From a virus: a stretch of DNA of 64,000 nucleotides. The number at the start of each line of letters is the position of its first letter. The first letter of the stretch is position 1. Made by a program: the position numbers and the translations under genes. Below, in pieces: positions 1 through 64,000 of this stretch. The stretch lies in IMG/VR virus record IMGVR_UViG_3300040770_000387. The stretch is one strand, 5' to 3'. The notes below the pieces were generated by a model. That model ran no database searches and had not been told where the DNA came from. It was given only the letters and a program-made list of their open reading frames with translations.

Positions 1-75
1 TGCCCTGAAGGATTTTGGAAAGCAGAAACGACTCAGGAAGAAGAAGACGCAATTATGCATAACCTCACACGCTAA
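1..75 (+). CDS. 3' end of an upstream ORF (CPEGFWKAETTQEEEDAIMHNLTR*), possibly a small Cys-containing protein
   Basis: Frame 1 is open from the window start to TAA at 73-75, followed by a short leader before ATG 88. Confidence 0.5.
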   Translation, partial: CPEGFWKAETTQEEEDAIMHNLTR

Positions 76-87
76 AATATATTTACT

Positions 88-933
88 ATGGCACTAATAT
101 TTGAACCAGCTTCTCACACTTATGTTTCACAAGATACAACAGATCATACGCGATGGACCAGCGTCACTACGCTAATAGGCCATATGAAAGAACCTTTTGA
201 TACAAAAGCAATAAGCACAAAAAGCTCTAAGGGCAAAGGTAAATGGGCAGGCATGAAGCCGGAGGCTATTGCCAAAGCCTGGAAAGATGAAAGCGAACGT
301 GCTTGCGGATTAGGAAACTGGTATCACGATCAAAGAGAAAATGATATACTAGGTTGCCTTACCATAGAAAAAGAAGGTGTAACGCTGCCGGTTATTCATC
401 CTATGTATGATGAAAGCAATAGAAAAATTGCATCGTCACAACAATTGACAGATGGCATTTATCCAGAGCTTATGGTTTATTTAAAGTCTGCCGGCATTTG
501 TGGGCAGAGCGATTTAGTTGAGATTGTTAATGGTCATGTAAACATCACTGATTACAAGACTAATAAAAAGATCGAGACTACTTCCTACGTGAACTGGGAG
601 GGCATGTCAAAAAGAATGTTGGCGCCTATGTCGCATTTAGATGACTGTCATATTAATCATTATGCCTTGCAGCTCAGTATTTACATGTATATTATATTGA
701 AGCACAACCCCAGAATGAAGCCCGGATCGATGAACATTCATCACATTAGCTTCGAAGAAGAGGATGTTGCCAATGAGTTTGGCTATCCAATTCATAAGTT
801 GGATGCCAACGGAGAGCCTGTAATTCGCAATATTGACGCCTATCACCTTCCCTATCTGAGAGATGAGGTCGTGACTTTATTGAACTGGTACAAAAGCAAT
901 CAACATAACCTACATAATAAAAAGAAAAAATGA
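88..933 (+). CDS. PD-(D/E)XK (RecB/YqaJ/Cas4-like fold) nuclease
   Basis: Motifs GLGNWYH, ICGQSDLV...ITDYKT and HYALQLSIY (QLxxY). Such nucleases are typically found upstream of TerL in crAss-like phages. Confidence 0.85.
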   Translation: MALIFEPASHTYVSQDTTDHTRWTSVTTLIGHMKEPFDTKAISTKSSKGKGKWAGMKPEAIAKAWKDESERACGLGNWYHDQRENDILGCLTIEKEGVTLPVIHPMYDESNRKIASSQQLTDGIYPELMVYLKSAGICGQSDLVEIVNGHVNITDYKTNKKIETTSYVNWEGMSKRMLAPMSHLDDCHINHYALQLSIYMYIILKHNPRMKPGSMNIHHISFEEEDVANEFGYPIHKLDANGEPVIRNIDAYHLPYLRDEVVTLLNWYKSNQHNLHNKKKK

Positions 934-1076
934 GTTTAAAAAAGATATCCCCAATCAACAAGGTAATTCAAAAATTCGTGTGTATCCGCTTTTGGATCGG
1001 AGTTAATATAATAGGAATACCCCAATACCATATTCACACGTTAGCCTTATCCAAAAAAATCACAAGTAAATGGTAA
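930..1076 (+). CDS. Small hypothetical protein, 48 aa (MSLKKISPINKVIQKFVCIRFWIGVNIIGIPQYHIHTLALSKKITSKW)
   Basis: Not in the ORF track. ATGA overlap with the nuclease stop and overlap with the 1070 start; fills the gap exactly. Confidence 0.5.
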   Translation: MSLKKISPINKVIQKFVCIRFWIGVNIIGIPQYHIHTLALSKKITSKW

Positions 1077-1585
1077 AACTTTTCGATATTCAAAACGGTG
1101 TTGTTGTCCCCACCGAACATTGCTACACGCTGTTAGCGTTAAAGCAGATAATGACGGACTACCCCGATGATTACCTTGCCGTGTATTGTTATGTTTTTTA
1201 CATGACTTGCCCTAACCCAGAACTTAACCCTTTTTTTGATACTCCTGAAAATGAAAAAGAAGACCTTATTATATCGCAACTCAACATCAACTTTTCAACC
1301 GAAGACGACACGGTACAAGTCGCGCTTATCTTTTGTGAAAAGATGTATGAGACACCTACTTATCGCGCGTACATGGGTATCAAGTCTATGCTTGACCGCC
1401 TTGCTGTATACCTTCAGACTACCGCCATCGAGCATGGCCGGGACGGAAATATCAATTCTATGGTTAATGTGGCGGCAAAATTTGAGCAGATCCGCAACTC
1501 GTTCAAGGGTGCTTTTAAAGATCTTAAAGAAGAACAAAAGAGCACCGTCCGAGGCAATCAGCATATTGGCTACGACCAGCTCTAA
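1070..1585 (+). CDS. Conserved helical protein, possible terminase small subunit
   Basis: 171 aa, helical, C-terminal VRG..IGYDQ tail, located shortly upstream of TerL. Function inferred from position only. Confidence 0.5.
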   Translation: MVKLFDIQNGVVVPTEHCYTLLALKQIMTDYPDDYLAVYCYVFYMTCPNPELNPFFDTPENEKEDLIISQLNINFSTEDDTVQVALIFCEKMYETPTYRAYMGIKSMLDRLAVYLQTTAIEHGRDGNINSMVNVAAKFEQIRNSFKGAFKDLKEEQKSTVRGNQHIGYDQL

Positions 1586-1805
1586 CAAAGGAAGCATTTA
1601 CAATTTTGATAAAGGACCTAGGCTTAGTAATCGAAAGCTGCATTACGACCATCAAACTGAAATTTGGATGTTGTATCACGAAGCAGACACTGAGGCTTTA
1701 GAGCAAGGAAGAGTTGCTTATTATGGCGTAATCCGATCTAAAAATGTAAACGAGCTTCTGGCAATGATGGCCCCTAATCACTTACCTGAGAATCCTCATA
1801 ACTAA
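1566..1805 (+). CDS. Small hypothetical phage protein (about 79 aa, probable TTG start)
   Basis: C-terminal part of track ORF 1236..1805. LHYDHQTEIWML...VIRSKNVNELLAMM resembles a small Bacteroidota-phage family. The in-frame TTG at 1566 avoids a large overlap with 1070..1585. Confidence 0.45.
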   Translation: MATTSSNKGSIYNFDKGPRLSNRKLHYDHQTEIWMLYHEADTEALEQGRVAYYGVIRSKNVNELLAMMAPNHLPENPHN

Positions 1806-1811
1806 ACGCTT

Positions 1812-1997
1812 ATGTACATAAAGATCATTCATAAATCAGATGGTAAACTAGTAAGTCTTCACATGCACCATCTCCCCAGAGTACATGAGTTAGTAGTAGT
1901 AGACCAAACAGTTTATAAAATCTTAGATGTGCTTTGGCATATAGAAGACATCCATTTCATTCATGCCGAACTGATTGTTGAAGAACATACTCCCTAA
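1812..1997 (+). CDS. Small hypothetical protein (61 aa)
   Basis: Fills the gap before TerL; leader aaacgcttATG is like other genes here. Confidence 0.6.
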   Translation: MYIKIIHKSDGKLVSLHMHHLPRVHELVVVDQTVYKILDVLWHIEDIHFIHAELIVEEHTP

Positions 1998-2003
1998 ACT
2001 CAC

Positions 2004-4205
2004 ATGTACGCAAACATCCCCACTTATACTGCTGCTACAAAAGAATGGACCTACACCGCTTTTGAAACTAGAGCAGAATTAACCGATTACTTATGGACTC
2101 ATTTCAAAGAGCCCGGAAAATACAAGTTTGATGAAACATCAAAGATGTTTAACGAGCAAGCCCGACGCTACAATCGCGATCGGGTTTACTGCGTTGCACC
2201 GTATCGTTCTGCAGATTTTATTCACTACTGGAACACTGAAAAAGAAAAGTGTCGACAAGGAACCATTTTTATCGGTAAAAAGAACACTTGGTTTTTAAGC
2301 CGAGACTATTACATGTGGCTAAATTTTCTGCCTATCTACAACAAAGAGGTTGCCAAGTTTACCTTTCCTGAGGTTCGAGACGCGCAGTATCACATGTCGC
2401 TTTACGAAGAGATTGCAAAACACTCCTACAAGCACGCCGCGATACTTAAGAAAAGACAGATTGCATCTTCCTACTATCATGCAGGAAAAATGATCAACTT
2501 GTTTTACTTTGAGGAAGGGTCTATCAATAAAATGGCCGCTTCACTTAAAGATTACATCAACGAAAAAGGAACTTGGAGATTCTTAGAAGAATACCGAAAC
2601 TTCTTAAACACGCACACGGCTTGGTACAGACCTTGTACTCCAGACAAAGTATTGTCTTGGGAGCAAAAGATCGAAGTAACCATTAACGGTAAGAAAAGCG
2701 ACATCGGTCTCAAGTCTGTTATAATGGGTGCTGGTTTGGACAAAGATCCCACAAATGGTGTAGGGGGTCCCTGTACGTTTTTCTTTCACGAGGAGGCCGG
2801 TATTGCCCCCAGAATGAACGAAACAATAGAATACCTTATGCCTGCTATGAAATCCGGTATGACCTATACTGGAATGTTTGTTGCGGCGGGATCCGTAGGT
2901 AACTTAGATCAGTGTGAACCGCTCAAGGAAATGATCATGAATCCAGACTCGAAAGATGTTTTGGCCGTGGAAACTAACTTGATGGATGCAGAAGGACAGA
3001 TCGGAATGTGTGGGCTTTTTATTCCAGAACAATGGTCTATGATTCCATGTATCGATGAGTTTGGAAACTCTCTGGTAGAAGAAGCCTTGGAAATGATTCG
3101 TGTAGAACGTATTGACTGGAAGAAAAAACTAAGAGCTGACGATTACCAACTTCGTATTTCTCAGAAACCGACTAACATTGCTGAGGCTTTTGCACACCGA
3201 ACTAAGTCTAAATTTCCATTGGCACTTGTAACCCAACAAATGCGCCGCATTGAAGACAAGACGTACTTCATGGAATACGTTGACCTATCCGAGAAAGAAG
3301 ACGGTACTATTGAGATCAAACCTTCCAAACGCATTCCTATATTAGAATTCCCATTGTCTCCAAAGACAGTAGATAAAGAAGGCGTTGTAGTAATGTATGA
3401 GAGACCCTGTAAAAAACCAGGTTTTGGAATGTACTACGGATCAATTGACCCGGTTGCCGAAGGAAAAACAACTACATCAGACTCGCTCTGTTCTATATTT
3501 ATTTACAAGACTGCGCAGCAAGTAACTAAGCATCGTATTGATGGCACCGCAGAAACTATTATTGAACGCGATGGATTAGTGGCCTCTTGGTGTGGGCGTT
3601 TTGACGATTTAAACAAGACACACGAAAGATTAGAATACATCATACGGGCATACAACGCCTGGACTATTGTAGAAAATAACGTGAGTTTGTTTATTCAATA
3701 CATGATTTCCCGACGCATGCAAAAATACTTAGTACCAAAACATCAGATTCTTTTTCTTAAAGAGTTGAATTCCAACACTAACGTGTTTCAAGAATACGGC
3801 TGGAGAAACGTAGGTACGCTTTTTAAAACCAACATCATGTCGTACGGCATCCAGTTTCTGGAAGAAGAGTTGGATAAAGAAACTTTACCAGACGGGACAA
3901 TTACAAAAACTACTTTCGGCGTAGAGCGAATTCCAGACATTATGTTGCTTAAAGAAATGGCGGCATACCGCGATGGACTTAACGTCGATAGAATAGTAGC
4001 ATACTGCGCGCTTGTTGCTTTTGCTAAAGTCCAAGAGTCTAACCGAGGAGGTTACACCAAACGCGTTGAACATGAGGACGAAAGTTTGCTCAAGTCGAAT
4101 AAAAACGTTAAATTAAAAGTGAGCCCCTTTCGTCACATTGGTGCCACAAGCGGTAGTTCTTCTAACAGACGCCCACCAAGAAACCCATTCAAAAACATGC
4201 GTTAA
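2004..4205 (+). CDS. terL: Terminase large subunit
   Basis: Walker A-like AILKKRQIASSY, Walker B FFFHEEAG, coupling motif VAAGSVG, RNase H-like YGSIDPV and C-terminal DRIVAY. Length typical of crAss-like TerL. Confidence 0.95.
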   Translation: MYANIPTYTAATKEWTYTAFETRAELTDYLWTHFKEPGKYKFDETSKMFNEQARRYNRDRVYCVAPYRSADFIHYWNTEKEKCRQGTIFIGKKNTWFLSRDYYMWLNFLPIYNKEVAKFTFPEVRDAQYHMSLYEEIAKHSYKHAAILKKRQIASSYYHAGKMINLFYFEEGSINKMAASLKDYINEKGTWRFLEEYRNFLNTHTAWYRPCTPDKVLSWEQKIEVTINGKKSDIGLKSVIMGAGLDKDPTNGVGGPCTFFFHEEAGIAPRMNETIEYLMPAMKSGMTYTGMFVAAGSVGNLDQCEPLKEMIMNPDSKDVLAVETNLMDAEGQIGMCGLFIPEQWSMIPCIDEFGNSLVEEALEMIRVERIDWKKKLRADDYQLRISQKPTNIAEAFAHRTKSKFPLALVTQQMRRIEDKTYFMEYVDLSEKEDGTIEIKPSKRIPILEFPLSPKTVDKEGVVVMYERPCKKPGFGMYYGSIDPVAEGKTTTSDSLCSIFIYKTAQQVTKHRIDGTAETIIERDGLVASWCGRFDDLNKTHERLEYIIRAYNAWTIVENNVSLFIQYMISRRMQKYLVPKHQILFLKELNSNTNVFQEYGWRNVGTLFKTNIMSYGIQFLEEELDKETLPDGTITKTTFGVERIPDIMLLKEMAAYRDGLNVDRIVAYCALVAFAKVQESNRGGYTKRVEHEDESLLKSNKNVKLKVSPFRHIGATSGSSSNRRPPRNPFKNMR

Positions 4206-4232
4206 TCGCACCAAATCATAATAGCCTACACT

Positions 4233-6959
4233 ATGCCAAAATTAGTAAACGCATTACAGCTAAAAAAAGGGGTTCGTGCCGACCACAACAGGATGGGTAC
4301 CGTTACTCAACCAATACAATTTACACTTTCTGCTGACAAAGACGAAGAGTGGGCTGCCTGGAACATGGACTGGTTGGAAATGCAAGGAATGAAACAAGTG
4401 CGTCAAAATGCACCTTGGTTGCTAAAGAACTACAAGCTTGCCAACGGAATCATTGACAAGACAGATTACATTGTTGAAGAAAACAATGAGCATGCTGAAA
4501 TGCTAGACGTGTTGACCAAACAAGATGACTCCGCTATGGAGCTGCGTTTTTATCCTATTATTCCAAATGTAGTTAACGTTCTCACAAGTGAGTTTGCTAA
4601 ACGCAACGATAAGATAACTTATCGCGCGGTAGACGATCATACGTACAACGAGATGCTACATGAAAAGCAAGGAATGATCGAGCAGACGCTTATGGCCAAA
4701 GCAGAGCAAGACATGCAACAAACTATTGCATCAATGGGAATTGACATGCAGTCTGAAGAAGGCTCAAAACAAGCCCAGCAAATGATGAGTCCTGAAAACT
4801 TAAAAACGCTTCCTCAAATTGAGCAGTTCTTTAAAAAAGAATACCGCCCAATGATTGAGCAATGGGCCACGCATCAGCACAACGTAGACACAGAACGTTT
4901 CTCTATGAAAGAATTAGAGACCATAGGATTCAAAGACATGCTTACTGGAGATCGTGAGTTCTGGCATTTTAAAATGGAAGAAGACGATTATGACATTGAG
5001 CTGTGGAATCCGCTGCTTACTTTCTATCACAAATCACCAGGAGCACGTTATGTATCACAAGGAAACTTTGTTGGTAACTTCGAGATGCTTACCGTTGCTG
5101 ATGTCATTGACAAGCACGGACATAAAATGAACAAGGCGCAACTAGAATCATTACAAGAAATTTACCCTGTTACATCAACAGGTTATATTATACCAGGATT
5201 GCAAAACGACGGTTCGTTTTACGATGCCACGCGCTCACCAGAATGGAACCAACACGGGCCATCATTAGGAATGAGACAATTCAACTCGTTCCGGGACAAC
5301 TTAGAGTCTACCGGAGATGACATTATAGAAAGCATACTAAACGAAACAGAAGACTTCAAAGCTTTTGGAAACGCAAGTTTGCTTCGTGCTACTACTGCTT
5401 ATTGGAAAACACAACGTATGATCGGACACCTTACTAAAATAGGCAACGATGGTATTGCAATAGAGATGGTAATTGACGAACGGTACAAAGTAACCGATAA
5501 ACCGCAGTATGACAACACAGTTATGCCGCAAAAAAGTAGAGAAACGTTGCAGTTTGGTGAGCACATCGACTGGATCTGGATTAATCAGACTTGGGGTGGA
5601 CTTAAAATCGGACCCAACAGAGCTGGTTTTTCTAGCCATAACGACACAACAGGTTTTGCACCAATATACTTGGATCTTAAGCCAGTAAAATTTCAGTTTA
5701 AAGGAGACTTTACTCTGTATGGTTGTAAGCTTCCTGTAGAAGGAGCTATTTTCTCTAATAGAAATTCACGTTCTACTTCTCTGGTGGACAAGATGAAACC
5801 GTTTCAGATTGGATTCAACTTAGTTAACAATCAGATTGCCGACATTCTTGTCGATGAACTAGGTACTGTTATCTTGCTAGACCAAAATGCTTTACCTAAA
5901 CATTCTCAAGGAGAAGACTGGGGAAAAAACTCTTTTGCCAACGCCTATGTTGCCATGAAAGATTTTCAGATGTTGCCTCTTGACACATCTATTACCAATA
6001 CAGAAAACGCCACAAACTTCCAGCATTATCAAGTATTGAACTTGGAACAAACCAATCGACTAATGTCGCGCGTGCAGCTGGGTACTTATTTTAAATCACA
6101 GTGTTTTGAAACCATTGGTATTACTCCACAGCGTTTAGGCGCAGTTGGAGGACAAGAGACTGCTACCGGAGTAGAACAAGCTGTCAATCAAAGCTACACT
6201 CAAACCGAAATGTACTTCGTGCAACACTCCGAATATTTAATGCCAAGAGTACATCAGATGCGTACGGACTTAGCACAATACTATCATTCAAAAAAACCAA
6301 GCGTAAGATTGCAATACATGACCTCGTTAGAGGAGAATGCCTACTTTGAAATTAACGGTACAGAGCTCTTAGCAAGGGACTTAAATGTGTTTGCTTCCAC
6401 CAAAGTAAACAACAGACAAATCATTGAACAATTCAGATCTCTCGCCATGAGTAACAATACGGCAGGGGCTTCTATCTTTGATTTAGGTAATATTATTAAA
6501 GCAGACTCTCTTGCTGAGATTACCGTGGCTATGAAAACCATGGAAGAAAAAGCGCAAGCATCAGAAAAACAAAAGCAAGATGCATTAATCGAAGCAGAAA
6601 AAACCAAGCAAGAAGGAGAAACTACACGTCAAGAAGCAGAACTTCGCCATGAGGCAGAAGAAAAAGCGCTTGATAGAGAGAACAACCTTGAAGTAGCTAA
6701 AGTTCGTTCTGCAGGATTTACTGCAATGAAAGATATGGACGGAGACGGTGAAAATGATTATATCAAAACTCTGGAATACTTGGACAAGAAAAATGCAGCT
6801 AACGATGACCAAGCAATTGCTCGTCAAAGAGATGTTAACAACCAGGCAAACGAACAAATCAAAAACAATATCAAAAGAGAAGAGTTAGGTTCAAGAGAAC
6901 GTATCGCACAAAAACAGCTTCAAATTGCTAGCACAAACAAGAATAAGTATGACAAGTAA
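4233..6959 (+). CDS. Portal protein
   Basis: 908 aa directly after TerL; YPIIPNVVNVL and GITPQRLG motifs, coiled-coil C-terminus with D.DGDGEND. Crass-like portal size and position. Confidence 0.9.
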   Translation: MPKLVNALQLKKGVRADHNRMGTVTQPIQFTLSADKDEEWAAWNMDWLEMQGMKQVRQNAPWLLKNYKLANGIIDKTDYIVEENNEHAEMLDVLTKQDDSAMELRFYPIIPNVVNVLTSEFAKRNDKITYRAVDDHTYNEMLHEKQGMIEQTLMAKAEQDMQQTIASMGIDMQSEEGSKQAQQMMSPENLKTLPQIEQFFKKEYRPMIEQWATHQHNVDTERFSMKELETIGFKDMLTGDREFWHFKMEEDDYDIELWNPLLTFYHKSPGARYVSQGNFVGNFEMLTVADVIDKHGHKMNKAQLESLQEIYPVTSTGYIIPGLQNDGSFYDATRSPEWNQHGPSLGMRQFNSFRDNLESTGDDIIESILNETEDFKAFGNASLLRATTAYWKTQRMIGHLTKIGNDGIAIEMVIDERYKVTDKPQYDNTVMPQKSRETLQFGEHIDWIWINQTWGGLKIGPNRAGFSSHNDTTGFAPIYLDLKPVKFQFKGDFTLYGCKLPVEGAIFSNRNSRSTSLVDKMKPFQIGFNLVNNQIADILVDELGTVILLDQNALPKHSQGEDWGKNSFANAYVAMKDFQMLPLDTSITNTENATNFQHYQVLNLEQTNRLMSRVQLGTYFKSQCFETIGITPQRLGAVGGQETATGVEQAVNQSYTQTEMYFVQHSEYLMPRVHQMRTDLAQYYHSKKPSVRLQYMTSLEENAYFEINGTELLARDLNVFASTKVNNRQIIEQFRSLAMSNNTAGASIFDLGNIIKADSLAEITVAMKTMEEKAQASEKQKQDALIEAEKTKQEGETTRQEAELRHEAEEKALDRENNLEVAKVRSAGFTAMKDMDGDGENDYIKTLEYLDKKNAANDDQAIARQRDVNNQANEQIKNNIKREELGSRERIAQKQLQIASTNKNKYDK

Positions 6960-7041
6960 AAATAGGCAAGACGTAATAGCTATGTAGTACATAAAAGTTC
7001 TGGGAAACGGGTTCTTAACATAAATCTCTGAAGTTTATTTT

Positions 7042-7050
7042 GTAGATTAT
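7042..7050 (+). promoter_or_regulatory. Candidate late-promoter element (GTAGATTAT after a T-tract)
   Basis: Degenerate version of the GTAAATTCT motif seen at 13806, 23311 and 39070. Confidence 0.25.
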
Positions 7051-7052
7051 AT

Positions 7053-8345
7053 ATGAAGAAGAACCCTAACTTAAAACAGTACAGCATGGATCCAGATTTA
7101 ATAACAGGACAAACAAACGTGAGCAGTGTAACCTTAGAAAGTATTGACGATTTCCTTCCTATGCCGGGAGCAGATAGTGTCGTAACTTCTGATCAAGAAA
7201 AAGCTGCAAAACCAACTGTTTTCTCTAAACCACAAAGAACTAACTTGGACTTTTTAGATGAAGACGAGGAAGCTCCTGAAGGACAAACAAAACCAAATGC
7301 CGCAGACACTCTTGATGCTATAGCCGCTTTAGATGAGAATCTAGAAGAAGAAGCAGAACTAGGTTCAAAAGCAGGACGAAGAAAGACAGACAAAAACGGA
7401 TTAGTTGAGTTCTTGAAAAAAAGAATTGAGACAAACGAGATGTTTACTTTTGATGATTTTGATGATACCAAACAAAACTTAGATGAGTATTTAGGAGGTT
7501 TGAGTGAAAAAGACATCGAAGAGCTTTGGACAGCTAACGTAGACACCATAAAAAAAGACGTTGCTGCAAACACGCCAAAAGAATTCATGGAATCACTTCC
7601 TAAAGAATTACGCCAGGCTGCAGAGTACGTACAAAGTGGTGGTAAAGATATCAAAGGAATGTTACGCGCTTTATCTCAGGTAGAGGAAATAAGAAGCCTT
7701 GATCCTAGAAACGAAGACCATCAAGAAGTTATTGTTAGAAACTATCTTCACGCTTCTGGATTCGGAAACGGAGACCAGGAAATGATCGAAGAGCAAATCG
7801 AAGAGTGGGCGCAAGCCGGAACACTAGATAAAAAAGCAGGCCAGTTCAAACCAAAATTGGACAGCATGCAGGAAGAAATCATGCAAGGCAAGATGGCGCA
7901 ACAAGAGGCTCACAATCAGTCTCAGATCAAGAAGAAAGAAGAGTACATGAACAACATTTACGAAACTTTAAAACCTTCAGAGCTTAACGGAGTAAAGATC
8001 GATTCCAAACGTCAAAAGTTTTTATGGGATGAGCTTACAACAGTAAAGTACGAAAGCATGCAAGGGCGACCTACTAACTTGCTTGGTAAACTTTTAGAAG
8101 ATCACCAGTTTTCTGACAAGCCTAGATACGATCTTATAGCTGAAACACTATGGTTACTATCCGACCCAGACGATTACAAAGAAAACATTCGTCGTCAAGT
8201 TAAAAATGAAACAACACAAGAAACAGTTCGAAGTTTAAAAACAGAACAAAACCGCAGATTAGCCAGTACGGTAGACGAGACACCAGAAGAAGTTAAAACT
8301 GTAAACCGAAAACTGACTAAGACTCAGAACATTTTCAAACGATAA
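7053..8345 (+). CDS. Acidic scaffolding-like protein (crAss gene-77-like)
   Basis: Between portal and MCP; very acidic N-terminus and helical/coiled-coil body. Confidence 0.7.
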   Translation: MKKNPNLKQYSMDPDLITGQTNVSSVTLESIDDFLPMPGADSVVTSDQEKAAKPTVFSKPQRTNLDFLDEDEEAPEGQTKPNAADTLDAIAALDENLEEEAELGSKAGRRKTDKNGLVEFLKKRIETNEMFTFDDFDDTKQNLDEYLGGLSEKDIEELWTANVDTIKKDVAANTPKEFMESLPKELRQAAEYVQSGGKDIKGMLRALSQVEEIRSLDPRNEDHQEVIVRNYLHASGFGNGDQEMIEEQIEEWAQAGTLDKKAGQFKPKLDSMQEEIMQGKMAQQEAHNQSQIKKKEEYMNNIYETLKPSELNGVKIDSKRQKFLWDELTTVKYESMQGRPTNLLGKLLEDHQFSDKPRYDLIAETLWLLSDPDDYKENIRRQVKNETTQETVRSLKTEQNRRLASTVDETPEEVKTVNRKLTKTQNIFKR

Positions 8346-8381
8346 TCCCAAAACTATCATACAACTTAATCTTTAATTAAC

Positions 8382-10001
8382 ATGAGTACACCCGTATTAA
8401 ACAATGGATTGTTCTTGCGCGACACGAACTACAAGACGAGCTCGCACTTAGACTCTTACCATTTACAGAACATGCTCAAGTCAACTGACCCTATGGATTT
8501 AGGACCTGTTGATTTGTGGGCAATGACACAAAAGGTAGAGATGCCTTTGTATCAAATGGCTTCATTTGGTGGTAAAAACACTATAATGGTAGACAACGCA
8601 AGAGGAGAATACAAATGGCAAACGCCTATTGTAAACGATCTTCCTTACATCGTTGAAGACGTTGAACCAGGAGTTGCCATCTTAGGACAAGACGGAACAA
8701 ACTTCAAAATCAAATTGAACAAGCGTGCTTTTGGACATGGTGATATCATCACTTATGACAAGTACAAAGGAGCGGAACTTTATATCACAGCAGAAGACAT
8801 TCTTCCTGGTGGTGACGGTTTCATCTTTACGGTTCAGTTGGTAAACAACGACAACCAAAAATCATTGGACAAGAAATACTTGAAACCAGGTACTTCTTTC
8901 TTCAGAAAAACTTCTGCAAGAGGTGAATACGGAGAAAAGTTTTCTGATCTTGGAGAATTAAGCAATGGCTTCCGTGAGTACTACAACTATGTTGGTGGTG
9001 CTGAAGCACATGCTCACTACTCTGTATCTTCTCGTGCTGAGTTGATGTTAAAAGGTGGAATGAATGCGGATGGTACTGTACCAGTTACAGAGATCTGGAG
9101 ATCATTTGACAAGAACATCGACCCTTCTATTACGTCTATTGACGGGATGGTTGCGAAAATGGGTAAAGAGTACATCAAAAAATCTTATGACAATGGTAAC
9201 TTAAGCCGTTCGTTTGTTACGAACATGGAAGCTGCTCACTTGACTAAGATTGCTACGGATATCGAGACTTACTTAATGTGGGGACAAGGTGGACGTATCA
9301 AACAAGATGGACCAGATGACATCAGACTATCTGTTGGACTTTGGAATCAATTGGACAACTCTTACAAGAGAATCTATAATAAGTCAAGCTTTAGCTTAGA
9401 TTTGTTCCGTTCTGAAATTTTTAATTTCTACAACGGTAAAGTAGAGTTCAAAGGACCAGATCCTAAGAGACAGATCATCGTTCAAACTGGTATGGCTGGT
9501 ATGAAATTGGTTAACCATGCAATCAAGAAAGAAGCTATGAGTGCTGGTCTTGTTGTTCAAGCATCTGATATCGGAGCAATCTCTGGTAAAGCGATGGACT
9601 TGGATTTCGGATTCTCTTTCACTTCTTACACGATTCCGTTCTTGGCAAACGTAAAGTTTGTGTTGAACCCGGCTTTTGACAGCGTTCACACGAACGACAT
9701 CGAGAACCCAATCATCGACGGATTCCCATTGTCTTCTTACAACTTTATTGTGTTTGACATCACTGACAACACAAACGACAACATTTACTTGTTGAAGTTG
9801 AAATGGGACAACGAAATGAAATGGTTCTACCAAAACGGAACAATGGATTACATGGGTCGTTCTCAAGGATTCGCATCAAGCGGAAACTTCAACGGGTACA
9901 GAGTATTCATGACGCAAACAATGCCTTCTATCTGGGTTAAAGACCCAACTAAAGTGTTGAAAATTGTAATGAGAAATCCTATTACAGGAGGTTCATTCTA
10001 A
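8382..10001 (+). CDS. Major capsid protein
   Basis: 539 aa after the scaffold-like gene; EYKWQ, TYLMWGQGG..GLWNQL and C-terminal WVKDPTK..IVMRNP resemble crAss-like MCP. Confidence 0.9.
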   Translation: MSTPVLNNGLFLRDTNYKTSSHLDSYHLQNMLKSTDPMDLGPVDLWAMTQKVEMPLYQMASFGGKNTIMVDNARGEYKWQTPIVNDLPYIVEDVEPGVAILGQDGTNFKIKLNKRAFGHGDIITYDKYKGAELYITAEDILPGGDGFIFTVQLVNNDNQKSLDKKYLKPGTSFFRKTSARGEYGEKFSDLGELSNGFREYYNYVGGAEAHAHYSVSSRAELMLKGGMNADGTVPVTEIWRSFDKNIDPSITSIDGMVAKMGKEYIKKSYDNGNLSRSFVTNMEAAHLTKIATDIETYLMWGQGGRIKQDGPDDIRLSVGLWNQLDNSYKRIYNKSSFSLDLFRSEIFNFYNGKVEFKGPDPKRQIIVQTGMAGMKLVNHAIKKEAMSAGLVVQASDIGAISGKAMDLDFGFSFTSYTIPFLANVKFVLNPAFDSVHTNDIENPIIDGFPLSSYNFIVFDITDNTNDNIYLLKLKWDNEMKWFYQNGTMDYMGRSQGFASSGNFNGYRVFMTQTMPSIWVKDPTKVLKIVMRNPITGGSF

Positions 10002-10011
10002 TAGCATAAAA

Positions 10012-10121
10012 GCCACACCCGGGGATTAACTAATACCGCCCCGGAGTTTGTGGTAAAGAATCCACTTCCCTCCCTTTTGTCAGCGCTCGCTGACAAGCAC
10101 AATGCCCGGATCCTTTCCGGG
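10012..10121 (+). other. Three GC-rich hairpins after the MCP stop
   Basis: H1 CCAC/GTGG plus CCGGGG/CCCCGG (10013-10053); H2 TTGTCAGC/GCTGACAA (10077-10096); H3 CCCGGA/TCCGGG (10105-10121). None is followed by a U-tract. Confidence 0.75.
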
Positions 10122-10123
10122 AA

Positions 10124-10176
10124 CTCCTAAGAGTAACAACCTTGACGTGGTTTAGGAGCTTTAAACTAATAGTTAC
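10124..10176 (+). ncRNA. Minimal HDV-like (theta-like) self-cleaving ribozyme fold
   Basis: P1 CTCCTAA(10124-30)/TTAGGAG(10152-58); P2 GTAACA(10133-38)/T-[A]-GTTAC(10170-76); P3 ACC/GGT; L3 TTGACGT; P1.1 G10144-C10159; J4/2 CTAA with C10166. The +1 base is an atypical C. Confidence 0.65.
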
Positions 10177-10229
10177 AAAAACAGAAAGAAGAAAGAATAC
10201 AACCAATTAACCAACAAAAACAGAAGCAC

Positions 10230-11252
10230 ATGGCATCGATTACAATGATTGACAAACACCAGACACTGAAGCGCAACGCAAAGATTACCATCAGACCTTA
10301 TGTAGATGGAATGACAGCAAACATGGGCTTAGAAAGATACGACATGGTTCTTTTTGAAGGCGTGTTTCACGAGGAGCAAATTTGCTGTCTTGAAAACAAC
10401 GGGATCAGACGTTATGTTACAGGTCTTAATGAGTTTGCTCCGGAGATTAAATTGATTGAAGACGAAGACGAACGTAACGCAGCGATCAAACAGATTCGCC
10501 TTAACGTAGCGCAATTGGAAAGAGAATTGGTTTCTAACGTAATCGACGTAGAAGCAAAAGATTTTTGGAATCAAGTAAAATTACTTAGACCAGATAACGA
10601 TGAGTTTTGGGGAAAGATCACTATGCGTTTTGGAAATGCACCTGTTTTTTTAGAACCAAATTCAGATCCGTATGATTTTATCAAATTGTTAGCTATTGAG
10701 GCAGGAGGATTTTCTCTTGTTTCGAAATCGCTTGAAGAAGCCAGAAGTGCACCAGTAGCTCCTAAGTTTTTCTTAGATCGTTTTGAAGAGACGGCTTCTA
10801 TTCGCACAGAAGTTAAAAAAATGCGTAATAAAGCTCTGGCTGAATTACAAAAACTTTTTGACAAAAACGTAAACAAATTGTTTTACACCTGCAAGGTGGT
10901 AGATGGAAATTCTACACAATACAAAAAGTCTACACCGCTTGATGTTCAGTACGATAACATGGACCAGTATATCAACGGAGAAACTGTAGACAAAGACAAA
11001 CGCAAAACGGCAACACGCTTCTTAGAAGTAGCAGCCTTAGATATGGAGACATTGAAATTGCGTGCTATTATCAAAGATGCTAACTTTTACAAACTTCTTG
11101 CTACCAGAGGGGACGGACTAATTTATCACATGAAATCAAGCACTATGCTAGGAAAGACTCCAGCAGATGTATTGGCTCATTTGAAAAATCCATTAAACGA
11201 GGAAATCCTTGGAGACCTAACCGCTAGTGTAGAGACCTACTGGAACTCATAA
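10230..11252 (+). CDS. Conserved crAss-like protein (gene-75-like) downstream of MCP
   Basis: 340 aa; synteny with the crAss-like capsid block; YVTGLNEFAP and DNDEFW motifs. Confidence 0.7.
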   Translation: MASITMIDKHQTLKRNAKITIRPYVDGMTANMGLERYDMVLFEGVFHEEQICCLENNGIRRYVTGLNEFAPEIKLIEDEDERNAAIKQIRLNVAQLERELVSNVIDVEAKDFWNQVKLLRPDNDEFWGKITMRFGNAPVFLEPNSDPYDFIKLLAIEAGGFSLVSKSLEEARSAPVAPKFFLDRFEETASIRTEVKKMRNKALAELQKLFDKNVNKLFYTCKVVDGNSTQYKKSTPLDVQYDNMDQYINGETVDKDKRKTATRFLEVAALDMETLKLRAIIKDANFYKLLATRGDGLIYHMKSSTMLGKTPADVLAHLKNPLNEEILGDLTASVETYWNS

Positions 11253-11263
11253 TCCTTACTACT

Positions 11264-11410
11264 ATGGCAAAACAAATGATAAAGCGCAAAGATGGTTCTA
11301 CTTCTGCCCGAGGGCTTTGGGATAATGTTAGAGCGAATAAAGGCTCTGGAAAAAAACCCACCGCCGCCATGTTGCAACAAGAGAAAAAAATAAAATCTAA
11401 ATCCAAGTAG
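11264..11410 (+). CDS. Small basic protein, 48 aa (MAKQMIKRKDGSTSARGLWDNVRANKGSGKKPTAAMLQQEKKIKSKSK)
   Basis: Not in the track. actATG leader, Lys/Arg-rich, TAG stop 1 nt before the next ATG. Confidence 0.75.
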   Translation: MAKQMIKRKDGSTSARGLWDNVRANKGSGKKPTAAMLQQEKKIKSKSK

Positions 11411-11411
11411 T

Positions 11412-11537
11412 ATGAAAAAGAAAATGGCAACAGGAGGAACACACAAGATGCCTGATGGTTCAACAATGAAAAATACAGCAATGAAGAACGGCGGTTGCGC
11501 TTGTAAAAAAACAACGGCTTCAAAATATAAAAAGTAA
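11412..11537 (+). CDS. Small basic protein, 41 aa (MKKKMATGGTHKMPDGSTMKNTAMKNGGCACKKTTASKYKK)
   Basis: Not in the track. Fills the gap exactly; HKMPDG motif; two MxxGG motifs. Confidence 0.7.
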   Translation: MKKKMATGGTHKMPDGSTMKNTAMKNGGCACKKTTASKYKK

Positions 11538-11542
11538 AACCT

Positions 11543-11785
11543 ATGGCAAAAACAGCAGCTTGGCAAAGAAAAGAAGGGAAGTCTGCTTCTGGTGGTTTAA
11601 ATCAGAAAGGACGTGATTCTTATAATAAGGCTAATCCGGGTTCCAATCTTAAAGCACCACAGCCAGAAGGCGGTGCTAGAAAAGAATCTTTCTGCGCTAG
11701 AATGTCCGGTGTGAAAGGTCCTATGAAAAAACCAAACGGTGAGCCAACAAGAAAAGCGTTAGCTTTGAAAAAATGGAAATGTTAG
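11543..11785 (+). CDS. Small basic protein, DUF6321-like
   Basis: AWQRKEGK..GGLN.KGR.SY ... SFCARM ... LKKWKC pattern known from aquatic phages. Confidence 0.75.
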   Translation: MAKTAAWQRKEGKSASGGLNQKGRDSYNKANPGSNLKAPQPEGGARKESFCARMSGVKGPMKKPNGEPTRKALALKKWKC

Positions 11786-11788
11786 ATC

Positions 11789-12493
11789 ATGACAAATAAC
11801 TTATTACAAATCAAGATCAAGGAGAGATTAAACAAACTCTCCTCGATGGACTACGACAACATTGAATGCTGGCAGATTGTCGAAGCATTCAACAAAGCGC
11901 AGCTCGAGTGGGTCAGGAATCAGGTGCACGGCAACAACCAACGTAAAGAAGGAGACGGTTCCACTAAGATGCTGATCGACGACTTGCAACCGATACTAGC
12001 AAAAAAACCGCTCACTGCTATTAGCAAAGAAGACGGACAATATTTCCTGAGTGAGACTTTACCCCAGGATTACTTGTATTACAAACGACTGTCGTTGAAA
12101 GCAGCGAACAGTTGCTGCCCCCCAAGGAACATGACCGTTTACTTGGCGGAGGCTGCGGATGTGGATGAGCTTCTCGGAGACGCATTAACAAGACCAAGTT
12201 CGGAGTGGGGTGAAACCTTTTCTGTTATGGCAGGGAATCGTTTCGAGATCTACACAGATGGTAAGTTCACACCCAGTGCCATAAAGCTGTCGTATTACAG
12301 GTCTCCCAGAACTTTGGCTATCGCAGGCTGCGGTAACGCGGATGGGACAGTTTCAACCAGTAATGTCACTTGCGAGTTCAAAGATGATGTTGCAGAATTA
12401 ATTATTGACGAGACATGTGCTATTTTGGCTGGTGACATTGAGTTGTTCAACCAGTACACTAGAGCAAAACAAAACGCTCAGTCAAATAACTAA
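11789..12493 (+). CDS. Tail ring / head-tail adaptor protein (P22 gp4-like tubular family)
   Basis: 234 aa; FNKAQLEWV, LPQDYLYY, YYRSP and ELIIDETC pattern; synteny with crAss-like ring genes. Confidence 0.65.
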   Translation: MTNNLLQIKIKERLNKLSSMDYDNIECWQIVEAFNKAQLEWVRNQVHGNNQRKEGDGSTKMLIDDLQPILAKKPLTAISKEDGQYFLSETLPQDYLYYKRLSLKAANSCCPPRNMTVYLAEAADVDELLGDALTRPSSEWGETFSVMAGNRFEIYTDGKFTPSAIKLSYYRSPRTLAIAGCGNADGTVSTSNVTCEFKDDVAELIIDETCAILAGDIELFNQYTRAKQNAQSNN

Positions 12494-12535
12494 GATTTTC
12501 TTTTCTTATTTTTATAACCTTAACCTTAAATTCTT

Positions 12536-13726
12536 ATGGCTTATTTTCCACATGCCTACCAGAAACTCTTAGTAGGAGTTAATGGATTTACGTCTACGGC
12601 AGGTCACTCTGTGACTTTAGAGACGCAACCAGGTAAAATTGCTGTGATCAACAGTAAGACTAACCAAGTTCAAAACCTTGCTGTTGCCCCAGCCGCAGGT
12701 TTAAATCAAGTATACCTTGCACAAGGTAACTTTCATGCTAACGACAAAATTGGACCTTTCCACGGAGGGTACAAAGAGTCTGTTAAAACCAAAGGGATCA
12801 ATCCTAGATACGTAAGCAAGTTTTACGTGACTGAACCAGCTAATGCTGTAAACAGTATTATTTCTGTTGGTACAGCAACACCAGATGCTTCTTGTGCTAT
12901 CTTATGCGACCTTACGTACAAGTTACGTATTGATGTAAAAGGATCTCCTGCTTTGCGTTTCTTGACTCGTAACGCTTACACTACATTGTCTGCATTTATC
13001 GGATGTTGTGGCGCTGCTACTTATGACCCTTCTGCGGTTCATGAATTATGGGCAACTGAGTTAAACGAAGAGCCTTTGCTTTCACAATTTGTTAAAGCAA
13101 AAGTGAGATACGTTGTAACTAAAGTGGGTTCTGTATCTGACGGTTTTGTTAAGCCTGCAGGTTACGATGCTTTATTAGCAACTGAAAAGTATGCTCAATT
13201 GATTTTAGAAGGTGCTTATGTTGACACTAAATTCGGAACAAGTTCTTTCGCACCGGGAGATCATTACGAATTAGAGCCAGTAAGAATCTATGCTTCTTTT
13301 GTTGGAGCTACAGGATCTGGAACTACAAACGATGCTGCTAAGGAAGGAAATCCTTGTATCACTAACTGTTTCCCAGTTATTGAAACACAAGCTTCTTACC
13401 AAGGAAAAGGGTATGGTGAAACTTTGTTAAGAGAATTAATCTTAGCTAAGAGATACCAACAAGAGCCATGGGCTCAAGACCCACGTATGAGAGAAGTTCA
13501 ACAAGATACACATCTTGCGGAATTGGATCGTTCGGCTAAGTATTTTGTTTATCACATCTTACACTCTGTGCCAAGATCAAGTAATCCTTCAGGAACGATG
13601 GATGCAGATCAGTACTTAGTTAAGATTGTTGTGACTGCAAGAAACACACCTTTCGAAACGTACATGAACTTATTGTTGGCAGGTGTCAACAGTGGAGTTG
13701 CATTAGAAGGGGCTACTGGTTTCTAA
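12536..13726 (+). CDS. Auxiliary capsid protein (crAss gene-74-like)
   Basis: 396 aa, Ala/Gly/Thr-rich beta-type sequence, strongly biased codons, followed by a terminator; position matches the crAss-like auxiliary capsid gene. Confidence 0.6.
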   Translation: MAYFPHAYQKLLVGVNGFTSTAGHSVTLETQPGKIAVINSKTNQVQNLAVAPAAGLNQVYLAQGNFHANDKIGPFHGGYKESVKTKGINPRYVSKFYVTEPANAVNSIISVGTATPDASCAILCDLTYKLRIDVKGSPALRFLTRNAYTTLSAFIGCCGAATYDPSAVHELWATELNEEPLLSQFVKAKVRYVVTKVGSVSDGFVKPAGYDALLATEKYAQLILEGAYVDTKFGTSSFAPGDHYELEPVRIYASFVGATGSGTTNDAAKEGNPCITNCFPVIETQASYQGKGYGETLLRELILAKRYQQEPWAQDPRMREVQQDTHLAELDRSAKYFVYHILHSVPRSSNPSGTMDADQYLVKIVVTARNTPFETYMNLLLAGVNSGVALEGATGF

Positions 13727-13747
13727 TCAGACAAGTCTATAGTTAAC

Positions 13748-13790
13748 ACAAAGGGAGTGGATGTAAAAGTCTTACTCCCTTTGTTGTTTT
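13748..13790 (+). terminator. Rho-independent terminator
   Basis: ACAAAGGGAGT (13748-58) / ACTCCCTTTGT (13774-84) stem followed by TGTTTT. Confidence 0.8.
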
Positions 13791-13805
13791 AATGCGGTTT
13801 TTTTT

Positions 13806-13816
13806 GTAAATTCTTA
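13806..13816 (+). promoter_or_regulatory. Candidate late promoter motif GTAAATTCTTA
   Basis: Immediately after a terminator and about 30 nt before ATG 13849; the motif recurs at 23311 and 39070. Confidence 0.45.
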
Positions 13817-13848
13817 TTAGAGAGCTTAACACTTTTACACACCCCAAA

Positions 13849-14415
13849 ATGGCTATAAAACACAACCTAGCGCTGGACATCCCTGAGACCGCCTGCGAAA
13901 ACATATTGCGAATCATTGATGCGTCTGTCTATGGCCCAAATTTGGATGTAGATTGTCCAAGACTTGACATTACTCTTCCTGGATTTGTTACGCCGATTTA
14001 TATTCATGAAAACTTAGACAAAGCTTTTGTGAGAAACTTGTCAATGGTGGATTTAAAATTGCAAAACGAAGGTTCTGATATTCCTGCAATATTTCCTGAC
14101 GGGTTGTACAAAATCACGTACAGTGTCTCGCCTAACGATTTAGTTTTAGTAGAGTACTACCATCTAAGAACCACGCAGTTAACCAACACTTACTATAAAG
14201 CCCTATGCCAAGTACAACTTGAAAGTTGTGAACCTAGTGTTGAGCAGCATCAAAAACTACACGATCTTCGTTACATAAAAATGTACATTGACTCTGCTAA
14301 GGCTCAGGCAGAATATTGTCATGCGCCAAAACAAGCTTTAGAAATGCTTGTGTATGCAGAGCGTCAAATTGCTAAATACTTAGCAGGAGGATGTGTGAAT
14401 TGTCTTAACCAATAA
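13849..14415 (+). CDS. Conserved crAss-like virion protein, possible tail hub (fibre-attachment) subunit
   Basis: FPDGLYKITYSVSPN..VEYYHLR motif, Cys-rich helical C-terminus; directly precedes the fibre genes. Confidence 0.55.
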   Translation: MAIKHNLALDIPETACENILRIIDASVYGPNLDVDCPRLDITLPGFVTPIYIHENLDKAFVRNLSMVDLKLQNEGSDIPAIFPDGLYKITYSVSPNDLVLVEYYHLRTTQLTNTYYKALCQVQLESCEPSVEQHQKLHDLRYIKMYIDSAKAQAEYCHAPKQALEMLVYAERQIAKYLAGGCVNCLNQ

Positions 14416-14426
14416 AATTAACACTT

Positions 14427-14561
14427 ATGAAAACATGTCCTAATTGCGAAACTGTACTTACGTGCAGCTGTCAAGTAAGAGTAGCATCTGACCAAAAGGT
14501 TGCATGCGCTAGTTGTATTTACAGTTATGAAGAAATGTTAAAAAATCAAGCTTCAGCATGA
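14427..14561 (+). CDS. Small Cys-rich (zinc-finger-like) protein, 44 aa (MKTCPNCETVLTCSCQVRVASDQKVACASCIYSYEEMLKNQASA)
   Basis: Not in the track. CxxC-CxC-CxxC; acacttATG leader; ATGA overlap with 14558. Confidence 0.75.
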   Translation: MKTCPNCETVLTCSCQVRVASDQKVACASCIYSYEEMLKNQASA

Positions 14562-14782
14562 ACTTCTTAGAAAAGATAAACATCCTTATTGCGCAATCCG
14601 CATTTAGCATATACAAGAAAGTAAGGTATGGTATTAAGGATTGCAAACCAAAGATCGATGTGGCTCTTGTCGCAGACTTACGAATCCTACATCTTCGTTC
14701 CGTAGAAAGAATGGCTTGCAACCCTACGGCTGCAGAAGCTCTTCATTTGGACGAGGTTAATGAAAAAATAGCCACCCTATGA
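14558..14782 (+). CDS. Small hypothetical virion-associated protein (74 aa)
   Basis: ATGA overlaps on both sides; RYGIKDC motif. Confidence 0.7.
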   Translation: MNFLEKINILIAQSAFSIYKKVRYGIKDCKPKIDVALVADLRILHLRSVERMACNPTAAEALHLDEVNEKIATL

Positions 14783-17076
14783 GCACACCTATAAATTCAA
14801 GAACAACTGCAACAGCAGATTGCACTCCTATATCAAGCAACTGCGTCGTTTGGAGTGGTGCTAATATTCCATGTCTAGACATTTGTACAGGACAATCTAT
14901 CACTGTTGCTTTAGCGTCAATTGCAAAAAAACTTTGTGAAAGCACTACAGGAGTTATTGACGTTAGTACTTTGGAGTTTTCCTGTCTGGTAGAGAGTGCT
15001 TCTGACAACCCAACTACCCTACTAGAGACCATACAGCTTCTTATAAACAAACAATGTGTAGTAACACCTGTTACACCAGGAACAACACCGGTAACAACTG
15101 CTATTATTTTACCAGTCTGTTTACAATATTCTAACACAGAAGGAGATTTAGTCACTGTGCTACCACAAGACAAATTCAGCTTGCTGTTAGCCACAAAAGT
15201 ATGTTCGCTTATAGCAGACGGTATTGCAGAAGCAATTGCTTTTACAGCACTTGCTGTGCGTGTCAAAGCTTTAGAAGATGCTCCTGCGGCACCAGCTAGC
15301 GGTAATTTTAATGTTACTTCTCAATGTGCTAGTTCTGGAACACCAGGACAAAGTATTCCTATTGCTACAGCTTTTTATAATCTAGAAGCTTCTTTTTGTG
15401 AAATCGAAAGTTTAATTGGTAACTCTGCTGCCATAGCGCAGGCCATAGGAACTGAATGCGTAAATTTAGATAACACAGCGCAATTGTTTGACAGCTCTAA
15501 AACAATGAGCCAACTTGCAGGATGGGTATCTAACCCTGATAATCTTGCTCAAACAATAATTAATCTTTGGTTAACAATCTGCGACATGCGCGGTTCAGTA
15601 GTACAACTTGGAACACCAGGTCCTAAACTGTGCAGTCCTTTGGCTATATTAAATCTGACTATCAGCAAGCAAACGTATGACGGGGCAACTATTACTTGGG
15701 TGCCACCAAATACTGGAAGCGGAGAAGCAGTTTTAGAATATGATATTGAAATCCAAGAATGGGATGGTGTAGCTGTTATAGGAACTGTAGTTTACACAAA
15801 CACTGTAGCAAGCACCGTAAATTCTATTGTTTTAGACAATGGTGCTTTCCTTGGGTCAAGTAATTACAGAGTAAAAATTACAGCTAATTATGCTACTTGC
15901 GGCGACTCTGTTCCTGTAACAAAGGTTGGAAAAATGGCACTTGAAGCAGTAGCGTATTGTCCTGATTTTTCTGAATTTTCACCAGCACTTAGTCTTGCAA
16001 TAAATATGGTTAACACAGGAAGCGGCTATTATGAGTCTGCTCCTATTACGTATAACGGATCAGATCCGACAAGCGTTGTGCTGCGTTATTACGTAGTAGG
16101 ACAATCTAGTTATCCTGCGGCACAAGATGCGCCTTTGTACGATACAGCTATAAAAACAACTTTATTACTTGCGCCTGGAGAAGTGTTTACTTTAGGATAT
16201 TACGTTGGATCACAAGAAGGAGCATATCAAGTTACAGTTGATGCTAAATATTTTGAGTGTAATGCCCCGCCTACAACGCCGGCACCTACTACTACAATAG
16301 CACCTACTACTACAATAGCTGCTACAACTTCTGCACCGACAACAGCAGCACCGACAACAGCAGCACCGACAACAGTAGCAGCTACCACAGCTGCACCAAC
16401 AACAGCAGCACCAACAACAGTAGCTCCTACCACAGCAGCACCAACAACTTCTGCACCGACAACTGCTGCACCATCTACTACGTCATACACATTACAAAAT
16501 GGCGGACAAGCAGATGCAGTATATAACTACACTGATGCTAATGGTGTTTTTGTATCTAGCTTTTTAGGTGGATTTGAGAATCTTGTTATTTGTGCATTAA
16601 CAAATTCTGTTAGCGCAGAAGGAATTATTTCAGTAACTGACAATGGTCCATGTACTGCTCCAACAACGACTGCAGCTCCAACAACGACTGCACCGACGAC
16701 AGCTGCACCAACTACTACTGTAGCACCTGCTAGCACTCTTGCAATTGGTACTTCAGCACCTACTCAGGCAGGAGGTACTATAAACTTTACAGGAGGAACT
16801 CCTAATGAGTCTCTTAATCTAGCGATTACAATGACTTATTTTGATCCAGTTTATTTTGGCTCTTTAGATTTTGCACCTCCAATAAGCGCTCCTACAGTGT
16901 TTGCAAGTTATGATATAGTAGCTGGCTCAGTTCAATTAGACTCAAACGGAAACGCAAGCGCTAGTTATTATGGTAGCCCTGGAGATGCTGCATATACTGC
17001 AACAGTAAGAATAACCGGAAGAAGCTCTGGAGGTCCATTACCAGTAGATGACACTGTTAACATATCTAACTCATAA
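14779..17076 (+). CDS. Fibre/decoration protein with Cys-rich N-terminal anchor, FN3-like domain and mucin-like Pro/Thr/Ala repeats
   Basis: N-terminal SSNCVVWSGANIPCL module; FN3-like ATITWVPP...EYDIEIQ...YRVKITA; two PTTAA repeat tracts. Confidence 0.7.
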   Translation: MSTPINSRTTATADCTPISSNCVVWSGANIPCLDICTGQSITVALASIAKKLCESTTGVIDVSTLEFSCLVESASDNPTTLLETIQLLINKQCVVTPVTPGTTPVTTAIILPVCLQYSNTEGDLVTVLPQDKFSLLLATKVCSLIADGIAEAIAFTALAVRVKALEDAPAAPASGNFNVTSQCASSGTPGQSIPIATAFYNLEASFCEIESLIGNSAAIAQAIGTECVNLDNTAQLFDSSKTMSQLAGWVSNPDNLAQTIINLWLTICDMRGSVVQLGTPGPKLCSPLAILNLTISKQTYDGATITWVPPNTGSGEAVLEYDIEIQEWDGVAVIGTVVYTNTVASTVNSIVLDNGAFLGSSNYRVKITANYATCGDSVPVTKVGKMALEAVAYCPDFSEFSPALSLAINMVNTGSGYYESAPITYNGSDPTSVVLRYYVVGQSSYPAAQDAPLYDTAIKTTLLLAPGEVFTLGYYVGSQEGAYQVTVDAKYFECNAPPTTPAPTTTIAPTTTIAATTSAPTTAAPTTAAPTTVAATTAAPTTAAPTTVAPTTAAPTTSAPTTAAPSTTSYTLQNGGQADAVYNYTDANGVFVSSFLGGFENLVICALTNSVSAEGIISVTDNGPCTAPTTTAAPTTTAPTTAAPTTTVAPASTLAIGTSAPTQAGGTINFTGGTPNESLNLAITMTYFDPVYFGSLDFAPPISAPTVFASYDIVAGSVQLDSNGNASASYYGSPGDAAYTATVRITGRSSGGPLPVDDTVNISNS
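16267..16482 (+). repeat. Coding tandem repeat, about 15-bp unit (PTTAA), roughly 14 copies
   Basis: gcaccgacaacagca-type units encoding PTTAAPTTAAPTTVAATTAAP... Confidence 0.95.
16654..16728 (+). repeat. Second Pro/Thr/Ala coding repeat tract
   Basis: Encodes TAPTTTAAPTTTAPTTAAPTTTVAP. Confidence 0.9.
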
Positions 17077-17081
17077 TATAA

Positions 17082-20060
17082 ATGTATCCAAGTGAACAAT
17101 GTGATTCTTGCGATGATACACAACAAGCTCCTATCCCCCACGTTATTCCAAATTGCGTAGGGGAACGTTGCCCTGAAGTTATGGGTACTCGTTGTATTAG
17201 ATATGATGGGGTTGCCATTGTATCTATTGGAGTTGAAGCGGGTAATACTCTCAACGACATTTTATTGTTTCTAGCTGAAAGCACTAATCAAGTTCCTAAT
17301 CCTACTGATTGGAATGCTACTACAGGTCCAACACAACTTATCAATAAACCAACAAATGTATCTTCGTTTATAAATGACGCAGGCTACATTACTGTTGCTG
17401 ATATACCTGTGTTTCCAGTAATACCTGTGATACCTACTTTAGTGTCAGCTTTTGTTAATGATGCAGGCTATCTTACTTCTTTTCCCGCTCCGGTGGCACA
17501 GGAAGATAGCGACTGGGAAAGCGTGGTTTCTCCTACCCGAATTATAAACAAACCTTTAATACCTATAGTACCCACAAACGTATCGGATTTTACAAACGAT
17601 GCGGGGTATGTTACAGTCTTAACTCAAAAAGTGCCTAGTTTACAAGACGTTGTTCTGGTAAACAAGGTGGCCGATAGAGTTACGTTTTACCATGAGTTTT
17701 TTCATCAAGGTGTGTTTACACCTAGCAGTTCGTACTATGTAGCTTATGCTAAAGGCGTTGACTCTTTTTACGTCTATGGAAGTTTTACAGGGTATGACGG
17801 AGTAAGTGCAAAACACGTTGTTAAAATAAGAAACGATGGATATATAGACAGCACTTTTATTCCAATACAAACTAGCAATAATCTGGTGTACTTGTCTTTT
17901 GCTATATTAGAAGAACTAGGTACTAAAAAGTTACTAATGACAGGTTGGTTTACCAATATTAACGGTGTAAGTTTACCAAGAATAGCTAGGTTTAATACAG
18001 ATGGTAGTGTTGACAGCACGTTTAATGTAGGTTCTGCATTCAACGATTATACTACAGGAATATGCTACGATGTTACCAATACTAAAATATACGTTGGAGG
18101 TAGGTACTCTAGTTTTAACGGTGTATCTGCGCTTAGAATTGCAAGGTTAAATGTAGACGGCAGTCTTGATACTTCGTTTGTTACAGGTAGCGGGTTTACA
18201 AACGCAACGCTTACCATGCTTCCTGCTACTGATGGAGGTGTCTATGTTACAACTTACTCTGCTACTTATAACGGAGTGTCTTCACCAGGCTTAGTAAAAA
18301 TAGGGCCTACAGGTATAAGAGATGCTAATTTTAACATAGGTTCAGGAATTTTCCCAGTGGGAAGTTTTAACGAAGTTACTAGAGCAACGGACGGAAAAAT
18401 TTACTTACACGGACGTGTCACAAAGTACAATAACATTACAGTAGGTTATATTACAAAGCTGAACCTAGACGGAAGTATTGATGCTACGTTTTTGAGTGGT
18501 ACAGGATTTAACAATGTTGTAGATAGACTTTCGCTTGATGCAAATGGAAGACTTATCGTTATAGGACCGTTTACTTCTTACAACGGATTGACTTCTTACA
18601 AGGGTACAACTATTAGTGGGACCATTATTCTTAACACAGACGGTACAATATACAATGTGCCTCCTTCTGCAGCAGACAACTCTATAGGTCAGTTTATGCA
18701 GTTTTTAGAACAGTTAACAAACGGTTCGTATATTGGTTTTATTGATGGTAAGTTTACTCTTTTAAACAATCAGTTTGTAGGTCAAAGTACAAAAGAATTA
18801 ACTTTTGACGAAACAACAGGTATTGCTGAGTACAACTTGGAGCATTACGAACAAGCGGGTCCTTACGAGTTACTCAATAAAAAAACCACACAGTATTACA
18901 TCAACGATAGGTTAAAAGAACTTACCGTTATAGGAGAAGCACCTGCAGATGGAAAACAATACGCAAGAAAGAACACGGCATGGGTAGAAGTAATTCAAGC
19001 CACAGTACCAACGGTAGTGTCCGCTTTTACTAATGATGCCAACTATATTACTTTAGCTTCGGTACCGACAGTAGTATCTGCATTTACTAACGATTCTGGG
19101 TATATTACTTTAACAAGCATTGCAAATAAAGTTGATAAAGTAGCGGGGGAACGATTAATAAACGCTGCTGAAATTATTAAGTTAAGCAATCAATCAGGCG
19201 TAAATACAGGTGACCAAGATCTTACAGGATTATTCCATGCAAATAGAGCATTTTTAGATCTAGTTAGCGGAACTAATACCGGAGACCAAGACATAAGCGT
19301 TAAAGAGAACATATCAAACAAACAAAACAGCTTAGCTGTTGATGGCACAGGTATAAAATATGCTACAGTAGATGCTGTAAATGCAGGAATCACTAACAGT
19401 ATTTACTGGACTAAAACTACTGATAACATACAAAACAATAACATTGGGCATGTTCAAGTAAAACTTCTTGCAGCAAAACAATTTCAGACGTACAACTCGG
19501 CAGGAACACTTGTGGCTTATATAGACGAAATAGGTATTGGAAGATATGGTGCTGGAACTACCTACACTTCTTTTGGTCCTGCTTCCGCTAACATTCACTT
19601 AGCTATGGTAAGAAGCCAGGCAAATGCGGATTTTACTATAGGTAATCCTCAGATAACACAGCCATACAGCATTCGTTCTAGCAACTACTTTGGTACAAAC
19701 TATTGGGCAGGAAGTTCAGAAACTTCTGCGTCAGCTCTTGCCGAACATTCGTTTAACATAGGGAATGTTATTGGTGATGGCATCACTTCGGGAATTTTTA
19801 GGATTAGCAGAACAAGGCTACAGTCTAAAGTACCGATGAAATATGCGACAGACGTATCGACTTCTTACGATGATAGAACCTTAGTTGACAAATTTTATGT
19901 AGACAACAAACCTTTAAAAAATGATGTTGCTACAGCAAGTCTTACTAACGAAGGCAAACAACGATATTATGTATCTGGTAACAATTCTTATACAGATATT
20001 GTAATGCAAACTGGAGTAGGAATCTACGCCTGGGTTAATATAAAAACAAACACTTGGTAA
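17082..20060 (+). CDS. Tail fibre / receptor-binding protein with delta-60 (DUF5122-like) beta-propeller repeats
   Basis: Cys anchor at the N-terminus; five PTxVSxFxND(A/S)(G/N)Y repeats; RLNxDGSLDTSF-type repeats; EAPADGKQYARKNTAW; two NTGDQD motifs. Confidence 0.8.
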   Translation: MYPSEQCDSCDDTQQAPIPHVIPNCVGERCPEVMGTRCIRYDGVAIVSIGVEAGNTLNDILLFLAESTNQVPNPTDWNATTGPTQLINKPTNVSSFINDAGYITVADIPVFPVIPVIPTLVSAFVNDAGYLTSFPAPVAQEDSDWESVVSPTRIINKPLIPIVPTNVSDFTNDAGYVTVLTQKVPSLQDVVLVNKVADRVTFYHEFFHQGVFTPSSSYYVAYAKGVDSFYVYGSFTGYDGVSAKHVVKIRNDGYIDSTFIPIQTSNNLVYLSFAILEELGTKKLLMTGWFTNINGVSLPRIARFNTDGSVDSTFNVGSAFNDYTTGICYDVTNTKIYVGGRYSSFNGVSALRIARLNVDGSLDTSFVTGSGFTNATLTMLPATDGGVYVTTYSATYNGVSSPGLVKIGPTGIRDANFNIGSGIFPVGSFNEVTRATDGKIYLHGRVTKYNNITVGYITKLNLDGSIDATFLSGTGFNNVVDRLSLDANGRLIVIGPFTSYNGLTSYKGTTISGTIILNTDGTIYNVPPSAADNSIGQFMQFLEQLTNGSYIGFIDGKFTLLNNQFVGQSTKELTFDETTGIAEYNLEHYEQAGPYELLNKKTTQYYINDRLKELTVIGEAPADGKQYARKNTAWVEVIQATVPTVVSAFTNDANYITLASVPTVVSAFTNDSGYITLTSIANKVDKVAGERLINAAEIIKLSNQSGVNTGDQDLTGLFHANRAFLDLVSGTNTGDQDISVKENISNKQNSLAVDGTGIKYATVDAVNAGITNSIYWTKTTDNIQNNNIGHVQVKLLAAKQFQTYNSAGTLVAYIDEIGIGRYGAGTTYTSFGPASANIHLAMVRSQANADFTIGNPQITQPYSIRSSNYFGTNYWAGSSETSASALAEHSFNIGNVIGDGITSGIFRISRTRLQSKVPMKYATDVSTSYDDRTLVDKFYVDNKPLKNDVATASLTNEGKQRYYVSGNNSYTDIVMQTGVGIYAWVNIKTNTW
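19005..19118 (+). repeat. 57-bp coding tandem duplication (VPTVVSAFTND.xYITL)
   Basis: Two adjacent 19-codon copies with synonymous divergence. Confidence 0.85.
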
Positions 20061-20085
20061 TCACTAACACGTAAAACAAAATTTC

Positions 20086-20373
20086 ATGTATCCAAACGAC
20101 AACTGCGGTCCCACAACTACGATGGCACCTTACACTACTGCTGCGCCAGTATCTCCGCCTTCTTGTGTTGGAGAAAAATGTACTGAAGTACTTCAAACAG
20201 AATGCATTCGTTATAATGGCGCAACGCTTGTTGCACTTGGTATAACTTCAGCAGATAACTTAAACGAAATTCTTGTAAAGATCAACGCTGCTTTAGCAAC
20301 ACTTCTTCCTACACCAACTACAACTGTTGCACCAACAACAACTGTTGCTCCAACAACAACTATAGCGCCTTAA
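20086..20373 (+). CDS. Mini fibre-like protein: Cys anchor module flanked by Pro/Thr repeats
   Basis: CVGEKCTEVLQTECIRYNG is paralogous to the 17082 N-terminus; ends PTPTTTVAPTTTVAPTTTIAP. Confidence 0.8.
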   Translation: MYPNDNCGPTTTMAPYTTAAPVSPPSCVGEKCTEVLQTECIRYNGATLVALGITSADNLNEILVKINAALATLLPTPTTTVAPTTTVAPTTTIAP

Positions 20374-20375
20374 TT

Positions 20376-20861
20376 ATGTTAGGATCTCATTCTTCGTTTT
20401 TTAGCCAATCAAGCTTTGTTCTTTCTAAATGCAGAAACAAAGTCTCTCGTTTGTTAGATTTAAAAGGGTACGCCTATGTTGAAATCTTAGTTTACCTTAG
20501 AGCGTTTGATTTTTTTTGTAAATACCCAAAAGAATTTGATGGAGCAACTATTGTAAAAGACTTGGTAGATATTCCAGGTTTAGACATGGACGCTATGTTA
20601 CACGATTATCATTACGTGCAATACAATGTCAAAGCTAGTTTTGAACTTAAGTGGAAAGCAGACTGGATTTATGCTAAAGGCAACGAACGCAAAGGCAAAG
20701 GATCGTACAGTTCCTATAGCAGGTTTGTCATTTTATCTTTGATAAACTTCTTGTATGTTCCTTTTTCAAGAATACGTTCTGGAAAAATATCTAAAGCACA
20801 ACGCATTCAATTTTTGACAGACTACGACTTGCTAATAAAAAAACAACGTCGTGTAAATTAA
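20376..20861 (+). CDS. DUF1353-like protein
   Basis: FDGAT...AMLHDYHY...KADWIY matches the DGAS...HDYLY...AD signature; hydrophobic segment near the C-terminus. Confidence 0.65.
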   Translation: MLGSHSSFFSQSSFVLSKCRNKVSRLLDLKGYAYVEILVYLRAFDFFCKYPKEFDGATIVKDLVDIPGLDMDAMLHDYHYVQYNVKASFELKWKADWIYAKGNERKGKGSYSSYSRFVILSLINFLYVPFSRIRSGKISKAQRIQFLTDYDLLIKKQRRVN

Positions 20862-20870
20862 GCTATTATT

Positions 20871-21782
20871 ATGTATTACATCTGCGCACAACCTGCTGAG
20901 ACTTATTTCTACTGGCAAATTCGAGCTATGCTTTACAGCTTTCGCAAACAAAGCGTGCCTATGGATAAGGTACATGTAGTTTTAGGAATCAAAGGTTCCC
21001 TACCAGAGCAATACAAAGTACTACTAAAAGAATACCCTGCAGTCTTTTTTGCTACTTATCAAGATGATCGACCGCTTGGGGAGTATGCAGCAAGTGCTAA
21101 ACCTTACTTAATGCACAAACATTACAAGCAAAACAAGTGGCTTGAGAAAGAAGCTGTTTTTTATCATGACTGTGATATTGTTTTAACCAGGCCTTTAGAC
21201 TTTCATGATATGCTTGATGATGATATTCTGTATGTCTCAGATACTATTTCCTATCTCGGGTATGAGTATATCAAATCTAAAGGAGATCGTCCTTTAGAGA
21301 TCATGCTAGAGGTTGTTGGTATTTCTGAACAAACTGTAAAAGAAAACCAGATTCATTCTGGTGGCGCACAGTATCTCTTAAAAAGTGTAGATGTAGCTTT
21401 TTGGGCAAAAGTCTATACCGATTGCAACAAGCTTTTTCAAACGCTTTCGGCACACAACAGCAGTTTAGAGAAAACAGCAGAGTATCCAATACAAGTATGG
21501 TGCGCAGAAATGTGGGCTACATTGTGGAACCTTTGGGTTTACGGCCTTAAAACAAAAGTGCACCCAAGGTTAGAATTCTCTTGGGCTACATTTTCTACTG
21601 CAGATTATAACCGCTGCGCTATTTATCACAACGCAGGAGTAAACGATGGGCATTCCGGAATGTTTTACAAAGGAGCTCACACTAAAATATTGCCTTACGG
21701 GTTAGACTTACAATTAAATACTGACCTTGCTTCTCACAACTACTACCTTTTAGTTCAAGAAAGTAATACGGCACAAGTCTAA
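20871..21782 (+). CDS. GT-A glycosyltransferase, HPAT/SERGT1 (GT95/GT96)-like
   Basis: YFYWQ...YSF, AKPYL..HY, YHDCDIVLTRP (DxD), SGGAQYL, WCAEMWA and YHNAG follow the motif order of plant peptide O-glycosyltransferases. Confidence 0.75.
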   Translation: MYYICAQPAETYFYWQIRAMLYSFRKQSVPMDKVHVVLGIKGSLPEQYKVLLKEYPAVFFATYQDDRPLGEYAASAKPYLMHKHYKQNKWLEKEAVFYHDCDIVLTRPLDFHDMLDDDILYVSDTISYLGYEYIKSKGDRPLEIMLEVVGISEQTVKENQIHSGGAQYLLKSVDVAFWAKVYTDCNKLFQTLSAHNSSLEKTAEYPIQVWCAEMWATLWNLWVYGLKTKVHPRLEFSWATFSTADYNRCAIYHNAGVNDGHSGMFYKGAHTKILPYGLDLQLNTDLASHNYYLLVQESNTAQV

Positions 21783-21820
21783 CAGAAAGACGAATTGTTG
21801 GTTTTCGTCTGAAAGTCAGA

Positions 21821-21861
21821 GCTCTCGGGGTATTAACTCGAGAGCAGCTTGTGTTTTTTTT
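21821..21861 (+). terminator. Rho-independent terminator
   Basis: GCTCTCGGG/CTCGAGAGC stem (21821-21845) followed by a T8 tract; preceded by small hairpins AGACGAA/TTCGTCT and TCTGA/TCAGA. Confidence 0.7.
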
Positions 21862-21893
21862 ACACCATTAGAGCTTTTCTCACAAAAAAAAAC

Positions 21894-21901
21894 TAAATTT
21901 G
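21894..21901 (+). promoter_or_regulatory. Candidate Bacteroidota sigma-70-type -7 element (TAAATTTG)
   Basis: Matches TAnnTTTG, 60 nt upstream of ATG 21961. No clear -33 TTTG. Confidence 0.35.
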
Positions 21902-21960
21902 TTAAGTTTAGTTTCCACCCCAGAATCTACCATAGTATCACTTAACTTAAACCTAGCTTT

Positions 21961-23271
21961 ATGAGTAACATCGAGTCTGTTTATCATCACGTGAAACAAC
22001 ACGTTCACGCGAGTTTAAAAAGAAAGAGCAACCCTATACCACAGGCTGCAGCATTGGGAATCTCCCCTGACGAATACACAAAAATTAGAGATGGTATTCT
22101 GAAAGTAATGGGCGAGTCCGGCCCCGCAATGGACGGTATTATGCTTACTATGTTGCAGAATTCTCTTAGTGGAAAACCTTTAGGAGGATTTATGATAGAA
22201 GAAGAAGATGCTCAACTCACAGCATTTCATGAAAACCTAGATGCAAAAACTGGAAAAATAACAGGGTTAAGTTCTACTGAACCACGATCGCCCGAAGACA
22301 TTATCCGGATCTTGAAAATTGACACCACTGTCTGGAAACTATCTCAGTTCTGGAACAAAGAAAAAGGAAACAAATGGCTTGTCTCAGCCTTAGTTACAAG
22401 AGTTGCACAAACCCAAGTACAACAAGATAGTTTTCTTACCTCCCTTGAAAGCTACAAATTCCCACAATTCCCTCCCCTTACTCCCGTACAAATTTATCTT
22501 AACGAACACGTCCTTGAAAAAGTATGTGGCGTAATCTCTATGCAGGATTTGCATTTTGGAAAAACAGGTAACGATGACATGGGGAAAATTCTTAATGACG
22601 CCGTTCGGTATCTTATTGGAAAAGCGTACAGTAATTACCAACTAGAAAAGATTGTTTTAGTTATAGGGCCCGATACACTTAACATGGATACTTTTGACGG
22701 AACAACAACAAAGGGAACTCCAGTTGAAAATTCAAAGAGTCCTACTGATACGTATCTTATGGCATTCGAGGCTATCTGTGAAGCAGTAAACAACTTGCAA
22801 CAGTATTGTCAGAACCTTGAGATTGTATTCATCCCAGGTAATCACGACAGGCTTAGTTCATTTCATCTTTTGCACGCCGTTGCACAATCGTTTAAACTTT
22901 GCGAAAACATTATATTCAATACACACTATGCAGAACGCAAAGTGGTAGTATACGGAAAGAGTATGATCTGCATGGAACACGGAGATGTAAATTGCAAAAA
23001 TAACCCACTTGTTTATGCAGTGGAATTTCCAGAACAGTGGGGTATATGCACATACCGAATTCTTTACACTGGACATTACCACGGCAGAAAAACAAAAGAA
23101 GTCATTACAGAAAACGAAGAGCACGGATTCATCACACGAATTATTCCTGCTCTTACTTCAACTGACTACTATCATTACCATAACAAATACGTAGGGAACA
23201 AGCGTTCAGCATTGATGCATTTGCATGATGCCGAGAAAGGCTTGATCTCAGAATTTACGTATTCGTTGTAA
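21961..23271 (+). CDS. Calcineurin-like metallophosphoesterase with N-terminal HTH-like segment
   Basis: SMQDLHFG, PGNHD, MEHGD and TGHYH motifs; N-terminal QAAALGISPDEY. Confidence 0.85.
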   Translation: MSNIESVYHHVKQHVHASLKRKSNPIPQAAALGISPDEYTKIRDGILKVMGESGPAMDGIMLTMLQNSLSGKPLGGFMIEEEDAQLTAFHENLDAKTGKITGLSSTEPRSPEDIIRILKIDTTVWKLSQFWNKEKGNKWLVSALVTRVAQTQVQQDSFLTSLESYKFPQFPPLTPVQIYLNEHVLEKVCGVISMQDLHFGKTGNDDMGKILNDAVRYLIGKAYSNYQLEKIVLVIGPDTLNMDTFDGTTTKGTPVENSKSPTDTYLMAFEAICEAVNNLQQYCQNLEIVFIPGNHDRLSSFHLLHAVAQSFKLCENIIFNTHYAERKVVVYGKSMICMEHGDVNCKNNPLVYAVEFPEQWGICTYRILYTGHYHGRKTKEVITENEEHGFITRIIPALTSTDYYHYHNKYVGNKRSALMHLHDAEKGLISEFTYSL

Positions 23272-23310
23272 GATAGTCTTCAGAACTCTTCCCAATGTCC
23301 TTATTTTTTA

Positions 23311-23328
23311 GTAAATTCTTAGTGTAGG
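23311..23328 (+). promoter_or_regulatory. Candidate late promoter motif GTAAATTCTTAGTGTAGG
   Basis: 16/18 identical to 39070-39087; preceded by a T-tract. Confidence 0.5.
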
Positions 23329-23334
23329 TAACGT

Positions 23335-23913
23335 ATGAAAACAGCCAATAGACCCAACCTTAATGCTCCTCGTTTTAGAAAGACAACAGAGGGCACTCTT
23401 AACGCACAGTTCATTACTGCAATTCGTGCTAAATTGCCTTATTGCAAGGACATGAGTCCTGAACAAATCAAAGCAGTAGTCTTAGCTTTTAACGGAAACG
23501 TTTGGGCAAGTGTTATTGACAAACGAGACGGAGTTGAATTGCCAGAACAATTGGGTCACATTTTTATAGGTTCCTGCCCTGCCAAAAAAAGCAACGTAGA
23601 TTTTAAAGCTAGTGCGGATTACATGCAGGTCATACAACATCGAAACTGGGAGAGTGATGAGTATCTGGCAAAGATTTTCTATACTACTTACGGTACCAAA
23701 TACAGGTTTAAAAATCACGAGCTTTGGGGCTTCACTGCTACCCGAGCATTTACCCGGACCGTAGGAAAGACCTACCCCATAAAATGGAGACAATACCTTG
23801 AGGTAGACCCTAAAGTAAAAATATCCAGAATGTACCGAAACGACTCGGTTAGAATGGATAAAAAAGAAGTAGAAAAAGAACTTCTAGAATCCTACGACGA
23901 GTTCGACTTATAA
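23335..23913 (+). CDS. HU/IHF-like DNA-binding protein
   Basis: QIKAVVLAFNGNVWASVIDKRDGVELPEQLGHIFIG resembles the HU/IHF helix-strand core; crAss-like phages carry IHF-like genes at this position. Confidence 0.7.
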   Translation: MKTANRPNLNAPRFRKTTEGTLNAQFITAIRAKLPYCKDMSPEQIKAVVLAFNGNVWASVIDKRDGVELPEQLGHIFIGSCPAKKSNVDFKASADYMQVIQHRNWESDEYLAKIFYTTYGTKYRFKNHELWGFTATRAFTRTVGKTYPIKWRQYLEVDPKVKISRMYRNDSVRMDKKEVEKELLESYDEFDL

Positions 23914-23921
23914 CACGAACT

Positions 23922-24593
23922 ATGACAACAATCGGCGAAGTATTATCAAGAATGAGAAACCAGTTTAAAGCGGTTACTCCAGACGCGTTTATGACAGACC
24001 GGTTTCTTTATTCATTGGTAAAGAAACATGCAGCTTTGTTTTTGCGCAGGCAAGACAACTTAAATCGCATCATGAAATTCAACAGTGTGTTTCAAGCACT
24101 TGATTTTGTGGAGTTAATTGAAGTCGATCGTGCTGAATCGCAATGCCACGGTATTGCCAGCGGCTGCATTATCAAACGCACTAAACTTAAAATACCCACG
24201 CTTCTTGAAGGATACTATGGTCCGCTGATTCGTTCTGTAAGTTCGATTGATTTCTCAGAAGATCTTACCCCTACTTTTCCATCTACTTATGAATCCATGA
24301 GTAGACAAAAGACTTTTAAGTATAATTCTAAAAAGTACTTTTGGTATCTTAACGGTTACTTATACTTTCCCAATCTCCAGTGGGATGCCATCCGTTTGGA
24401 AGGAGTCTTTGAAGGAGACGTAAGCAAGTACAATTGCGACCCTACTGATGATTGTGCTTACATGCAAGACTCTTTTTTTAATGTACCTGATTACTTGTTT
24501 CCTGAAATAGAACAAGCTGTTGCAAGAGATCTGGGTGTTAGAATGCAAATTCCAGAAGATGTTCAGCATGACAATCGCAACATAAACCGATAA
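23922..24593 (+). CDS. Tail ring (tubular) protein
   Basis: IKRTKLKIP, KYFWYLNGYLY, FNVPDYLF pattern; position between IHF and muzzle. Confidence 0.65.
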   Translation: MTTIGEVLSRMRNQFKAVTPDAFMTDRFLYSLVKKHAALFLRRQDNLNRIMKFNSVFQALDFVELIEVDRAESQCHGIASGCIIKRTKLKIPTLLEGYYGPLIRSVSSIDFSEDLTPTFPSTYESMSRQKTFKYNSKKYFWYLNGYLYFPNLQWDAIRLEGVFEGDVSKYNCDPTDDCAYMQDSFFNVPDYLFPEIEQAVARDLGVRMQIPEDVQHDNRNINR

Positions 24594-24609
24594 CTAACCG
24601 TCCCAGATA

Positions 24610-25701
24610 ATGAAGACCGAAACCCAATACCGCAGCTTTGACGAACTGTTAGACAGTGTAAGAATTGACATGCGAACCTTTGATCTCGAAGGAATGATTA
24701 ATCCCCAAGAACTTATTAAAGTGGTACTGCGTGTAAACTACGAGCTGGGTCTTAAAATAAATCCTTCTCGTTCTAAACCTATTGAACTCTACAAAGGGAA
24801 AGCTAAACTTCCCAATGATTTTTACGTACTTAATTTTGCTTTGCTTTGCAATGGTAAAACGCGTAAAGAAGAACAAGACACATACAAGACTTATTCTCAA
24901 GGTATTGCCGAAGGAACGCTTATAGCTTCTCAAAAAATAAGACTTGAAGGAGACACAGGTCCTGTTCGTCAAGATACTATTTACACTACTCTTGTACAAG
25001 GACGTAATGTTATAAACCACAATCTTGGTACTTCTAATGTAGTACTGCAAATATTTGCGGAAGACAACACGATGTTAAGCTTTGAAGTAGAAATGCCAAA
25101 TGCCACAACGATTTATATTTACAACGAAACGGAAGTAGTAATAGCTAATGTAAAAATAGTTGTAATTGGTGCTCCCGATGTTGCCAGAAACGTGGCTGTT
25201 GCAGATCTTATAGGATCACCAGGCAAAGGGGCCATAGTGCGCTACAGTCTTAATGGAGTTCGTACTGAATATGCTAATCCAATTGCGTTACGTTTGGAAA
25301 AAAGCAAGAGTGTATCTAGCGAGTGTTTTAATTTGACATCGCGGTCTCCTTTTTCTGCAGCACTTAAGAACGGCTTTATTGTCAGTAATTTTGACGAGGG
25401 CATCATCTACCTGAACTACCAAAGTTTAATGGAAGACGACCAAGGTAACTTGATTGTACTAGACCATCCACTTTGTAACGAATACTACGAGTACGCAATC
25501 AAAATGCGCATCTACGAAAACTTACTAATGAACGGAGAAAATGTTGCCAACTTAATGCAACTGATGGAACAAAGATTAAGATCAGCAAGAAACAATGCTT
25601 TGTCATTTATGAACACACCAGACTTTGCAGAAATGCGTAAAGTTTGGGAACTGAACAGAAAAGCGCAGTATCATAATTACTTTGACATGTTCAAGCGTTA
25701 A
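24610..25701 (+). CDS. Tail ring (tubular) protein with an inserted beta domain
   Basis: KAKLPNDFY, GIIYLNY...EYYEYAIK ring-like ends; the middle INHNLGTSNVVLQIF segment appears to be an insertion. Confidence 0.65.
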   Translation: MKTETQYRSFDELLDSVRIDMRTFDLEGMINPQELIKVVLRVNYELGLKINPSRSKPIELYKGKAKLPNDFYVLNFALLCNGKTRKEEQDTYKTYSQGIAEGTLIASQKIRLEGDTGPVRQDTIYTTLVQGRNVINHNLGTSNVVLQIFAEDNTMLSFEVEMPNATTIYIYNETEVVIANVKIVVIGAPDVARNVAVADLIGSPGKGAIVRYSLNGVRTEYANPIALRLEKSKSVSSECFNLTSRSPFSAALKNGFIVSNFDEGIIYLNYQSLMEDDQGNLIVLDHPLCNEYYEYAIKMRIYENLLMNGENVANLMQLMEQRLRSARNNALSFMNTPDFAEMRKVWELNRKAQYHNYFDMFKR

Positions 25702-25722
25702 TATTAAATCAGCCCCTTTCAA

Positions 25723-28700
25723 ATGGACAGTAATAATAATCCTCAATTTAGCAACACCAGCACCGGTACCAACAACGCTTTTACAAAAGGGATGGTTAAG
25801 GATATGTCCGACATCTACATAGGAGAAGGCATGTGGACCAACGCGATCAACGCGGTAAACAATTCTCACAACGGAGAAACAGGAGTGCTTGGTAATGAAC
25901 CTTCTAATGCATACTGCGCAAGCGCGCCTTACACCATCATCAGCATCTTACATAAGAAGCTTAGCGAATGGGTTGTTTTCTCTACTAACGATACAAATTC
26001 GGAAATAGGAATTTTTGACGAGAGCAAGTGTTCTTATACTAAATTAGTAAACGACAACTGTCTGGGTTTTAAAAAAAGCAACTTGATTACGGGGGCCTGC
26101 AAAGAAAACTATGATCATACTTATACTGTGTACTTTCAAGATGGACTTAACTTTGACAGAAAGTTAAACCTTAGTGCTATTCCTTATTTGGAAACAGGCG
26201 TAAACTTATCAAAAGATCCTGATTGTTACAAACCGGAATACTCGAGTAAACTAGATTGTGATGCTTTGCTTTTACAACCGTTAATTTCTCAACCTTGCGT
26301 ACGAATTAAAAAAGGACAGGGTTCTGGACAGCTTAACAACGGAAGCTATATGGCTGCTGTTGCTTATTCTGAGAACGGCATTAGGCTTACTGACTATAGT
26401 ATTCCTAGTGCACCACAAGCTTTGTGGGCACACGAAGGCATAGGAGGCTCTTTGGAAATTAACTTAAGCGGGATGGATCAAGATTTTCCTGAATTCGAGT
26501 TAGTTATAATCGGCATAGTAAATCAACAAACTGTTGCTAAAAGTGTAGGTTTTTATTCTACAAGGCAAAGTACAGTATCCTTAGATTTTTACGGAGGTGC
26601 TCAACCTACAGTAGAGTTAAAACTAATTCCACTGCGTTCACCGGTATACAACAAGAGCGATAAGATGTTTCGCGTAGACAAGTATCTTTTAAGAAGCGGT
26701 GTTACTACTGTGTCTTACATTAACTATCAAGAACAAGCAAACAAGATTCAGATAAAATGGGTCAGTGTAGAGTATCCTGCCAATTACTATTTTAATGGAG
26801 GAAACGTTGCTGGTTACATGCGTGATGAAGTGTACAGTTTTTTTATACGATGGGTATACAATACAGGGGCCAGATCGGCTTCTTTTCATATTCCGGGGCG
26901 TGAGTCTACTGCAGCAGATTTAAGCGCTGTAAGCGGCTTAGATTCGCTTGATGCTACAGAAAACCAACGTTGGAAAGTATACGATACATCTAGCAAATCA
27001 CCTCGCTCGGGTATGACGCAAGATAAAGGCGTAATTACCGCAAGTGGTAAGATGGGATATTGGCAATCAACAGAACGTTACCCTGATAACAAACCAGGAA
27101 TTTGGGGAGGTCTTTGCGGAAAATACATACGTCATCACAAGATGCCTTCAAACGAAACTACACACATTCATCGCGATGGTGTAATCAGTATTTTAGGTGT
27201 AGAGTTTGATAATATTATGCATCCTTTAGACGAGTTTGGCAAACCAATGCAAAGCATTGTTGGCTATGAGATTTTAAGAGGCTCGCGAGAAAGTAACAGA
27301 AGTATTGTCGCTAAAGGATTGTTTAACAATCTTTGGGAATATGACATTAAGGACAGCGCTACAAAAGGCTTGTATCAAAACTATCCGTATAACGATCTTC
27401 GCGAGGACAAGTTTCTCACAACAGATCGCAAGACACTTGAGGAAGGCGCCGGCAGCCCAGACAAAATTGAAAAACCAGCTGCTCCAAAGACATACAAAAA
27501 GAACCATTTTTCTTTTCACTCGGTAGAAACTAACTTTGTTAAGCCTTACTTGGGTGATAATCATGTTAAGATTTACACAGAAGAACGCGGTACAGTAACA
27601 GGAAGCTACGGTATACCGTACAAGCAACCAAAGCAAAAAATCATAACAGACGGCGCTTACGCCATAGCTGCTATAGTATCTGTAGGATTAACTATGGTAG
27701 CGATGATTGGAAAAACTACTTTGTCTGGTGAAAAAAGCGGGGCTGTTAAAATCTTTGGTACTGGAGTAGAGACAAAAGGAATTGCTTCTAGAGAAGGATC
27801 TTCTCTTACAGCTCCTACAGACTTTGTTGCAGGATACCTTACTTCTGTAGTTGGTAGCACCGCTGCAATTGTTGCAGTAGCTGTACAAGGTATTGCTACC
27901 GCAGCGTATTTCTTTGGCTTGTCTATGGACGAGGTACTTGGAATCATGTACAAGCTGGCCAACTATCGTAATTATGCACTGCAGTACAACAGCCATGGAG
28001 TATACGATAAGCATTCTGCTGTGAGTAACGCGGGCGTTCCTTCAGGAATAATGCCTTCGTTCAGAAGAAAAGTAAGCGCATCAGGTGCAAAATATATGGG
28101 CTCTGGTATTCATGACGTAAATGATACACATCGAGTAAACAATTTAAACCGCAACAAGTTTGTGGCAATTGAGCTTACAGCAGATGTTCCTAATCCCGTA
28201 AGTATAACAGACAACACACGCCAAAGAATGCGTGATGTAAAGACACTGTCTCACAACGATCCTTTTGGAGAATTCAAAACAGATACGGTATCTTACTACG
28301 GCGCACTCAAAGTAAGCTTTGACAATCAATACGGTCAACTCGAAGGTGTAGTACAGTTACCTGTGGATTCTTGCGTAAGAACTACTGAAAAAAGTTTGAC
28401 TTTGTTGAATTCTAGCGGTGTTCTTTTTGGTGGTGATGTTTATATCAACCGATACACAGAGAAGAACCCTTATTACTTTTTCAACGACTGGTTGCAAGGT
28501 AACGCAGATGGAACAGATTTTAATTATAGAAACTATGTAAACGGACCTATCCCTAGATATTGGGTTGATTTTCAAAAGTTTGACACAGGAGACATTTCTG
28601 TAAAGCTGAAGTTTACTTGGAAAGGTGGTTTTAAAATAAACGCATCAAGTCCTTCTGACTTTCACAGATTAGATCGCAAAAAAAACTCAGGCATTATTTC

Positions 28701-30741
28701 TATACGCAATGCGTATTTTTACATGTTCTGCAACGGCGTGCGTGATTTCTACACAGAGTCTGAACTCAATATGGCATTCCGCGATTACGGAGAAGAGCCT
28801 TTTGAAAAATTCTACGATGTATACGGAAGATCCTTTAACGACTTAGGAACTATGTTTCGCGCAGATATCATAACCAAACCAATTTACAACAAGTATGACT
28901 TATCACTTAGCACCGCCAAACTATTCAACAACTTTGCAAGCTGGGGATCACTTTTACCAAGCGACTATAACCCGGCTCTCTACAGAAGTAGTTTCGAATA
29001 CTTCCCAAAAAGAGTTGTCTATTCATTACCTCAACAACTTTCAAGTAAACGAGACAGTTGGAGAAATTACTTACCGCTTAACTACAAAGACTTTATAGGA
29101 AAAGTAAATGCTATTAAGTCAATGAACACTCAAGGGGCTATAATTCTTTTTGAAGATGCAGAGCCTATACAGTTTTCAGGAAGCGATCAGTTACAAACTA
29201 AGAACGGCGTAAAAATAAGCATTGGAGACGGTGGTTTATTTGAACAAAGTTCCCAGAGTCTTGTCAATGCAGATGATGCATTTAACTATGGCTCAAGTAT
29301 TTCTTCTCGAGGAGCAGTAAACACGCCGTTTGGTTTGTTTTACATTTCGCAGCAAGCAGGTAAAGTAATGCAGTATGCGTCTAACATTAATGAAATCTCT
29401 CATGATGGAATGAAGCATTGGTTTTTAGAGAATCTTCCTTCACAACTTCTTGAGGCGTTTCCTAATTACGCCTTGTATGATAATCCAGTAGCAGGTGTTG
29501 GATGTCAGTCAATATACGACTCCCAATACGAGCTGCTCTATCTGAGCAAAGTGGACTATGTACCATTAGACTCCTGCATCAAGTACGATCCTATAATAGG
29601 ATTTTACACGGACTGCGCAGAAACAGAATTGATATGTCCTCCAGGATACACTAAGAACATAACAAACGGACAATGCGAAAAGACCACACTTAGCCCAGCG
29701 CTTTGTCCATCAGGTTCCGTATACGACGTGGCAACAAAAAGCTGTAAAGTAATTACAGTAGTGTCTGCAACTTGCGTTTGCGAGGCACAGGCTTTTGCTG
29801 CTGATCCAGATTCTATTTGTTCTGGGAAGAATGCTGTTATCAATATTACTGCTCCGGTAGCAGGTACTACTTTTAGTTGGACCGTAGTTCAAAATGGAGT
29901 GAGCGGTGCCTTTGCAGGAAGCGGAAATAAGATAGACCAGATATTGCTTACTACAAGTACTTCTGACGGAACAGCTGTGTATACAATAACGCCTGCTTAC
30001 AATGGTTGTATAGGGCCTGTTTTAATAAAGACAATCGGTGTAAAAGCAGGTTGTGTTCCTGCATGCAACACGTATCAGATGATTACAGATGGTTTTGCTT
30101 TTGTCAATTATATTGATTGTAACGGTGCCCCTCAGTATTACGGCTTTACTTGTTACTCTAGCATCTGTCGCTCTAATCAATTTTGCGCTAGAGAAATCCT
30201 TAGCAGTTCAGGCGATCATGTTGTAGTTAGTAATGGAAAATGTTCTCCAACAAATAACCCGGCGCCGCTTAAACCAGCAACTACACTTGCTCCAGTTGCA
30301 GCTTGTTTAGCAGCTATGGAAGTGATTGTAGATTATACCAATTCAGGATGTTCTACAGGACATACTTGTAACGGTGCTAACTTTTGGGTAGAAGCCAATA
30401 CAGTACGAATAGGTTTGGCAAGATTGAGTAACACGGGTGGGACAAACGATTTTAAAAACTATCCTCCTGGTGTAACTTCTGGAACGTCTCGTTATGACGC
30501 TTTTACTATTACCACGCAACAAGCACAAGACATAGCGGCAACAAGCACCGATGGAAACATTACATTCCGATTGGTATGTGAAGCTGCTGATACAGGAGTT
30601 GATAACGGATTTGGTCCTGGAGGCTGTCACACATCTTCTTCTCACATGGTAATTAAACTGAACAATACGGTGTTGTATGACAAATGCCCTAACGGCGGAA
30701 CATTCATCATTAACCCTTGCACAGGGGTTGTTACACCTTAA
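25723..30741 (+). CDS. Muzzle / tail stabilisation protein (P22 gp10-like), N-terminal part, with C-terminal Cys-rich and PKD-like additions
   Basis: FTKGMVKD..NAIN, YFQDGLN, YMRDEVYSF, IGDGGLF and YGSSIS conserved blocks; followed by CPPGY repeats and a PKD-like domain. Confidence 0.8.
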   Translation: MDSNNNPQFSNTSTGTNNAFTKGMVKDMSDIYIGEGMWTNAINAVNNSHNGETGVLGNEPSNAYCASAPYTIISILHKKLSEWVVFSTNDTNSEIGIFDESKCSYTKLVNDNCLGFKKSNLITGACKENYDHTYTVYFQDGLNFDRKLNLSAIPYLETGVNLSKDPDCYKPEYSSKLDCDALLLQPLISQPCVRIKKGQGSGQLNNGSYMAAVAYSENGIRLTDYSIPSAPQALWAHEGIGGSLEINLSGMDQDFPEFELVIIGIVNQQTVAKSVGFYSTRQSTVSLDFYGGAQPTVELKLIPLRSPVYNKSDKMFRVDKYLLRSGVTTVSYINYQEQANKIQIKWVSVEYPANYYFNGGNVAGYMRDEVYSFFIRWVYNTGARSASFHIPGRESTAADLSAVSGLDSLDATENQRWKVYDTSSKSPRSGMTQDKGVITASGKMGYWQSTERYPDNKPGIWGGLCGKYIRHHKMPSNETTHIHRDGVISILGVEFDNIMHPLDEFGKPMQSIVGYEILRGSRESNRSIVAKGLFNNLWEYDIKDSATKGLYQNYPYNDLREDKFLTTDRKTLEEGAGSPDKIEKPAAPKTYKKNHFSFHSVETNFVKPYLGDNHVKIYTEERGTVTGSYGIPYKQPKQKIITDGAYAIAAIVSVGLTMVAMIGKTTLSGEKSGAVKIFGTGVETKGIASREGSSLTAPTDFVAGYLTSVVGSTAAIVAVAVQGIATAAYFFGLSMDEVLGIMYKLANYRNYALQYNSHGVYDKHSAVSNAGVPSGIMPSFRRKVSASGAKYMGSGIHDVNDTHRVNNLNRNKFVAIELTADVPNPVSITDNTRQRMRDVKTLSHNDPFGEFKTDTVSYYGALKVSFDNQYGQLEGVVQLPVDSCVRTTEKSLTLLNSSGVLFGGDVYINRYTEKNPYYFFNDWLQGNADGTDFNYRNYVNGPIPRYWVDFQKFDTGDISVKLKFTWKGGFKINASSPSDFHRLDRKKNSGIISIRNAYFYMFCNGVRDFYTESELNMAFRDYGEEPFEKFYDVYGRSFNDLGTMFRADIITKPIYNKYDLSLSTAKLFNNFASWGSLLPSDYNPALYRSSFEYFPKRVVYSLPQQLSSKRDSWRNYLPLNYKDFIGKVNAIKSMNTQGAIILFEDAEPIQFSGSDQLQTKNGVKISIGDGGLFEQSSQSLVNADDAFNYGSSISSRGAVNTPFGLFYISQQAGKVMQYASNINEISHDGMKHWFLENLPSQLLEAFPNYALYDNPVAGVGCQSIYDSQYELLYLSKVDYVPLDSCIKYDPIIGFYTDCAETELICPPGYTKNITNGQCEKTTLSPALCPSGSVYDVATKSCKVITVVSATCVCEAQAFAADPDSICSGKNAVINITAPVAGTTFSWTVVQNGVSGAFAGSGNKIDQILLTTSTSDGTAVYTITPAYNGCIGPVLIKTIGVKAGCVPACNTYQMITDGFAFVNYIDCNGAPQYYGFTCYSSICRSNQFCAREILSSSGDHVVVSNGKCSPTNNPAPLKPATTLAPVAACLAAMEVIVDYTNSGCSTGHTCNGANFWVEANTVRIGLARLSNTGGTNDFKNYPPGVTSGTSRYDAFTITTQQAQDIAATSTDGNITFRLVCEAADTGVDNGFGPGGCHTSSSHMVIKLNNTVLYDKCPNGGTFIINPCTGVVTP

Positions 30742-30762
30742 CATTATAACACAGCAACACTT

Positions 30763-31695
30763 ATGGCCTGTACATGCGCTCAAGGATCGATAGCCACCGT
30801 GGTAAACGGAAAAACAATATGCACCAAAACAGCATTGACACCTGCTGTGGTATGTCCTCCGGGATGCACCGTAGTGATACAGGCTGATGGTAATGCTAAA
30901 TGCAGTTGTCTTGATAGCAAAGCACCAACAAGTCAAAAAGTAAAAACACTAATAAGTCTAAAAGACCCACGGTATTTTGCAGCTTGTGGTTGGACTATGA
31001 GTTATGATCCAAAGGCAAAAGCATGGATCAGTTTTCATGATTGGAAGCCTTCGTTAATGATGCCTTCTATGAATCATTTTTACACTATAAAAGATAACGC
31101 GCTGTGGAAACACAACGACCGATGGGATAGCTACGCTAACTTTTACGGGGTTAACTACGCGTGGGAGGTAGAGTATCCGGTGTTATCACCGGGTGCAATA
31201 ACAAGCATACGAAATGTAGAGTATACTATGGAAGCAGGATTGTTTAGTAACAAAGGTCGTGATTTCAAACACTTACTTGATGCAAACTTTGATAGAGCCA
31301 TTATCTACAACTCAGAACAAACTTCTGGATTACTTAAGCTTACGCTAAAGCCTAAAAACAATCCTGCGGAAATGCTTACATACCCTAAGGTTAACCTTAG
31401 TGACATAGAAATCCTTTATGCAAAAGAAGAAAACAAATATCGCTTTAACCAATTCTGGGATGTGACTAAAGACCGAGGAGAATTTAACGGCAATACAGTA
31501 CCTATGTGGGTGACTGCTTGTTCTGGATATCAAAAGATACTTAACCCAGCTTACCTAAACTATGGTAAGCCAGTAACAGAACGCAAAAAGTTTAGACATT
31601 ACGGAAATAGTATTATCTTACGTAAGAACATAAGTGGTGCACTTAAAATGAACCTCAAGCTTAGCTCAATCAAACAACTAACCAGCTTTAGATAA
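30763..31695 (+). CDS. Muzzle / tail stabilisation protein, C-terminal part
   Basis: WTMSYDPKAKAWISFHDWKP, NFYG, FDRAIIYNSEQTSGLL and KFRHY are normally the C-terminal muzzle blocks. Confidence 0.8.
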   Translation: MACTCAQGSIATVVNGKTICTKTALTPAVVCPPGCTVVIQADGNAKCSCLDSKAPTSQKVKTLISLKDPRYFAACGWTMSYDPKAKAWISFHDWKPSLMMPSMNHFYTIKDNALWKHNDRWDSYANFYGVNYAWEVEYPVLSPGAITSIRNVEYTMEAGLFSNKGRDFKHLLDANFDRAIIYNSEQTSGLLKLTLKPKNNPAEMLTYPKVNLSDIEILYAKEENKYRFNQFWDVTKDRGEFNGNTVPMWVTACSGYQKILNPAYLNYGKPVTERKKFRHYGNSIILRKNISGALKMNLKLSSIKQLTSFR

Positions 31696-34600
31696 TGAAT
31701 ACAAACGACATCCTTAAACGATTTCTTGGTCAACAAGAAGCCCGCATCAAAGCAGACGTATCCAAACAAGGTTACAAAAGCAATTCGCCTTACGTAAACA
31801 GTAAGCAGAATATAATTCAAGGAACAGATCAAGGCACACCAATCACAATGAAAGGTGTAGATTTTGAGGTTCACGGTGTAGACGAGTATGGCAATGAGCA
31901 GCATATGTATCCTGGAGAAGAGTATCATTTTCCTGGATCTCAGGTAAAGGAAACTCGAATGGACATGGCGCAGTATGGAAAATCAGTAACCTTTGGTACT
32001 CCAGAATATGAAAGTGCTTATAAAGCAGGTCAAGTTCAAGGCAAAGGTTTTAAACCAAATGATCCTAATGCTACATGGTTTGGAGGAGAACTTGATGAGA
32101 TTGCTATAAAACCAAAGCATAGCATTTTTTCACTTAACAGAGGTGACTATGAAAAGGCCAATGGTGAAGAAGCTTTTATGAACGAGAAAAAAGACGCGTA
32201 TCTTAAAGGACTTGGTAGTAATTGGTATGGTGCTAGCCGAACTAATTTCCCTAAAAATGTAGAAAAAGAAATTGCGCAAGAGTATCAGTATAACAAAAAC
32301 AATTATGGATTAGAGCAATTGGCTAGTTCTAAAGGTTTTGACATTAACAAAAGAGGAGCTTGGATTGAAGGGCTTAGTGCACAAGAGCGCAACGCAATGG
32401 TTAATTCTAAGTATTCTTCTAGCTTAAATCCAAACGAATTTGCAGAAGCATTAAGCGGTCTACAACAAACGGCTAATACACTTTTGCCAGGGCAGCCTTT
32501 TGATTATCAAATACCAGGACTTACTCCTAACGAAAATCAAGAAGACAAAGACTCTTGGGCATCTGCTTTTAAAATGTTTGCTCCAATGAACATCCCCGGG
32601 AACTACATTGCAAATGCTGCTAAAAACACAAACCTGTCTTCCCACCCTAACTTTAGAGAAACACCTGCAATGGGAATGCAGAGAATGGGAAATGTAAGTT
32701 CTATGGAATCTATGGCGCTTAATCCGCTTTCGTATGAAGCAATTGCTTCTGTACCGGATCTTGCTATAGGCGCATACAAAGGAGCAAAGAATTTACCAGA
32801 AACAGTACGAGCAGCAAAGCATGCATTGTTAAACAACGATGTGTCAAAAACTTTTGAGAAGATTGATGATCTTGCTTACAATGGACAAACAAACATTGAT
32901 TTGCCTAAACGAGATGTTGCAGATTATACTGACGGCGCAGCATTTGCAGAAAGTACAAAGCTAGCACCATATGAGCCATTAGTAAATTTGGAAGGACTAC
33001 CTGCAGATTATACTAAGAAACAATTGGCGGCTTATATGAAAGAAGCAGAACGTCACAAATTAAAATACTGTAAAGACGGAGACGAAGCTTGTGCAAAAAG
33101 TGCTAATGCAATTACACAAGCCATATGGAACAAACTGGAAACAGGCACAAATTATGACTACAATTCTAACGCTGCAGATGCTTGGTATTCAAAAGATCAA
33201 ATCACAAAGCACGGTGGAGAAACAATCTATGATCACACAACAGATGTAGGTGATATTCCACTTAACAAAATTCAGATAGGAGACCAAGTAATGATGGGTC
33301 CTAAGTACGGAACGTCTCATGCTAAATTTGATCCTGCTACAGGACTTGCAAAAGAACAAGGGGTACAACACCGAGCGGTTGTTGTTGGTATAAACAATGG
33401 CCAACCTATGATTTTAGAATCAGGATATGGTGCAAGCTTGCAGCCTAGACCTTTAGATAAAAACTTGTTTTATAGCCAGACTTCTGGGAACGGTGTTACT
33501 AGTATTGTTAGGCCTAAGCAGTTTGTTAATGCTAAAAATGATATTGCCAATCACATGTTGCGATCAAGCGAGATAAGCAGAGATGCTACTATTGAGTTTG
33601 GAACATCTCCTGCAGCTCAAAAGTACACTGATTTTTTTGATAAGAACAAAGTAGAAATGGCAAATACTTTAGGGTTAACGCAAGATGAGTTAATTCAAGT
33701 GTATCGTTCCACAATAGGAATAGGTGCTCAAGAAACAAAGTTAGGAAACTCAATTCCTTCAGGCCTGTTAAACCAGTCTAAGATTACAATTCAAAACATG
33801 CTTCAAAAAGCAGGGCTTACTCCTTTGATAAAAGGATCTACAAACGCAATTAAAGGTTTAGCAAACAAAGCATTTGACAAAAAATCAGCAGACCTTCTGG
33901 ATTTTCCAGGAAGTGCTGTAGTAGAAATGGAAGCGCACAAGCTTGTTAGCAGTGGTGCTTTTTCTGATGTTCGGTCTGCTGTCAATAACTTGTATGAAAC
34001 TAAATACAACAAAGCATCTCGATTTACGACAAACTCTACAGCAGCTTCAAAAGGAATATTTAGACAAAAGGAAATTTCTCAAAGCGGTGCTAAAATGGGG
34101 TTGCGTCAAAACAACTTTGCCAACACACCAGAAAAACAACTTACATCTGCTGTATCAAACTTATCTGATATTTTAAAAAAGATACGAAAAGAAAACCCAG
34201 AGTACTCTTTTGAGAAAGCATTAGATCTTGCCAAATTATCTTGGAACTCTCCAGCAAAAGCTAAAAACAAAGATTTGATTGATTTCTTTTACGACGGCGT
34301 AGGAAATCCTGATCCATCAACTATAGGGTTTGATTACTTAGGGAAAGTAAACAAACGAATGCAAGAGCTAGTACCCATCACAAATGTAAAACCTGTTACA
34401 CCGGGTACTATCGGTTTTAGATTAAAAGAAGGAGGTTCAATTACAGATCAGCATCGTACTATCTTAAGTAACTTTTTACCTAAAGCGCAAACAGGTGGTA
34501 TTCCAAGAAGACCTTATCATCCAAGTATGGATGAAGAGTGGAACGAATCTTACAAGCCTTTTGGTGAATTGGCGCAAGAAGCTATGGATGTTGTTCAACA

Positions 34601-37600
34601 TTTAATACCAGCAACAAGATCACTTCCAAGTGTAGGTTCCGCAATAGGTATTGCGCAATCAATGTATAACAGCGAAGATGCTAACATGTCTGATATGGTA
34701 GGGCTCATTCCACATCCGTATGCTCAGGTGGCTTCTTTTGGATTGTTAGGTATTGAAAAGTCAGCTAAAAACTTTAAAAATTACAGAGTTCAAAGTCAAA
34801 GTGGAAAATCAATAGAGCAGCTTTTATTTGAAAAGCAAGCTAGTGATTATGATAGCAGAACGACTATTGACAGCACAGCTGTAGCAATGCCTAGAATGAA
34901 TTCCAGATTGACAACTAACCCACTTTCCTCACCTGAGTTCATTGGTAAAAACAACAACTCCGTTCTGAATAAACAAAAGCCCGCAACAAAGCCTAAGTTT
35001 GAGTCTGAGTTTAAACCTGCACCAGAAAGAGAAACCTTTCCGGTGGCAAAAAAACCATCTGCTCCACGTCAACCTATGGAAATTCTAAAGGAGCTTCACG
35101 CAAAAGGAATGGTAATGAAACAGAATGCGCAAATCACAACAAGCATGGGAGAGATTCCATACGCACCTAAAGCGCAGTACGGTGTAGACATGTCTGGTAA
35201 AGCTACTCCTGGTATTGACCTGCGTATGGCAGCCGCGTTGAAAAACAACACAGATCATGCGCAGCTGCTTCGCAACATGCAAACATCAAACGATTCTCAG
35301 ACGTATTACCAAGGAGAACTTGACAATGTTGTAGTACAGCAAAAAACGCCTCACAAAGGATTCTGGAGCCAGTATGGAGACAGGCTTAGAGAAGAACATA
35401 AAGACGATGGTCTCTTAGGAGCTATTGCAGGTTTACCACTTGATGCTGTTGCAGGTTTTCCTCAAGCGGCAATGATGTATGGCTTGAGTGGAAAAGTACA
35501 ACGTCCTTCAGAAGCAATGCGTATGAATGGAGTAGAAGCTGCTTTTGCAGATGGTGTAATTGATCCTTCTAATTTAGCAGGGGTGGGTTTATTGACGAAA
35601 GAAAATATACTAGGTAAATTTGCTAAAGGAGCACGTGCAGCAGAAGGTGTTCAACTTACAGATGATGCAGCACGATTTGCAGATAACGCTGTTGGAAGCA
35701 TGGATGACTTTGCAGCAAAGCGTGATCCATATATGCCTGAGTACTCTGATGCAGAGTTTGCTAAAAAAGCAGAGCTACGAGAAAGAGCGGAAGAAGATTT
35801 TTATGAAGATGGCTTTGACACCTTTGATGATTACGGAGATCCTAACAGAATGTCGATGGCAGAACGCAAATCGCTTTTAGAAAGAGATCCAAATCCTTTT
35901 CCTGATGACAACTGGAATGATAAGTATTTTGATCATGATCCAGGCGGAAAAGAAGCCAGGGAATATAAATGGCGTGTAAGCCAGGGTGAAAAATTTATGA
36001 TGCCTACTAGAAGAACAAGTAACGGTACACCAGGAGGTAATGTTTTGTCGGATTCAGTAGATCCGATTAATCGCGCCAGGTGGGAGAGAAAACAATTACC
36101 ACCACCTGCTTCTGAATTATACATTGATACAACAAGCTTTTCTCCTAAGCCAGGGTCAGCAATGCAACTTAATGAAAATGGGTTAGACGGCTTAGCTCGT
36201 CATACCAGAATGCATGCTTCAATTGAGCCGAGTGCAAGAACGCATCCTTCTTCGTTTACTTTAGATAATGAGCAGATCGAAGAACTTGGAAGAATGAGTA
36301 ATGAAGGCCGACTTACTCAAGAGCAACAAACTCAGTTTACAGATTATGTTACTGGAAGAAATAACGCGCGTCGTAACAATGATTTAGAAAGATACCAAGC
36401 TAGTCAAGCAATGGACCAGTTATTTGGAAGTAGCGTTCACGAAGAAGAAAGCGCTCGCGAGGCTGCTATGGATGCTTATCATGACGCACTAGCTAATGAC
36501 TATGATGGATACGTTCCATTAAGCGCAGACAATATGGATCCTTCAGATTCATTTGGATTCAACGAATTTAGAAACAAAGCTGCTCTTAGTAGAGAAGAGT
36601 CAATAAGAAGAATAGAGCAAGCAAGAACTGGTTTGCGAGAAAGCGATTCAGTATCATATAACACGGCTGAAGCGGATAGTTTTTATGATGCCCCTATGTT
36701 TGGAGGACCTCCTAGTTGGCCAGCAGGTGAGGGTGCTTCTTATGTACCAAACGTAAGAAATCGTTCTGGTATGACTAAGAAAGAAATCATCAGAAAGTTT
36801 GGTGACAAAGATGGTGTTATTGAAAACATGGACCCCGCAGCTTTTGAAAAAGTTGTTGTAAAACCAAACGGAGAAATAGCTCTTCACACAGAAAGTGCCG
36901 ATGTAAAAGGATTGTATACTAATGGTGCTACTAATAAACCTTTTCTAGATGATGTAACACCAATGGATAAGGGTTCTTATGCAGAAATGTTTAACAGTGA
37001 TCTTAATAGGCTAAATAGCATTATAGCTAAAAACAACAAGTCTGGTGTGCAGTATCGTGTAAAAGGTCTTGGTGAAAATGGCAGCTTGCGCTTTGAAACT
37101 CCGGCGCAACGAATGGCAATGCCAGAAGACTCTGCACCGCAACGTGCTATAAAAATGGCCGAATCTTCAATGGATCTAATGCGTATGGAAATAGATCGTC
37201 TGACTAAACGAATAGGACAGCAGACTACACCTGAGGATATTGCTGATGCCACTAGATATAGAGATCAAAATATAGCAGACCTTGAACGCCACAATCAATA
37301 CTTAGAAGGTATGAGATTTCGCTTTGACAGATCGCTTAATATTCCTGCTGGAGAAACAAGTTGGGGAGTAAACATTAATGCTGGAAAATGGAAAGGTGAA
37401 GTGCAGGATATTAACAACTCGGATTATTTTAAAAGTATTCCAGGATTAGGTATAAGCAATTCTACTGCCGGTGTATTTAGCGATGGTATTCCAAGAAGAG
37501 GTTCTGGAACATATGAAAGCATAAACGAGTATCTTAAGTCTTTAGAAATGGGGCGTGTGAAAGCAGGGTTTAATTCACAAACATCTAAGTCTAGAGGGCT

Positions 37601-37793
37601 TTGGGAAAATGCTGTAAACAAAGGTTCCGCTTTTGGTTTTTATGATCACGCTGAGTTAGTACACGGTGCAATGAAAACAGTAGTAGGCGGTGTAGGTACC
37701 GCAGGAGCATATCAAGGTTTAAAAAACAAAGAGCCTGAGTATCAGAAAGGCGGATCTATTAACTCTACCAGAGGATGGTTAGATAACTTATAA
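31695..37793 (+). CDS. Multi-domain ejected cargo protein (CHAP/NlpC-P60-like, lysozyme-like and GNAT-like domains)
   Basis: N-terminal ITMKGVDF...MYPGEEYHFPG module; Cys466/His559 pair; GIGAQET...SKGIF; C-terminal RRGSGTYE...SRGLWE. Confidence 0.65.
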   Translation: MNTNDILKRFLGQQEARIKADVSKQGYKSNSPYVNSKQNIIQGTDQGTPITMKGVDFEVHGVDEYGNEQHMYPGEEYHFPGSQVKETRMDMAQYGKSVTFGTPEYESAYKAGQVQGKGFKPNDPNATWFGGELDEIAIKPKHSIFSLNRGDYEKANGEEAFMNEKKDAYLKGLGSNWYGASRTNFPKNVEKEIAQEYQYNKNNYGLEQLASSKGFDINKRGAWIEGLSAQERNAMVNSKYSSSLNPNEFAEALSGLQQTANTLLPGQPFDYQIPGLTPNENQEDKDSWASAFKMFAPMNIPGNYIANAAKNTNLSSHPNFRETPAMGMQRMGNVSSMESMALNPLSYEAIASVPDLAIGAYKGAKNLPETVRAAKHALLNNDVSKTFEKIDDLAYNGQTNIDLPKRDVADYTDGAAFAESTKLAPYEPLVNLEGLPADYTKKQLAAYMKEAERHKLKYCKDGDEACAKSANAITQAIWNKLETGTNYDYNSNAADAWYSKDQITKHGGETIYDHTTDVGDIPLNKIQIGDQVMMGPKYGTSHAKFDPATGLAKEQGVQHRAVVVGINNGQPMILESGYGASLQPRPLDKNLFYSQTSGNGVTSIVRPKQFVNAKNDIANHMLRSSEISRDATIEFGTSPAAQKYTDFFDKNKVEMANTLGLTQDELIQVYRSTIGIGAQETKLGNSIPSGLLNQSKITIQNMLQKAGLTPLIKGSTNAIKGLANKAFDKKSADLLDFPGSAVVEMEAHKLVSSGAFSDVRSAVNNLYETKYNKASRFTTNSTAASKGIFRQKEISQSGAKMGLRQNNFANTPEKQLTSAVSNLSDILKKIRKENPEYSFEKALDLAKLSWNSPAKAKNKDLIDFFYDGVGNPDPSTIGFDYLGKVNKRMQELVPITNVKPVTPGTIGFRLKEGGSITDQHRTILSNFLPKAQTGGIPRRPYHPSMDEEWNESYKPFGELAQEAMDVVQHLIPATRSLPSVGSAIGIAQSMYNSEDANMSDMVGLIPHPYAQVASFGLLGIEKSAKNFKNYRVQSQSGKSIEQLLFEKQASDYDSRTTIDSTAVAMPRMNSRLTTNPLSSPEFIGKNNNSVLNKQKPATKPKFESEFKPAPERETFPVAKKPSAPRQPMEILKELHAKGMVMKQNAQITTSMGEIPYAPKAQYGVDMSGKATPGIDLRMAAALKNNTDHAQLLRNMQTSNDSQTYYQGELDNVVVQQKTPHKGFWSQYGDRLREEHKDDGLLGAIAGLPLDAVAGFPQAAMMYGLSGKVQRPSEAMRMNGVEAAFADGVIDPSNLAGVGLLTKENILGKFAKGARAAEGVQLTDDAARFADNAVGSMDDFAAKRDPYMPEYSDAEFAKKAELRERAEEDFYEDGFDTFDDYGDPNRMSMAERKSLLERDPNPFPDDNWNDKYFDHDPGGKEAREYKWRVSQGEKFMMPTRRTSNGTPGGNVLSDSVDPINRARWERKQLPPPASELYIDTTSFSPKPGSAMQLNENGLDGLARHTRMHASIEPSARTHPSSFTLDNEQIEELGRMSNEGRLTQEQQTQFTDYVTGRNNARRNNDLERYQASQAMDQLFGSSVHEEESAREAAMDAYHDALANDYDGYVPLSADNMDPSDSFGFNEFRNKAALSREESIRRIEQARTGLRESDSVSYNTAEADSFYDAPMFGGPPSWPAGEGASYVPNVRNRSGMTKKEIIRKFGDKDGVIENMDPAAFEKVVVKPNGEIALHTESADVKGLYTNGATNKPFLDDVTPMDKGSYAEMFNSDLNRLNSIIAKNNKSGVQYRVKGLGENGSLRFETPAQRMAMPEDSAPQRAIKMAESSMDLMRMEIDRLTKRIGQQTTPEDIADATRYRDQNIADLERHNQYLEGMRFRFDRSLNIPAGETSWGVNINAGKWKGEVQDINNSDYFKSIPGLGISNSTAGVFSDGIPRRGSGTYESINEYLKSLEMGRVKAGFNSQTSKSRGLWENAVNKGSAFGFYDHAELVHGAMKTVVGGVGTAGAYQGLKNKEPEYQKGGSINSTRGWLDNL

Positions 37794-37797
37794 TCAC

Positions 37798-39021
37798 ATG
37801 AAAGCAAACGCACTTAAATTAGCTGGTGTAAAAACCGAAGCAGAGTTTTACAAAAAGTATCCTACACAAAAAGCTTTTATGCAAGAGCATGGTGATGCTT
37901 ACAATCAAAGTCTTCCTAGTCCAGATTATAACATGGATTTTGAAAACTTTAAAAGTTTAAAAGAAGCGCAGTACGGCCAATCAGTACACACTCAAAACAT
38001 GGTGCAAAATTTAGAAGACAATGGTTTCAACAGAACTATGAATGCGCTTAACAGCATGGGAGATCCACGCAACATGATTAATCAGTTGCCTAACAGAGGC
38101 TTTTTAGGTTCTATAAAAGCAGCGGCGGGGATAGGAGCAGGACTTGCAGGAGCTATTCAAGGACCTCGCAAATTGGCTGCAACTGATGCTACGTATACTC
38201 CAGGAAGCTTCTCATCCCATCAGAATGATTTTGCTTCTATGCCTAATGTAGGATACGATTACCAAGCGCCTACCACTACAGCAGGAACAAGTGGTTTTGG
38301 TAGAGACCCTTATGACGCGCATTTTGCACCAGCACCTGAAGTACCAAAAGGATTTGGTCGCGGCATCTTACCAGACTCTAAAGCATCTCATCCTTTTGCT
38401 AATCCTAACGCAATGCCTAAGTCGTATGACATGAACCAAGGTTGGAGATCACAAGAACTTGATTACAACAACGAGCTTCCTGAGGCGCAATATGGAAAGA
38501 GTGATAGTGCACCTAACTTCTTTAGTTGGTATCAAGCTAACTCAGGTAGAGGAGATGTTGCTTCCTTGGCCGGAAACAATGCTGCAGTAAATGACATATT
38601 CAAACGCGAAACGGCTTCTAATGCTTCACAGGGTTTTAACTCTAAGGGAGTTAAAAGAGGAGACCCGCGAGGAATGCAAATGGCATACAATTCTATCAAT
38701 GGTTTTGCCATGGCCAACCAAGCTCTTGGCGCACAAGATTATGAGAAGCAGTACAACCAACGTCTTCGTGATATGGGTAACACTGATGCAAAATACGGAG
38801 CCAATAACGCAGACAATCCTTTTGGAAACTTTACTATGAACACAGGAGCTTTTGCCAATCAAGCTTTAGTACAAGGGGTTCCAGTGCAGGATTTTGGTAC
38901 TAAGATGGCCATGGCTAGACAAGGAGGTCAAGTTTACGAACAAGGCGGAGAGTACACGGCAACACCAGATGACATCCAGCGCCTTAAAGACCAAGGATAC
39001 GACATTGAATATTTAGACTAA
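37798..39021 (+). CDS. Cargo/ejection protein, largely low-complexity
   Basis: AGVKTEAEFYKKYPT N-terminal module; GGEYTATPDDIQRLKDQGYDIEY C-terminal module; Cys-free. Confidence 0.65.
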   Translation: MKANALKLAGVKTEAEFYKKYPTQKAFMQEHGDAYNQSLPSPDYNMDFENFKSLKEAQYGQSVHTQNMVQNLEDNGFNRTMNALNSMGDPRNMINQLPNRGFLGSIKAAAGIGAGLAGAIQGPRKLAATDATYTPGSFSSHQNDFASMPNVGYDYQAPTTTAGTSGFGRDPYDAHFAPAPEVPKGFGRGILPDSKASHPFANPNAMPKSYDMNQGWRSQELDYNNELPEAQYGKSDSAPNFFSWYQANSGRGDVASLAGNNAAVNDIFKRETASNASQGFNSKGVKRGDPRGMQMAYNSINGFAMANQALGAQDYEKQYNQRLRDMGNTDAKYGANNADNPFGNFTMNTGAFANQALVQGVPVQDFGTKMAMARQGGQVYEQGGEYTATPDDIQRLKDQGYDIEYLD

Positions 39022-39069
39022 GCACACAAAAATAGAAGCGCCACAGTTAGGAAAGAACAAATAATAGTT

Positions 39070-39087
39070 GTAAATTCTAACTGTAGG
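39070..39087 (+). promoter_or_regulatory. Candidate late promoter motif GTAAATTCTAACTGTAGG
   Basis: Near-identical to 23311-23328; overlaps an inverted repeat ACAGTTAG (39043-50)/CTAACTGT (39077-84). Confidence 0.5.
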
Positions 39088-39126
39088 ACGTTTAACCACA
39101 ACGATCATTTTAAACTCCAAAAGTTT

Positions 39127-42100
39127 ATGCAAAGGATACGAATAAATAAGACCCCTGCACCGGGCACCCAACGTGACTACAGTCTTGTTGGCAATACAAG
39201 TTTTGCACAAGACAATCCTAATGTTGCAAAAAACACCACGGTTAAAAATACCATGGGTGCAACAGACAGAGACAAAGCCAACATTGAAGTAGAAGGCGGC
39301 GAGACTGCTGTCGGTGACATCAACGGAGACGGGTTCTTAGAACATTTTACTTTTAAAGGCAAGCGCCACTCTGAAGGAGGCATGCCTGTTAATCTTCCAG
39401 AAGACGCTTTCGTGTATTCCGATACACCAAAGATGAGAATCAAAGATGAAGAAGTACAGAAGATGTTTGGGATGTCTTACAACAAACAGGGTTACACTCC
39501 TGCGGCAATCGCCAAGAAATTTCAAGTAAACGAATTTATAGCAGTACTTAAGGACGACGAAGAAGACGAGATGTCAAAGCGTACGGCCGCGACTATGCTT
39601 AAAAATAACATGGAGAAACTTGCCATGCTGGCTCTGATACAAGAGTCCATGAAAGGTTTCCCTGATGGTGTTCCTGCTATTGCTCAAGGGTTAATGGAAG
39701 GCATGGGTGGTGAAGAACAAGAAGGTGAAATGCCTCAAGAATCTCAAGAAGCACCACAGGAAGCAATGATGGATCCTAACGAAGAACAAGAGCAGATGAT
39801 GCGTTATGGTGGAATTCCTAAAGCACAATTTGGTTTAGCTAGTGTTGTTGCTAAAGTTGGAGCTCGTATGGCAAAGCCTAAAAGCAAACTTGAACTTCAT
39901 AAAGAACAAACTGCAAAAGAATTACATGAAGCAAGTCAGCTGGATTGGAGAAGTGCTTTTAGTGGATTTAGTTGGGACGATGATGTTAATGCTAAAGCTG
40001 GAAAAAAATCAACAAGTGACTCTTCTTTTTTTGATAACATTAATAACCCATTTGCAGGAATTGATACTAAGATAAAAGGCCTTCGTGATTTAAGTACAGC
40101 GCAAAACAAAAAAGATGCAGCAACAGCTAAAGTCCGCGCAGTACAGAATAAAAAAGAAGCTGCTGTAAAACAAAAAGAAAAGGATGCTTATGTTGCTCCT
40201 TTTAAATTAGGAGTATCGCGCGTACCTGCAACAGGTGGGCCACGTGTTACTTATGCTAATGCTATTGAAATGGTAAGTGAAAAACTTGCAAAATTAAAAA
40301 GCTTTAAGCCTGAAGAGTTATCTGCTACCAACAAGCAGCGTATGCAAGAATACGAAAACGAATTAGCAAGATATAAAAAAGAAGGACCGCCTGAAACTTT
40401 TTACGAACGTCTTGGTAACACTGCTGATAGATTTGGAAACTGGGCTACAAAAACAGCTCCTGATTGGATTGCTGATAAGATGCCTCAAGTAGATGCAAGT
40501 GGTTCTTTAAACGTTGATAATTACAGAAGTTTTAAAGAAGGTTCTGGCAAAATGCTTTTGCATGCTGATGGTTCTAAAAGAGCTATTGGAATAGGTTCTG
40601 ACGGAACGTACTACTATAAAGACACCGGTTATCCTGCACCTTATAATAGAAATGGAAAAGCAGGATCTGACATATCAAAAAGCATGTCATCTGGCAGCTC
40701 TTCTAATACAGACAAAGTACAAATGATAGGAGCTGTTGACGAGCCTGAAGTAGAAGAAACAGTTGCTCCTGTAAAAGAAGCATCTGTTGAAGTTAAAGCT
40801 GCTCCTACCAGAGACGTAACACCTACTCAAGTACAACGTCAGTCAGCACCAAAGCCTGCTGCTAATGTAGATGCAGACGGAGACGACTGGGGTGGATTAA
40901 AATTTGGAGGAGAACTTCCTACTGCTGCATTTGGAACTAGCCAGGTTGATCCTACAGGACCGCCTACTACAGTTGCACCGGGAAGTCAGAGACCAGATGT
41001 AAATGCAAAACAACCTACTGGTGCTTTTATGACACGTAAAGACGGAACTAAAACAGCATTGTTTTATGTTGGACCAAACGTTGTTGCTTACAATACTGAC
41101 GGTAGCATTTACAAAACTAAAGCCCGATCAGATAACGCTAGCTTTTCTCAAATAGGTGGAATAAGTATGAACGAAATTCTTGCTAAAAACCCTAACGCAC
41201 GTCACACTAAGTTTAGCTTTGGAACATTTGCTAATCAACCTGTTTACAAGAACACAGGTATATATCTTCCTTCTAACAATGCTGCATCCAGAACTAACGG
41301 TGATTTAACTCCTGAAGAATGGTCTGATTTTCAAGAAAGACATGGTGCTTTACTTGACGCTACAGACGGTACAGGTTATGTTGGCGGATACAACAAATTC
41401 AAACAAGACTTGCAGCAATCTAAAGCCACGGGTAACGTAGCGGCAGAATGGTTTCAAGATGCCATAAACAAAAAATACAAAGCTGTTGCAGGTAGTGATT
41501 ACTTTAAAGCTGAAGGTGACACTAGTACTTCCACTCCTTACAAGAGAGATAAAAAGTTTGGTGTTGTTACGTTCTCAGTTCCTAATTTTTATGATGCACC
41601 CGCTTCCGTTTTAGAAACACCAATTACACAAGCACCTCAGACTACAGAAGCTCCTGTTATACCTGGACCTCTTGCGCAAGCGCCTAAGAAAAACAGCGGA
41701 CCATGGTGGTTGCAAGACATGAATAACTTTACCGGCTCAATGACGGAAGACGCGAACCGATACGATCCATTAAAAGGTAGAGTAGATCTTACTACTCCAG
41801 GTTATGTTTTAAACGACCCTTCTCGATTGATTGCAGGAGTACAAGAATCTGCTAACAGTCACAGACGTGAAGCTTATGCTGCACTTGATGGTAATACAGC
41901 TATGGCTGGAATGCTAGGAGATACAGGTGAGATGTTAGCACAACAAGCCAACAATCTTAGCGGTGTAGAAAATCAAAACGTAGGTATTGTTAATCAGGCG
42001 TATTCACAAAATGCCCAGATGGAGAATCGTGAGATAGAAATGAATGCTAACTTCGATCAGAAATATGCTGGAGAAGTAGCTATGCTAAATCAAAATTACG

Positions 42101-42531
42101 ACAAAGAAAGCAGCGAGTTAAAGTGGAGAAGAATAAACGCTTTCAACACAGGTACGACAAACTGGTTTAAGAAAAAGCAAATGGAACAAGTGTTATTTCC
42201 ACAAGTGACAATAGACTCTCTTTCAGGAGATGCTTCTTTCTCGGGTAACGGACGTAATCCTTTGGATTTTCAAACCTATTCTCCTTCCTATGGAGTAAAC
42301 AAAAATGCTGCTGCCACAGGCGCGGATTTACAAAGCAGTTACAACAAATGGTTCGGTATTACCGGCGAACAAAAAAGCGCAGCGGAAATGGCTCGAGCTG
42401 AGATAAACCAAAGCATGAGACAGCCTTTGACTGGTGGACAACGTTACAGTCAGTCGGCGGGATATCCTGGACAGGATGATCCTCAAATGCAATTTGGAGG
42501 TTACACAACGCCTTGGGATTTTGACAACTAA
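39127..42531 (+). CDS. Cargo protein (crAss C1-like N-terminal domain)
   Basis: NIEVEGGET...GKRHSEGGMP...VYSD and TPAAIAKKF...LAMLALIQE N-terminal block; C-terminal PWWLQD...P.LNDP region. Confidence 0.7.
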   Translation: MQRIRINKTPAPGTQRDYSLVGNTSFAQDNPNVAKNTTVKNTMGATDRDKANIEVEGGETAVGDINGDGFLEHFTFKGKRHSEGGMPVNLPEDAFVYSDTPKMRIKDEEVQKMFGMSYNKQGYTPAAIAKKFQVNEFIAVLKDDEEDEMSKRTAATMLKNNMEKLAMLALIQESMKGFPDGVPAIAQGLMEGMGGEEQEGEMPQESQEAPQEAMMDPNEEQEQMMRYGGIPKAQFGLASVVAKVGARMAKPKSKLELHKEQTAKELHEASQLDWRSAFSGFSWDDDVNAKAGKKSTSDSSFFDNINNPFAGIDTKIKGLRDLSTAQNKKDAATAKVRAVQNKKEAAVKQKEKDAYVAPFKLGVSRVPATGGPRVTYANAIEMVSEKLAKLKSFKPEELSATNKQRMQEYENELARYKKEGPPETFYERLGNTADRFGNWATKTAPDWIADKMPQVDASGSLNVDNYRSFKEGSGKMLLHADGSKRAIGIGSDGTYYYKDTGYPAPYNRNGKAGSDISKSMSSGSSSNTDKVQMIGAVDEPEVEETVAPVKEASVEVKAAPTRDVTPTQVQRQSAPKPAANVDADGDDWGGLKFGGELPTAAFGTSQVDPTGPPTTVAPGSQRPDVNAKQPTGAFMTRKDGTKTALFYVGPNVVAYNTDGSIYKTKARSDNASFSQIGGISMNEILAKNPNARHTKFSFGTFANQPVYKNTGIYLPSNNAASRTNGDLTPEEWSDFQERHGALLDATDGTGYVGGYNKFKQDLQQSKATGNVAAEWFQDAINKKYKAVAGSDYFKAEGDTSTSTPYKRDKKFGVVTFSVPNFYDAPASVLETPITQAPQTTEAPVIPGPLAQAPKKNSGPWWLQDMNNFTGSMTEDANRYDPLKGRVDLTTPGYVLNDPSRLIAGVQESANSHRREAYAALDGNTAMAGMLGDTGEMLAQQANNLSGVENQNVGIVNQAYSQNAQMENREIEMNANFDQKYAGEVAMLNQNYDKESSELKWRRINAFNTGTTNWFKKKQMEQVLFPQVTIDSLSGDASFSGNGRNPLDFQTYSPSYGVNKNAAATGADLQSSYNKWFGITGEQKSAAEMARAEINQSMRQPLTGGQRYSQSAGYPGQDDPQMQFGGYTTPWDFDN

Positions 42532-42545
42532 CACAGCACACTAAA

Positions 42546-45245
42546 ATGGCAAATTTTTTACAACAAAACAGTAGCCCTTTTGGCGAAATAAAACCATACG
42601 CTCCAGACTACGGTTTCCTTATGCAAGTATATGGCACACGCCAGGCTGAGTACGATAAAGGATTTGACGCTGTCAAAAGCTTGTACACTTCTCAGCTTAA
42701 CAGCGCCATGACAAACGAAGGTAACGAAGCACACCGACAAGAGATCTTTAAAAAACTGCAGAGTTCCCTTAGGAGCGTTGCAGGTGTTGATCTTTCTCAG
42801 GCAGCAAACATCAACAAGGCTAGTTCGTTAATGGACCCTATATCAAAAGACAGAGACCTGGCTTACGATATGGGATTTACGGCGTTTAGTCAAAAGCAAA
42901 GAGCTACTATGAACCAGTACAAAAACAGTACTGACTTCAAGATGCGTTCGCTTTATAGCCCGGAAGCTGAAGAAGACATTGCCAATGCTGAAGCAGACAT
43001 GCGAGGGGCTAAAAGAGGCGACGGATCTATGCAACGAGTAACACCTAGAGAATTTACGCCTGTTGAGGATACAAACGAGTATCTGAGAAAAGCGGCAAAA
43101 GAACAAGGTCTTGAAATATCTTTTGATAGTGCTAACCAGGGTTATATTGTTACTCAGGTAAACGGAAAGAATTCTTATGGTGCTTTTAATCAATGGGCAC
43201 AAACCACATTAGGAAATAAGTTTGACAGACAGTTTGCTATGCAAGGCCGCGTTCAAGCAGAAAGAATGGTTCGAGGCACTATGTCTCAAAAAGGAGTAGG
43301 TCGCACGGATGCTATTAAACTTGTAGCTCAAAAACTAGCATCAGTGATGCAAGAAAAAAACGCAGTAAAAGGCGTTAAGGCTGAGGAAACTCTTAGCGAA
43401 TACGACGTAGAGATTAATCAGTTTAAAAGAAACTATCCTAACGGAGTGCCTGCATCAAAACTAGAAGCTTACGACAAGCTTTTGGCAGAAAGAGACGCGC
43501 ACAATAACGAGGCTGAAAATGCAAAAGGAGAACTTCAAAAATTAAACACAGACGGAGCAGAATACGTAGCGTCTAATTTGCACGGGATCTTTGCTCAAGA
43601 AGCAAAATCACAAGCAGCAGGTACTTGGGCAAAGTCTCATGCAGACGCCACTGCAAAAGTATCTCTTAAACCAGACGACGTTGTTCTTACAAAAATGAAG
43701 ATTGCTTCTGACCAAGCTATGACTCGTTTAAAGATATCATCTGACCAAGCTATCTCAGCTGCAAATCGTGCACAGAAAGATCGTCAGTTTAATATGAGTT
43801 ATGATCTTAATGTTGAAAAATTAAAAATAGCTATGTCTGGTGTTAAACCAGGAGATCCTGCTCCAGAAGAATACATGGGTAGTTACCAAGGTACTTCAAA
43901 AACAACAGCTATCGATTTAGGATCACAAGCTATGCAAGAAGGACGCGCTAAGATGTTCAGTACTGCTTTTGCTAAAGGCGACGGTTTAATAAACACAATC
44001 ATTGGTGGAGCAGAAGCTATAACTACATATGCGGTATTAAACAAAGTACAAGCAATGGAGCACGGAAGAGGCTCAAAACTTAGCGAACAAGATATTAAAA
44101 TTTTAGGGGCTTATGCCAAAAGAGTAGGGCTTAAAATTCCTGTACCTACTGATGCAGGAATGGCATCAGAAGTATTAAAGCAACTTACTATAGGGACTTA
44201 CAAAGCAGCAACTGTTTCTTTAAAAAATGATGCTAAGTGGGGCGCTACTAAAAATAACAACAAGCTTTTTGAAAACTTTTCTGAAAACTGGGCAGCTATG
44301 GGGAACTACCTTGAAGCAAACACGTTATACGAAAAAGACAATGCTAGTTTAGCCAGAGTAATCCTTACCAGAGCAGGTACTGTAAAAGAGATGTACCAAG
44401 ATCAAGTTAGCATCAAAGGATACACGCAAGCAGGAACGCCTATTTTTGATATGAGTAAAGCTAGTGTTTCCGTTAAAAGTTCACTAAGTAATTTTGTAAA
44501 TAAAGAACTTGGCACTAAAACAAGGGCTTCAGGAGATTTGATATTGTTCAACAAACTTAAAGCATCAGAGCTTGAGGTATTGTTAAGTGCAAACGGAGGA
44601 GGAGCTACAGCAACTGATAGCAAAGGAAACCCTTATGATCTAACAGCACTTACGCAAATAGCAGGTAAGACTTTACAGACCGCTGTTGCTAGTTCTGCTA
44701 CTGCAGGATATGATCCTGTTGCAAAGACCGTTACTTTTCAACTTAAGATGGATTTAACTAACACTACTTTGTTTGACAGCACTAAGCCTAAGCTTTCAAA
44801 AGAACCAATCACAATTACTGTTCCTTACAGCAGTCTTCAAAACAATCCTGCAATGGCTCGTTTTGCAAAGTATGTAGGTAAGAATTCCATACAAGCCCAA
44901 AGCAACGGTGTGTTTAGCAAGTTTGCCACAAATCAGTTTGCCACAGTGCACTCTCCAAATTACATGGATGCTACTGGATTCAGATACACTGCTGGAGGCG
45001 GAGCTAATTCTGCTGGACAATACGGTGTAGAGATTAACTTTGATCTTGACAATCCAGTTACAGGCTTAAAAGAAAACGTGACAAAGTTTATACCAGGAAA
45101 TGCAAACGATCCTAAGTTTTTTGATCAGATCAACACTACAGTTTCTAATGCACATAATAACTATTTAATGGGGCGCTCTGCTGCTGAAGCTCAGATCAAC
45201 AGAGAGGACAGCAATGTTCCAGCAAGACCTTATAATAAAAAGTAA
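42546..45245 (+). CDS. Cargo/ejection protein
   Basis: IKPYAPDYGFLMQV..RQ.EYD N-terminus, helical, Cys-free; position between cargo and giant genes. Confidence 0.65.
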   Translation: MANFLQQNSSPFGEIKPYAPDYGFLMQVYGTRQAEYDKGFDAVKSLYTSQLNSAMTNEGNEAHRQEIFKKLQSSLRSVAGVDLSQAANINKASSLMDPISKDRDLAYDMGFTAFSQKQRATMNQYKNSTDFKMRSLYSPEAEEDIANAEADMRGAKRGDGSMQRVTPREFTPVEDTNEYLRKAAKEQGLEISFDSANQGYIVTQVNGKNSYGAFNQWAQTTLGNKFDRQFAMQGRVQAERMVRGTMSQKGVGRTDAIKLVAQKLASVMQEKNAVKGVKAEETLSEYDVEINQFKRNYPNGVPASKLEAYDKLLAERDAHNNEAENAKGELQKLNTDGAEYVASNLHGIFAQEAKSQAAGTWAKSHADATAKVSLKPDDVVLTKMKIASDQAMTRLKISSDQAISAANRAQKDRQFNMSYDLNVEKLKIAMSGVKPGDPAPEEYMGSYQGTSKTTAIDLGSQAMQEGRAKMFSTAFAKGDGLINTIIGGAEAITTYAVLNKVQAMEHGRGSKLSEQDIKILGAYAKRVGLKIPVPTDAGMASEVLKQLTIGTYKAATVSLKNDAKWGATKNNNKLFENFSENWAAMGNYLEANTLYEKDNASLARVILTRAGTVKEMYQDQVSIKGYTQAGTPIFDMSKASVSVKSSLSNFVNKELGTKTRASGDLILFNKLKASELEVLLSANGGGATATDSKGNPYDLTALTQIAGKTLQTAVASSATAGYDPVAKTVTFQLKMDLTNTTLFDSTKPKLSKEPITITVPYSSLQNNPAMARFAKYVGKNSIQAQSNGVFSKFATNQFATVHSPNYMDATGFRYTAGGGANSAGQYGVEINFDLDNPVTGLKENVTKFIPGNANDPKFFDQINTTVSNAHNNYLMGRSAAEAQINREDSNVPARPYNKK

Positions 45246-45262
45246 TACTAAACACACCCCAG

Positions 45263-48200
45263 ATGGCTGAAAATATAGTAGACCAAAATACGGATCTATC
45301 CCTATCAGAGATGGAAACTGGTCCAGGTAAAAGACCAACAACAACTGCTCCCTCACAAGGGGGCAGTATTGCTAAACAGCAAAGTAGTTTCATGGGTAAC
45401 TTTTCAGATTCTTTGTCGCAGACTATAGACAAAGAAATGGGAACCGGTCCAAAGACACTTGCTCAACGTTTAGCTCCTGCTCCTTTGCCAGGCGGTATTA
45501 AGTATTATGATCCTTCTCAAGTGGATAGATACACCAGTCAAGAAAACTTTAACCCTTGGGGATTTGACGGAGGTGATCAAATAGGTAATAACGATCGAAA
45601 TGCTGCACAAGAAACCATGAGCTCTGCTTTGTCGAAAGGCTTTGATAGCTTTGGTGAAAAGTTTGGTAACACATTCAAAGATTACTGGAAATCCTACGGA
45701 AGAATGGGTAACGCTTTAATTAACGGAGACTGGGAACTTATGAAGCCTGATGAAGGCACTATGTTACAACAGTACTATACAGATCAAATGGACGCAGACA
45801 AAAACTTTGTGTTCCAAAAGCCAGAAGATGAAGACGGGATTTTTACTAAAAGAACCATGTCAGAATTTATAAGTAACTCCGGTTTTGCCCTGGGTACTTT
45901 TGCAGGAGTAGGTGTGGAAATTGCAGCAGACATTGCTGTAACCTGGGCCTCTGGAGGTTTAGGAGCTGGAAGTTTTATTGCTACAGCTACACGTCTTGCT
46001 GGAAAAGCAGGAGTAAAAATAGGAGCAAGAGAAGGAGCCGAAGTTGCAGCTACAGCTGTAGCTAGAAATGGGTTTAGCTTTGGTAACATGCTTAAAGGAT
46101 TTGAACTTGGAAACAAGGGGGTTGCAGAAATAGGCGCCTCGGCTAACTTACTTAAAAAAATACAACAAACAGAATCAGTAGCCAATATGACTGCGGCAAG
46201 TGCAAGAGGAGCCATGAGGCAATCTTTTGATATTTTTAGCCACAGGTTATTAGATCTGCGCAAAAGTAAAAGTGTACTTGAATTCGGAACTAACCTGGCC
46301 AAGAGCACCCCTGTTCTGGGAACAGGTATTAGCTTTGGAGAAAAAATAGCTGCAGGTGCAAAAGCAGGACTCACTAGTGGAGAGCTTATAGGCATGGGTC
46401 TTCAGGGAGCCAGACGTATGGCGCAAGAGATAAACTTGTCTGCTACCGAAGCTTCTTTTGAAGCAGTAACTACTACAGGAGATACGCTTAATCAAATGCT
46501 TACTCAGTACAGAGAAGACCACGATGGAGATAATCCAAGTGGAGAAGAGTTTGACAAAATGCGCGAGACAGCTTCTCAAGCTAGTAGTGCTAACTACGCT
46601 TCTAATATGGCGGTGCTTATGGGCACAAACAAATTGCAATTTGGAAACATGTTCAACAAGTTTCTTCCTGCTTCTAAAGTCATGTCAGACATGCTTGCGG
46701 AAAGTGCAGAAGATATTGCTTTGGTACAAGCTAAAGGTTTACGTAAATTATACGAAAAAGGCTTTGCAGGAATGTACGGTCTTGCTGGACAAATATCCAA
46801 AGACATGGGTAAAAAAGAAGCAGCGTATCAAATAGGCATGGCTTTTTTAAAAGACGTAGGTTCTTTTGAGATAGCAGAAGGACTTCAGGAAAACGTGCAA
46901 GAAACAACAGCAAACGGCTGGAAAGAATTTTACGCAAACAAATACAGAAATACAGATATCACTTTGACTAAAGCTTTTGGCGATGGTGCAAGAGAACAGT
47001 TTACAAAGCAAGGGTTAAAAACATTTTTGATGGGGGCCTTTACAGGATCTGTTATCAGACTGCCTACAGCAATTGCTACACGAAGTATAGAAAAAGTAAG
47101 ACAAAGCGTTACGGCTGCTCAATACACAGCAGATCCTAGTGCTAATCCTATGGTAAAAGCCAGAGAGCAGATCAGAAAAGATATTGTGTCTACTAACAAG
47201 GTGTTTCAAGAACTGCATGATAAAACATTTGACTATAAAGCATTCAACTTTGCAGCACAAGCAAATGCTGCAGAGAACATGGGTGAAGCAGCAGCTAAAG
47301 GTTTAGAGTATGAGTTTAATAACAATCGTCAAAATGCATTGCTCTCAGCAGTAGGTGCAGCAAAAAGAACTAATTCTATCGATGCGTTGTACGATGCTAT
47401 TAAAGGCATGGGGAATGATACTACCGCTGAACAATTCGAATCACAATTCGGTGTGACTATGGACCAGGTTAAATATGCCACACCTGTAGAATTTGCTCAC
47501 GATGTTGCTGGCAAAATAAAACAATACTCTGAACTTGTAGACGGCATTCGAAAAAACGTAGGTACTTTATCTGAACCACAGCTTTACGCTACAGGAAGTA
47601 TTGATCAACTTGCAGCTTCTCTTCTTCGTCAAGCACAAGATGACGCCGTAGAGATCATTGCTATGAATGCTATGAAAGGAACAATGGCTGCAAAACGAGC
47701 ACAAGAAGTTGCCAAAGACATGTCAAACATACCCGGTGTAGGAAACAGTTCTGATTATGCTATGCGTGTATTGACAAGTCCAAATTACTTGCAGTCTGAA
47801 ACAGGAAATATTATGGCTGAGCTTCGCATACTTTCTGATACGCTAGACGCTGGTGGTTTAAGCAACGCAGTTCGTTCTGATTTAGAAGCCCAACGTGCTG
47901 CTAAAATAGAAGAGGCGTCTCTGCTTAGCAAATGGCAAGGCTATTGGTCAAAGAAAAACGTGTCGCAATCTCTTAAACCAGAAGATGAAGAATGGGTATT
48001 GGATAAGTTCACTGGTGTAGAAGTTCCTATTACTAAAGTAACGGATCAAGATGGTAATGAGATAACGCTCTCTGATGAGGAGAAGGCTTACAATCGAGAA
48101 CACGATGATGTAGCAGATACTTTTCGCAAGCTGATGGACATCAAGAACAAACAAGCAGCAGTTACTTCACCTATTAGTGAAAGCGATATGAGAAAAGGTT

Positions 48201-49732
48201 TCTCAAAAATATCAGACTATTTAAAATTAGACCAAGACACAAAAGACTACATGCATTCGGTTGATGCTTTAAGCAATCCGGATCATTACATGCTTGCTAT
48301 TAAGCGTATGGCTAATGGTAAATTCAAACAGACTTTTATTGTACTGACCGACAATATAACCAACAAAGCTTTTGCTACTACTATTAGTACGTTAGAAGAT
48401 ATTTTTAAAGTAACAAACAACGAAAAAATATTTGACCAAGCTTTAATTTTCCGTGATGAGATTATAGCCAAAGTGCAGCAACTCGAGGCTTATAAAAACT
48501 TAATGGTTTTAATTGTTGACCCTGACCTTGGGTATGAGAATCATGCTTACGCAGTTGCAATGTTTAAAGAAGTAGAAGAAGGTCTCGCTACAATAAGCGA
48601 AGAGATTTTTGATAGAGAAACAGCAGCTGTAGTTAATGCAACACCTATAGTTACTCCAGTAGTAGAGCAAGAAGAAGAAGAAGAAGTAATTCTTCCTCAA
48701 GAACCAGAAGAAACACCTGAGGAAATTAATCCTAACGGGGCCTTTGGTGAAAATACAGTAGTGGTAATAGACAATGGTGATGAAGAAGAAGTGCCTGCTG
48801 TAGAAGAAGAAGAAACTGAATCAAGAGTTGGCGGCTTTAACGAAACAGAACTAAGCATTATTGGTTTATACACTAGACTTAAAGCAGGTGAGCCTTATGA
48901 TAACTTTACAGAAGAAGAAAAGGAATTGTTTTCTACACCAGACACAGAGCATCTTGGGGACGTAACTTTAGAAGAAGACAACGGAGAAGAAGAAGAGGTT
49001 GTAGAAGAAACACCTTTGCCATCAGAGCAGGAAACTCCAACAGAAGAAGAAGTAGTAGATCTTCCTGATAATACTCCTGTACAAGAAGAACCTTTTGCAG
49101 CAGAAGGACTTTACATACGAGACAAACAAGGAAACATTACAACGCAAAGACCTGCCGCTACAGAAGAAGAAGCTATTCAAACGGCTGCTTTAATGAGCAT
49201 CGAGTATTACAATGGCGAATGGGTCAGCTCTTTTTTAAATGGATCTCTTACTGAAATACCAAACCCTGTTGAGCTTACAGCGCAATTTTACGCAGGAGCT
49301 ATTAAAAGCATGGGTCGATTTAACACAACAAAAAGAGAAGGGCTTGAACCAATTAGCACGCTGGAAGAATACGCTAAAATTCCTAATGGAAAACGAGCGC
49401 TTGCATCGCTTAAGGAAAGACTTATTAATCCTAAAGTTAAGACTAATGTTGCAGGCATTGCTGTAACGGAAGTAGTGGAAAAAGAAGTTGTTACAAAACA
49501 AGATACAAGTAAAATTATAGAGACTACGTTTATTACAAAAGCAAAGCTTAAAGCTCTTCATAAAACGCTTACTGCGCTTCGTAAAAGTTATGTTGGAGAA
49601 ACCGAAGATAAAAAGGGTAATACCTTACAAGTTAAACAATTAAAGGTTAACTTTGCTATGACAGCAGAGGCAACCCAAAATGCCGAAGCAAAAGTCATCG
49701 CAGAGCTTCAGGAAATACTTAATTGTTTATAA
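45263..49732 (+). CDS. Large ejection protein with glycine-rich hydrophobic (membrane-inserting-like) segments and an acidic linker
   Basis: GFALGTFAGVGVEIAADIAVTWASGGLGAG; EGLQENVQ...FLMGAFTG; Glu/Pro-rich tract near 48660-49090. Confidence 0.7.
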   Translation: MAENIVDQNTDLSLSEMETGPGKRPTTTAPSQGGSIAKQQSSFMGNFSDSLSQTIDKEMGTGPKTLAQRLAPAPLPGGIKYYDPSQVDRYTSQENFNPWGFDGGDQIGNNDRNAAQETMSSALSKGFDSFGEKFGNTFKDYWKSYGRMGNALINGDWELMKPDEGTMLQQYYTDQMDADKNFVFQKPEDEDGIFTKRTMSEFISNSGFALGTFAGVGVEIAADIAVTWASGGLGAGSFIATATRLAGKAGVKIGAREGAEVAATAVARNGFSFGNMLKGFELGNKGVAEIGASANLLKKIQQTESVANMTAASARGAMRQSFDIFSHRLLDLRKSKSVLEFGTNLAKSTPVLGTGISFGEKIAAGAKAGLTSGELIGMGLQGARRMAQEINLSATEASFEAVTTTGDTLNQMLTQYREDHDGDNPSGEEFDKMRETASQASSANYASNMAVLMGTNKLQFGNMFNKFLPASKVMSDMLAESAEDIALVQAKGLRKLYEKGFAGMYGLAGQISKDMGKKEAAYQIGMAFLKDVGSFEIAEGLQENVQETTANGWKEFYANKYRNTDITLTKAFGDGAREQFTKQGLKTFLMGAFTGSVIRLPTAIATRSIEKVRQSVTAAQYTADPSANPMVKAREQIRKDIVSTNKVFQELHDKTFDYKAFNFAAQANAAENMGEAAAKGLEYEFNNNRQNALLSAVGAAKRTNSIDALYDAIKGMGNDTTAEQFESQFGVTMDQVKYATPVEFAHDVAGKIKQYSELVDGIRKNVGTLSEPQLYATGSIDQLAASLLRQAQDDAVEIIAMNAMKGTMAAKRAQEVAKDMSNIPGVGNSSDYAMRVLTSPNYLQSETGNIMAELRILSDTLDAGGLSNAVRSDLEAQRAAKIEEASLLSKWQGYWSKKNVSQSLKPEDEEWVLDKFTGVEVPITKVTDQDGNEITLSDEEKAYNREHDDVADTFRKLMDIKNKQAAVTSPISESDMRKGFSKISDYLKLDQDTKDYMHSVDALSNPDHYMLAIKRMANGKFKQTFIVLTDNITNKAFATTISTLEDIFKVTNNEKIFDQALIFRDEIIAKVQQLEAYKNLMVLIVDPDLGYENHAYAVAMFKEVEEGLATISEEIFDRETAAVVNATPIVTPVVEQEEEEEVILPQEPEETPEEINPNGAFGENTVVVIDNGDEEEVPAVEEEETESRVGGFNETELSIIGLYTRLKAGEPYDNFTEEEKELFSTPDTEHLGDVTLEEDNGEEEEVVEETPLPSEQETPTEEEVVDLPDNTPVQEEPFAAEGLYIRDKQGNITTQRPAATEEEAIQTAALMSIEYYNGEWVSSFLNGSLTEIPNPVELTAQFYAGAIKSMGRFNTTKREGLEPISTLEEYAKIPNGKRALASLKERLINPKVKTNVAGIAVTEVVEKEVVTKQDTSKIIETTFITKAKLKALHKTLTALRKSYVGETEDKKGNTLQVKQLKVNFAMTAEATQNAEAKVIAELQEILNCL

Positions 49733-49757
49733 TCCCAAATACTAAAGAACCTACCAT

Positions 49758-52700
49758 ATGGCATGTGAAACTACCACTGAAAAGTACACACAAGTTGTGC
49801 AAAAATTAATCGCGATAGATCCTGTAAAATACTCTGAGTTTGATAACATCGCAAAGTTTTTAATTAAAAGCGTGCTTACGCCAGAACAGAAAACATTATC
49901 CTTGCATCATATTGCACACATCTTCAAGTCTTTATCGAGCTTAGCTCCTGAAATTTACAGTATTGGAAACGCACATTTGGTTTCTGAAGGTGTTGTAAAC
50001 ATTGGTGAGCCAGACGTGTACATGGAAGCTATAGGCAGCATTTACGATGTAAAGCCTGATAAGATAGTATCTTTCAAAAAAATAACAGATGCTATATCTG
50101 CAATGGGTAATAGCAAAAACATACCTGTTACCGATGATCTTATTGGTGCTAACGGTGCTTTAGGATTAATGAACCAGTATTTTAATAGTGCTGAGTTTAA
50201 CTCTCGTGAAGAGCGTGCTGAATTACTCAAGCAAGCTTTTGACATGCTTGAGCAAGAAATTGTCAACATGGGGGATCTTCTTCCTGCTTCAAACAAAATG
50301 GCGTTGAGAAGTCAAATTGCTAAAGCAAAAAAATCACTAGAGTCTACTTCTGATTATATCAACAGAGACGACTTAGCTCCTCTTGAAGGATATGACTCTT
50401 ACATGGTGGTTCTTGCTGACGGTTCTATAGTAGAAGCTCAGCTTGGAGAAAACGGAAAGTTTCAATACATATGGTCCAACAACACAGGAGAAGTATCTGA
50501 CATACAAGAAGAAATAGTTTACAGTAAAAAGCTGGCCAATTTTCCTGCGTCAACGCGTCAAAGTATAAAACAAACATTCAAAGCAGATACAATAGCGTCT
50601 AGCTTTAGCATACGCGCTGTAAATCCTGACGACCAGGCTGCCATAGACAAGGTGATCAACAGTTCAGCAAGTCCTCAGTCTAAGATGGAAATAATCCTTG
50701 TGGTTAATTCTGGCATGGCTGATTTTCGTGTAGAAGCTTTACAGGCCAAGGCATCACAAGATCCTAAGCTTGCTTCTTTAGCTAATAGAAACCACGAGAC
50801 TTATGAAACAGCGGGTCAAATAAAAGCTTTACAAGCAACTCCTGACGCCACAATAATGACTGTTGCCCGACCTAAAGCTGGAGAGCAACCTTTTACGCTA
50901 ATGGGTAAAATCAAAGGTACCGATCAAATGTTTTATTTGTACGGTCTTGACAACTATGCTTTTGTAAAATCAGACAACAGCACAGAGCTGGTTGACTTTT
51001 CAAACGAAGGGCACTTGGCCTTAGTTAAAAAACTAGCAGACAAGTGGGGAAATAACTGGGTATCGGAAGATTTAACCCAAGAAGATTTAGATCAGCTTAA
51101 AGCGTCTTACCTACGTCATAAAGAATTTATGGCCGAAATGAGACCTTTAGCTCAAGAAGGTTTTGCTACTGACTTTAACATGGATGTTACCGAAGAGTTC
51201 TTCAACAAATATCGCATAGGAAGAGCTGATAACAACAAAACTTCTGAGAACTTAGACCAAGCTTTAAACAGAGATCGTTCTATATCTAAGTCGCTTACTG
51301 TTGTAACAGTGGTAGACGGAGAAGTAGTTGAGACAGAGCAAAATGTAAAGGTACCTTTCTTTTTTAGCAGAACGTCTTCTACAGAAATGGACTTAAAAGA
51401 TTTTGTACAGCATCAATTTTTGGCCAACAACCAGAAGATCGCGGTTAACACTCCTACCGGAGTAAAGTACATATCAGAAAGAGATTATGCAACACAAGTC
51501 TTAGGCATCAATCACAGCGTAATAGCGCAGAGTGTTACTACAGGACTTACCAACGGAAAAGATTTAGGTCAGAAGAACATACTAATTCAGTTTAACAAAG
51601 ACGGAAGCTTTGGCTATCGCATTGTAGAACCTATGCGTCCTTTTGAAAACGAGATGCAGTTTGGGATGTTTTTAGCCAACATGGTTAATGTAATCGACAG
51701 TGGGTTGACTAACATGGAATCAACAGTAAAAAGTTTTGACAAAGAAGGATTTACTTTTCGTTTCTACAACAACACCAAAGGGCAGACAAGGTTGAAAGTT
51801 AACTTTGCAGCAGGTGCTATGATCAATGGTAAACGAAGCTTGCAAATTGAACTACGTCCATTTGGAAATACTGGAGCATACGATTTCATTGTAGGCTCTT
51901 CTCAGAGCAGACAAGCTTTTAATTTTCCTTTAAACGAAAGTTTAATCAAAGATCTTAACTCTAAAATCAAAGCGCTAAGCAATGGTTCTAAATCTTTACG
52001 TGCGGCACATCCTGGTGTTTTTGGAATTAGCGACACAGAAAGTCTTAAAGGAACTATTGAGTTTTTCCAAAAGCTTGACGCTCTTGTTGGTTTGGGTAAT
52101 GTATCTCCTGAGGTACAAGCTCTGGTAGATGAGATCCGTAAAGCAGAACAGTTGTTTTCCAATCATATTATGGACACGGTTATCGGAGAAAACGCTTCTG
52201 CTCTTATTGCAAAAACAGCAGCCTATCCACAATTCATGGATGCGTTCAGAGAAGACTTTACAAGAAACGGTGTGTTTATGCCTAACTATCTTGTGGGACA
52301 AGATACAGAAGATAACACTTGGCACGCTCGTATTCAGCTTGGTAATGCCAATTCGCATTTCAACAACAGCTTTACCAGAAAAGCAAGAAACTATAAGCTG
52401 CTTACTTTCGATAAAAAAGAAGCACAGATTCTTCCAAACGAAGCAGACAACAGTAAAAGATTAACAGCTAACCCAGCAACAAATGGAGTTGTTGATATTA
52501 GTGTTGAAGAAGTTGTTGAAGAAGAAGTAACTCCAGAAGAAGTAGGTACAGGAACAACAAGTGTAGATGACACGGACGAATACATACCAGACATGTTTTC
52601 GTTGCTAGGTGCTGATGCTGCTTTTGAAACAGAAACAAAAGAAGAGCGCCTTACTACAACACAATGGTTAGCTGATGCTTTACCTCAATTAGGTTTAAGC

Positions 52701-55700
52701 ACAGAAGATGTTGCCGATATGATAGACCTTGCTAAAATTGACGGAAGAGTTCTTGGTGCTATGAAAGATAAGATGATATATCTTAGTAACAGTATGTTGT
52801 CAAAAGGAGTTGTCTATCACGAAGCTTTTCACGGAGTGTTTAGACATCTTATGACTTCTACTGAAAGAGATGCTTTGATTAACAAAGTTACTTTTATGGC
52901 TATGCACCAGTCTAAGTTTACTGATGCGGCACTAGAAGCTTTTGCTAGAGACAGAAACTTACTGTACAACAAGTCAGAGATGGCTCGATTACAAGCAGAA
53001 GAAATTCTGGCTGACGGCTTTCAAAAACACATGAATGAAGGTAAAAAATCTACAGGAATTGTAGCTGCCTTTCACAAAATTTTACGCAAGCTGTTGGAAT
53101 TTTTCAACATGCATTCTAAGCTTATTGATCACACGTACGCTGATATAAGCGACGGACGTTTTAGTCAAAGAGTTGCTCAGTCAGGTATGTTTCAAGATCA
53201 GGTGGCGTACGAGCTTATTCCGGGCTTAAAAGAATATTACATGGATGATGCTTTTGTTACACCAAGAGCTCGCAACGGCGCTTTGTCTACATACGATCAA
53301 AATCAATTGATCAGTACTGTTACAGCATACTTGTTAAATGATTTTGCTAAAGAAGATTTTGATACTAAGTTTGACAGGAATGCTAGAAAAGTGTTGGACG
53401 AAGTGTACAACATAGAAAAGCTGGTGGCACTTAGTCCTAAAAACAGAAAAGGAATCACTGAAAAGTACAACCCTCTTATTAGCAATTACCGATTCATGCT
53501 TGGTGCAAGACGTCCAAGAACAGAAGGAGAAACGTTAATTGAAGGAGAAACAATATATGAAGTAAACATCTCAGGAAACAAAAGCTACGACAAAAAGATA
53601 TTAAGCGTTGCTGTTGTTGATGGAGAAGTTGATAACAATCTTGGACAAGTTTCCTATGATGCTTTAAAAAGAATGGTAAAGAAACAGATCGACAAGACTA
53701 AAGATCTTTACCAAGAACTGGAAGACAGCGCTATTAATCTTAGCAACATAACTGGTGATAAAATCACAGATCAAGACGATGTTAAAAGCGATATCCAAGA
53801 AGGAGGTTCTTTTGATAAAGACAACAACGAGCACAATCCTATGGATGCGATGCCTGCTGTAGTGAGACGTTTGCTTTCACTGGTTCGTTCTACATCTTAT
53901 GATGCGCAGTTTAACATTGAGATTCCAACCATGGTTGATGCCGAGACGCTTTACGGAGCCCTTATAAAAACATCTGCCGATATTGCCCCAGAGCACATTG
54001 TTAATAACATAAAAGTAGTAGGACAAACTCTTGAGAAAGATGGTTACGAAATATCTCGTGATTATATTGCTTTGTACAACGAGATTAGCAGCAAGACCAT
54101 TATGAACGAAGACGGACAACCTTTGGTAAACAAGCAGTTGTTTCGTTCTATGGTAGATGCGCTTCACTTGGCAAGCGTTGAGTTTATGACTATGCACGTA
54201 CAATCAAAGTACGAATACATTCCGGAAGCAAAAGTATCTATTGACGAAACTATTGGTTACACTATAAAAGACAAGATTCAATACGAAGACATCAGCAAAA
54301 AGAAAAAAGATCTTATTGCAAGCATGATTACTACGCACACTGGTGAAGGAAGAACTCCTGCTTACAGAGAAGCTTTGAAAGAAGCGATTAGATTAAGCAC
54401 GCTTATTCTTATTGAGCCAGATCTTTTAAGTGATATCAAATCAACATCAGTAAAACTTGATACGCTTACTAATGATATCCATACTGCTTTTAAAACATTG
54501 GGTATGGTATTCCCTAAGTCTCTTATCAGTCTTTCTCTGATGGCGATAAACACTGTTGATAAAAAGCAAAAGACAGTGCTGGATGATGAAGGAAACTATC
54601 ATCAGTTGCACTATGACATTCATGCTGGTTTTATTGCCGACAAATCTTATTTGGAACTTGACTTTTTTACTGATGTAAAGTACATCTTAGGATTACTTAC
54701 TGGAGCAGAAGCGTTAAGCAACAATCAGTTTGCTAATTTAATGGATGAGTCTAACTTGGAAGTTATGCTTGCTAACCCTAAGAAGTACACAAACATAAAT
54801 CGCTTCAACATTATTGTGGGAAAAGCAATGAGTTATGTTGTTAAGTACGATCCTAGTGAATTGCCAGGTGTTGTAAAAGACTCTGAAGGAAAGACAAGAT
54901 ACCGATATGCTAAGTATTCCCCAGCAACAATTATTGCACAAAAAATTAGACGAGAAGGACTTGACGCTGCATTAAGCGATGATCCGCACTACTTGCATTC
55001 TTTAAAGAACTTTTTTGCTGACAACTATTTCTTTGCTGAAATGTTAGCAGGAGACGATTCTCTAAAGGTAGACATGATGAAGCTTTTCATGAACAACTTT
55101 AAAGTTCAAATGTTCGGAGGAGTTACACAAAGCATCAACGGAGAGTTTCAAAAAGGAAACAGTTTTAAAAACATTGACGAAAAATCACTATATGCTTTGG
55201 GGATCATGTCCTTCCTGAGCAGAACAAACTACAGCAGTTTTAAGAACGTAGTATTAGAAGACGGAACACGTGATGTTAAAGCAACAACTATAAGCACATA
55301 CGCAAGATCTTTTAGTCAACTAGAATCTTCTGACACCAATCTTTTGGTAACGGCGATATACAGTCCGTATGCCAACAGCAAAGGAGTAAGCAAGGACAAA
55401 GAAGGAAGGCTTAAGATTGTCGCCAACATGGAAGCTGTGGTAAAACAAGAGTACAATCGAATTCAAAGAGAATGGTCTTCTCGTGCTGCAGATAAAGAAG
55501 CATACGACTCTGGTAAGAAAGGGCGTTTGATGGCCAACTACAACGGGGTGATTGACGAAAATGACAAGACTAAAGCGGATGTAGAAAACAAAAAACTAAG
55601 AGGACACAAGTTTTCAAAGTTTGCTGATTTCTTTAACTCTGAAAAAGGAGCAGACCTTTCTGAAGCGCTTATCAATATTGCCAAAGCTGAAGGAGAAGAT

Positions 55701-58700
55701 GCTATTGCTTATCAGGATATTGCAGCAGATTTAAAGAAACAACTTTTAGATGCGCTTAATGTATATGCTCAAGATCAATTAGACAAGCATGTGCAACGCC
55801 TTGTAGATATCGAAGTAATCAGCAAAGTAGAAGAGCCTAGAATTAGTATGGCAAGCGGAACAGCTAAAACGCTAGAGACAGCTCCTAATACTTTTTACAT
55901 TTCTTCAGCCATAGCCAAGCAGCTTAAAGTGGCAGGACAACTTCCTGTTGCTATAAACGACATGTATTCTAAAAGTCCAAACAATTTTGATCTTTCAGGA
56001 AATGTTGTTACGGGTAAAGCAGACATTATAGGTCTGGTTCAAGATTCTTTCTTTAACAACTGGGCTAACGCAATGAGCGTGAATGACATTCTTGACGGTG
56101 ATATGGCGATGAACGTAAAAGATCAAGTGGATTACTTCAAAAGACAAAAGAAGTTTTTGGCTGCAGGTAGTACAATGAAAGAAGGATTTCACCGTGTAGC
56201 TTATTTTAACGCGCTTACGATATACATCGATACAAAGAATCCACAATATGGTCCTTACAAAACTTTTGAAGATATTGAAAGTGACACAAGGATTCCTACG
56301 GATGCTCTTCGAGCTGAGATTCAAGAAAATTGGAAGAACAAAAACAATCACTATGAGTCATTTGACGGACAGAGTATTACGTCGCTTATGCATCAGATGG
56401 ATATGCACGAATCAATGGGTCGTTTAAGTGAAGGCATCATAGACATTATGATTGCTAAGCATTACCGCGAACTTTCACAAAAAGAATTGGCTGAAATGAA
56501 AGCCAACAAAGTAGTAAACAACCCAAAGAAAAGCGTTACTGCTGATAGAAATGTGTACCATAAACTTTCTGAGACTTATATTGACAGACTTCAAGTTAGT
56601 GAGCTTTTGTTAAATGGTAAAACAAAAAAAGAAGTAGAAGAAACACTTCATGGATTGTATGCTGAGGTGTATTCTCTTCGTGCGTTACGCCAGGAAGCAC
56701 ACAAAGCAGGAGAGTTTGGTATGATTAGCGATTTAGATGCTCGTATAAAAGTAGCTATTCAATTAGCACACGGTTATTTTGCACCACTAAATCATCGTAA
56801 AGAACAGCACGCAATATTAAACTCTATGGAATACCATCAGGTAGACCAAGTTATGGATACTACTGCTTCAAAGAATGCGACTATACTTCCTTTAGATATA
56901 GAAGCATCTAAGCTTGCTATAGGCGAGTACTTAAATCTTCCTTTAGCTTCTCAAGATCTTGATAACAGATTTAAGTTTCTTCAGGTAGAAACATCAGGAG
57001 TAAAAGACAAAGTTAAAATGTCAGTACAAAGTAAAACTTTGTTACCTGCGGATTTAGCTCGTCTGTTTGAAATTGCTACTGCCGGAGGTAATGAACTTAG
57101 TGCTTCAGAAAAAGCTTCTGTAGATCAAGTTGCTGACACGCTTGTAAAATACCAAGACTCTCTTCGTAAAATTAGCGAGTCTAACATGGCAGCACTTAAG
57201 ACAGTAATGCGCAAAGGAGCTGACTTTGACATGGGTCTGGTTTACAAACTAATCTATGAGAACCTTGCTGCACAAGGAGCACCAAGTCCCACACTTGATT
57301 TGTTTTCAAGAGACGCCTCTGGAAAACCAGTGCACAGCCCAAATCTTCCTGCAATACGAAACATGCTCGAGTACTATTTCTTTTCACAATACTCTAAGCA
57401 TGTTACCGATGAAAAAGGAGCCGGATTTAAAAACATCCACATCAGTTCTTACGGGTACGATGTTGTTGAAGAAATTGCTACTGGTAAAATTATAACAACA
57501 GATACTATTCGAAAAGATCCTCGCAAGTACGAAGACAAAGCTTTATACAAAGCGCGTCCTTTGGGAGTATCTGTGGAAGATGAGTTGGGTAAAGACGGAT
57601 TGCCTACAGGAAGAAAGATCTACTTCATGGAAACCATCATGCCAATGCCTGGTGATTTTAGTAATCCACAACAACGTGAGTTTTACATGAAATATTTGAC
57701 CAAAGCATTTGGGGTTCGTATCCCATCTGAGGACAAAAGATCCATGGTAGCAATAAAGGTGGTAGACTTCTTAGACAGTTCTAATTCAAACGGTATAGTA
57801 ATGCCTCAAATGGTTCACTTGTTAGCAGGTTCCGATTTTGATGTTGATGCACTTTACGGACAAGTGTACGCACATTACGTTAACGCAGCAGGTGTAGCAG
57901 TGCTTTATGGAGATTACGAAAGATACGGTAGTAAAGCTACAGGTGAGTTTGTAGAATTTGTTCACTACATGGGTAAGGATATGGATCTTAAAGAGTTGAT
58001 TACAATTCAAAAGAAAAAACTTTTAGAGCAAGAAGACTATACACCAAGTCAAAACGCTCTTGACATTGTCCTTGACATGGGTTTTGAAAAAGAAGACATT
58101 ATTCAAAACATGAATTTGAAAGAACTTCAAGACACGTATTCTGATTTACAAACAGATTACAAAGCGGCACAAGTTTTAAGCAACTCTGTCGGAGAAGAAT
58201 TTGCTGCAGCAAAAGATTTTGCTATAAAAAATCCTCAAGACAAAGAAGCATCAAAGGAACGCAAAAGATTAGGAGCGTACATCAATGAAGTCAACACGAA
58301 CACAGAAAGACTTCGCGAAGAAAAACGAGAAATTTATCCTGAAATAACAAGGGCAGCTCAGTTCAAAAGAGCAGTGCTTAAAATAGAAGCTACACTTTTA
58401 GTTTTGCAGGCGTACAACCTTCCTGTTAGCCAGGCTAAATTCGAGGCAAATCCGGACTATAATTTAAGTGTTAGACCAAAGTACCAAAACGAAAACTTAG
58501 CGGCTAAAATAGGCATCATGTCTAACGAGGCCGTGTTTAATCATCTTTACATACACGAGCATGCTTCTCCAGAAAGATTTGCCGCTATACTAGATGCAAA
58601 AGGAATTGACATTAAGAAGTTTGGTAGTGGGTATAATCATCTTACCTCTGATGGGATGATCAAGACTAAGGTGACTAACTCGATGAACAAAGACGGTATT

Positions 58701-61286
58701 AGTATATCAGCCAACATTAACAAGTTTATGTCGATGGCCAGTCAGTATGACTTAAAACTAAACAAAAAAAATGTAGTGTGGAGCTACGTTAAAAAGACAC
58801 AAGTAGAAGGAGAAGCTCCTGAATATGAAATAGTAAGTCGCGATAGCTTTGGAGGAATGAACGATGAGAGCACTAGAGCCATAGCGCTTGTGGGAAACAT
58901 GTTAGGTATGTTTGCCGATGCTGCAAAAGATCCTTTCCCTGCAGCACTTATGCTTAACGAGGTTAATACTACTACGATATTATCCATGCTTGGTGTTGGA
59001 GTTGAACCTGATATGGCGATGTCTTTCAATTTTATTCCAGAGATTCGCAATGCAATTGCCAGAGTACAACAGTCTAAAGCGGCTTTGACCAAAGGAGTAA
59101 CCAACGAAATGGGCTTTTTAGGAACAGAGATTAACGCAGAGTTAAAAGAAATTGTTACTGCTGATGTGCTTGATGAGCTGTTTAAAAAAGGCGTAATTCT
59201 CCCAGGGTCTTACGGATCAAAATTACTCTTGAACAAAGAACGCATTTTGTTAGAACACACTGCAAAAAAATTAGACGCAAAGGCTATTGAAGCAAACGTG
59301 CTAACTACAAACCAAATTGGATTTACAGTAAGTGCTGTTATTACTTCTGGTAAAAAAGGAAGCGAAGTAATTAGTCAGGATGGTTTAAGCGAAGAAGCTA
59401 CTAAAGCAATATTGATGACATACTACAACGAACAAGCAGCACAGACTTGGAAGATTCGTGATGCTGGTTCGATTAACAACTTGTTTAAAAAGCTAAATCC
59501 TTCGTTTATTACTTTTGACAAGTTGCGTCAAAATGTAAACGACATGCGATATGCAGCGGCAGGAGTTGGAGAAAGCATTTTTACTCAAGAATCATTAGCA
59601 CCTATGTTTGCTAAAAATCAACCTTGGGGTGTTTTAGCAGATGCTTTAGATGATCTTAACGATCAAGCGGCTAAGATATTTTTAGAAAGAACAGAGTCAT
59701 TCAAGCCTATTACTAACGCTTTTGAAACGGTCTTTACAGATAAGGCCAACATAGCCAAAGTTATTACAAGTTTCGTAGCCCTATACAAGTACAAAAGCAC
59801 AATGCCTGGAAGCAGGACTTCAACAAACAAAGTTCTCGCAGAGCGATTTGCTCAGGACGATGCTAACTTGCTAGAAGCGTTCACCCCAGAGTATTGGTTT
59901 AATAATACTTTAGCTGAAGAACTAAATACGATGCAACAAAAGTATCCTACAAATGCATTCTTAAAACTGATTCGTCCACAAAGCGAAAAGACTAAAGCAG
60001 TGTATGGAGACGACACTCCGGCAACAGAAGAAAGTCTTCGTATTTTAGGTAAGGTTAAGATCAATGGTGCAGCAGCAGATGCCATAACAGATGATGCTCG
60101 ATTGTTAGTTTCAAAAGAACCCATCTTTATGAAAAAGTTGTTTTATCATGAGTTAGCTAAAACAGGAATGCATTACAAAGCAGGTTCGTTCTTGCAGTAC
60201 ATGCCTTCAGAATATACAGCGCCTCTTTCTAAGTACATTGAAGGGTTTGTAGATGTCCTTAGGGATTCTCACAAAGACAGAAAAGGAATGATCGACAAGC
60301 TGGCTACATACATGGGAATAACAGATACTGATGTAGAAGAACGAAACAGAAAGGTTTACGGATTCTTTGATGCTCTGTTCGTTCAGATGGGACATGCTGC
60401 AGTAAAAGAAGTAGGTAACAAAAAAATTGTTATGCCTAGGGCAGTTTCTTTTTCGCAAGACGCTAAATGGGGACGCAACTTTATGGGTCTTTTTGAATTT
60501 GACGAAGAGACACCTGCTAACGGAATAGATTTTACAGCTGCTGAAATATCTGTTATAGAAACTAAAAGATTAGCCATTGCTGCAGAACATCTTTCTGATA
60601 TAGTAGGACAAGAAGTAGACCCTAAGCTAAACAAGTTTCAGCTGTCAAGTGTTATTAACAAAGAAGCTGTTCCAAGTATTACGCTTAACTTTAATCTTAA
60701 ACTTGAGAATGCGCTTAGCGAATCTGTACTAGACGCTGTTGCCAAAACATTAGGCCTTGGTTATGACCAAGAAACAGGCGATCGGATTTTTCCAGTATTG
60801 CTTAAAGTAGGAACAAATAATTACATCTTGCAAGGTGTTGATTTGGACATGGACAACAACAGTTTTGGAAAAACAGTAGTGCGTGCTATCAGCTACAACG
60901 GAAGTATATCTTTATCCGGAACAACTGCAAAATACAAACTTTTGCCGGCGGCTTTATCCTCAGGAACATTAAGCCCAATAGGATTTAGTGCAAAGGCATC
61001 AAAGATGTACATGGATTACATTAACAAAGCAGCAATTCTACCTTTTAAAGAAGGATATGTTCCTATTGAAAGACAAGCCCCAAAGAAAGTTTTAGCCCCT
61101 GAGGTAGTAGAAGCTATGCCAGAAACAGCTAACTTTGTAGAAGAAGCTTGGGACATTTTCTATGAAGACAGTTCTAAACAATTAAGCAAAGAAGCTTATA
61201 AGAAAACAGCCATGGACATGTACGTGCAACTTCGCGGAACCTTTACCAAAATTGAGCAATTCTTAGACATCATAAAGTGCCTTTAA
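49758..61286 (+). CDS. Giant virion RNA polymerase (two-barrel, crAss/phi14:2 gp66-like) with zincin-like protease domain
   Basis: GSDFDVD catalytic-type motif (57834-57848), VRIPSEDKRSM, KRQKKFLAAG, ADAAKDP; HEAFH (52818-52832) with downstream EEILAD. Confidence 0.9.
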   Translation: MACETTTEKYTQVVQKLIAIDPVKYSEFDNIAKFLIKSVLTPEQKTLSLHHIAHIFKSLSSLAPEIYSIGNAHLVSEGVVNIGEPDVYMEAIGSIYDVKPDKIVSFKKITDAISAMGNSKNIPVTDDLIGANGALGLMNQYFNSAEFNSREERAELLKQAFDMLEQEIVNMGDLLPASNKMALRSQIAKAKKSLESTSDYINRDDLAPLEGYDSYMVVLADGSIVEAQLGENGKFQYIWSNNTGEVSDIQEEIVYSKKLANFPASTRQSIKQTFKADTIASSFSIRAVNPDDQAAIDKVINSSASPQSKMEIILVVNSGMADFRVEALQAKASQDPKLASLANRNHETYETAGQIKALQATPDATIMTVARPKAGEQPFTLMGKIKGTDQMFYLYGLDNYAFVKSDNSTELVDFSNEGHLALVKKLADKWGNNWVSEDLTQEDLDQLKASYLRHKEFMAEMRPLAQEGFATDFNMDVTEEFFNKYRIGRADNNKTSENLDQALNRDRSISKSLTVVTVVDGEVVETEQNVKVPFFFSRTSSTEMDLKDFVQHQFLANNQKIAVNTPTGVKYISERDYATQVLGINHSVIAQSVTTGLTNGKDLGQKNILIQFNKDGSFGYRIVEPMRPFENEMQFGMFLANMVNVIDSGLTNMESTVKSFDKEGFTFRFYNNTKGQTRLKVNFAAGAMINGKRSLQIELRPFGNTGAYDFIVGSSQSRQAFNFPLNESLIKDLNSKIKALSNGSKSLRAAHPGVFGISDTESLKGTIEFFQKLDALVGLGNVSPEVQALVDEIRKAEQLFSNHIMDTVIGENASALIAKTAAYPQFMDAFREDFTRNGVFMPNYLVGQDTEDNTWHARIQLGNANSHFNNSFTRKARNYKLLTFDKKEAQILPNEADNSKRLTANPATNGVVDISVEEVVEEEVTPEEVGTGTTSVDDTDEYIPDMFSLLGADAAFETETKEERLTTTQWLADALPQLGLSTEDVADMIDLAKIDGRVLGAMKDKMIYLSNSMLSKGVVYHEAFHGVFRHLMTSTERDALINKVTFMAMHQSKFTDAALEAFARDRNLLYNKSEMARLQAEEILADGFQKHMNEGKKSTGIVAAFHKILRKLLEFFNMHSKLIDHTYADISDGRFSQRVAQSGMFQDQVAYELIPGLKEYYMDDAFVTPRARNGALSTYDQNQLISTVTAYLLNDFAKEDFDTKFDRNARKVLDEVYNIEKLVALSPKNRKGITEKYNPLISNYRFMLGARRPRTEGETLIEGETIYEVNISGNKSYDKKILSVAVVDGEVDNNLGQVSYDALKRMVKKQIDKTKDLYQELEDSAINLSNITGDKITDQDDVKSDIQEGGSFDKDNNEHNPMDAMPAVVRRLLSLVRSTSYDAQFNIEIPTMVDAETLYGALIKTSADIAPEHIVNNIKVVGQTLEKDGYEISRDYIALYNEISSKTIMNEDGQPLVNKQLFRSMVDALHLASVEFMTMHVQSKYEYIPEAKVSIDETIGYTIKDKIQYEDISKKKKDLIASMITTHTGEGRTPAYREALKEAIRLSTLILIEPDLLSDIKSTSVKLDTLTNDIHTAFKTLGMVFPKSLISLSLMAINTVDKKQKTVLDDEGNYHQLHYDIHAGFIADKSYLELDFFTDVKYILGLLTGAEALSNNQFANLMDESNLEVMLANPKKYTNINRFNIIVGKAMSYVVKYDPSELPGVVKDSEGKTRYRYAKYSPATIIAQKIRREGLDAALSDDPHYLHSLKNFFADNYFFAEMLAGDDSLKVDMMKLFMNNFKVQMFGGVTQSINGEFQKGNSFKNIDEKSLYALGIMSFLSRTNYSSFKNVVLEDGTRDVKATTISTYARSFSQLESSDTNLLVTAIYSPYANSKGVSKDKEGRLKIVANMEAVVKQEYNRIQREWSSRAADKEAYDSGKKGRLMANYNGVIDENDKTKADVENKKLRGHKFSKFADFFNSEKGADLSEALINIAKAEGEDAIAYQDIAADLKKQLLDALNVYAQDQLDKHVQRLVDIEVISKVEEPRISMASGTAKTLETAPNTFYISSAIAKQLKVAGQLPVAINDMYSKSPNNFDLSGNVVTGKADIIGLVQDSFFNNWANAMSVNDILDGDMAMNVKDQVDYFKRQKKFLAAGSTMKEGFHRVAYFNALTIYIDTKNPQYGPYKTFEDIESDTRIPTDALRAEIQENWKNKNNHYESFDGQSITSLMHQMDMHESMGRLSEGIIDIMIAKHYRELSQKELAEMKANKVVNNPKKSVTADRNVYHKLSETYIDRLQVSELLLNGKTKKEVEETLHGLYAEVYSLRALRQEAHKAGEFGMISDLDARIKVAIQLAHGYFAPLNHRKEQHAILNSMEYHQVDQVMDTTASKNATILPLDIEASKLAIGEYLNLPLASQDLDNRFKFLQVETSGVKDKVKMSVQSKTLLPADLARLFEIATAGGNELSASEKASVDQVADTLVKYQDSLRKISESNMAALKTVMRKGADFDMGLVYKLIYENLAAQGAPSPTLDLFSRDASGKPVHSPNLPAIRNMLEYYFFSQYSKHVTDEKGAGFKNIHISSYGYDVVEEIATGKIITTDTIRKDPRKYEDKALYKARPLGVSVEDELGKDGLPTGRKIYFMETIMPMPGDFSNPQQREFYMKYLTKAFGVRIPSEDKRSMVAIKVVDFLDSSNSNGIVMPQMVHLLAGSDFDVDALYGQVYAHYVNAAGVAVLYGDYERYGSKATGEFVEFVHYMGKDMDLKELITIQKKKLLEQEDYTPSQNALDIVLDMGFEKEDIIQNMNLKELQDTYSDLQTDYKAAQVLSNSVGEEFAAAKDFAIKNPQDKEASKERKRLGAYINEVNTNTERLREEKREIYPEITRAAQFKRAVLKIEATLLVLQAYNLPVSQAKFEANPDYNLSVRPKYQNENLAAKIGIMSNEAVFNHLYIHEHASPERFAAILDAKGIDIKKFGSGYNHLTSDGMIKTKVTNSMNKDGISISANINKFMSMASQYDLKLNKKNVVWSYVKKTQVEGEAPEYEIVSRDSFGGMNDESTRAIALVGNMLGMFADAAKDPFPAALMLNEVNTTTILSMLGVGVEPDMAMSFNFIPEIRNAIARVQQSKAALTKGVTNEMGFLGTEINAELKEIVTADVLDELFKKGVILPGSYGSKLLLNKERILLEHTAKKLDAKAIEANVLTTNQIGFTVSAVITSGKKGSEVISQDGLSEEATKAILMTYYNEQAAQTWKIRDAGSINNLFKKLNPSFITFDKLRQNVNDMRYAAAGVGESIFTQESLAPMFAKNQPWGVLADALDDLNDQAAKIFLERTESFKPITNAFETVFTDKANIAKVITSFVALYKYKSTMPGSRTSTNKVLAERFAQDDANLLEAFTPEYWFNNTLAEELNTMQQKYPTNAFLKLIRPQSEKTKAVYGDDTPATEESLRILGKVKINGAAADAITDDARLLVSKEPIFMKKLFYHELAKTGMHYKAGSFLQYMPSEYTAPLSKYIEGFVDVLRDSHKDRKGMIDKLATYMGITDTDVEERNRKVYGFFDALFVQMGHAAVKEVGNKKIVMPRAVSFSQDAKWGRNFMGLFEFDEETPANGIDFTAAEISVIETKRLAIAAEHLSDIVGQEVDPKLNKFQLSSVINKEAVPSITLNFNLKLENALSESVLDAVAKTLGLGYDQETGDRIFPVLLKVGTNNYILQGVDLDMDNNSFGKTVVRAISYNGSISLSGTTAKYKLLPAALSSGTLSPIGFSAKASKMYMDYINKAAILPFKEGYVPIERQAPKKVLAPEVVEAMPETANFVEEAWDIFYEDSSKQLSKEAYKKTAMDMYVQLRGTFTKIEQFLDIIKCL

Positions 61287-61321
61287 TCAACCTACCTGAA
61301 TTTACCAAATACCTTTAACCT

Positions 61322-64000
61322 ATGAGTAATTTTTGTCACAACACTAATGATCCGGATTGGAAAATCCTAGAGGCTGCTCTAGGTAGGGCAGACGCAGAAG
61401 TCGCCTACGAGCTTAACAAAAAAGAAATCCCAACTATAGAAGAAGCTCGGTTGTTATTATCTCAGGCTAAAGTGGAAGAAAAAGACGAACAGATCTCACG
61501 CTCGCCTGACGCTTTTAAACTTAAAAGAGCAATAGCTCAGATGAATGTTTTGACACTAGCTTCTGAAAAAGGAAACGATCCTCAGAAAGAAACCATGGCC
61601 AAAATAATGGACATGAATCGATCGTACCAGGAATTTCTTCAAGGAAACTTAGATCGAATTAAAAACGGAGAAGCTCCTATAAAAACTATTTCTGTTAGCA
61701 ACTTGTTGGGTAACTCTGATTTTAAAGGAGACGCTAAATTGTACGAGGCTTTCAAACTTTTTGGAACTTTTATGCACGAGGTTATTGAGTTAGCTTCTGT
61801 AGAGGCTTTAGCTAAAGGTGTTAGTATTCAAAAAGTAATGACCAAAGAGTTCTTTGACAGCAGTTATGAAAACTACGGAAAGAAAACACCGTTTGTTATT
61901 GAAGAGTTTAGCACCACTATGATGTACGAAGCTGCTGTAGAAATAGCCAATAACATTCCTTCTAACGGAGGCCACATTATTGTTCCTGAAATTACAGTGA
62001 TGGGGACTAACGCAAACCAAGCTCGTATCATAGGACGTGTCGATTTAACCATAATTGACCGTATGGGTAGAGTAAAGATATTTGATTTTAAAACTAAAAA
62101 AGTAACAGACCTTGTTACATTTGGTCCTGGAAAACCTACAGTAGATAACGCTGACAAAGCGTTGCTTAACATAGCACAAAAAGGATATGAAGTGAGCAAC
62201 CTTGCCGGAACTATGGTCAAGCTTGTTGGTAATAACAGAACAGAGTATGAAAAATGGACACAGCAACTTAAGGTGTATGAAAATATTCTTATGCAAAGCG
62301 GTATTCCAGTATCAGACAATACTATTGTAGCATTTATTTACCAGACAACAATACTTAATCCAGAAACACCAGAGATAGGATCTAAGTATTTAGGAAGTGT
62401 AGTTCACGTTTTTGACGAAAAAAACTTTTTTGATTACGCAAAGACTGTAGCACATCCCGATCCTGATGGATTCTGGAACAACTCGGATGTTTCAAATCGA
62501 TTGTTAGAAACCTCACACAAGATTATAAACGAGGAGATCCCTACCGGAGTGGACAACAGTTATGATAAACTAGTAAAAGCATTCAAGAAACTAGAATTCG
62601 ACGTGCCTGGATCAAAGAACCGTCAACTCTTAGACAACGTAAAGAATCTTATTGCAGCAGAAAAGCAGCAAATAAGCCAGGACATTAGTTCCATGAAGAA
62701 TAATCCGGAGTATAAAGGCTCGTTGACATTACTTGAAGGACGTCAGGCAGCACTTAGCAAACTAGACGACATATTACAAAGAGAAGATATAGAAGACCAG
62801 GTGATGTACTCTTTAAATTTTTCTATTGTAATGGAGCAAGTGGATGAAGAAATGAGTCGGCTTATGGAACTTTCAGAAATAGCTGTTGCCGAGTTTAGAG
62901 GACAAGCGTTTTTAAAATCTAATGACCAGATCAAAACTGTTACAACAGCTTCTGCAAAAGCAAGAGCTATGTTTGACGTGATACAAGTCTTAAGAGAAAC
63001 CATTACTGAGGCAAAAGAAAACCCAGCAAATGGTATCACTGAAGACAGTGCGGTTATGAAAAAGCTTTCGCTTATAGACAGTTATACAGAATCTCTTGCT
63101 GCAAATATGAGAGAAATTGGTTTGGCCACAGCAATGGGTACAATCAAATCCGCTATTTCAGAAAAAGGATTCAACAAAGTAAAAGGAGAATTAAGCGAAA
63201 TAGATGAAGGAAAACTAATTGTGCTTAGAAAAAAACTAGCCGATCTTCGTGAAGGAAAATTTGGAGGGCCTATTGCTTTTCTTAAAAACAAAAGCTTGTT
63301 GTTCATGTCTCCTCGTTACAAAAAATTGTTAGCAGAGAAAATGGGTGTTCAAGGCGGCGGTTTTATAGAAGCTATTGAACGTGTGGAGATGGATATAAAA
63401 AAACTAGAAAGAAGAGCTCTTGATGGTTTTGATTACGATGATGAGTCTATTAGAAAATACCTTGAGGGTTCCGGAGATCCAAATCAAGATTGGTCCATAG
63501 GATCACAAGATTTTTATATGCCTGATGGTATATTGTCTTCTACTTCTATTGACAAGATGATAGCCTCTGTTTCTAACAAAGATCTTTTGATATCAGCGCA
63601 AACGCAAATAAACAAAAACACTTTAGCTGCAGCAACTCGTACTATGATGACTGATATGGCTAACTTAAAAGTAGATCAGCGTTTAGAAAAGCTGCGCTCT
63701 ATTATGAGCATAGAGCAGTTAAACGATATGATATCGGAGACGCAAGAAAGAAGCTTTATGGATTACAACACAGGAGAAGTTTCAAACAAAAATGTGTTGC
63801 ATCTTAACCGTCATTACGGATCAGAATATGCCAATAAGTTTAGCGACTTTAAAAACGACATGTTTGTTTTTCGCAATGACATTAAAGAACTAAAGATGGC
63901 GCATAACAGCGCTGTAAAAATGCTACACTCTACCAGCAAAACGATTAGTGATGCAGAGGCTTCTAAAAATGCAAAAGAAGCTATGAAAGCGCTTACTGAA
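61322..64000 (+). CDS. Giant cargo protein (5' part, truncated by the window end) with PD-(D/E)XK nuclease domain
   Basis: Missing from the track because it has no stop. I translated 893 open codons: MSNFCHNTNDPDWKIL; GTFMHEVIE, PEIT, GRVDLTII...IFDFKT, QQLKVY. Confidence 0.88.
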   Translation, partial: MSNFCHNTNDPDWKILEAALGRADAEVAYELNKKEIPTIEEARLLLSQAKVEEKDEQISRSPDAFKLKRAIAQMNVLTLASEKGNDPQKETMAKIMDMNRSYQEFLQGNLDRIKNGEAPIKTISVSNLLGNSDFKGDAKLYEAFKLFGTFMHEVIELASVEALAKGVSIQKVMTKEFFDSSYENYGKKTPFVIEEFSTTMMYEAAVEIANNIPSNGGHIIVPEITVMGTNANQARIIGRVDLTIIDRMGRVKIFDFKTKKVTDLVTFGPGKPTVDNADKALLNIAQKGYEVSNLAGTMVKLVGNNRTEYEKWTQQLKVYENILMQSGIPVSDNTIVAFIYQTTILNPETPEIGSKYLGSVVHVFDEKNFFDYAKTVAHPDPDGFWNNSDVSNRLLETSHKIINEEIPTGVDNSYDKLVKAFKKLEFDVPGSKNRQLLDNVKNLIAAEKQQISQDISSMKNNPEYKGSLTLLEGRQAALSKLDDILQREDIEDQVMYSLNFSIVMEQVDEEMSRLMELSEIAVAEFRGQAFLKSNDQIKTVTTASAKARAMFDVIQVLRETITEAKENPANGITEDSAVMKKLSLIDSYTESLAANMREIGLATAMGTIKSAISEKGFNKVKGELSEIDEGKLIVLRKKLADLREGKFGGPIAFLKNKSLLFMSPRYKKLLAEKMGVQGGGFIEAIERVEMDIKKLERRALDGFDYDDESIRKYLEGSGDPNQDWSIGSQDFYMPDGILSSTSIDKMIASVSNKDLLISAQTQINKNTLAAATRTMMTDMANLKVDQRLEKLRSIMSIEQLNDMISETQERSFMDYNTGEVSNKNVLHLNRHYGSEYANKFSDFKNDMFVFRNDIKELKMAHNSAVKMLHSTSKTISDAEASKNAKEAMKALTE

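Follow-up and report, generated by a model that had tools for sequence, protein, structure and literature searches.

The window analysed here, a 64,000-nucleotide stretch of DNA from a crAss-like phage (IMG/VR record IMGVR_UViG_3300040770_000387), contains a block of genes that all lie on the plus strand and are separated by gaps of 27-122 nt, with a single exception. The one long gap, of 228-231 nt, lies between the major capsid protein gene (8382-10001, plus strand), whose assignment in the initial annotation is borne out by matches to PF23898 (Crass_capsid, 4.3e-32) and phrog_11589 (Crassvirus), and a gene for a 340-aa product (10230-11252, plus strand) that has no Pfam or PHROG match. The capsid stop codon is followed on the same strand by a hairpin without a U-tract (hairpin 1, 10013-10053, MFE fold), which has a GC-rich equivalent in relatives, and by a C/U-rich motif at 10060-10074 (TCCACTTCC...; TCCACTTCCCTCCC) that is conserved in relatives as CTCCACCTCCTC or CCCTCTCTCCCC. 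Two further plus-strand hairpins lie downstream, hairpin 2 at 10077-10096 (MFE and centroid folds), with a hairpin at the same position in relatives, and hairpin 3 at 10105-10121 (MFE fold), which ends 2 nt before the predicted cleavage site of the element studied here. This element comprises 53 nt (10124-10176, plus strand), is present in one copy within the window, and is followed by a 53-nt A/purine-rich leader of the 340-aa gene (10177-10229, plus strand), in which the stretches ACAGARAGAAGAA and AACCAACAAAAA are conserved in relatives. The gap as a whole folds better than shuffled sequences (z = -3.15), mostly owing to the three GC-rich hairpins upstream of the element.

Scans of the plus strand of the gap for sigma-70 promoters and intrinsic terminators were empty, ARAGORN found no tRNA anywhere in the window, as had been claimed, and a BLAST search with 9400-10900 against 50,697 deposited phage genomes gave no match. 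The C/U-rich motif was considered as a repeated promoter and rejected, since the window has one exact match to it and no excess of matches when one mismatch is allowed; a switch in which the motif pairs with the 3' strand of P1 was also rejected, as the relatives give no support for it. The CTCCACCTCCTC version of the motif contains the anti-Shine-Dalgarno-like CACCTCCT.

The element can be read as a nested double pseudoknot in the order P1-P2-P3-L3-P3'-P1'-P1.1-(P4)-J4/2-P2', with the consecutive segments CUCCUAA, GA, GUAAC-A, ACC, U, UG, ACGU, GGU, UUAGGAG, CU, UUAAA, CUAA-UA and GUUAC. P1 consists of seven perfect pairs between CTCCTAA (10124-10130) and TTAGGAG (10152-10158), P2 of five pairs between GTAAC (10133-10137) and GTTAC (10172-10176), while P3 (10139-10151; ACC 10139-10141 with GGT 10149-10151) encloses L3, TTGACGT (UUGACGU, 10142-10148). 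G10144 of L3 forms P1.1 with C10159, beside U10143·U10160 (3' side, 10159-10160). A short joiner (10161-10165) occupies the HDV P4 position, where no P4 is present, and J4/2 (10166-10171) starts with CTAA, the first base of which, C10166, is the equivalent of C75 and the putative catalytic cytosine. U10142 and G10147 correspond to the reverse wobble U20·G25; since most of the patterns and regular expressions used already demanded the G25 equivalent, its constancy among the matches is partly built in. The first pair of P1 is C10124-G10158 and not the G·U or G-C pair that a G at +1 would form, and P1.1, present and covarying in relatives, is reversed in orientation relative to the usual C(L3)-G, with U·U in the second position. 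The pairings named in the initial annotation, the absence of P4 and the position of C10166 can each be read directly from the DNA. Its P2 with one bulged A corresponds to an additional pair, A10138-U10170, with A10171 bulged, for which there is no covariation, relatives having U, G or A there.

An Infernal search with the Rfam HDV-type models, which had been proposed as a check, gave no match in the window at the gathering score or in 9980-10260 at E values up to 10, and the relatives that carry a P4 had no HDV-type match at E up to 1; the lncRNA and sRNA matches of these searches were regarded as spurious. A loose descriptor (any P3, L3 of the form NUNNNGN, P1 7/7, P2 of at least 5 pairs, CNRR) matched the window twice, compared with a mean of 0.71 matches in 100 dinucleotide shuffles, and its second match is within chance expectation. 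Because shuffled windows match this often, finding the fold in a single sequence is not significant, and a fortuitous resemblance in an AT-rich intergenic region has to be considered. It is thus conservation and covariation in relatives, and not the single-sequence fold, that carry the case for the predicted structure.

A search with the capsid protein yielded 80 IMG/VR loci with 77-87% identity, of which 77 were usable. In 31 of the 77 the element lies in the same place and on the same strand, ahead of the gene homologous to that for the 340-aa product. Its stems change in sequence while retaining pairing, P1 from CUCCUAA/UUAGGAG to CUUCUGA/UCAGAAG or CUCUCAA/UUGAGAG, and P2, which has 6 bp in relatives, from GUAAC/GUUAC to GCAAC/GUUGC or AGUAGU/ACUACU. 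P3 switches from ACC/GGU to GCC/GGC in two of the loci found through the protein (L021 and L029), and in 30 more unique sequences. The loops vary in places: several lineages have G in place of the U20 equivalent at L3 position 1, and three relatives (L023-L025) combine an L3 of UUUAAGU with A instead of C directly after P1. The exact HDV P4 site is occupied in many relatives by a small hairpin, and the sequences of these hairpins are unrelated to each other. In an alignment of 32 members 97.8% of the cells are paired, with changes on both sides in five of the seven P1 pairs and six of the six P2 pairs. None of 500 shuffles reached the observed pairing or covariation, and controls with slid partners were 28-48% paired. 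The covariance model used for this purpose encoded only P2 and P3, so that P1 was not part of the model structure. The formal pair count refers to the 32 minimal members, because MAFFT and the covariance model misalign members with a P4 or a long J1/2, which were parsed by script instead. As judged from these alignments, the fold is a real, conserved RNA of HDV ribozyme architecture. The covariance check of post-capsid intergenic regions suggested at the outset therefore revealed a conserved element with covarying P1 and P2, and the comparative analysis supports the whole fold, which had been put forward either as a variant, possibly slow, ribozyme or as an HDV-fold element that does not cleave.

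The crAss-like relatives share a module with the order capsid stop codon, hairpin 1, C/U-rich motif, one or two hairpins, element, A-rich leader and start codon, in which the last hairpin typically ends 1-5 nt before +1 and stem sequences differ. The element precedes the homologue of the 340-aa gene in all of the crAss-like relatives that bear it. In five relatives an extra small ORF lies between the capsid gene and the element, so that it is with the 5' side of the downstream gene, and not with the capsid gene, that the element is associated. Small ORFs that separate the RNA module from the capsid gene were seen in L016, L019, L020, L022, L027, L049, L050, L056, L058, L061 and others, and are either of a Lys/Gly-rich type (MAGNPKTPKS...) or unrelated to it.

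At the same spot, at least 19 sister crAss-like phages carry a different conserved RNA of ~60 nt, termed element B (e.g. L051:4201-4262; further carriers include L043, L045, L047-L050, L052-L055, L060, L062, L068 and L073). Element B is a three-way junction that has an N-UGAUCA loop and in which the junction sequence UAYGCN forms a pseudoknot with the loop N'GCAA. In its alignment 94.1% of the cells are paired and 12 pairs are changed on both sides, the pseudoknot pair being AU in 12, GC in 6 and CG in 1 sequence; it has no Rfam match. The C/U-rich motif and hairpins (window 10057-10121) stand 5' of both types of RNA, and element B may be a functional analogue of the HDV-like element. About a third of the relatives have neither RNA here and show a hairpin with a U-tract only, which indicates that the element is dispensable, and we infer that the module serves to tune expression without being essential.

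Scans of viral and metagenome sequences uncovered related cores in more than 100 distinct phage sequences. The core pattern ACCTTGACGTGGT-N5-AGCT was found in 78 viral stretches, with a complete fold in ~44 of 49 unique cores, and in 596 Gb of bacterial genomes it had at least 120 matches, of which 2 of 120 had the fold, both on phage-like contigs; the remaining bacterial matches are chance matches in GC-rich coding sequence. Further scans added ~30 members with GCC/GGC, ~34 with a U-A form of P1.1, and more from metagenomes. The members come from phages of freshwater and other environments, crAss-like and jumbo-sized contigs among them, and are intergenic, on the strand of the flanking genes. 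Upstream of the P2 3' strand the sequence C-N-R-A is present in ~87 of 93 unique elements, although this pattern was not required in the search. Together with the conserved orthologous place and the covariation in all four helices, the size of the family refutes a chance resemblance, to which we assign practically no probability.

Two of the searches left the 3' side of P1.1 free to vary. When L3 was set to UUGACGU and positions 36-39 were left open, nucleotide 38 was C in 30 of 30 unique sequences, and when L3 was set to UUUACGU and positions 38-39 were left open, it was A in 34 of 34. Nucleotide 38 thus follows L3 position 3 (G-C or U-A) without exception (64/64), which establishes P1.1 as a real, covarying pair. 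The first pair of P1 differs between these cores and canonical ones. In the 30 sequences with a G-C38 core it is C-G in 26, G-C in 2 and G·U in 2, with A-U, U·G and A·C all absent. The 34 sequences with a U-A38 core have C-G 16, G-C 6, G·U 8, A-U 3 and U·G 1 (A·C 0), and 70 canonical theta cores, in which CC pairs with GG, have C-G 1, G-C 18, G·U 42, A-U 4, U·G 4 and A·C 1. As C1-G37 occurs in 26 of 30 reversed cores versus 1 of 70 canonical theta cores, C at +1 is not an oddity of the window and is tied to the reversed P1.1. The C-G pair at +1 and the reversed P1.1 pointed out in the initial annotation are therefore the rule in a large phage family. Judging by the cores collected, this is a large and apparently undescribed subgroup in which both core pairs beside the predicted cut site are reversed; literature searches returned no description of such cores, and none of them occurs in those supplementary files of the theta ribozyme study that were consulted (PMC10879173).

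Several lineages have additional features. Seven loci (L543, L561, L582, L614, L617, L569 and L564) share the P3/L3 core and C1, and have a long conserved insertion after P1.1 (CTTGTGAGGCTCAGTGACC...) that may be a peripheral domain. Eight others (L086, L095, L103, L113, L137, L147, L153 and L100) from another phage group have a conserved RGGTTGAAATTCCY motif 30-60 nt upstream, a variable hairpin, and AAAT before +1; the RGGTTGAAATTCCY region of this group is not a tRNA according to ARAGORN. Canonical CC/GG theta cores with a base other than G at +1 were also encountered (L422, L438, L473, L476-L478, L480, L491 and L493), their first pairs being U1·G37, A1-U37, A1·C37 and one C1-G37. Such cores would escape a search that requires the G at +1 seen in every hit of the published tables.

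One locus (L377) has five HDV-like copies within 11 kb (1100-6900, minus strand) between consecutive small genes, each with its own P1, P2 and P4, and another (L281) has three copies, likewise between consecutive small genes. Occurrence in many unrelated phages with several copies per genome, and a P1 that on its own is a 7-bp hairpin, might also be expected of a feature acting on DNA or transcription, such as a miniature mobile repeat, an inverted repeat bound by a protein, or a terminator hairpin. Such a feature is highly improbable, as the G·U pairs in the stems are compatible with the plus strand only, that is, they work on the transcribed strand alone, the pseudoknot pairings P2 and P1.1 covary, and the orientation is always that of the flanking genes. 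Moreover, fresh mobile copies would not differ in stem sequence yet keep their pairing as these copies do, and a terminator is contradicted by the missing U-tract and by the scan, which finds none on the plus strand.

The base at +1 is linked to the genomic context of the element. C1-type elements lie between protein genes in 86 of 89 cases and abut a tRNA in 3 of 89, while 13 of 18 G1- or A1-type members with a variant P1.1 are located at tRNA 3' ends; counted by context, C1 is found in 86 of 91 non-tRNA members, and G1 or A1 in 13 of 16 tRNA-linked ones. In L286 the acceptor stems of tRNA-Lys and tRNA-Leu end with the discriminator A, which is directly followed by C1 of CACUAUC..., and in L597 the discriminator U of tRNA-Thr is directly followed by C1 of CUCUAUC, with a core that is otherwise like that of the window. 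Members with the same L3 and P1.1 and a canonical G1·U37 or G1-C37 also abut tRNA 3' ends (L279, L282 and L288). A further locus (L391) has three copies of the U-A type, each after a tRNA, in an array of 20 tRNAs. In L095, L113, L131, L147 and L296 ARAGORN reports tRNAs with the anticodon CUA (amber suppressors, labelled tRNA-Pyl), a possible sign of the stop-codon recoding seen in gut phages with theta ribozymes.

Placement between tRNA position 73 and +1 favours cleavage, because an uncleaved 3' extension would block tRNA maturation, and among the indirect evidence this argues most strongly for a cut. Theta ribozymes with experimentally demonstrated activity are arranged in the same way relative to their tRNAs. 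It also bears on the proposal that the RNA has an HDV fold without cleaving and acts as a structured 5'-UTR element, for example as a barrier to 5' exonucleases, a ribosome-recruiting site or a protein-binding site. This would fit the mRNA contexts, in which the element always lies 17-55 nt upstream of a start codon, the failure of Rfam ribozyme models to match, and a C at +1 with a reversed P1.1, both of which depart from residues that HDV needs for full activity. A role of this kind is nevertheless unlikely, given the elements positioned exactly at tRNA 73/+1 in L286 and L597, the existence of family members with the canonical G1·U37, and the retention across unrelated phages of the J4/2 cytosine that is catalytic in HDV-like ribozymes.

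By analogy with these ribozymes, the element probably cleaves itself at 10123/10124, between A10123 (-1) and C10124 (+1) on the plus strand, the scissile bond being predicted from the HDV architecture, and the cut would most likely fall in the late message, just before the next gene. Consistent with cleavage, the base at -1 is almost never G (A in 68, U in 19, C in 5 and G in 1 of 93 unique elements), which matches the preference of HDV for U>C>A>G; the C at +1 speaks against it, as the activity of HDV falls upon changes of G1:U37 (PMC1874588). Available RNA data consist of assembled contigs from four freshwater metatranscriptomes that cover one relative (L003), and contigs cannot show ends. 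The capsid gene of this relative has a depth of 20-97 in three runs and of less than 6 in the fourth. In the one run with a readable contig end, the abundant capsid contig stops just after hairpin 1 and not at the predicted cut. No metatranscriptome contig of L003 covers the ~100 nt past the end of the capsid contig, none bridges the site, and three of the four runs have coverage again from 11-32 nt inside the element onwards, with a depth of 4-22. This gap weakly suggests an RNA break near the element, and strain variation or a promoter could look the same. A scan of metagenomes found no contig that begins at C1.

If the element cleaves as proposed, the late transcript would fold into the nested double pseudoknot during synthesis, and C10166 together with a bound Mg2+ would, as in HDV and theta ribozymes, catalyse the attack of the 2'-OH of A10123 on its bond to C10124. 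This would leave a 2',3'-cyclic phosphate on the upstream RNA and a 5'-OH on the downstream RNA. The upstream product would comprise the capsid ORF and end 2 nt after a GC-rich hairpin, while the downstream product would have the compact ribozyme at its 5' end, followed by the 53-nt A-rich leader and the 340-aa gene. As a result, the capsid message and the RNA of the lower-copy genes might decay independently of each other.

Small ribozymes would in this way acquire a concrete task in phages, namely the enzyme-free cutting of polycistronic late or early messages, and in the window the proposed cutting comes right after the protein that is needed most abundantly. Activity would further mean that the HDV active site tolerates, or even needs, the coordinated reversal of two stacked pairs beside the scissile bond, and would offer a clean way of testing what the G·U wobble and its metal site contribute. 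That these RNAs form a distinct class of HDV-like catalytic cores, with co-reversed pairs (C1-G37 on G-C38) that go against the long-standing G1·U37 rule, and specialised for cutting phage mRNA and not tRNA, and that element B is possibly an analogue or a new self-cleaving class, is a tentative proposal that we hold to be possible rather than probable. Motif searches that fix G at +1 and C-G in P1.1 would miss the whole group.

Among known HDV-like ribozymes, the closest in layout are the theta ribozymes, with the arrangement P1(G...)-J-P2-ACC-U-CC-ACGU-GGU-P1'-GG-L4-CUAA-P2' (Kienbeck et al., 2024; PMC10879173). Four of them cleave in vitro, and a C-to-U change abolishes cleavage; more than 80% are found in gut phages and 58% abut tRNAs, and the 526 hits of that study away from tRNAs lie in non-coding regions on the gene strand, with an unknown role (PMC10879173). 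The element resembles them in length (~53-56 nt), strand order, a P1 of 7 bp, a P3 of ACC/GGU or GCC/GGC, an L3 of 7 nt that ends in ACGU, an absent or tiny P4, a J4/2 of the CUAA type, and its occurrence in phages. The P3/L3 core is ACC U CC ACGU GGU in theta and ACC U UG ACGU GGU in the element, and the theta descriptor (G...; ACC, U, CC, NCGY, GGU; ...; GG; ...; CUAA) does not fit the window, which has C1 and UG/CU in place of G1 and CC/GG. Theta ribozymes thus have a G at +1 and a P1.1 of CC/GG, whereas the element has C1-G37 and a P1.1 of G-C plus U·U, so that it amounts to a theta scaffold with two differences beside the predicted scissile bond. The window also has no tRNA 3' end within 5 nt of the predicted cut, as is required of tRNA-linked theta ribozymes. 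While theta ribozymes mostly occur in gut phages and at tRNAs, the present family belongs to environmental phages, and its C1 members mostly lie between protein genes.

According to the initial annotation, the L3 of the mammalian CPEB3 ribozyme differs by one base from that of the element. P1.1 combines a single G-C pair with a U-U pair in both RNAs, as described for CPEB3 (PMC4836649). Unlike the element, the CPEB3 ribozyme has G1·U36 and a full P4, orients the P1.1 pair in the usual way as C(L3)-G, and lies in an intron. In HDV itself, a change of either base of G1:U37 lowers the activity, with A1:C37 as the best substitute (PMC1874588). The genomic and antigenomic HDV ribozymes share with the element the nested double pseudoknot, a catalytic C that opens J4/2, the reverse-wobble U and G in L3, and a preference for a pyrimidine or A at -1, but differ in their requirement for G1:U37, the two C-G pairs of P1.1 and the long P4.

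R2 and L1Tc RNAs begin with HDV-like ribozymes that have been linked to translation. These retrotransposon ribozymes cut the co-transcript just upstream of the ORF (PMC3774820), and the ribozyme remains as the 5' end of the coding RNA, as would be the case for the element. They differ from it in belonging to eukaryotic retroelements and in having large J1/2 or P4 domains and a canonical core. Set beside all of these systems, the element is, as far as its architecture goes, HDV-like, yet it has no G at position 1 and reverses P1.1.

Follow-up and report, generated by a model that had tools for sequence, protein, structure and literature searches.

Results

A glycosyltransferase gene closes a string of fibre genes with Pro/Thr-rich tracts

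The locus described here raises the question of which acceptor a phage-encoded glycosyltransferase (GT) might serve when its gene directly follows fibre genes with threonine-rich tracts. The window, i.e. the whole stretch of DNA analysed, comprises 64,000 nt of IMG/VR record IMGVR_UViG_3300040770_000387 and belongs to a crAss-like phage. Five co-oriented genes, P0001 to P0005, follow each other with intergenic gaps of 2–25 nt inside the late structural operon, the GT gene P0005 being the last of the fibre gene string (Table 1). A first-pass annotation of this DNA had proposed that the GT ends the same transcription unit, ahead of a terminator at 21821; both the co-oriented string and a hairpin at this position were found, the count of terminator-like hairpin sites in the region being not above the shuffled expectation. 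The motif GTAAATTCTTA has three exact copies, at 13806, 23311 and 39070, all situated shortly 5' of a gene start, and 13 matches are obtained with up to one mismatch when 5.25 are expected; a promoter role of this motif is possible.

Table 1. Features of the fibre and glycosyltransferase locus (positions are those of the window)
Feature	Position	Strand	Size or location	Description	Basis or detail
Motif GTAAATTCTTA	13806..13816	+	intergenic	candidate start signal of the late unit with fibre genes and GT	exact copy
P0001	14779..17076	+	765 aa	fibre-like virion protein, proposed acceptor	Cys-containing N-terminal part, weak fn3-like domain, small domains of ~60 aa joined by PT linkers
PT tract 1 of P0001	16264..16485	+	aa 496–569	proposed O-glycosylation sites	14 TT(T) units, 30 Thr, 14 Pro
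PT tract 2 of P0001	16657..16728	+	aa 627–650		4 units, 11 Thr
P0002	17082..20060	+	992 aa	fibre or receptor-binding-like	five DUF5122 beta-propeller repeats, fibritin-C-like segment
P0003	20086..20373	+	95 aa	proposed small glycosylated whisker, second acceptor	P0002-type N-terminal module, Thr-rich C-terminal tail
P0004	20376..20861	+	161 aa	viral-only family	Atlas: viral hypothetical clusters
P0005	20871..21782	+	303 aa	soluble GT-A glycosyltransferase, phrog_4417; proposed peptidyl-Thr O-glycosyltransferase	DxD, fold model, profile match
Terminator-like hairpin	21821..21845	+		closes the gene string	9-bp stem, 6 G-C pairs, 7-nt loop; weak T tail

Convincing Thr-rich tracts in long + strand ORFs of the window are limited to those of P0001 and P0003. 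In P0001, for which about 20 PTT-type units had been announced, we counted 18 TT(T)-type Pro/Thr/Ala units distributed over two tracts, and the PTTTVA repeats previously noticed in P0003 correspond to three PTTT(V/I)AP units in its tail (aa 77–95, nt 20314–20370). The DNA repeats underlying the tracts have periods of 15, 18 and 45 with a match of 81–100% (Tandem Repeats Finder), and since the tracts use a mixture of Thr codons (ACA, ACT, ACG, ACC), like the remainder of the gene, the repeat is kept at the protein level. When P0001 was compared by sequence with solved structures nothing meaningful was obtained, the only match being a sub-threshold titin Ig domain (E 0.05), and its fn3 match is likewise below threshold (E 0.0017). 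P0002 matches DUF5122 (8.8e-40) and Fibritin_C (2.8e-4), gives no meaningful sequence match to solved structures and carries no Thr tract; it has in common with P0003 an N-terminal Cys-rich module (40% identity over 86 aa). No family match was obtained for P0004 in profile searches.

In a sister crAss-like phage, whose GT is 79% identical to P0005, the gene order is P0001-like, P0003-like and GT. The P0001 homolog displays longer (T5-7)VAP tracts, and the P0003 homolog, a protein of 243 aa, is encoded directly upstream of the GT. We also considered P0004 as an obligate partner of the GT and rejected it; as the sister phage has no P0004 between the genes of the proposed acceptors and the GT, P0004 is probably dispensable for the pairing.

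The predicted fold of P0005 is nearest to GT95 and GT96 enzymes

P0005 matches the PHROG family phrog_4417, of unknown function, with an E-value of 1e-64 (residues 1–298 vs profile positions 1–291 of 293). The family is large, with approximately 1000 clusters at 50% identity, and cultivable phages that carry it exist, among them Lactococcus phage 1706, Enterococcus phage phiFL1A and Lactobacillus phage LpeD. The GT motifs listed in the first-pass annotation are all present in P0005 and all invariant or nearly so in the family; D100 and D102 of the DxD motif and H253 are invariant across 49 homologs. An alignment-based AF2 model (pLDDT 94.7) was used for the fold comparisons, the single-sequence AF2 model (pLDDT 40) having been set aside, and in this model the DxD motif is placed between the strands 95–98 and 103–105. 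The nine best fold matches among the Swiss-Prot AFDB models were all GT96 peptidyl-Ser galactosyltransferases or GT95 Hyp O-arabinosyltransferases (TM 0.56–0.66, E 3e-11 to 3e-8, identity 13–16%), with GT8 enzymes ranking after them (TM 0.41–0.51), so that the best matches are not the DNA- or LPS-modifying enzymes that such a fold check might have returned. A search of the AFDB clusters retrieved three members of the family, followed for the most part by "HPAT-like domain" proteins. In the PDB, the fold neighbours include UGGT, XXYLT1, glycogenin, COLGALT1 and LgtC, several of which act on protein or on protein-bound glycan, or are GT8-type. A complex prediction of P0005 with P0003 scored 0.02, a value that weighs neither way.

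At the sequence level, the Pfam HPAT profile (PF23452) scores 16.9 bits on P0005, below the cut-off of 23.9 (E 0.0043), in an alignment that is weak yet nearly full length (residues 8–241); only 4 of the 49 homologs match it at E up to 1 (best E 3.4e-4). Glyco_transf_8 has no match in P0005 or in any of the 49 homologs, and searching the PDB sequences with the family profile gave nothing meaningful, with a chance match to NirC at E 1.1. Because the HPAT match is below threshold, GT95 and GT96 are, as judged from the model, the nearest relatives of P0005 and not families to which it belongs. Thus, the parallel to these two families that had been drawn from motif order holds for the fold and fails for sequence membership.

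P0005 begins at the first beta strand (residues 2–8), its sequence has no N-terminal hydrophobic segment, and its fold alignments begin near residue 60 of the HPATs. As P0005 is devoid of their membrane anchor and stem of ~60 residues, it is expected to act in the cytoplasm rather than in a Golgi-type compartment. The GT8-, GT95- and GT96-like fold neighbours also suggest that P0005 is a retaining enzyme. In other members of the family this GT domain is fused N-terminally to GT6, GT2 or GT32-like domains; the phrog_4417-type domain usually comes first in multi-GT fusions and the further GT domains after it, the order to be expected if an initiating enzyme acts first and glycan extenders continue from there. 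A separate candidate function, that of an RB69-like DNA arabinosyltransferase, was rejected, since the RB69 candidate is an unrelated GT-B enzyme and the P0005 gene is found in a structural operon.

The glycosyltransferase gene is coupled to threonine-rich tracts across phages

Across hundreds of phages, the GT gene is located directly 3' of virion genes with threonine-rich tracts, and the pairing is widespread in phages of Firmicutes and Bacteroidota. Of 27 dereplicated IMG/VR clusters with enough flank in which we analysed adjacency, 21 carry a Thr-rich tract in an ORF on the GT strand no more than 2 kb upstream of the GT, as compared to 4/27 within 2 kb downstream and 7–10/27 farther upstream, at 2–6 kb (Fisher p 1.3e-7). 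The tract ORF, usually the immediately preceding gene, ends at most 150 nt from the GT start in 19 of the 22 tract-positive clusters, while no Thr tract was seen in the fetched flanks of 5–8 out of 30 GT clusters. The GT genes of the family sit in structural operons and not in lysogeny or replication modules. Co-occurrence, which the first-pass annotation had put forward as a check, is therefore strong, directional and repeated in independent lineages; its remark that the pairing is undescribed in crAss-like phages agrees with our finding no published description, but the pairing is not specific to crAss-like phages.

The coupling was also followed within three lineages, and in each of them the GT is missing from relatives without Thr-rich tracts. 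Among phiFL1A-type major tail proteins an adjacent GT is encoded in 9/9 cases with a poly-Thr C-terminal tail and in 0/11 without, among 1706-type tail proteins in 2/2 with and 0/29 without, and the homologs of P0001 in 8 viral contigs have neither a GT (0/8) nor PT repeats (0/8); these counts include closely related sequences, and independent gain or loss events are far fewer than the counts. The phiFL1A-type and 1706-type proteins are unrelated to each other, and more generally the proteins with GT-linked tracts are unrelated, comprising tail tube proteins, the crAss muzzle, fibres and a small protein of Lactobacillus phage LpeD, annotated as a glycoprotein. Since the proposed acceptors are mutually unrelated, the association of the GT is with the tract itself. 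Moreover, numerous partner tracts consist of poly-Thr alone and lack Pro, which makes Thr and not Pro the common denominator; for P0005 this renders Hyp-type chemistry unlikely and Thr the probable acceptor residue.

A model of probable threonine O-glycosylation of virion proteins

We consider it likely that P0005 O-glycosylates threonines of the phage's own virion proteins, with the genomic coupling between enzyme and tract as the strongest support. P0005 would be a phage-encoded, cytoplasmic and metal-dependent (DxD) GT-A glycosyltransferase that uses a host nucleotide-sugar and modifies the Pro/Thr-rich linkers either before the virion is assembled or in the course of assembly. The acceptors in this phage would be the two linkers of P0001 and the C-terminal tail of P0003, and the outcome would be stiff, extended, protease-resistant and mucin-like glycan-coated spacers or whiskers on its tail. 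The glycosylation of its own fibre threonines, as first proposed for this phage, is thus supported by computation. Many proteins possess Thr/Pro-rich linkers that are not glycosylated, which counts against this reading.

Several other explanations have to be weighed. The GT could act on a non-protein acceptor, such as a host envelope polysaccharide, teichoic acid, LPS or phage DNA, and merely travel with variable fibre cassettes that bear Thr-rich linkers. Phages are well known to encode GTs for DNA and serotype conversion, LPS enzymes (LgtC, RfaJ-type) are found among the GT-A/GT8-like fold matches of P0005, and the GT clusters without a nearby tract fit this explanation as well. We nevertheless judge it improbable, as the best fold neighbours are peptide O-glycosyltransferases and the genes lie in structural operons; in the two tail-tube lineages, the proteins with and without the GT coincide up to the last ~25 residues, the differences being limited to the poly-Thr tail and the GT, so that hitch-hiking of a cassette is hard to sustain.

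There is also only a slim chance that the tracts are glycosylated with P0005 not being the initiator, either because the host adds the first sugar, which the phage GT extends or alters, or because the tracts serve only to recruit the GT, which then modifies other residues of the same proteins. A single GT near the tracts is all that most carriers, this window among them, encode, the fusion order places the extenders after the family domain, and a common host priming system is unlikely for hosts that span Firmicutes and Bacteroidota; these points stand against the fact that UGGT and XXYLT1, two of the PDB neighbours, extend glycans already bound to protein, and that the fusions with further GT domains indicate multi-step glycans within the family. 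It is very unlikely, and already disfavoured, that statistics or annotation produced the pairing as an artefact, with low-complexity Thr tracts abundant in the tail genes of phages and the GT an unrelated accessory: the tracts found 2–6 kb upstream do point to a raised background in tail modules, but the enrichment has a direction and lies right beside the GT, presence and absence agree without exception in three lineages, and the 64 kb contain no real Thr tract besides those of P0001 and P0003.

Discussion

Altogether, the glycosylation of virion threonines by P0005 remains the reading that we prefer, and phages with both the GT and the tracts probably add sugars to their own virions along a route that is undescribed in the searchable literature. 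A full-text literature search, with most subscription journals outside its reach, found no publication on the phrog_4417-type GT family. We see an even chance that phrog_4417 represents a widespread, undescribed mucin-type threonine O-glycosylation in phages, in which one soluble enzyme, from a prokaryotic-virus branch of GT95/GT96, would read poly-Thr or Pro/Thr tags on tail tubes, fibres, muzzle proteins and whiskers, the tag and enzyme pair moving among phages of Firmicutes and Bacteroidota and crAss-like phages as a portable virion-coating module. If so, phages that infect lactic acid bacteria, enterococci, staphylococci and Bacteroidota, as well as crAss-like phages, would commonly have sugar-coated virions, with consequences for phage stability, adsorption, mucus adherence, the way the immune system recognises phages in therapy, and how cryo-EM maps and proteomics are read. 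Glyco-engineering would gain a compact cytoplasmic pair of tag and enzyme, and two plant-specific CAZy families that are without a solved structure among the fold matches would gain a relative from prokaryotic viruses.

Comparison with known systems

The experimental evidence for phage virion glycosylation that we found concerns mycobacteriophages only. In Che8 (gp108-110), Corndog and Myrna, GTs encoded by the phage are reported to act in the cytoplasm on its own capsid and tail-tube proteins (Freeman et al. 2023 Cell Host Microbe, via PMC12619734, PMC12363180), and this glycosylation shields the particles from antibodies (PMC12363180, PMC12619734). As in Che8, the proposed acceptor in several phrog_4417 relatives is the C-terminus of the tail tube protein. 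In contrast to the GT-linked tail tubes described here, the capsid and tail-tube proteins of Che8 have the C-terminal ends ...TGS and ...DGS, with no poly-Thr. The Che8 enzymes gp108-110 are of the types GT2 plus methyltransferase, GT2 and GT25, kinship of the P0005 family with them was rejected (hhalign probability 0.1–0.3%), and no mycobacteriophage is present among 77 phage records with a phrog_4417-type GT.

The second-tier fold matches of P0005 are GT8-type enzymes (LgtC, glycogenin, galactinol synthase, XXYLT1) and the catalytic domain of UGGT (GT24). GT8 metal sites consist of a DxD and a downstream His, like D100, D102 and H253 of P0005, but the structural similarity is below that of GT95/GT96 and the Glyco_transf_8 profile gives no match. 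The plant and algal enzymes SGT1/SERGT1 (GT96) and HPAT1-3, RDN1/2, PLENTY and NOD3 (GT95; PF23452) have the GT-A fold, the DxD and the motif order in common with P0005. In Pro-rich repetitive proteins, GT95/GT96 enzymes attach the first sugar to Ser or Hyp, and a task of this kind is proposed for P0005. They differ in being membrane-anchored Golgi enzymes, whereas P0005, without anchor and stem, is expected to be cytoplasmic, and in their acceptor, which is Hyp or Ser as compared to the probable Thr of P0005, whose family's partner tracts are often without Pro.

Finally, O-glycosylation of the PT-box linkers of bacterial cellulases and of animal mucins stiffens these proteins and protects them from proteases. 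The transferases responsible there are unrelated, being of the membrane PMT-type or GT27, and they work in the Golgi or outside the cytoplasm. The small domains of P0001 are separated by Pro/Thr linkers in the manner of the cellulase PT-box linkers.

A Thr-rich gene string closed by a putative glycosyltransferase

The five genes P0001-P0005 are co-oriented and tightly spaced (gaps of 2-25 nt), and the string is followed by a terminator-like hairpin and a gap of 178 nt before the next gene, an exonuclease. P0001 has two Pro/Thr/Ala tracts, one at aa 496-569 (14 TT(T) units, 30 Thr) and one at aa 627-650 (4 units), with a small domain of some 60 aa lying between them, and the C terminus of P0003 is made of three PTTT(V/I)AP units. 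Both the Pro/Thr repeats of these proteins and the glycosyltransferase (GT) P0005 at the end of the same string, before the hairpin, had been pointed out in the first-pass annotation and were recovered here. The tract DNA repeats with periods of 15, 18 and 45 nt (81-100% match) and uses all four Thr codons, which argues that selection acts at the protein level. No further convincing Thr tract was found in long ORFs across the 64-kb window.

Features of the fibre/GT gene string and its surroundings (window positions)
Feature	Position	Strand	Length	Remark
Terminase, portal and major head protein genes	2004-10001			
P0001, proposed acceptor	14779-17076	+	765 aa	
P0002	17082-20060	+	992 aa	
Cys-rich module of P0002	17082-17340			
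Repeated motifs of P0002	17350-17700			several sites
Repeated motifs of P0002	19005-19112			
P0003, proposed acceptor	20086-20373	+	95 aa	
Cys-rich module of P0003	20086-20310			
P0004	20376-20861	+	161 aa	
P0005, GT	20871-21782	+	303 aa	
Terminator-like hairpin	21821-21845			3' of P0005
DNA repair exonuclease gene	21961-23271			phrog_704, 1.9e-46

P0002 has no Thr tract; it displays five DUF5122 propeller repeats and a fibritin-like segment. The N-terminal Cys-rich modules of P0002 and P0003 share 40% identity, and P0003 thus looks like a fibre attachment module bearing only a PT tail. The same module (MYP..C...C.GE.C.E....C.RY.G) occurs in a 243-aa protein (L148:1098-1829) of the sister phage, a crAss-like relative, and probably serves all three proteins for attachment to the virion, with differing distal parts. 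The repeated (V/I)S.F.ND.(G/N)Y(I/L/V)T motifs of P0002, among them a 57-nt tandem repeat, look like a fibre-shaft repeat. P0004, which the sister phage lacks, belongs to viral-only clusters and has a confident Atlas model (pTM 0.80), with DUF1353 and phospholipase-A2-like clusters among its weak look-alikes.

The window derives from a distantly related crAss-like phage: its portal shares 32% identity with that of Leptolyngbya phage Lbo-JY46 and 22-26% with gut crAss-like phages, and Pfam CrAss_Ring_1 and CrAss_Ring_2 are found in sister contigs with the same gene order. Exact copies of an intergenic motif are present only at 13806, 23311 and 39070, the first of which may mark the start of the fibre/GT unit. 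The exonuclease gene lies between this unit and the ring/muzzle genes, where a nucleic-acid enzyme would hardly be expected; it is conserved in the sister phage.

The predicted fold of P0005 is closest to plant peptidyl glycosyltransferases

P0005 matches phrog_4417 end to end (1e-64), and an AF2 model built from a 49-sequence alignment, in which D100, D102 and H253 are invariant, reached a pLDDT of 94.7 and a pTM of 0.92. When the model was searched against the Swiss-Prot AFDB, the best nine matches were all GT96 peptidyl-Ser alpha-galactosyltransferases or GT95 Hyp O-arabinosyltransferases (TM 0.56-0.66), followed by GT8 galactinol synthases (TM 0.43-0.51). Among AFDB clusters, three members of its own family (TM 0.9) precede mostly algal or protist 'HPAT-like domain' proteins. 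The PDB fold matches were UGGT, XXYLT1, LgtC, glycogenin and COLGALT1, with no GT95/96 structure among them. Pfam HPAT aligns with residues 8-241 at 16.9 bits, under the threshold of 23.9, and touches 4 of 49 homologs; moreover, the plant enzymes have a membrane anchor, whereas P0005 has none and starts directly with the first strand. Thus, of the plant-type HPAT/SERGT parallel initially drawn, the relationship holds for the predicted fold but not as sequence-level family membership, GT95/GT96 being the nearest known fold relatives.

Thr-rich tracts and the GT occur together

The P0005 family comprises 1001 clusters at 50% identity (E up to 1e-3) and is present in 77 deposited phage genomes, from Lactobacillus, Enterococcus, Staphylococcus, Lactococcus, Clostridium and Chryseobacterium phages. 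In all five deposited phages examined, a Thr tract is found in the gene just 5' of the GT: the major tail protein of Enterococcus phage phiFL1A ends in about 20 Thr/Ser residues, the major structural protein of Lactococcus phage 1706 in ten Thr, and the major tail protein of Staphylococcus phage RQ1 in a Thr run, which an overlapping ORF rich in (PT7VA) units accompanies; Lactobacillus phage LpeD has a Thr/Ser-rich VAP-type repeat run in orf68, annotated 'glycoprotein', and Chryseobacterium phage MA9V-3 an internal poly-Thr linker. All five phages can be cultivated, and the gene pairs concerned are gp50/gp51 in phiFL1A, orf13/orf14 in 1706 and orf68/orf69 in LpeD. In RQ1 (PV344601.1, L003:4229-4931) the tail protein stops right after seven Thr and five (P/E/Q)T7-type units continue in another frame, which could reflect either a programmed frameshift within the Thr-coding repeat, giving short and long tail-tube isoforms, or a sequencing error in that repeat.

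We then surveyed 80 IMG/VR loci, which dereplication reduced to 30 clusters; 27 of these were counted for tracts. A same-strand ORF with a Thr-rich tract was present within 2 kb upstream of the GT in 21/27 clusters, as against 4/27 in the 2 kb downstream and 7-10/27 farther upstream (Fisher p 1.3e-7), so that the expected co-occurrence of the GT with Thr-rich genes was observed. The tract ORF ends within 150 nt of the GT start in 19 of 22 tract-positive clusters, and the proteins that carry the tract are not related to one another: one is a tail tube protein, another a crAss muzzle protein. In loci L061 (2669-5977) and L057, a crAss-like muzzle gene (Pfam crAss_MUZ) with a long poly-Thr/Ser tract lies 24 nt upstream of the GT, with more tract ORFs just downstream. 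Within the fetched flanks, 5-8 of the 30 clusters have no tract; where the upstream tract is missing (contigs L078, L033 and L050, 6906-8300), two conserved genes, coding for about 175 and 292 aa, come after the GT, a layout that may point to another context or acceptor for the family.

The phiFL1A tail protein was compared with its homologs (n=20), which align as far as the tail start: all nine with a poly-Thr tail adjoin a GT and all eleven without a tail lack it. Likewise, a GT accompanies both tailed homologs of the 1706 protein and none of the 29 tailless ones (n=31), and none of eight P0001 homologs has either a GT or PT repeats. In the sister phage, the GT (79% identical) is preceded by a P0003-like gene, and that in turn by a P0001-like gene whose Thr tracts are longer. 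These counts take in close relatives and hence represent few independent events; across the genomes compared, joint presence and absence is seen in three unrelated acceptor lineages. The decisive evidence is comparative.

A model for virion glycosylation

We propose that P0005, a soluble, DxD-dependent GT-A enzyme, would be made late, alongside the fibres, and would use a nucleotide-sugar of the host to glycosylate the Thr hydroxyls in PT and poly-Thr tracts. The resulting spacers and whiskers would be mucin-like, extended and resistant to proteases; where relatives have GT6, GT2 or GT32-like domains fused to the enzyme, these would extend the glycan. We consider this the most likely reading, and hold it with reasonable confidence. 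Thr, not Hyp, would be the modified residue because many partner tracts are without Pro; possible substrates are poly-Thr peptides and PTTTVAPTTTVAP. The earlier idea that the phage glycosylates its own fibres stays a proposal, supported by computation through predicted fold and comparative genomics.

Many family members are fusions of 500-1160 aa (among them P0134, P0138, P0141, P0145, P0147 and P0196), with GT6, GT2, GT32-like (Gly_transf_sug) or methyltransferase domains as partners, which suggests multi-step, possibly methylated glycans.

Comparison with known phage glycosylation

Full-text searches found no publication on the P0005 family or on a phage HPAT-like enzyme, in line with the initial remark that no account of the pairing in crAss-like phages was known. 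The candidate DNA arabinosyltransferase of RB69 is a GT-B enzyme, unlike the GT-A P0005. Virion glycosylation has been shown in mycobacteriophages (Freeman et al. 2023, as quoted in PMC12619734 and PMC12363180). Mycobacteriophage Che8 uses GT2- and GT25-type enzymes, which show no similarity to the P0005 family in profile comparison, and poly-Thr is absent from the Che8 capsid and tail-tube proteins. The window adds the GT-tract pairing in a crAss-like phage, with the L061 muzzle protein as a second such case, PT-type interdomain linkers instead of terminal poly-Thr tags, and P0003 as a minimal protein that consists of an attachment module and a PT tail. Altogether, models and sequence comparisons support phage virion glycosylation by a different enzyme family acting on a different acceptor tag.

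Follow-up and report, generated by a model that had tools for sequence, protein, structure and literature searches.

Three giant proteins encoded one after another in a viral genome contain only four cysteines, each placed within five residues of an end at which one protein faces the next. This pattern is real and far beyond chance. It was found in a stretch of 64,000 nucleotides (IMG/VR record IMGVR_UViG_3300040770_000387; the whole stretch is hereafter called the window) and concerns the products of three consecutive genes, here designated A, B and C. From comparison with homologues we lean, at somewhat better than even likelihood, towards the reading that these cysteines form pairwise links, probably disulfides, joining A, B and C into one thread for equimolar packaging and ordered ejection.

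All three genes lie on the plus strand and the cysteine codons were read directly from the sequence. Protein A (1489 aa, 45263..49732), the proposed first link of the chain, has a lone cysteine at position -2 (Cys1488, TGT codon at 49724..49726) and ends in ILNCL. Protein B (3842 aa, 49758..61286), a crAss-type RNA polymerase with a zincin-like module as argued below, has only Cys3 (TGT, 49764..49766, in the N-terminal MAC) and Cys3841 (TGC, 61278..61280, in the C-terminal IIKCL). Protein C (61322..64000), a gp49-like RNAP-associated protein and the proposed last link, is visible for 893 of its 2015 codons and begins with MSNFC, with a lone Cys5 (TGT, 61334..61336). These four cysteines, their distance of at most five residues from an end and their facing arrangement had been pointed out in an earlier note, and reading of open reading frames and codons bears them out in every detail. 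For protein C, of which that note had considered the 893 visible residues, full-length protein from the same contig (P0251, 2015 aa, identical N-terminus) likewise contains Cys5 only.

To put these counts in proportion, A, B and C together have 4 cysteines in 7,346 aa (0.054%) versus 141 in 9,812 aa (1.44%) for non-cargo ORFs of the window, a depletion with binomial P ~4e-40. If cysteines were placed uniformly, the chance of finding all four within five residues of the facing ends would be ~3e-11.

The late region in the window is strand-coherent and its last part is a block of very large ORFs. Terminase, portal and capsid proteins fall into crAss-type PHROG families (phrog_6681, phrog_6547 and phrog_11589, respectively), and tail-ring proteins match Pfam families CrAss_Ring_2 (62.9 bits) and CrAss_Ring_1 (39.4 bits), both above curated cut-offs. 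Judged by these matches, the source of the window is a divergent crAss-like phage of the Crassvirales type. In the human gut, Crassvirales are the phages of highest abundance. No GenBank phage was matched by the region in a megablast search.

Identity of protein B was approached through its two conserved modules. The catalytic aspartate motif GSDFDVD (B residues 2691-2697, 57828..57848, plus strand) is invariant in 48 homologues and has counterparts in crAss001 gp50 (DFDVD at 1483) and in phi14:2 gp66 (DFDID at 1361), the latter being PDB entry 6VR4. A profile of the catalytic segment of B matches residues 1435-1491 of crAss001 gp50, including DFDVD, with E 6.7e-17; tblastn of B against crAss genes annotated as putative RNAP gave 23-33% identity with E down to 2e-11, and the B core profile matches residues 1319-1404 of 6vr4_A weakly (E 0.0048). 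The second module is the zincin-like segment, whose HEAFH sequence (HExxH, B residues 1021-1025, 52818..52832, plus strand) is also invariant in the 48 homologues; profile comparison shows B segment 930-1320 to be homologous to residues 2070-2295, in the C-terminal part of crAss001 gp47 (E 1e-18). The label of B as a crAss-type virion RNA polymerase is supported by the aspartate motif, the tblastn matches and the profile match to gp50. The counterpart of protein A in crAss001 is the portion of gp47 preceding the zincin domain, and in protein C a PD-(D/E)XK nuclease match covers residues 146-260 of P0251. Detection of these relationships depended on the method: searches of PHROGs and Pfam yielded no match for A or B, phmmer with crAss001 proteins yielded none among window proteins, and the homology becomes visible with profiles. 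A search for related loci with the C-terminal 699 aa of B found none. Mass spectrometry has placed the corresponding proteins of crAss001 and phi14:2 in the virion, so A, B and C are probably packaged and injected as well.

We wondered if the terminal cysteines are preserved in relatives, a point set beforehand as one on which the idea could fail. Homologues were collected among metagenomic proteins and from 78 IMG/VR loci, whose identity to the polymerase core ranges from 60% down to 28% and which include gut crassviruses. Counted in these homologues, the terminal cysteines passed this test decisively. For protein B, a cysteine is present at positions 3-7 in about 110 of the 120 homologues, namely those seemingly of full length, and within five residues of the C-terminal end in 117 of the 120, while internal cysteines number 0-4 per ~4,000 aa. 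In the alignment of 48 diverse B homologues, no column of the first 350 residues other than C3 is invariant, and in the last 350, with a mean column identity of 10%, the C-terminal cysteine alone comes near to invariance. The N-terminal alignment of B is otherwise too variable for deriving search patterns. All 48 homologues of A have a single cysteine at -1 to -4, and when the last 120 residues of 42 of them are aligned, it occupies one of the three invariant columns. Homologues of C have a cysteine at positions 3-8 in 116 of 120 cases, the four exceptions being short gene calls that are probably truncated.

The cysteines are kept while their neighbours vary, as illustrated by the C-terminal endings KCL, ENNC, SETC and NCNGG and by the N-terminal starts MAC, MKQC and MSKRC. 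Each of the four cysteines occurs with TGT and with TGC codons, which places selection at the level of the amino acid. The same terminal pattern is present in two cultured phages, crAss001 (gp47/gp50/gp49; PMC10172136) and phi14:2 (gp67/gp66/gp65). In crAss001, gp47 has a lone cysteine at -3, gp50 has cysteines at 5, 1334 and -9, and gp49 has a lone Cys5; in phi14:2, the lone cysteine of gp67 is its last residue, gp66 has cysteines 3 and 2179, and gp65 has a lone Cys3. Both phages also share with the window the GSDFD(I/V)D module and the crAss-type setting of terminase, portal, capsid and tail-ring genes, and the zincin-like module of gp47 has its likeness here too. They differ in that their polymerases are of 2412 and 2180 aa as against 3842 aa for B, with core identity of ~25%. 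Importantly, the crAss001 gp47 gene is located on the strand opposite to gp50 and gp49, and the pattern is thus independent of gene adjacency and of any DNA signal at the junction. On this comparative evidence the terminal-cysteine rule appears to hold across the whole phage order, with the conservation largely reflecting shared ancestry and independent split or fusion events amounting to a handful.

Changes in the number or position of polypeptide breaks show whether the cysteines go with the break or with the homologous position. As a baseline, 66 non-redundant IMG/VR loci contain 123 adjacent junctions, 116 of which have cysteine on both sides; the other 7 are accounted for by neighbours outside the chain, by the insertion of one unrelated ORF, or by fusions. 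In one group of loci the chain has an additional break. Wherever B ends in ENNC (or in SETC or PLDC), the gap that follows contains an ORF of 149-195 aa (193-195 aa in the ENNC type), here designated D. A short ORF carrying terminal cysteines on both sides had been forecast for this gap before inspection, and D has exactly two cysteines, at position 3-5 and at -2 (ending KCL). Longer versions of D (326-744 aa) obey the same two-end rule. A profile built from D aligns with the final 60-115 aa of unsplit B proteins with E 1e-13 to 1e-17, which indicates that D is the C-terminal module of B, separately encoded; close relatives of the window's B matched strongly, but against the window's own B the profile gave no match at E <=1, and the only similarity was a 42-aa blastp match with E 3e-4. 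Unsplit B proteins, including that of the window, have no cysteine at the position where D is split off. The new B/D junction has thus gained a cysteine on both sides.

The opposite event is represented by locus L043, in which ORFs of 1049, 828 and 4532 aa are followed by C, and no separate A is present. The 4532-aa ORF occupies the slot syntenic with A plus B, starts with MAEN as A does, and has ~700-780 extra N-terminal residues relative to B. Its only cysteine is at -2; the N-terminal and junction cysteines are absent, and the upstream protein has no cysteine at all. We regard this ORF as a putative A-B fusion, assigned by synteny and the MAEN start only, and the A-family profile gave no match to its N-terminal extension. 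Similarly, in locus L071 the zincin and catalytic modules reside in one 3524-aa ORF without N-terminal cysteine.

In a third kind of case the break has moved. The boundary between A and B lies just past the zincin module in crAss001, whereas in the clade of the window it lies upstream of this module, by ~930 residues. Both clades carry a cysteine pair at their own A/B break. Taken over all architectures, terminal cysteines number twice the breaks (2, 4, 6 or 8), and the outer ends of the chain are free of them: none of 48 A homologues has a cysteine near its N-terminus, and none of 120 C homologues has one at its C-terminus. These comparisons show that cysteine pairs follow polypeptide breaks and not homologous positions. 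This is the strongest argument for facing cysteines acting together, and the pairing proposed in the earlier note gains from all three observations: gain at the split, absence in the fusion and the moving A/B break. As far as sequences can tell, head-to-tail pairing is well supported by the comparative evidence. Arguments from parity also fit other pairings, for example of the N-terminus of B with its own C-terminus, or of A with C.

We infer that the two cysteines of a pair touch, together with the chemistry of the bond, the time of its formation and its role in ejection, and likewise that the chained proteins are unfolded and pass in this state through the tail. In the arrangement we propose, the C-terminal cysteine of each protein would bond to the N-terminal cysteine of the next, most likely as a disulfide formed once the proteins adjoin inside the particle. 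The product would be a linear and polar thread A-B-(D)-C of ~7,300 residues, with the N-terminus of A and the C-terminus of C free. Such thread might act as one giant polypeptide: its members would be packaged in 1:1:1 ratio, each could draw its successor through the narrow channel of the tail, and the reducing cytoplasm of the host could then cut the thread into working subunits. A disulfide is the likeliest chemistry because there are two thiols per junction with no conserved His or Cys neighbours, because the variable cysteine count excludes a single Cys4 centre, and because virions of crAss001 demonstrably contain disulfides. It is plausible but unproven, as is the role in ejection. Counting against a disulfide, assembly takes place in the reducing cytoplasm and the habitat of gut crassviruses is anaerobic. 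No gene for a thiol oxidase or thioredoxin-like protein was detected among small ORFs of the window. Disulfides in crAss001 virions, as well as gp47, gp49 and gp50 as virion cargo identified by mass spectrometry, have been reported (PMC10172136), and the proposed function fits the model of that work, in which partly unfolded cargo is extruded from N- to C-terminus. The full proposal, namely that Crassvirales join their injected RNA-polymerase proteins by terminal disulfides into one redox-cleavable thread that sets stoichiometry and order of ejection and is cut by the host cytoplasm, is tentative, and we consider it possible, with the balance tilted rather against it.

Complex prediction, which the earlier note had suggested for C-terminal peptides and the N-terminal peptides that follow them, was run with the last 120 aa of A and the first 120 aa of B. 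The score was 0.50, compared with 0.01 for the best of 3 controls, with run-to-run contact agreement of at least 63% and partner pLDDT of at least 65. Of 80 solved complexes, 58 reach the mark applied to such predictions, as do 2 of 110 mismatched pairs; passing scores of at most 0.60 were obtained for just 7 of the 80 solved complexes, but for both passing mismatches. The prediction lends weak support to a contact between A and B.

Terminal placement and conservation alone do not require two cysteines to meet. Each could act by itself, either as a mark for packaging or processing or by binding a third partner, for which the portal, the capsid interior, an inner body and a DNA-end protein were considered. 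In crAss001, the portal-vertex protein gp57 and tail proteins indeed use disulfides (PMC10172136). A general end mark would, nevertheless, be expected at the free ends too, and these lack it in all 48 homologues of A and all 120 of C. Moreover, gain and loss always concern two cysteines at a time, one on each side of a break, and partners are few: cysteine is absent from the major capsid protein and from the product of the 430-aa ORF directly upstream of its gene, and the portal has 2. We therefore regard cysteines acting alone as unlikely.

The disulfide might be replaced by a metal ion (Zn, Fe or Cu) that holds the facing cysteines in a non-covalent, reversible clasp resembling a zinc hook. 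This would explain the same evidence from pairing and break-tracking, its formation would be compatible with assembly in the reducing cytoplasm, and B does possess a conserved metal-binding HExxH module. Two thiols per junction with no conserved adjacent His or second Cys would, on the other hand, not provide a normal four-ligand site, and a single shared Cys4 centre is hard to reconcile with a cysteine count that rises from 2 to 4, 6 and 8 as breaks are added. A metal-mediated link is accordingly quite unlikely in our estimate. The possibility that a terminal cysteine occupies the zinc of the HExxH zincin and keeps the protease latent until ejection draws on the latency mechanism known as cysteine switch, which is established in matrix metalloproteinases, and on the invariance of HExxH in B homologues. 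Yet there is one zincin site for 2 to 8 terminal cysteines, some breaks that carry a pair are remote from the zincin module (e.g. B/D and D/C), and phi14:2 gp67 and gp66 display the pattern without detectable HExxH, which makes this explanation very improbable. Finally, N-terminal cysteine positions depend on the start codon chosen, but the likelihood that the pattern is an annotation artefact or chance is negligible, given the placement probability within this window alone, the use of first start codons past the preceding in-frame stop, and repetition of the pattern in hundreds of homologues, with two cultured phages among them.

Several known uses of terminal or paired cysteines were tried and rejected. 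A zinc hook or another CxxC-type four-ligand site does not agree with a single cysteine per terminus lacking conserved Cys or His neighbours. Split inteins would need room for their halves (~100 and 35 aa), whereas the cysteines lie 1-10 residues from the ends; in addition, fused homologues have no junction cysteine. A lipoprotein lipobox was dismissed as no signal peptide precedes the cysteine at positions 3-7, and CaaX prenylation as the position of the cysteine varies from -1 to -10. A signal at the nucleotide level of the junction is at odds with the use of both cysteine codons, with the varying contexts and with the opposite strand of the crAss001 gp47 gene.

The disulfide-linked thread may be compared with two groups of known systems. 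In Schitoviridae, a giant virion RNA polymerase is ejected together with helper proteins (N4 gp50-gp52, DEV gp71-gp73; PMC11445570, PMC13434306), and suppression of cysteine in the injected N4-like proteins has been attributed to their passage through the oxidising periplasm (PMC11445570). The cargo proteins described here resemble them in cysteine frequency far below average (0.054% against 1.44% in the rest of the window). They differ in that the polymerase of the N4 type, a member of the T7-like family, is a single polypeptide with essentially no cysteine, termini included, whereas here there are three to four polypeptides whose facing termini keep theirs. The second group comprises redox-switched, disulfide-stabilised virions, such as capsids of papillomaviruses and polyomaviruses. 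The likeness is that disulfides between chains would arise away from the reducing cytoplasm and be broken when the virus enters the cell. Bonds in those capsids, and in the tail and portal vertex of crAss001, are sideways cross-links of capsid or tail, as opposed to the head-to-tail links proposed here. To our knowledge, linear head-to-tail concatenation of injected proteins has not been described.

Suppression of cysteine in ejected proteins is thus already known, and facing terminal pairs were not found in the literature. The terminal cysteines are not mentioned in PMC10172136 or PMC13434306, and full-text literature searches, which did not cover Drobysheva et al. 2021, retrieved no description of them. 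In the crAss001 structure of 2023 the cargo was unresolved, and the order of extrusion was considered to be probably set by packing and mutual interactions (PMC10172136); a paper on N4 from 2026 leaves the relation among the three crass RNAP-associated proteins unresolved (PMC13434306). A conserved head-to-tail link encoded in the sequence would offer a concrete model for packing and ejection of the five cargo proteins of crassviruses. It would also explain how break points of the giant genes could freely drift, split and fuse in evolution. If the proposal is true, disulfides would have a new use in virus entry, and the phage would gain the advantages of a chain of over 7,000 residues that never had to be translated as a single polypeptide.

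The cargo block extends upstream of A by three more ORFs on the plus strand (407, 1134 and 899 aa; 37798..45245), each of which contains no cysteine. They are within the cysteine-depleted block and outside the chain. The order of these upstream cargo genes is repeated in two relatives (G001 and G002) as well as in the L043 contig.

The giant virion RNA polymerase of the crAss type (B; 49758-61286, plus strand) carries an HExxH motif, HEAFH, at residues 1021-1025 (window 52818-52832), which is invariant among B homologues. The segment bearing this motif is homologous to the C-terminal region of gp47 of the cultured reference phage crAss001. Taken together, invariance and homology lead us to conclude that a predicted zincin-like protease module accompanies the polymerase block and that the polypeptide in which it resides differs between clades.

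Additional domains vary among B homologues (P0013-P0118) and comprise RNase H (PF00075), PF08719, PF13532, PF18760, PF25176 and PF03734; these inserted accessory domains are likewise nearly devoid of cysteine. The giant polymerase serves as a polyvalent carrier for accessory modules. Of 48 B homologues, 18 have an internal cysteine at the alignment column that corresponds to residue 2626 of the window's B, which itself has none there; this column precedes the catalytic aspartates by about 67 residues.

Downstream of B lies the RNAP-associated protein C (visible part 61322-64000, plus strand), the third member of the proposed chain A-B-C. Residues 146-260 of this protein (window 61757-62101) match the PD-(D/E)XK nuclease domain PF12705 with 23.6 bits (cut-off 22), and the same Pfam match is precomputed for most C homologues. 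On the strength of this shared domain, C may be a nuclease.

In the proposed head-to-tail chain of A, B and C, joined through facing terminal cysteines, the two free ends are the N-terminus of A (45263-49732, plus strand), the first link, and the C-terminus of C. Among relatives these outer ends are conserved and lack cysteine. Most A homologues start with MAEN or MAEE. Many relatives have a C that terminates with ..R[IL]DxMKxxQ*, gut clades have one that terminates with ..IPFFKQ*, and the C of the window has a different ending, ..EDRLTNVN. The conserved outer ends may act as signals through which either end of the chain docks.

Capsid-shell proteins (window 4233-10001) are also poor in cysteine: neither the 539-aa capsid protein nor the ORF of 430 aa preceding it contains any, and the portal contains two. 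Tail and fibre ORFs, unlike shell proteins, are cysteine-rich, with 19 residues in the ORF at 14779-17076 and 35 in that at 25723-30741. The 2032-aa ORF at 31695-37793 has only C459 and C466. Lone, closely spaced pairs are likewise present in crAss001 gp45 (C390 and C398) and in g069 (C369 and C378) of phi14:2, another cultured reference phage.
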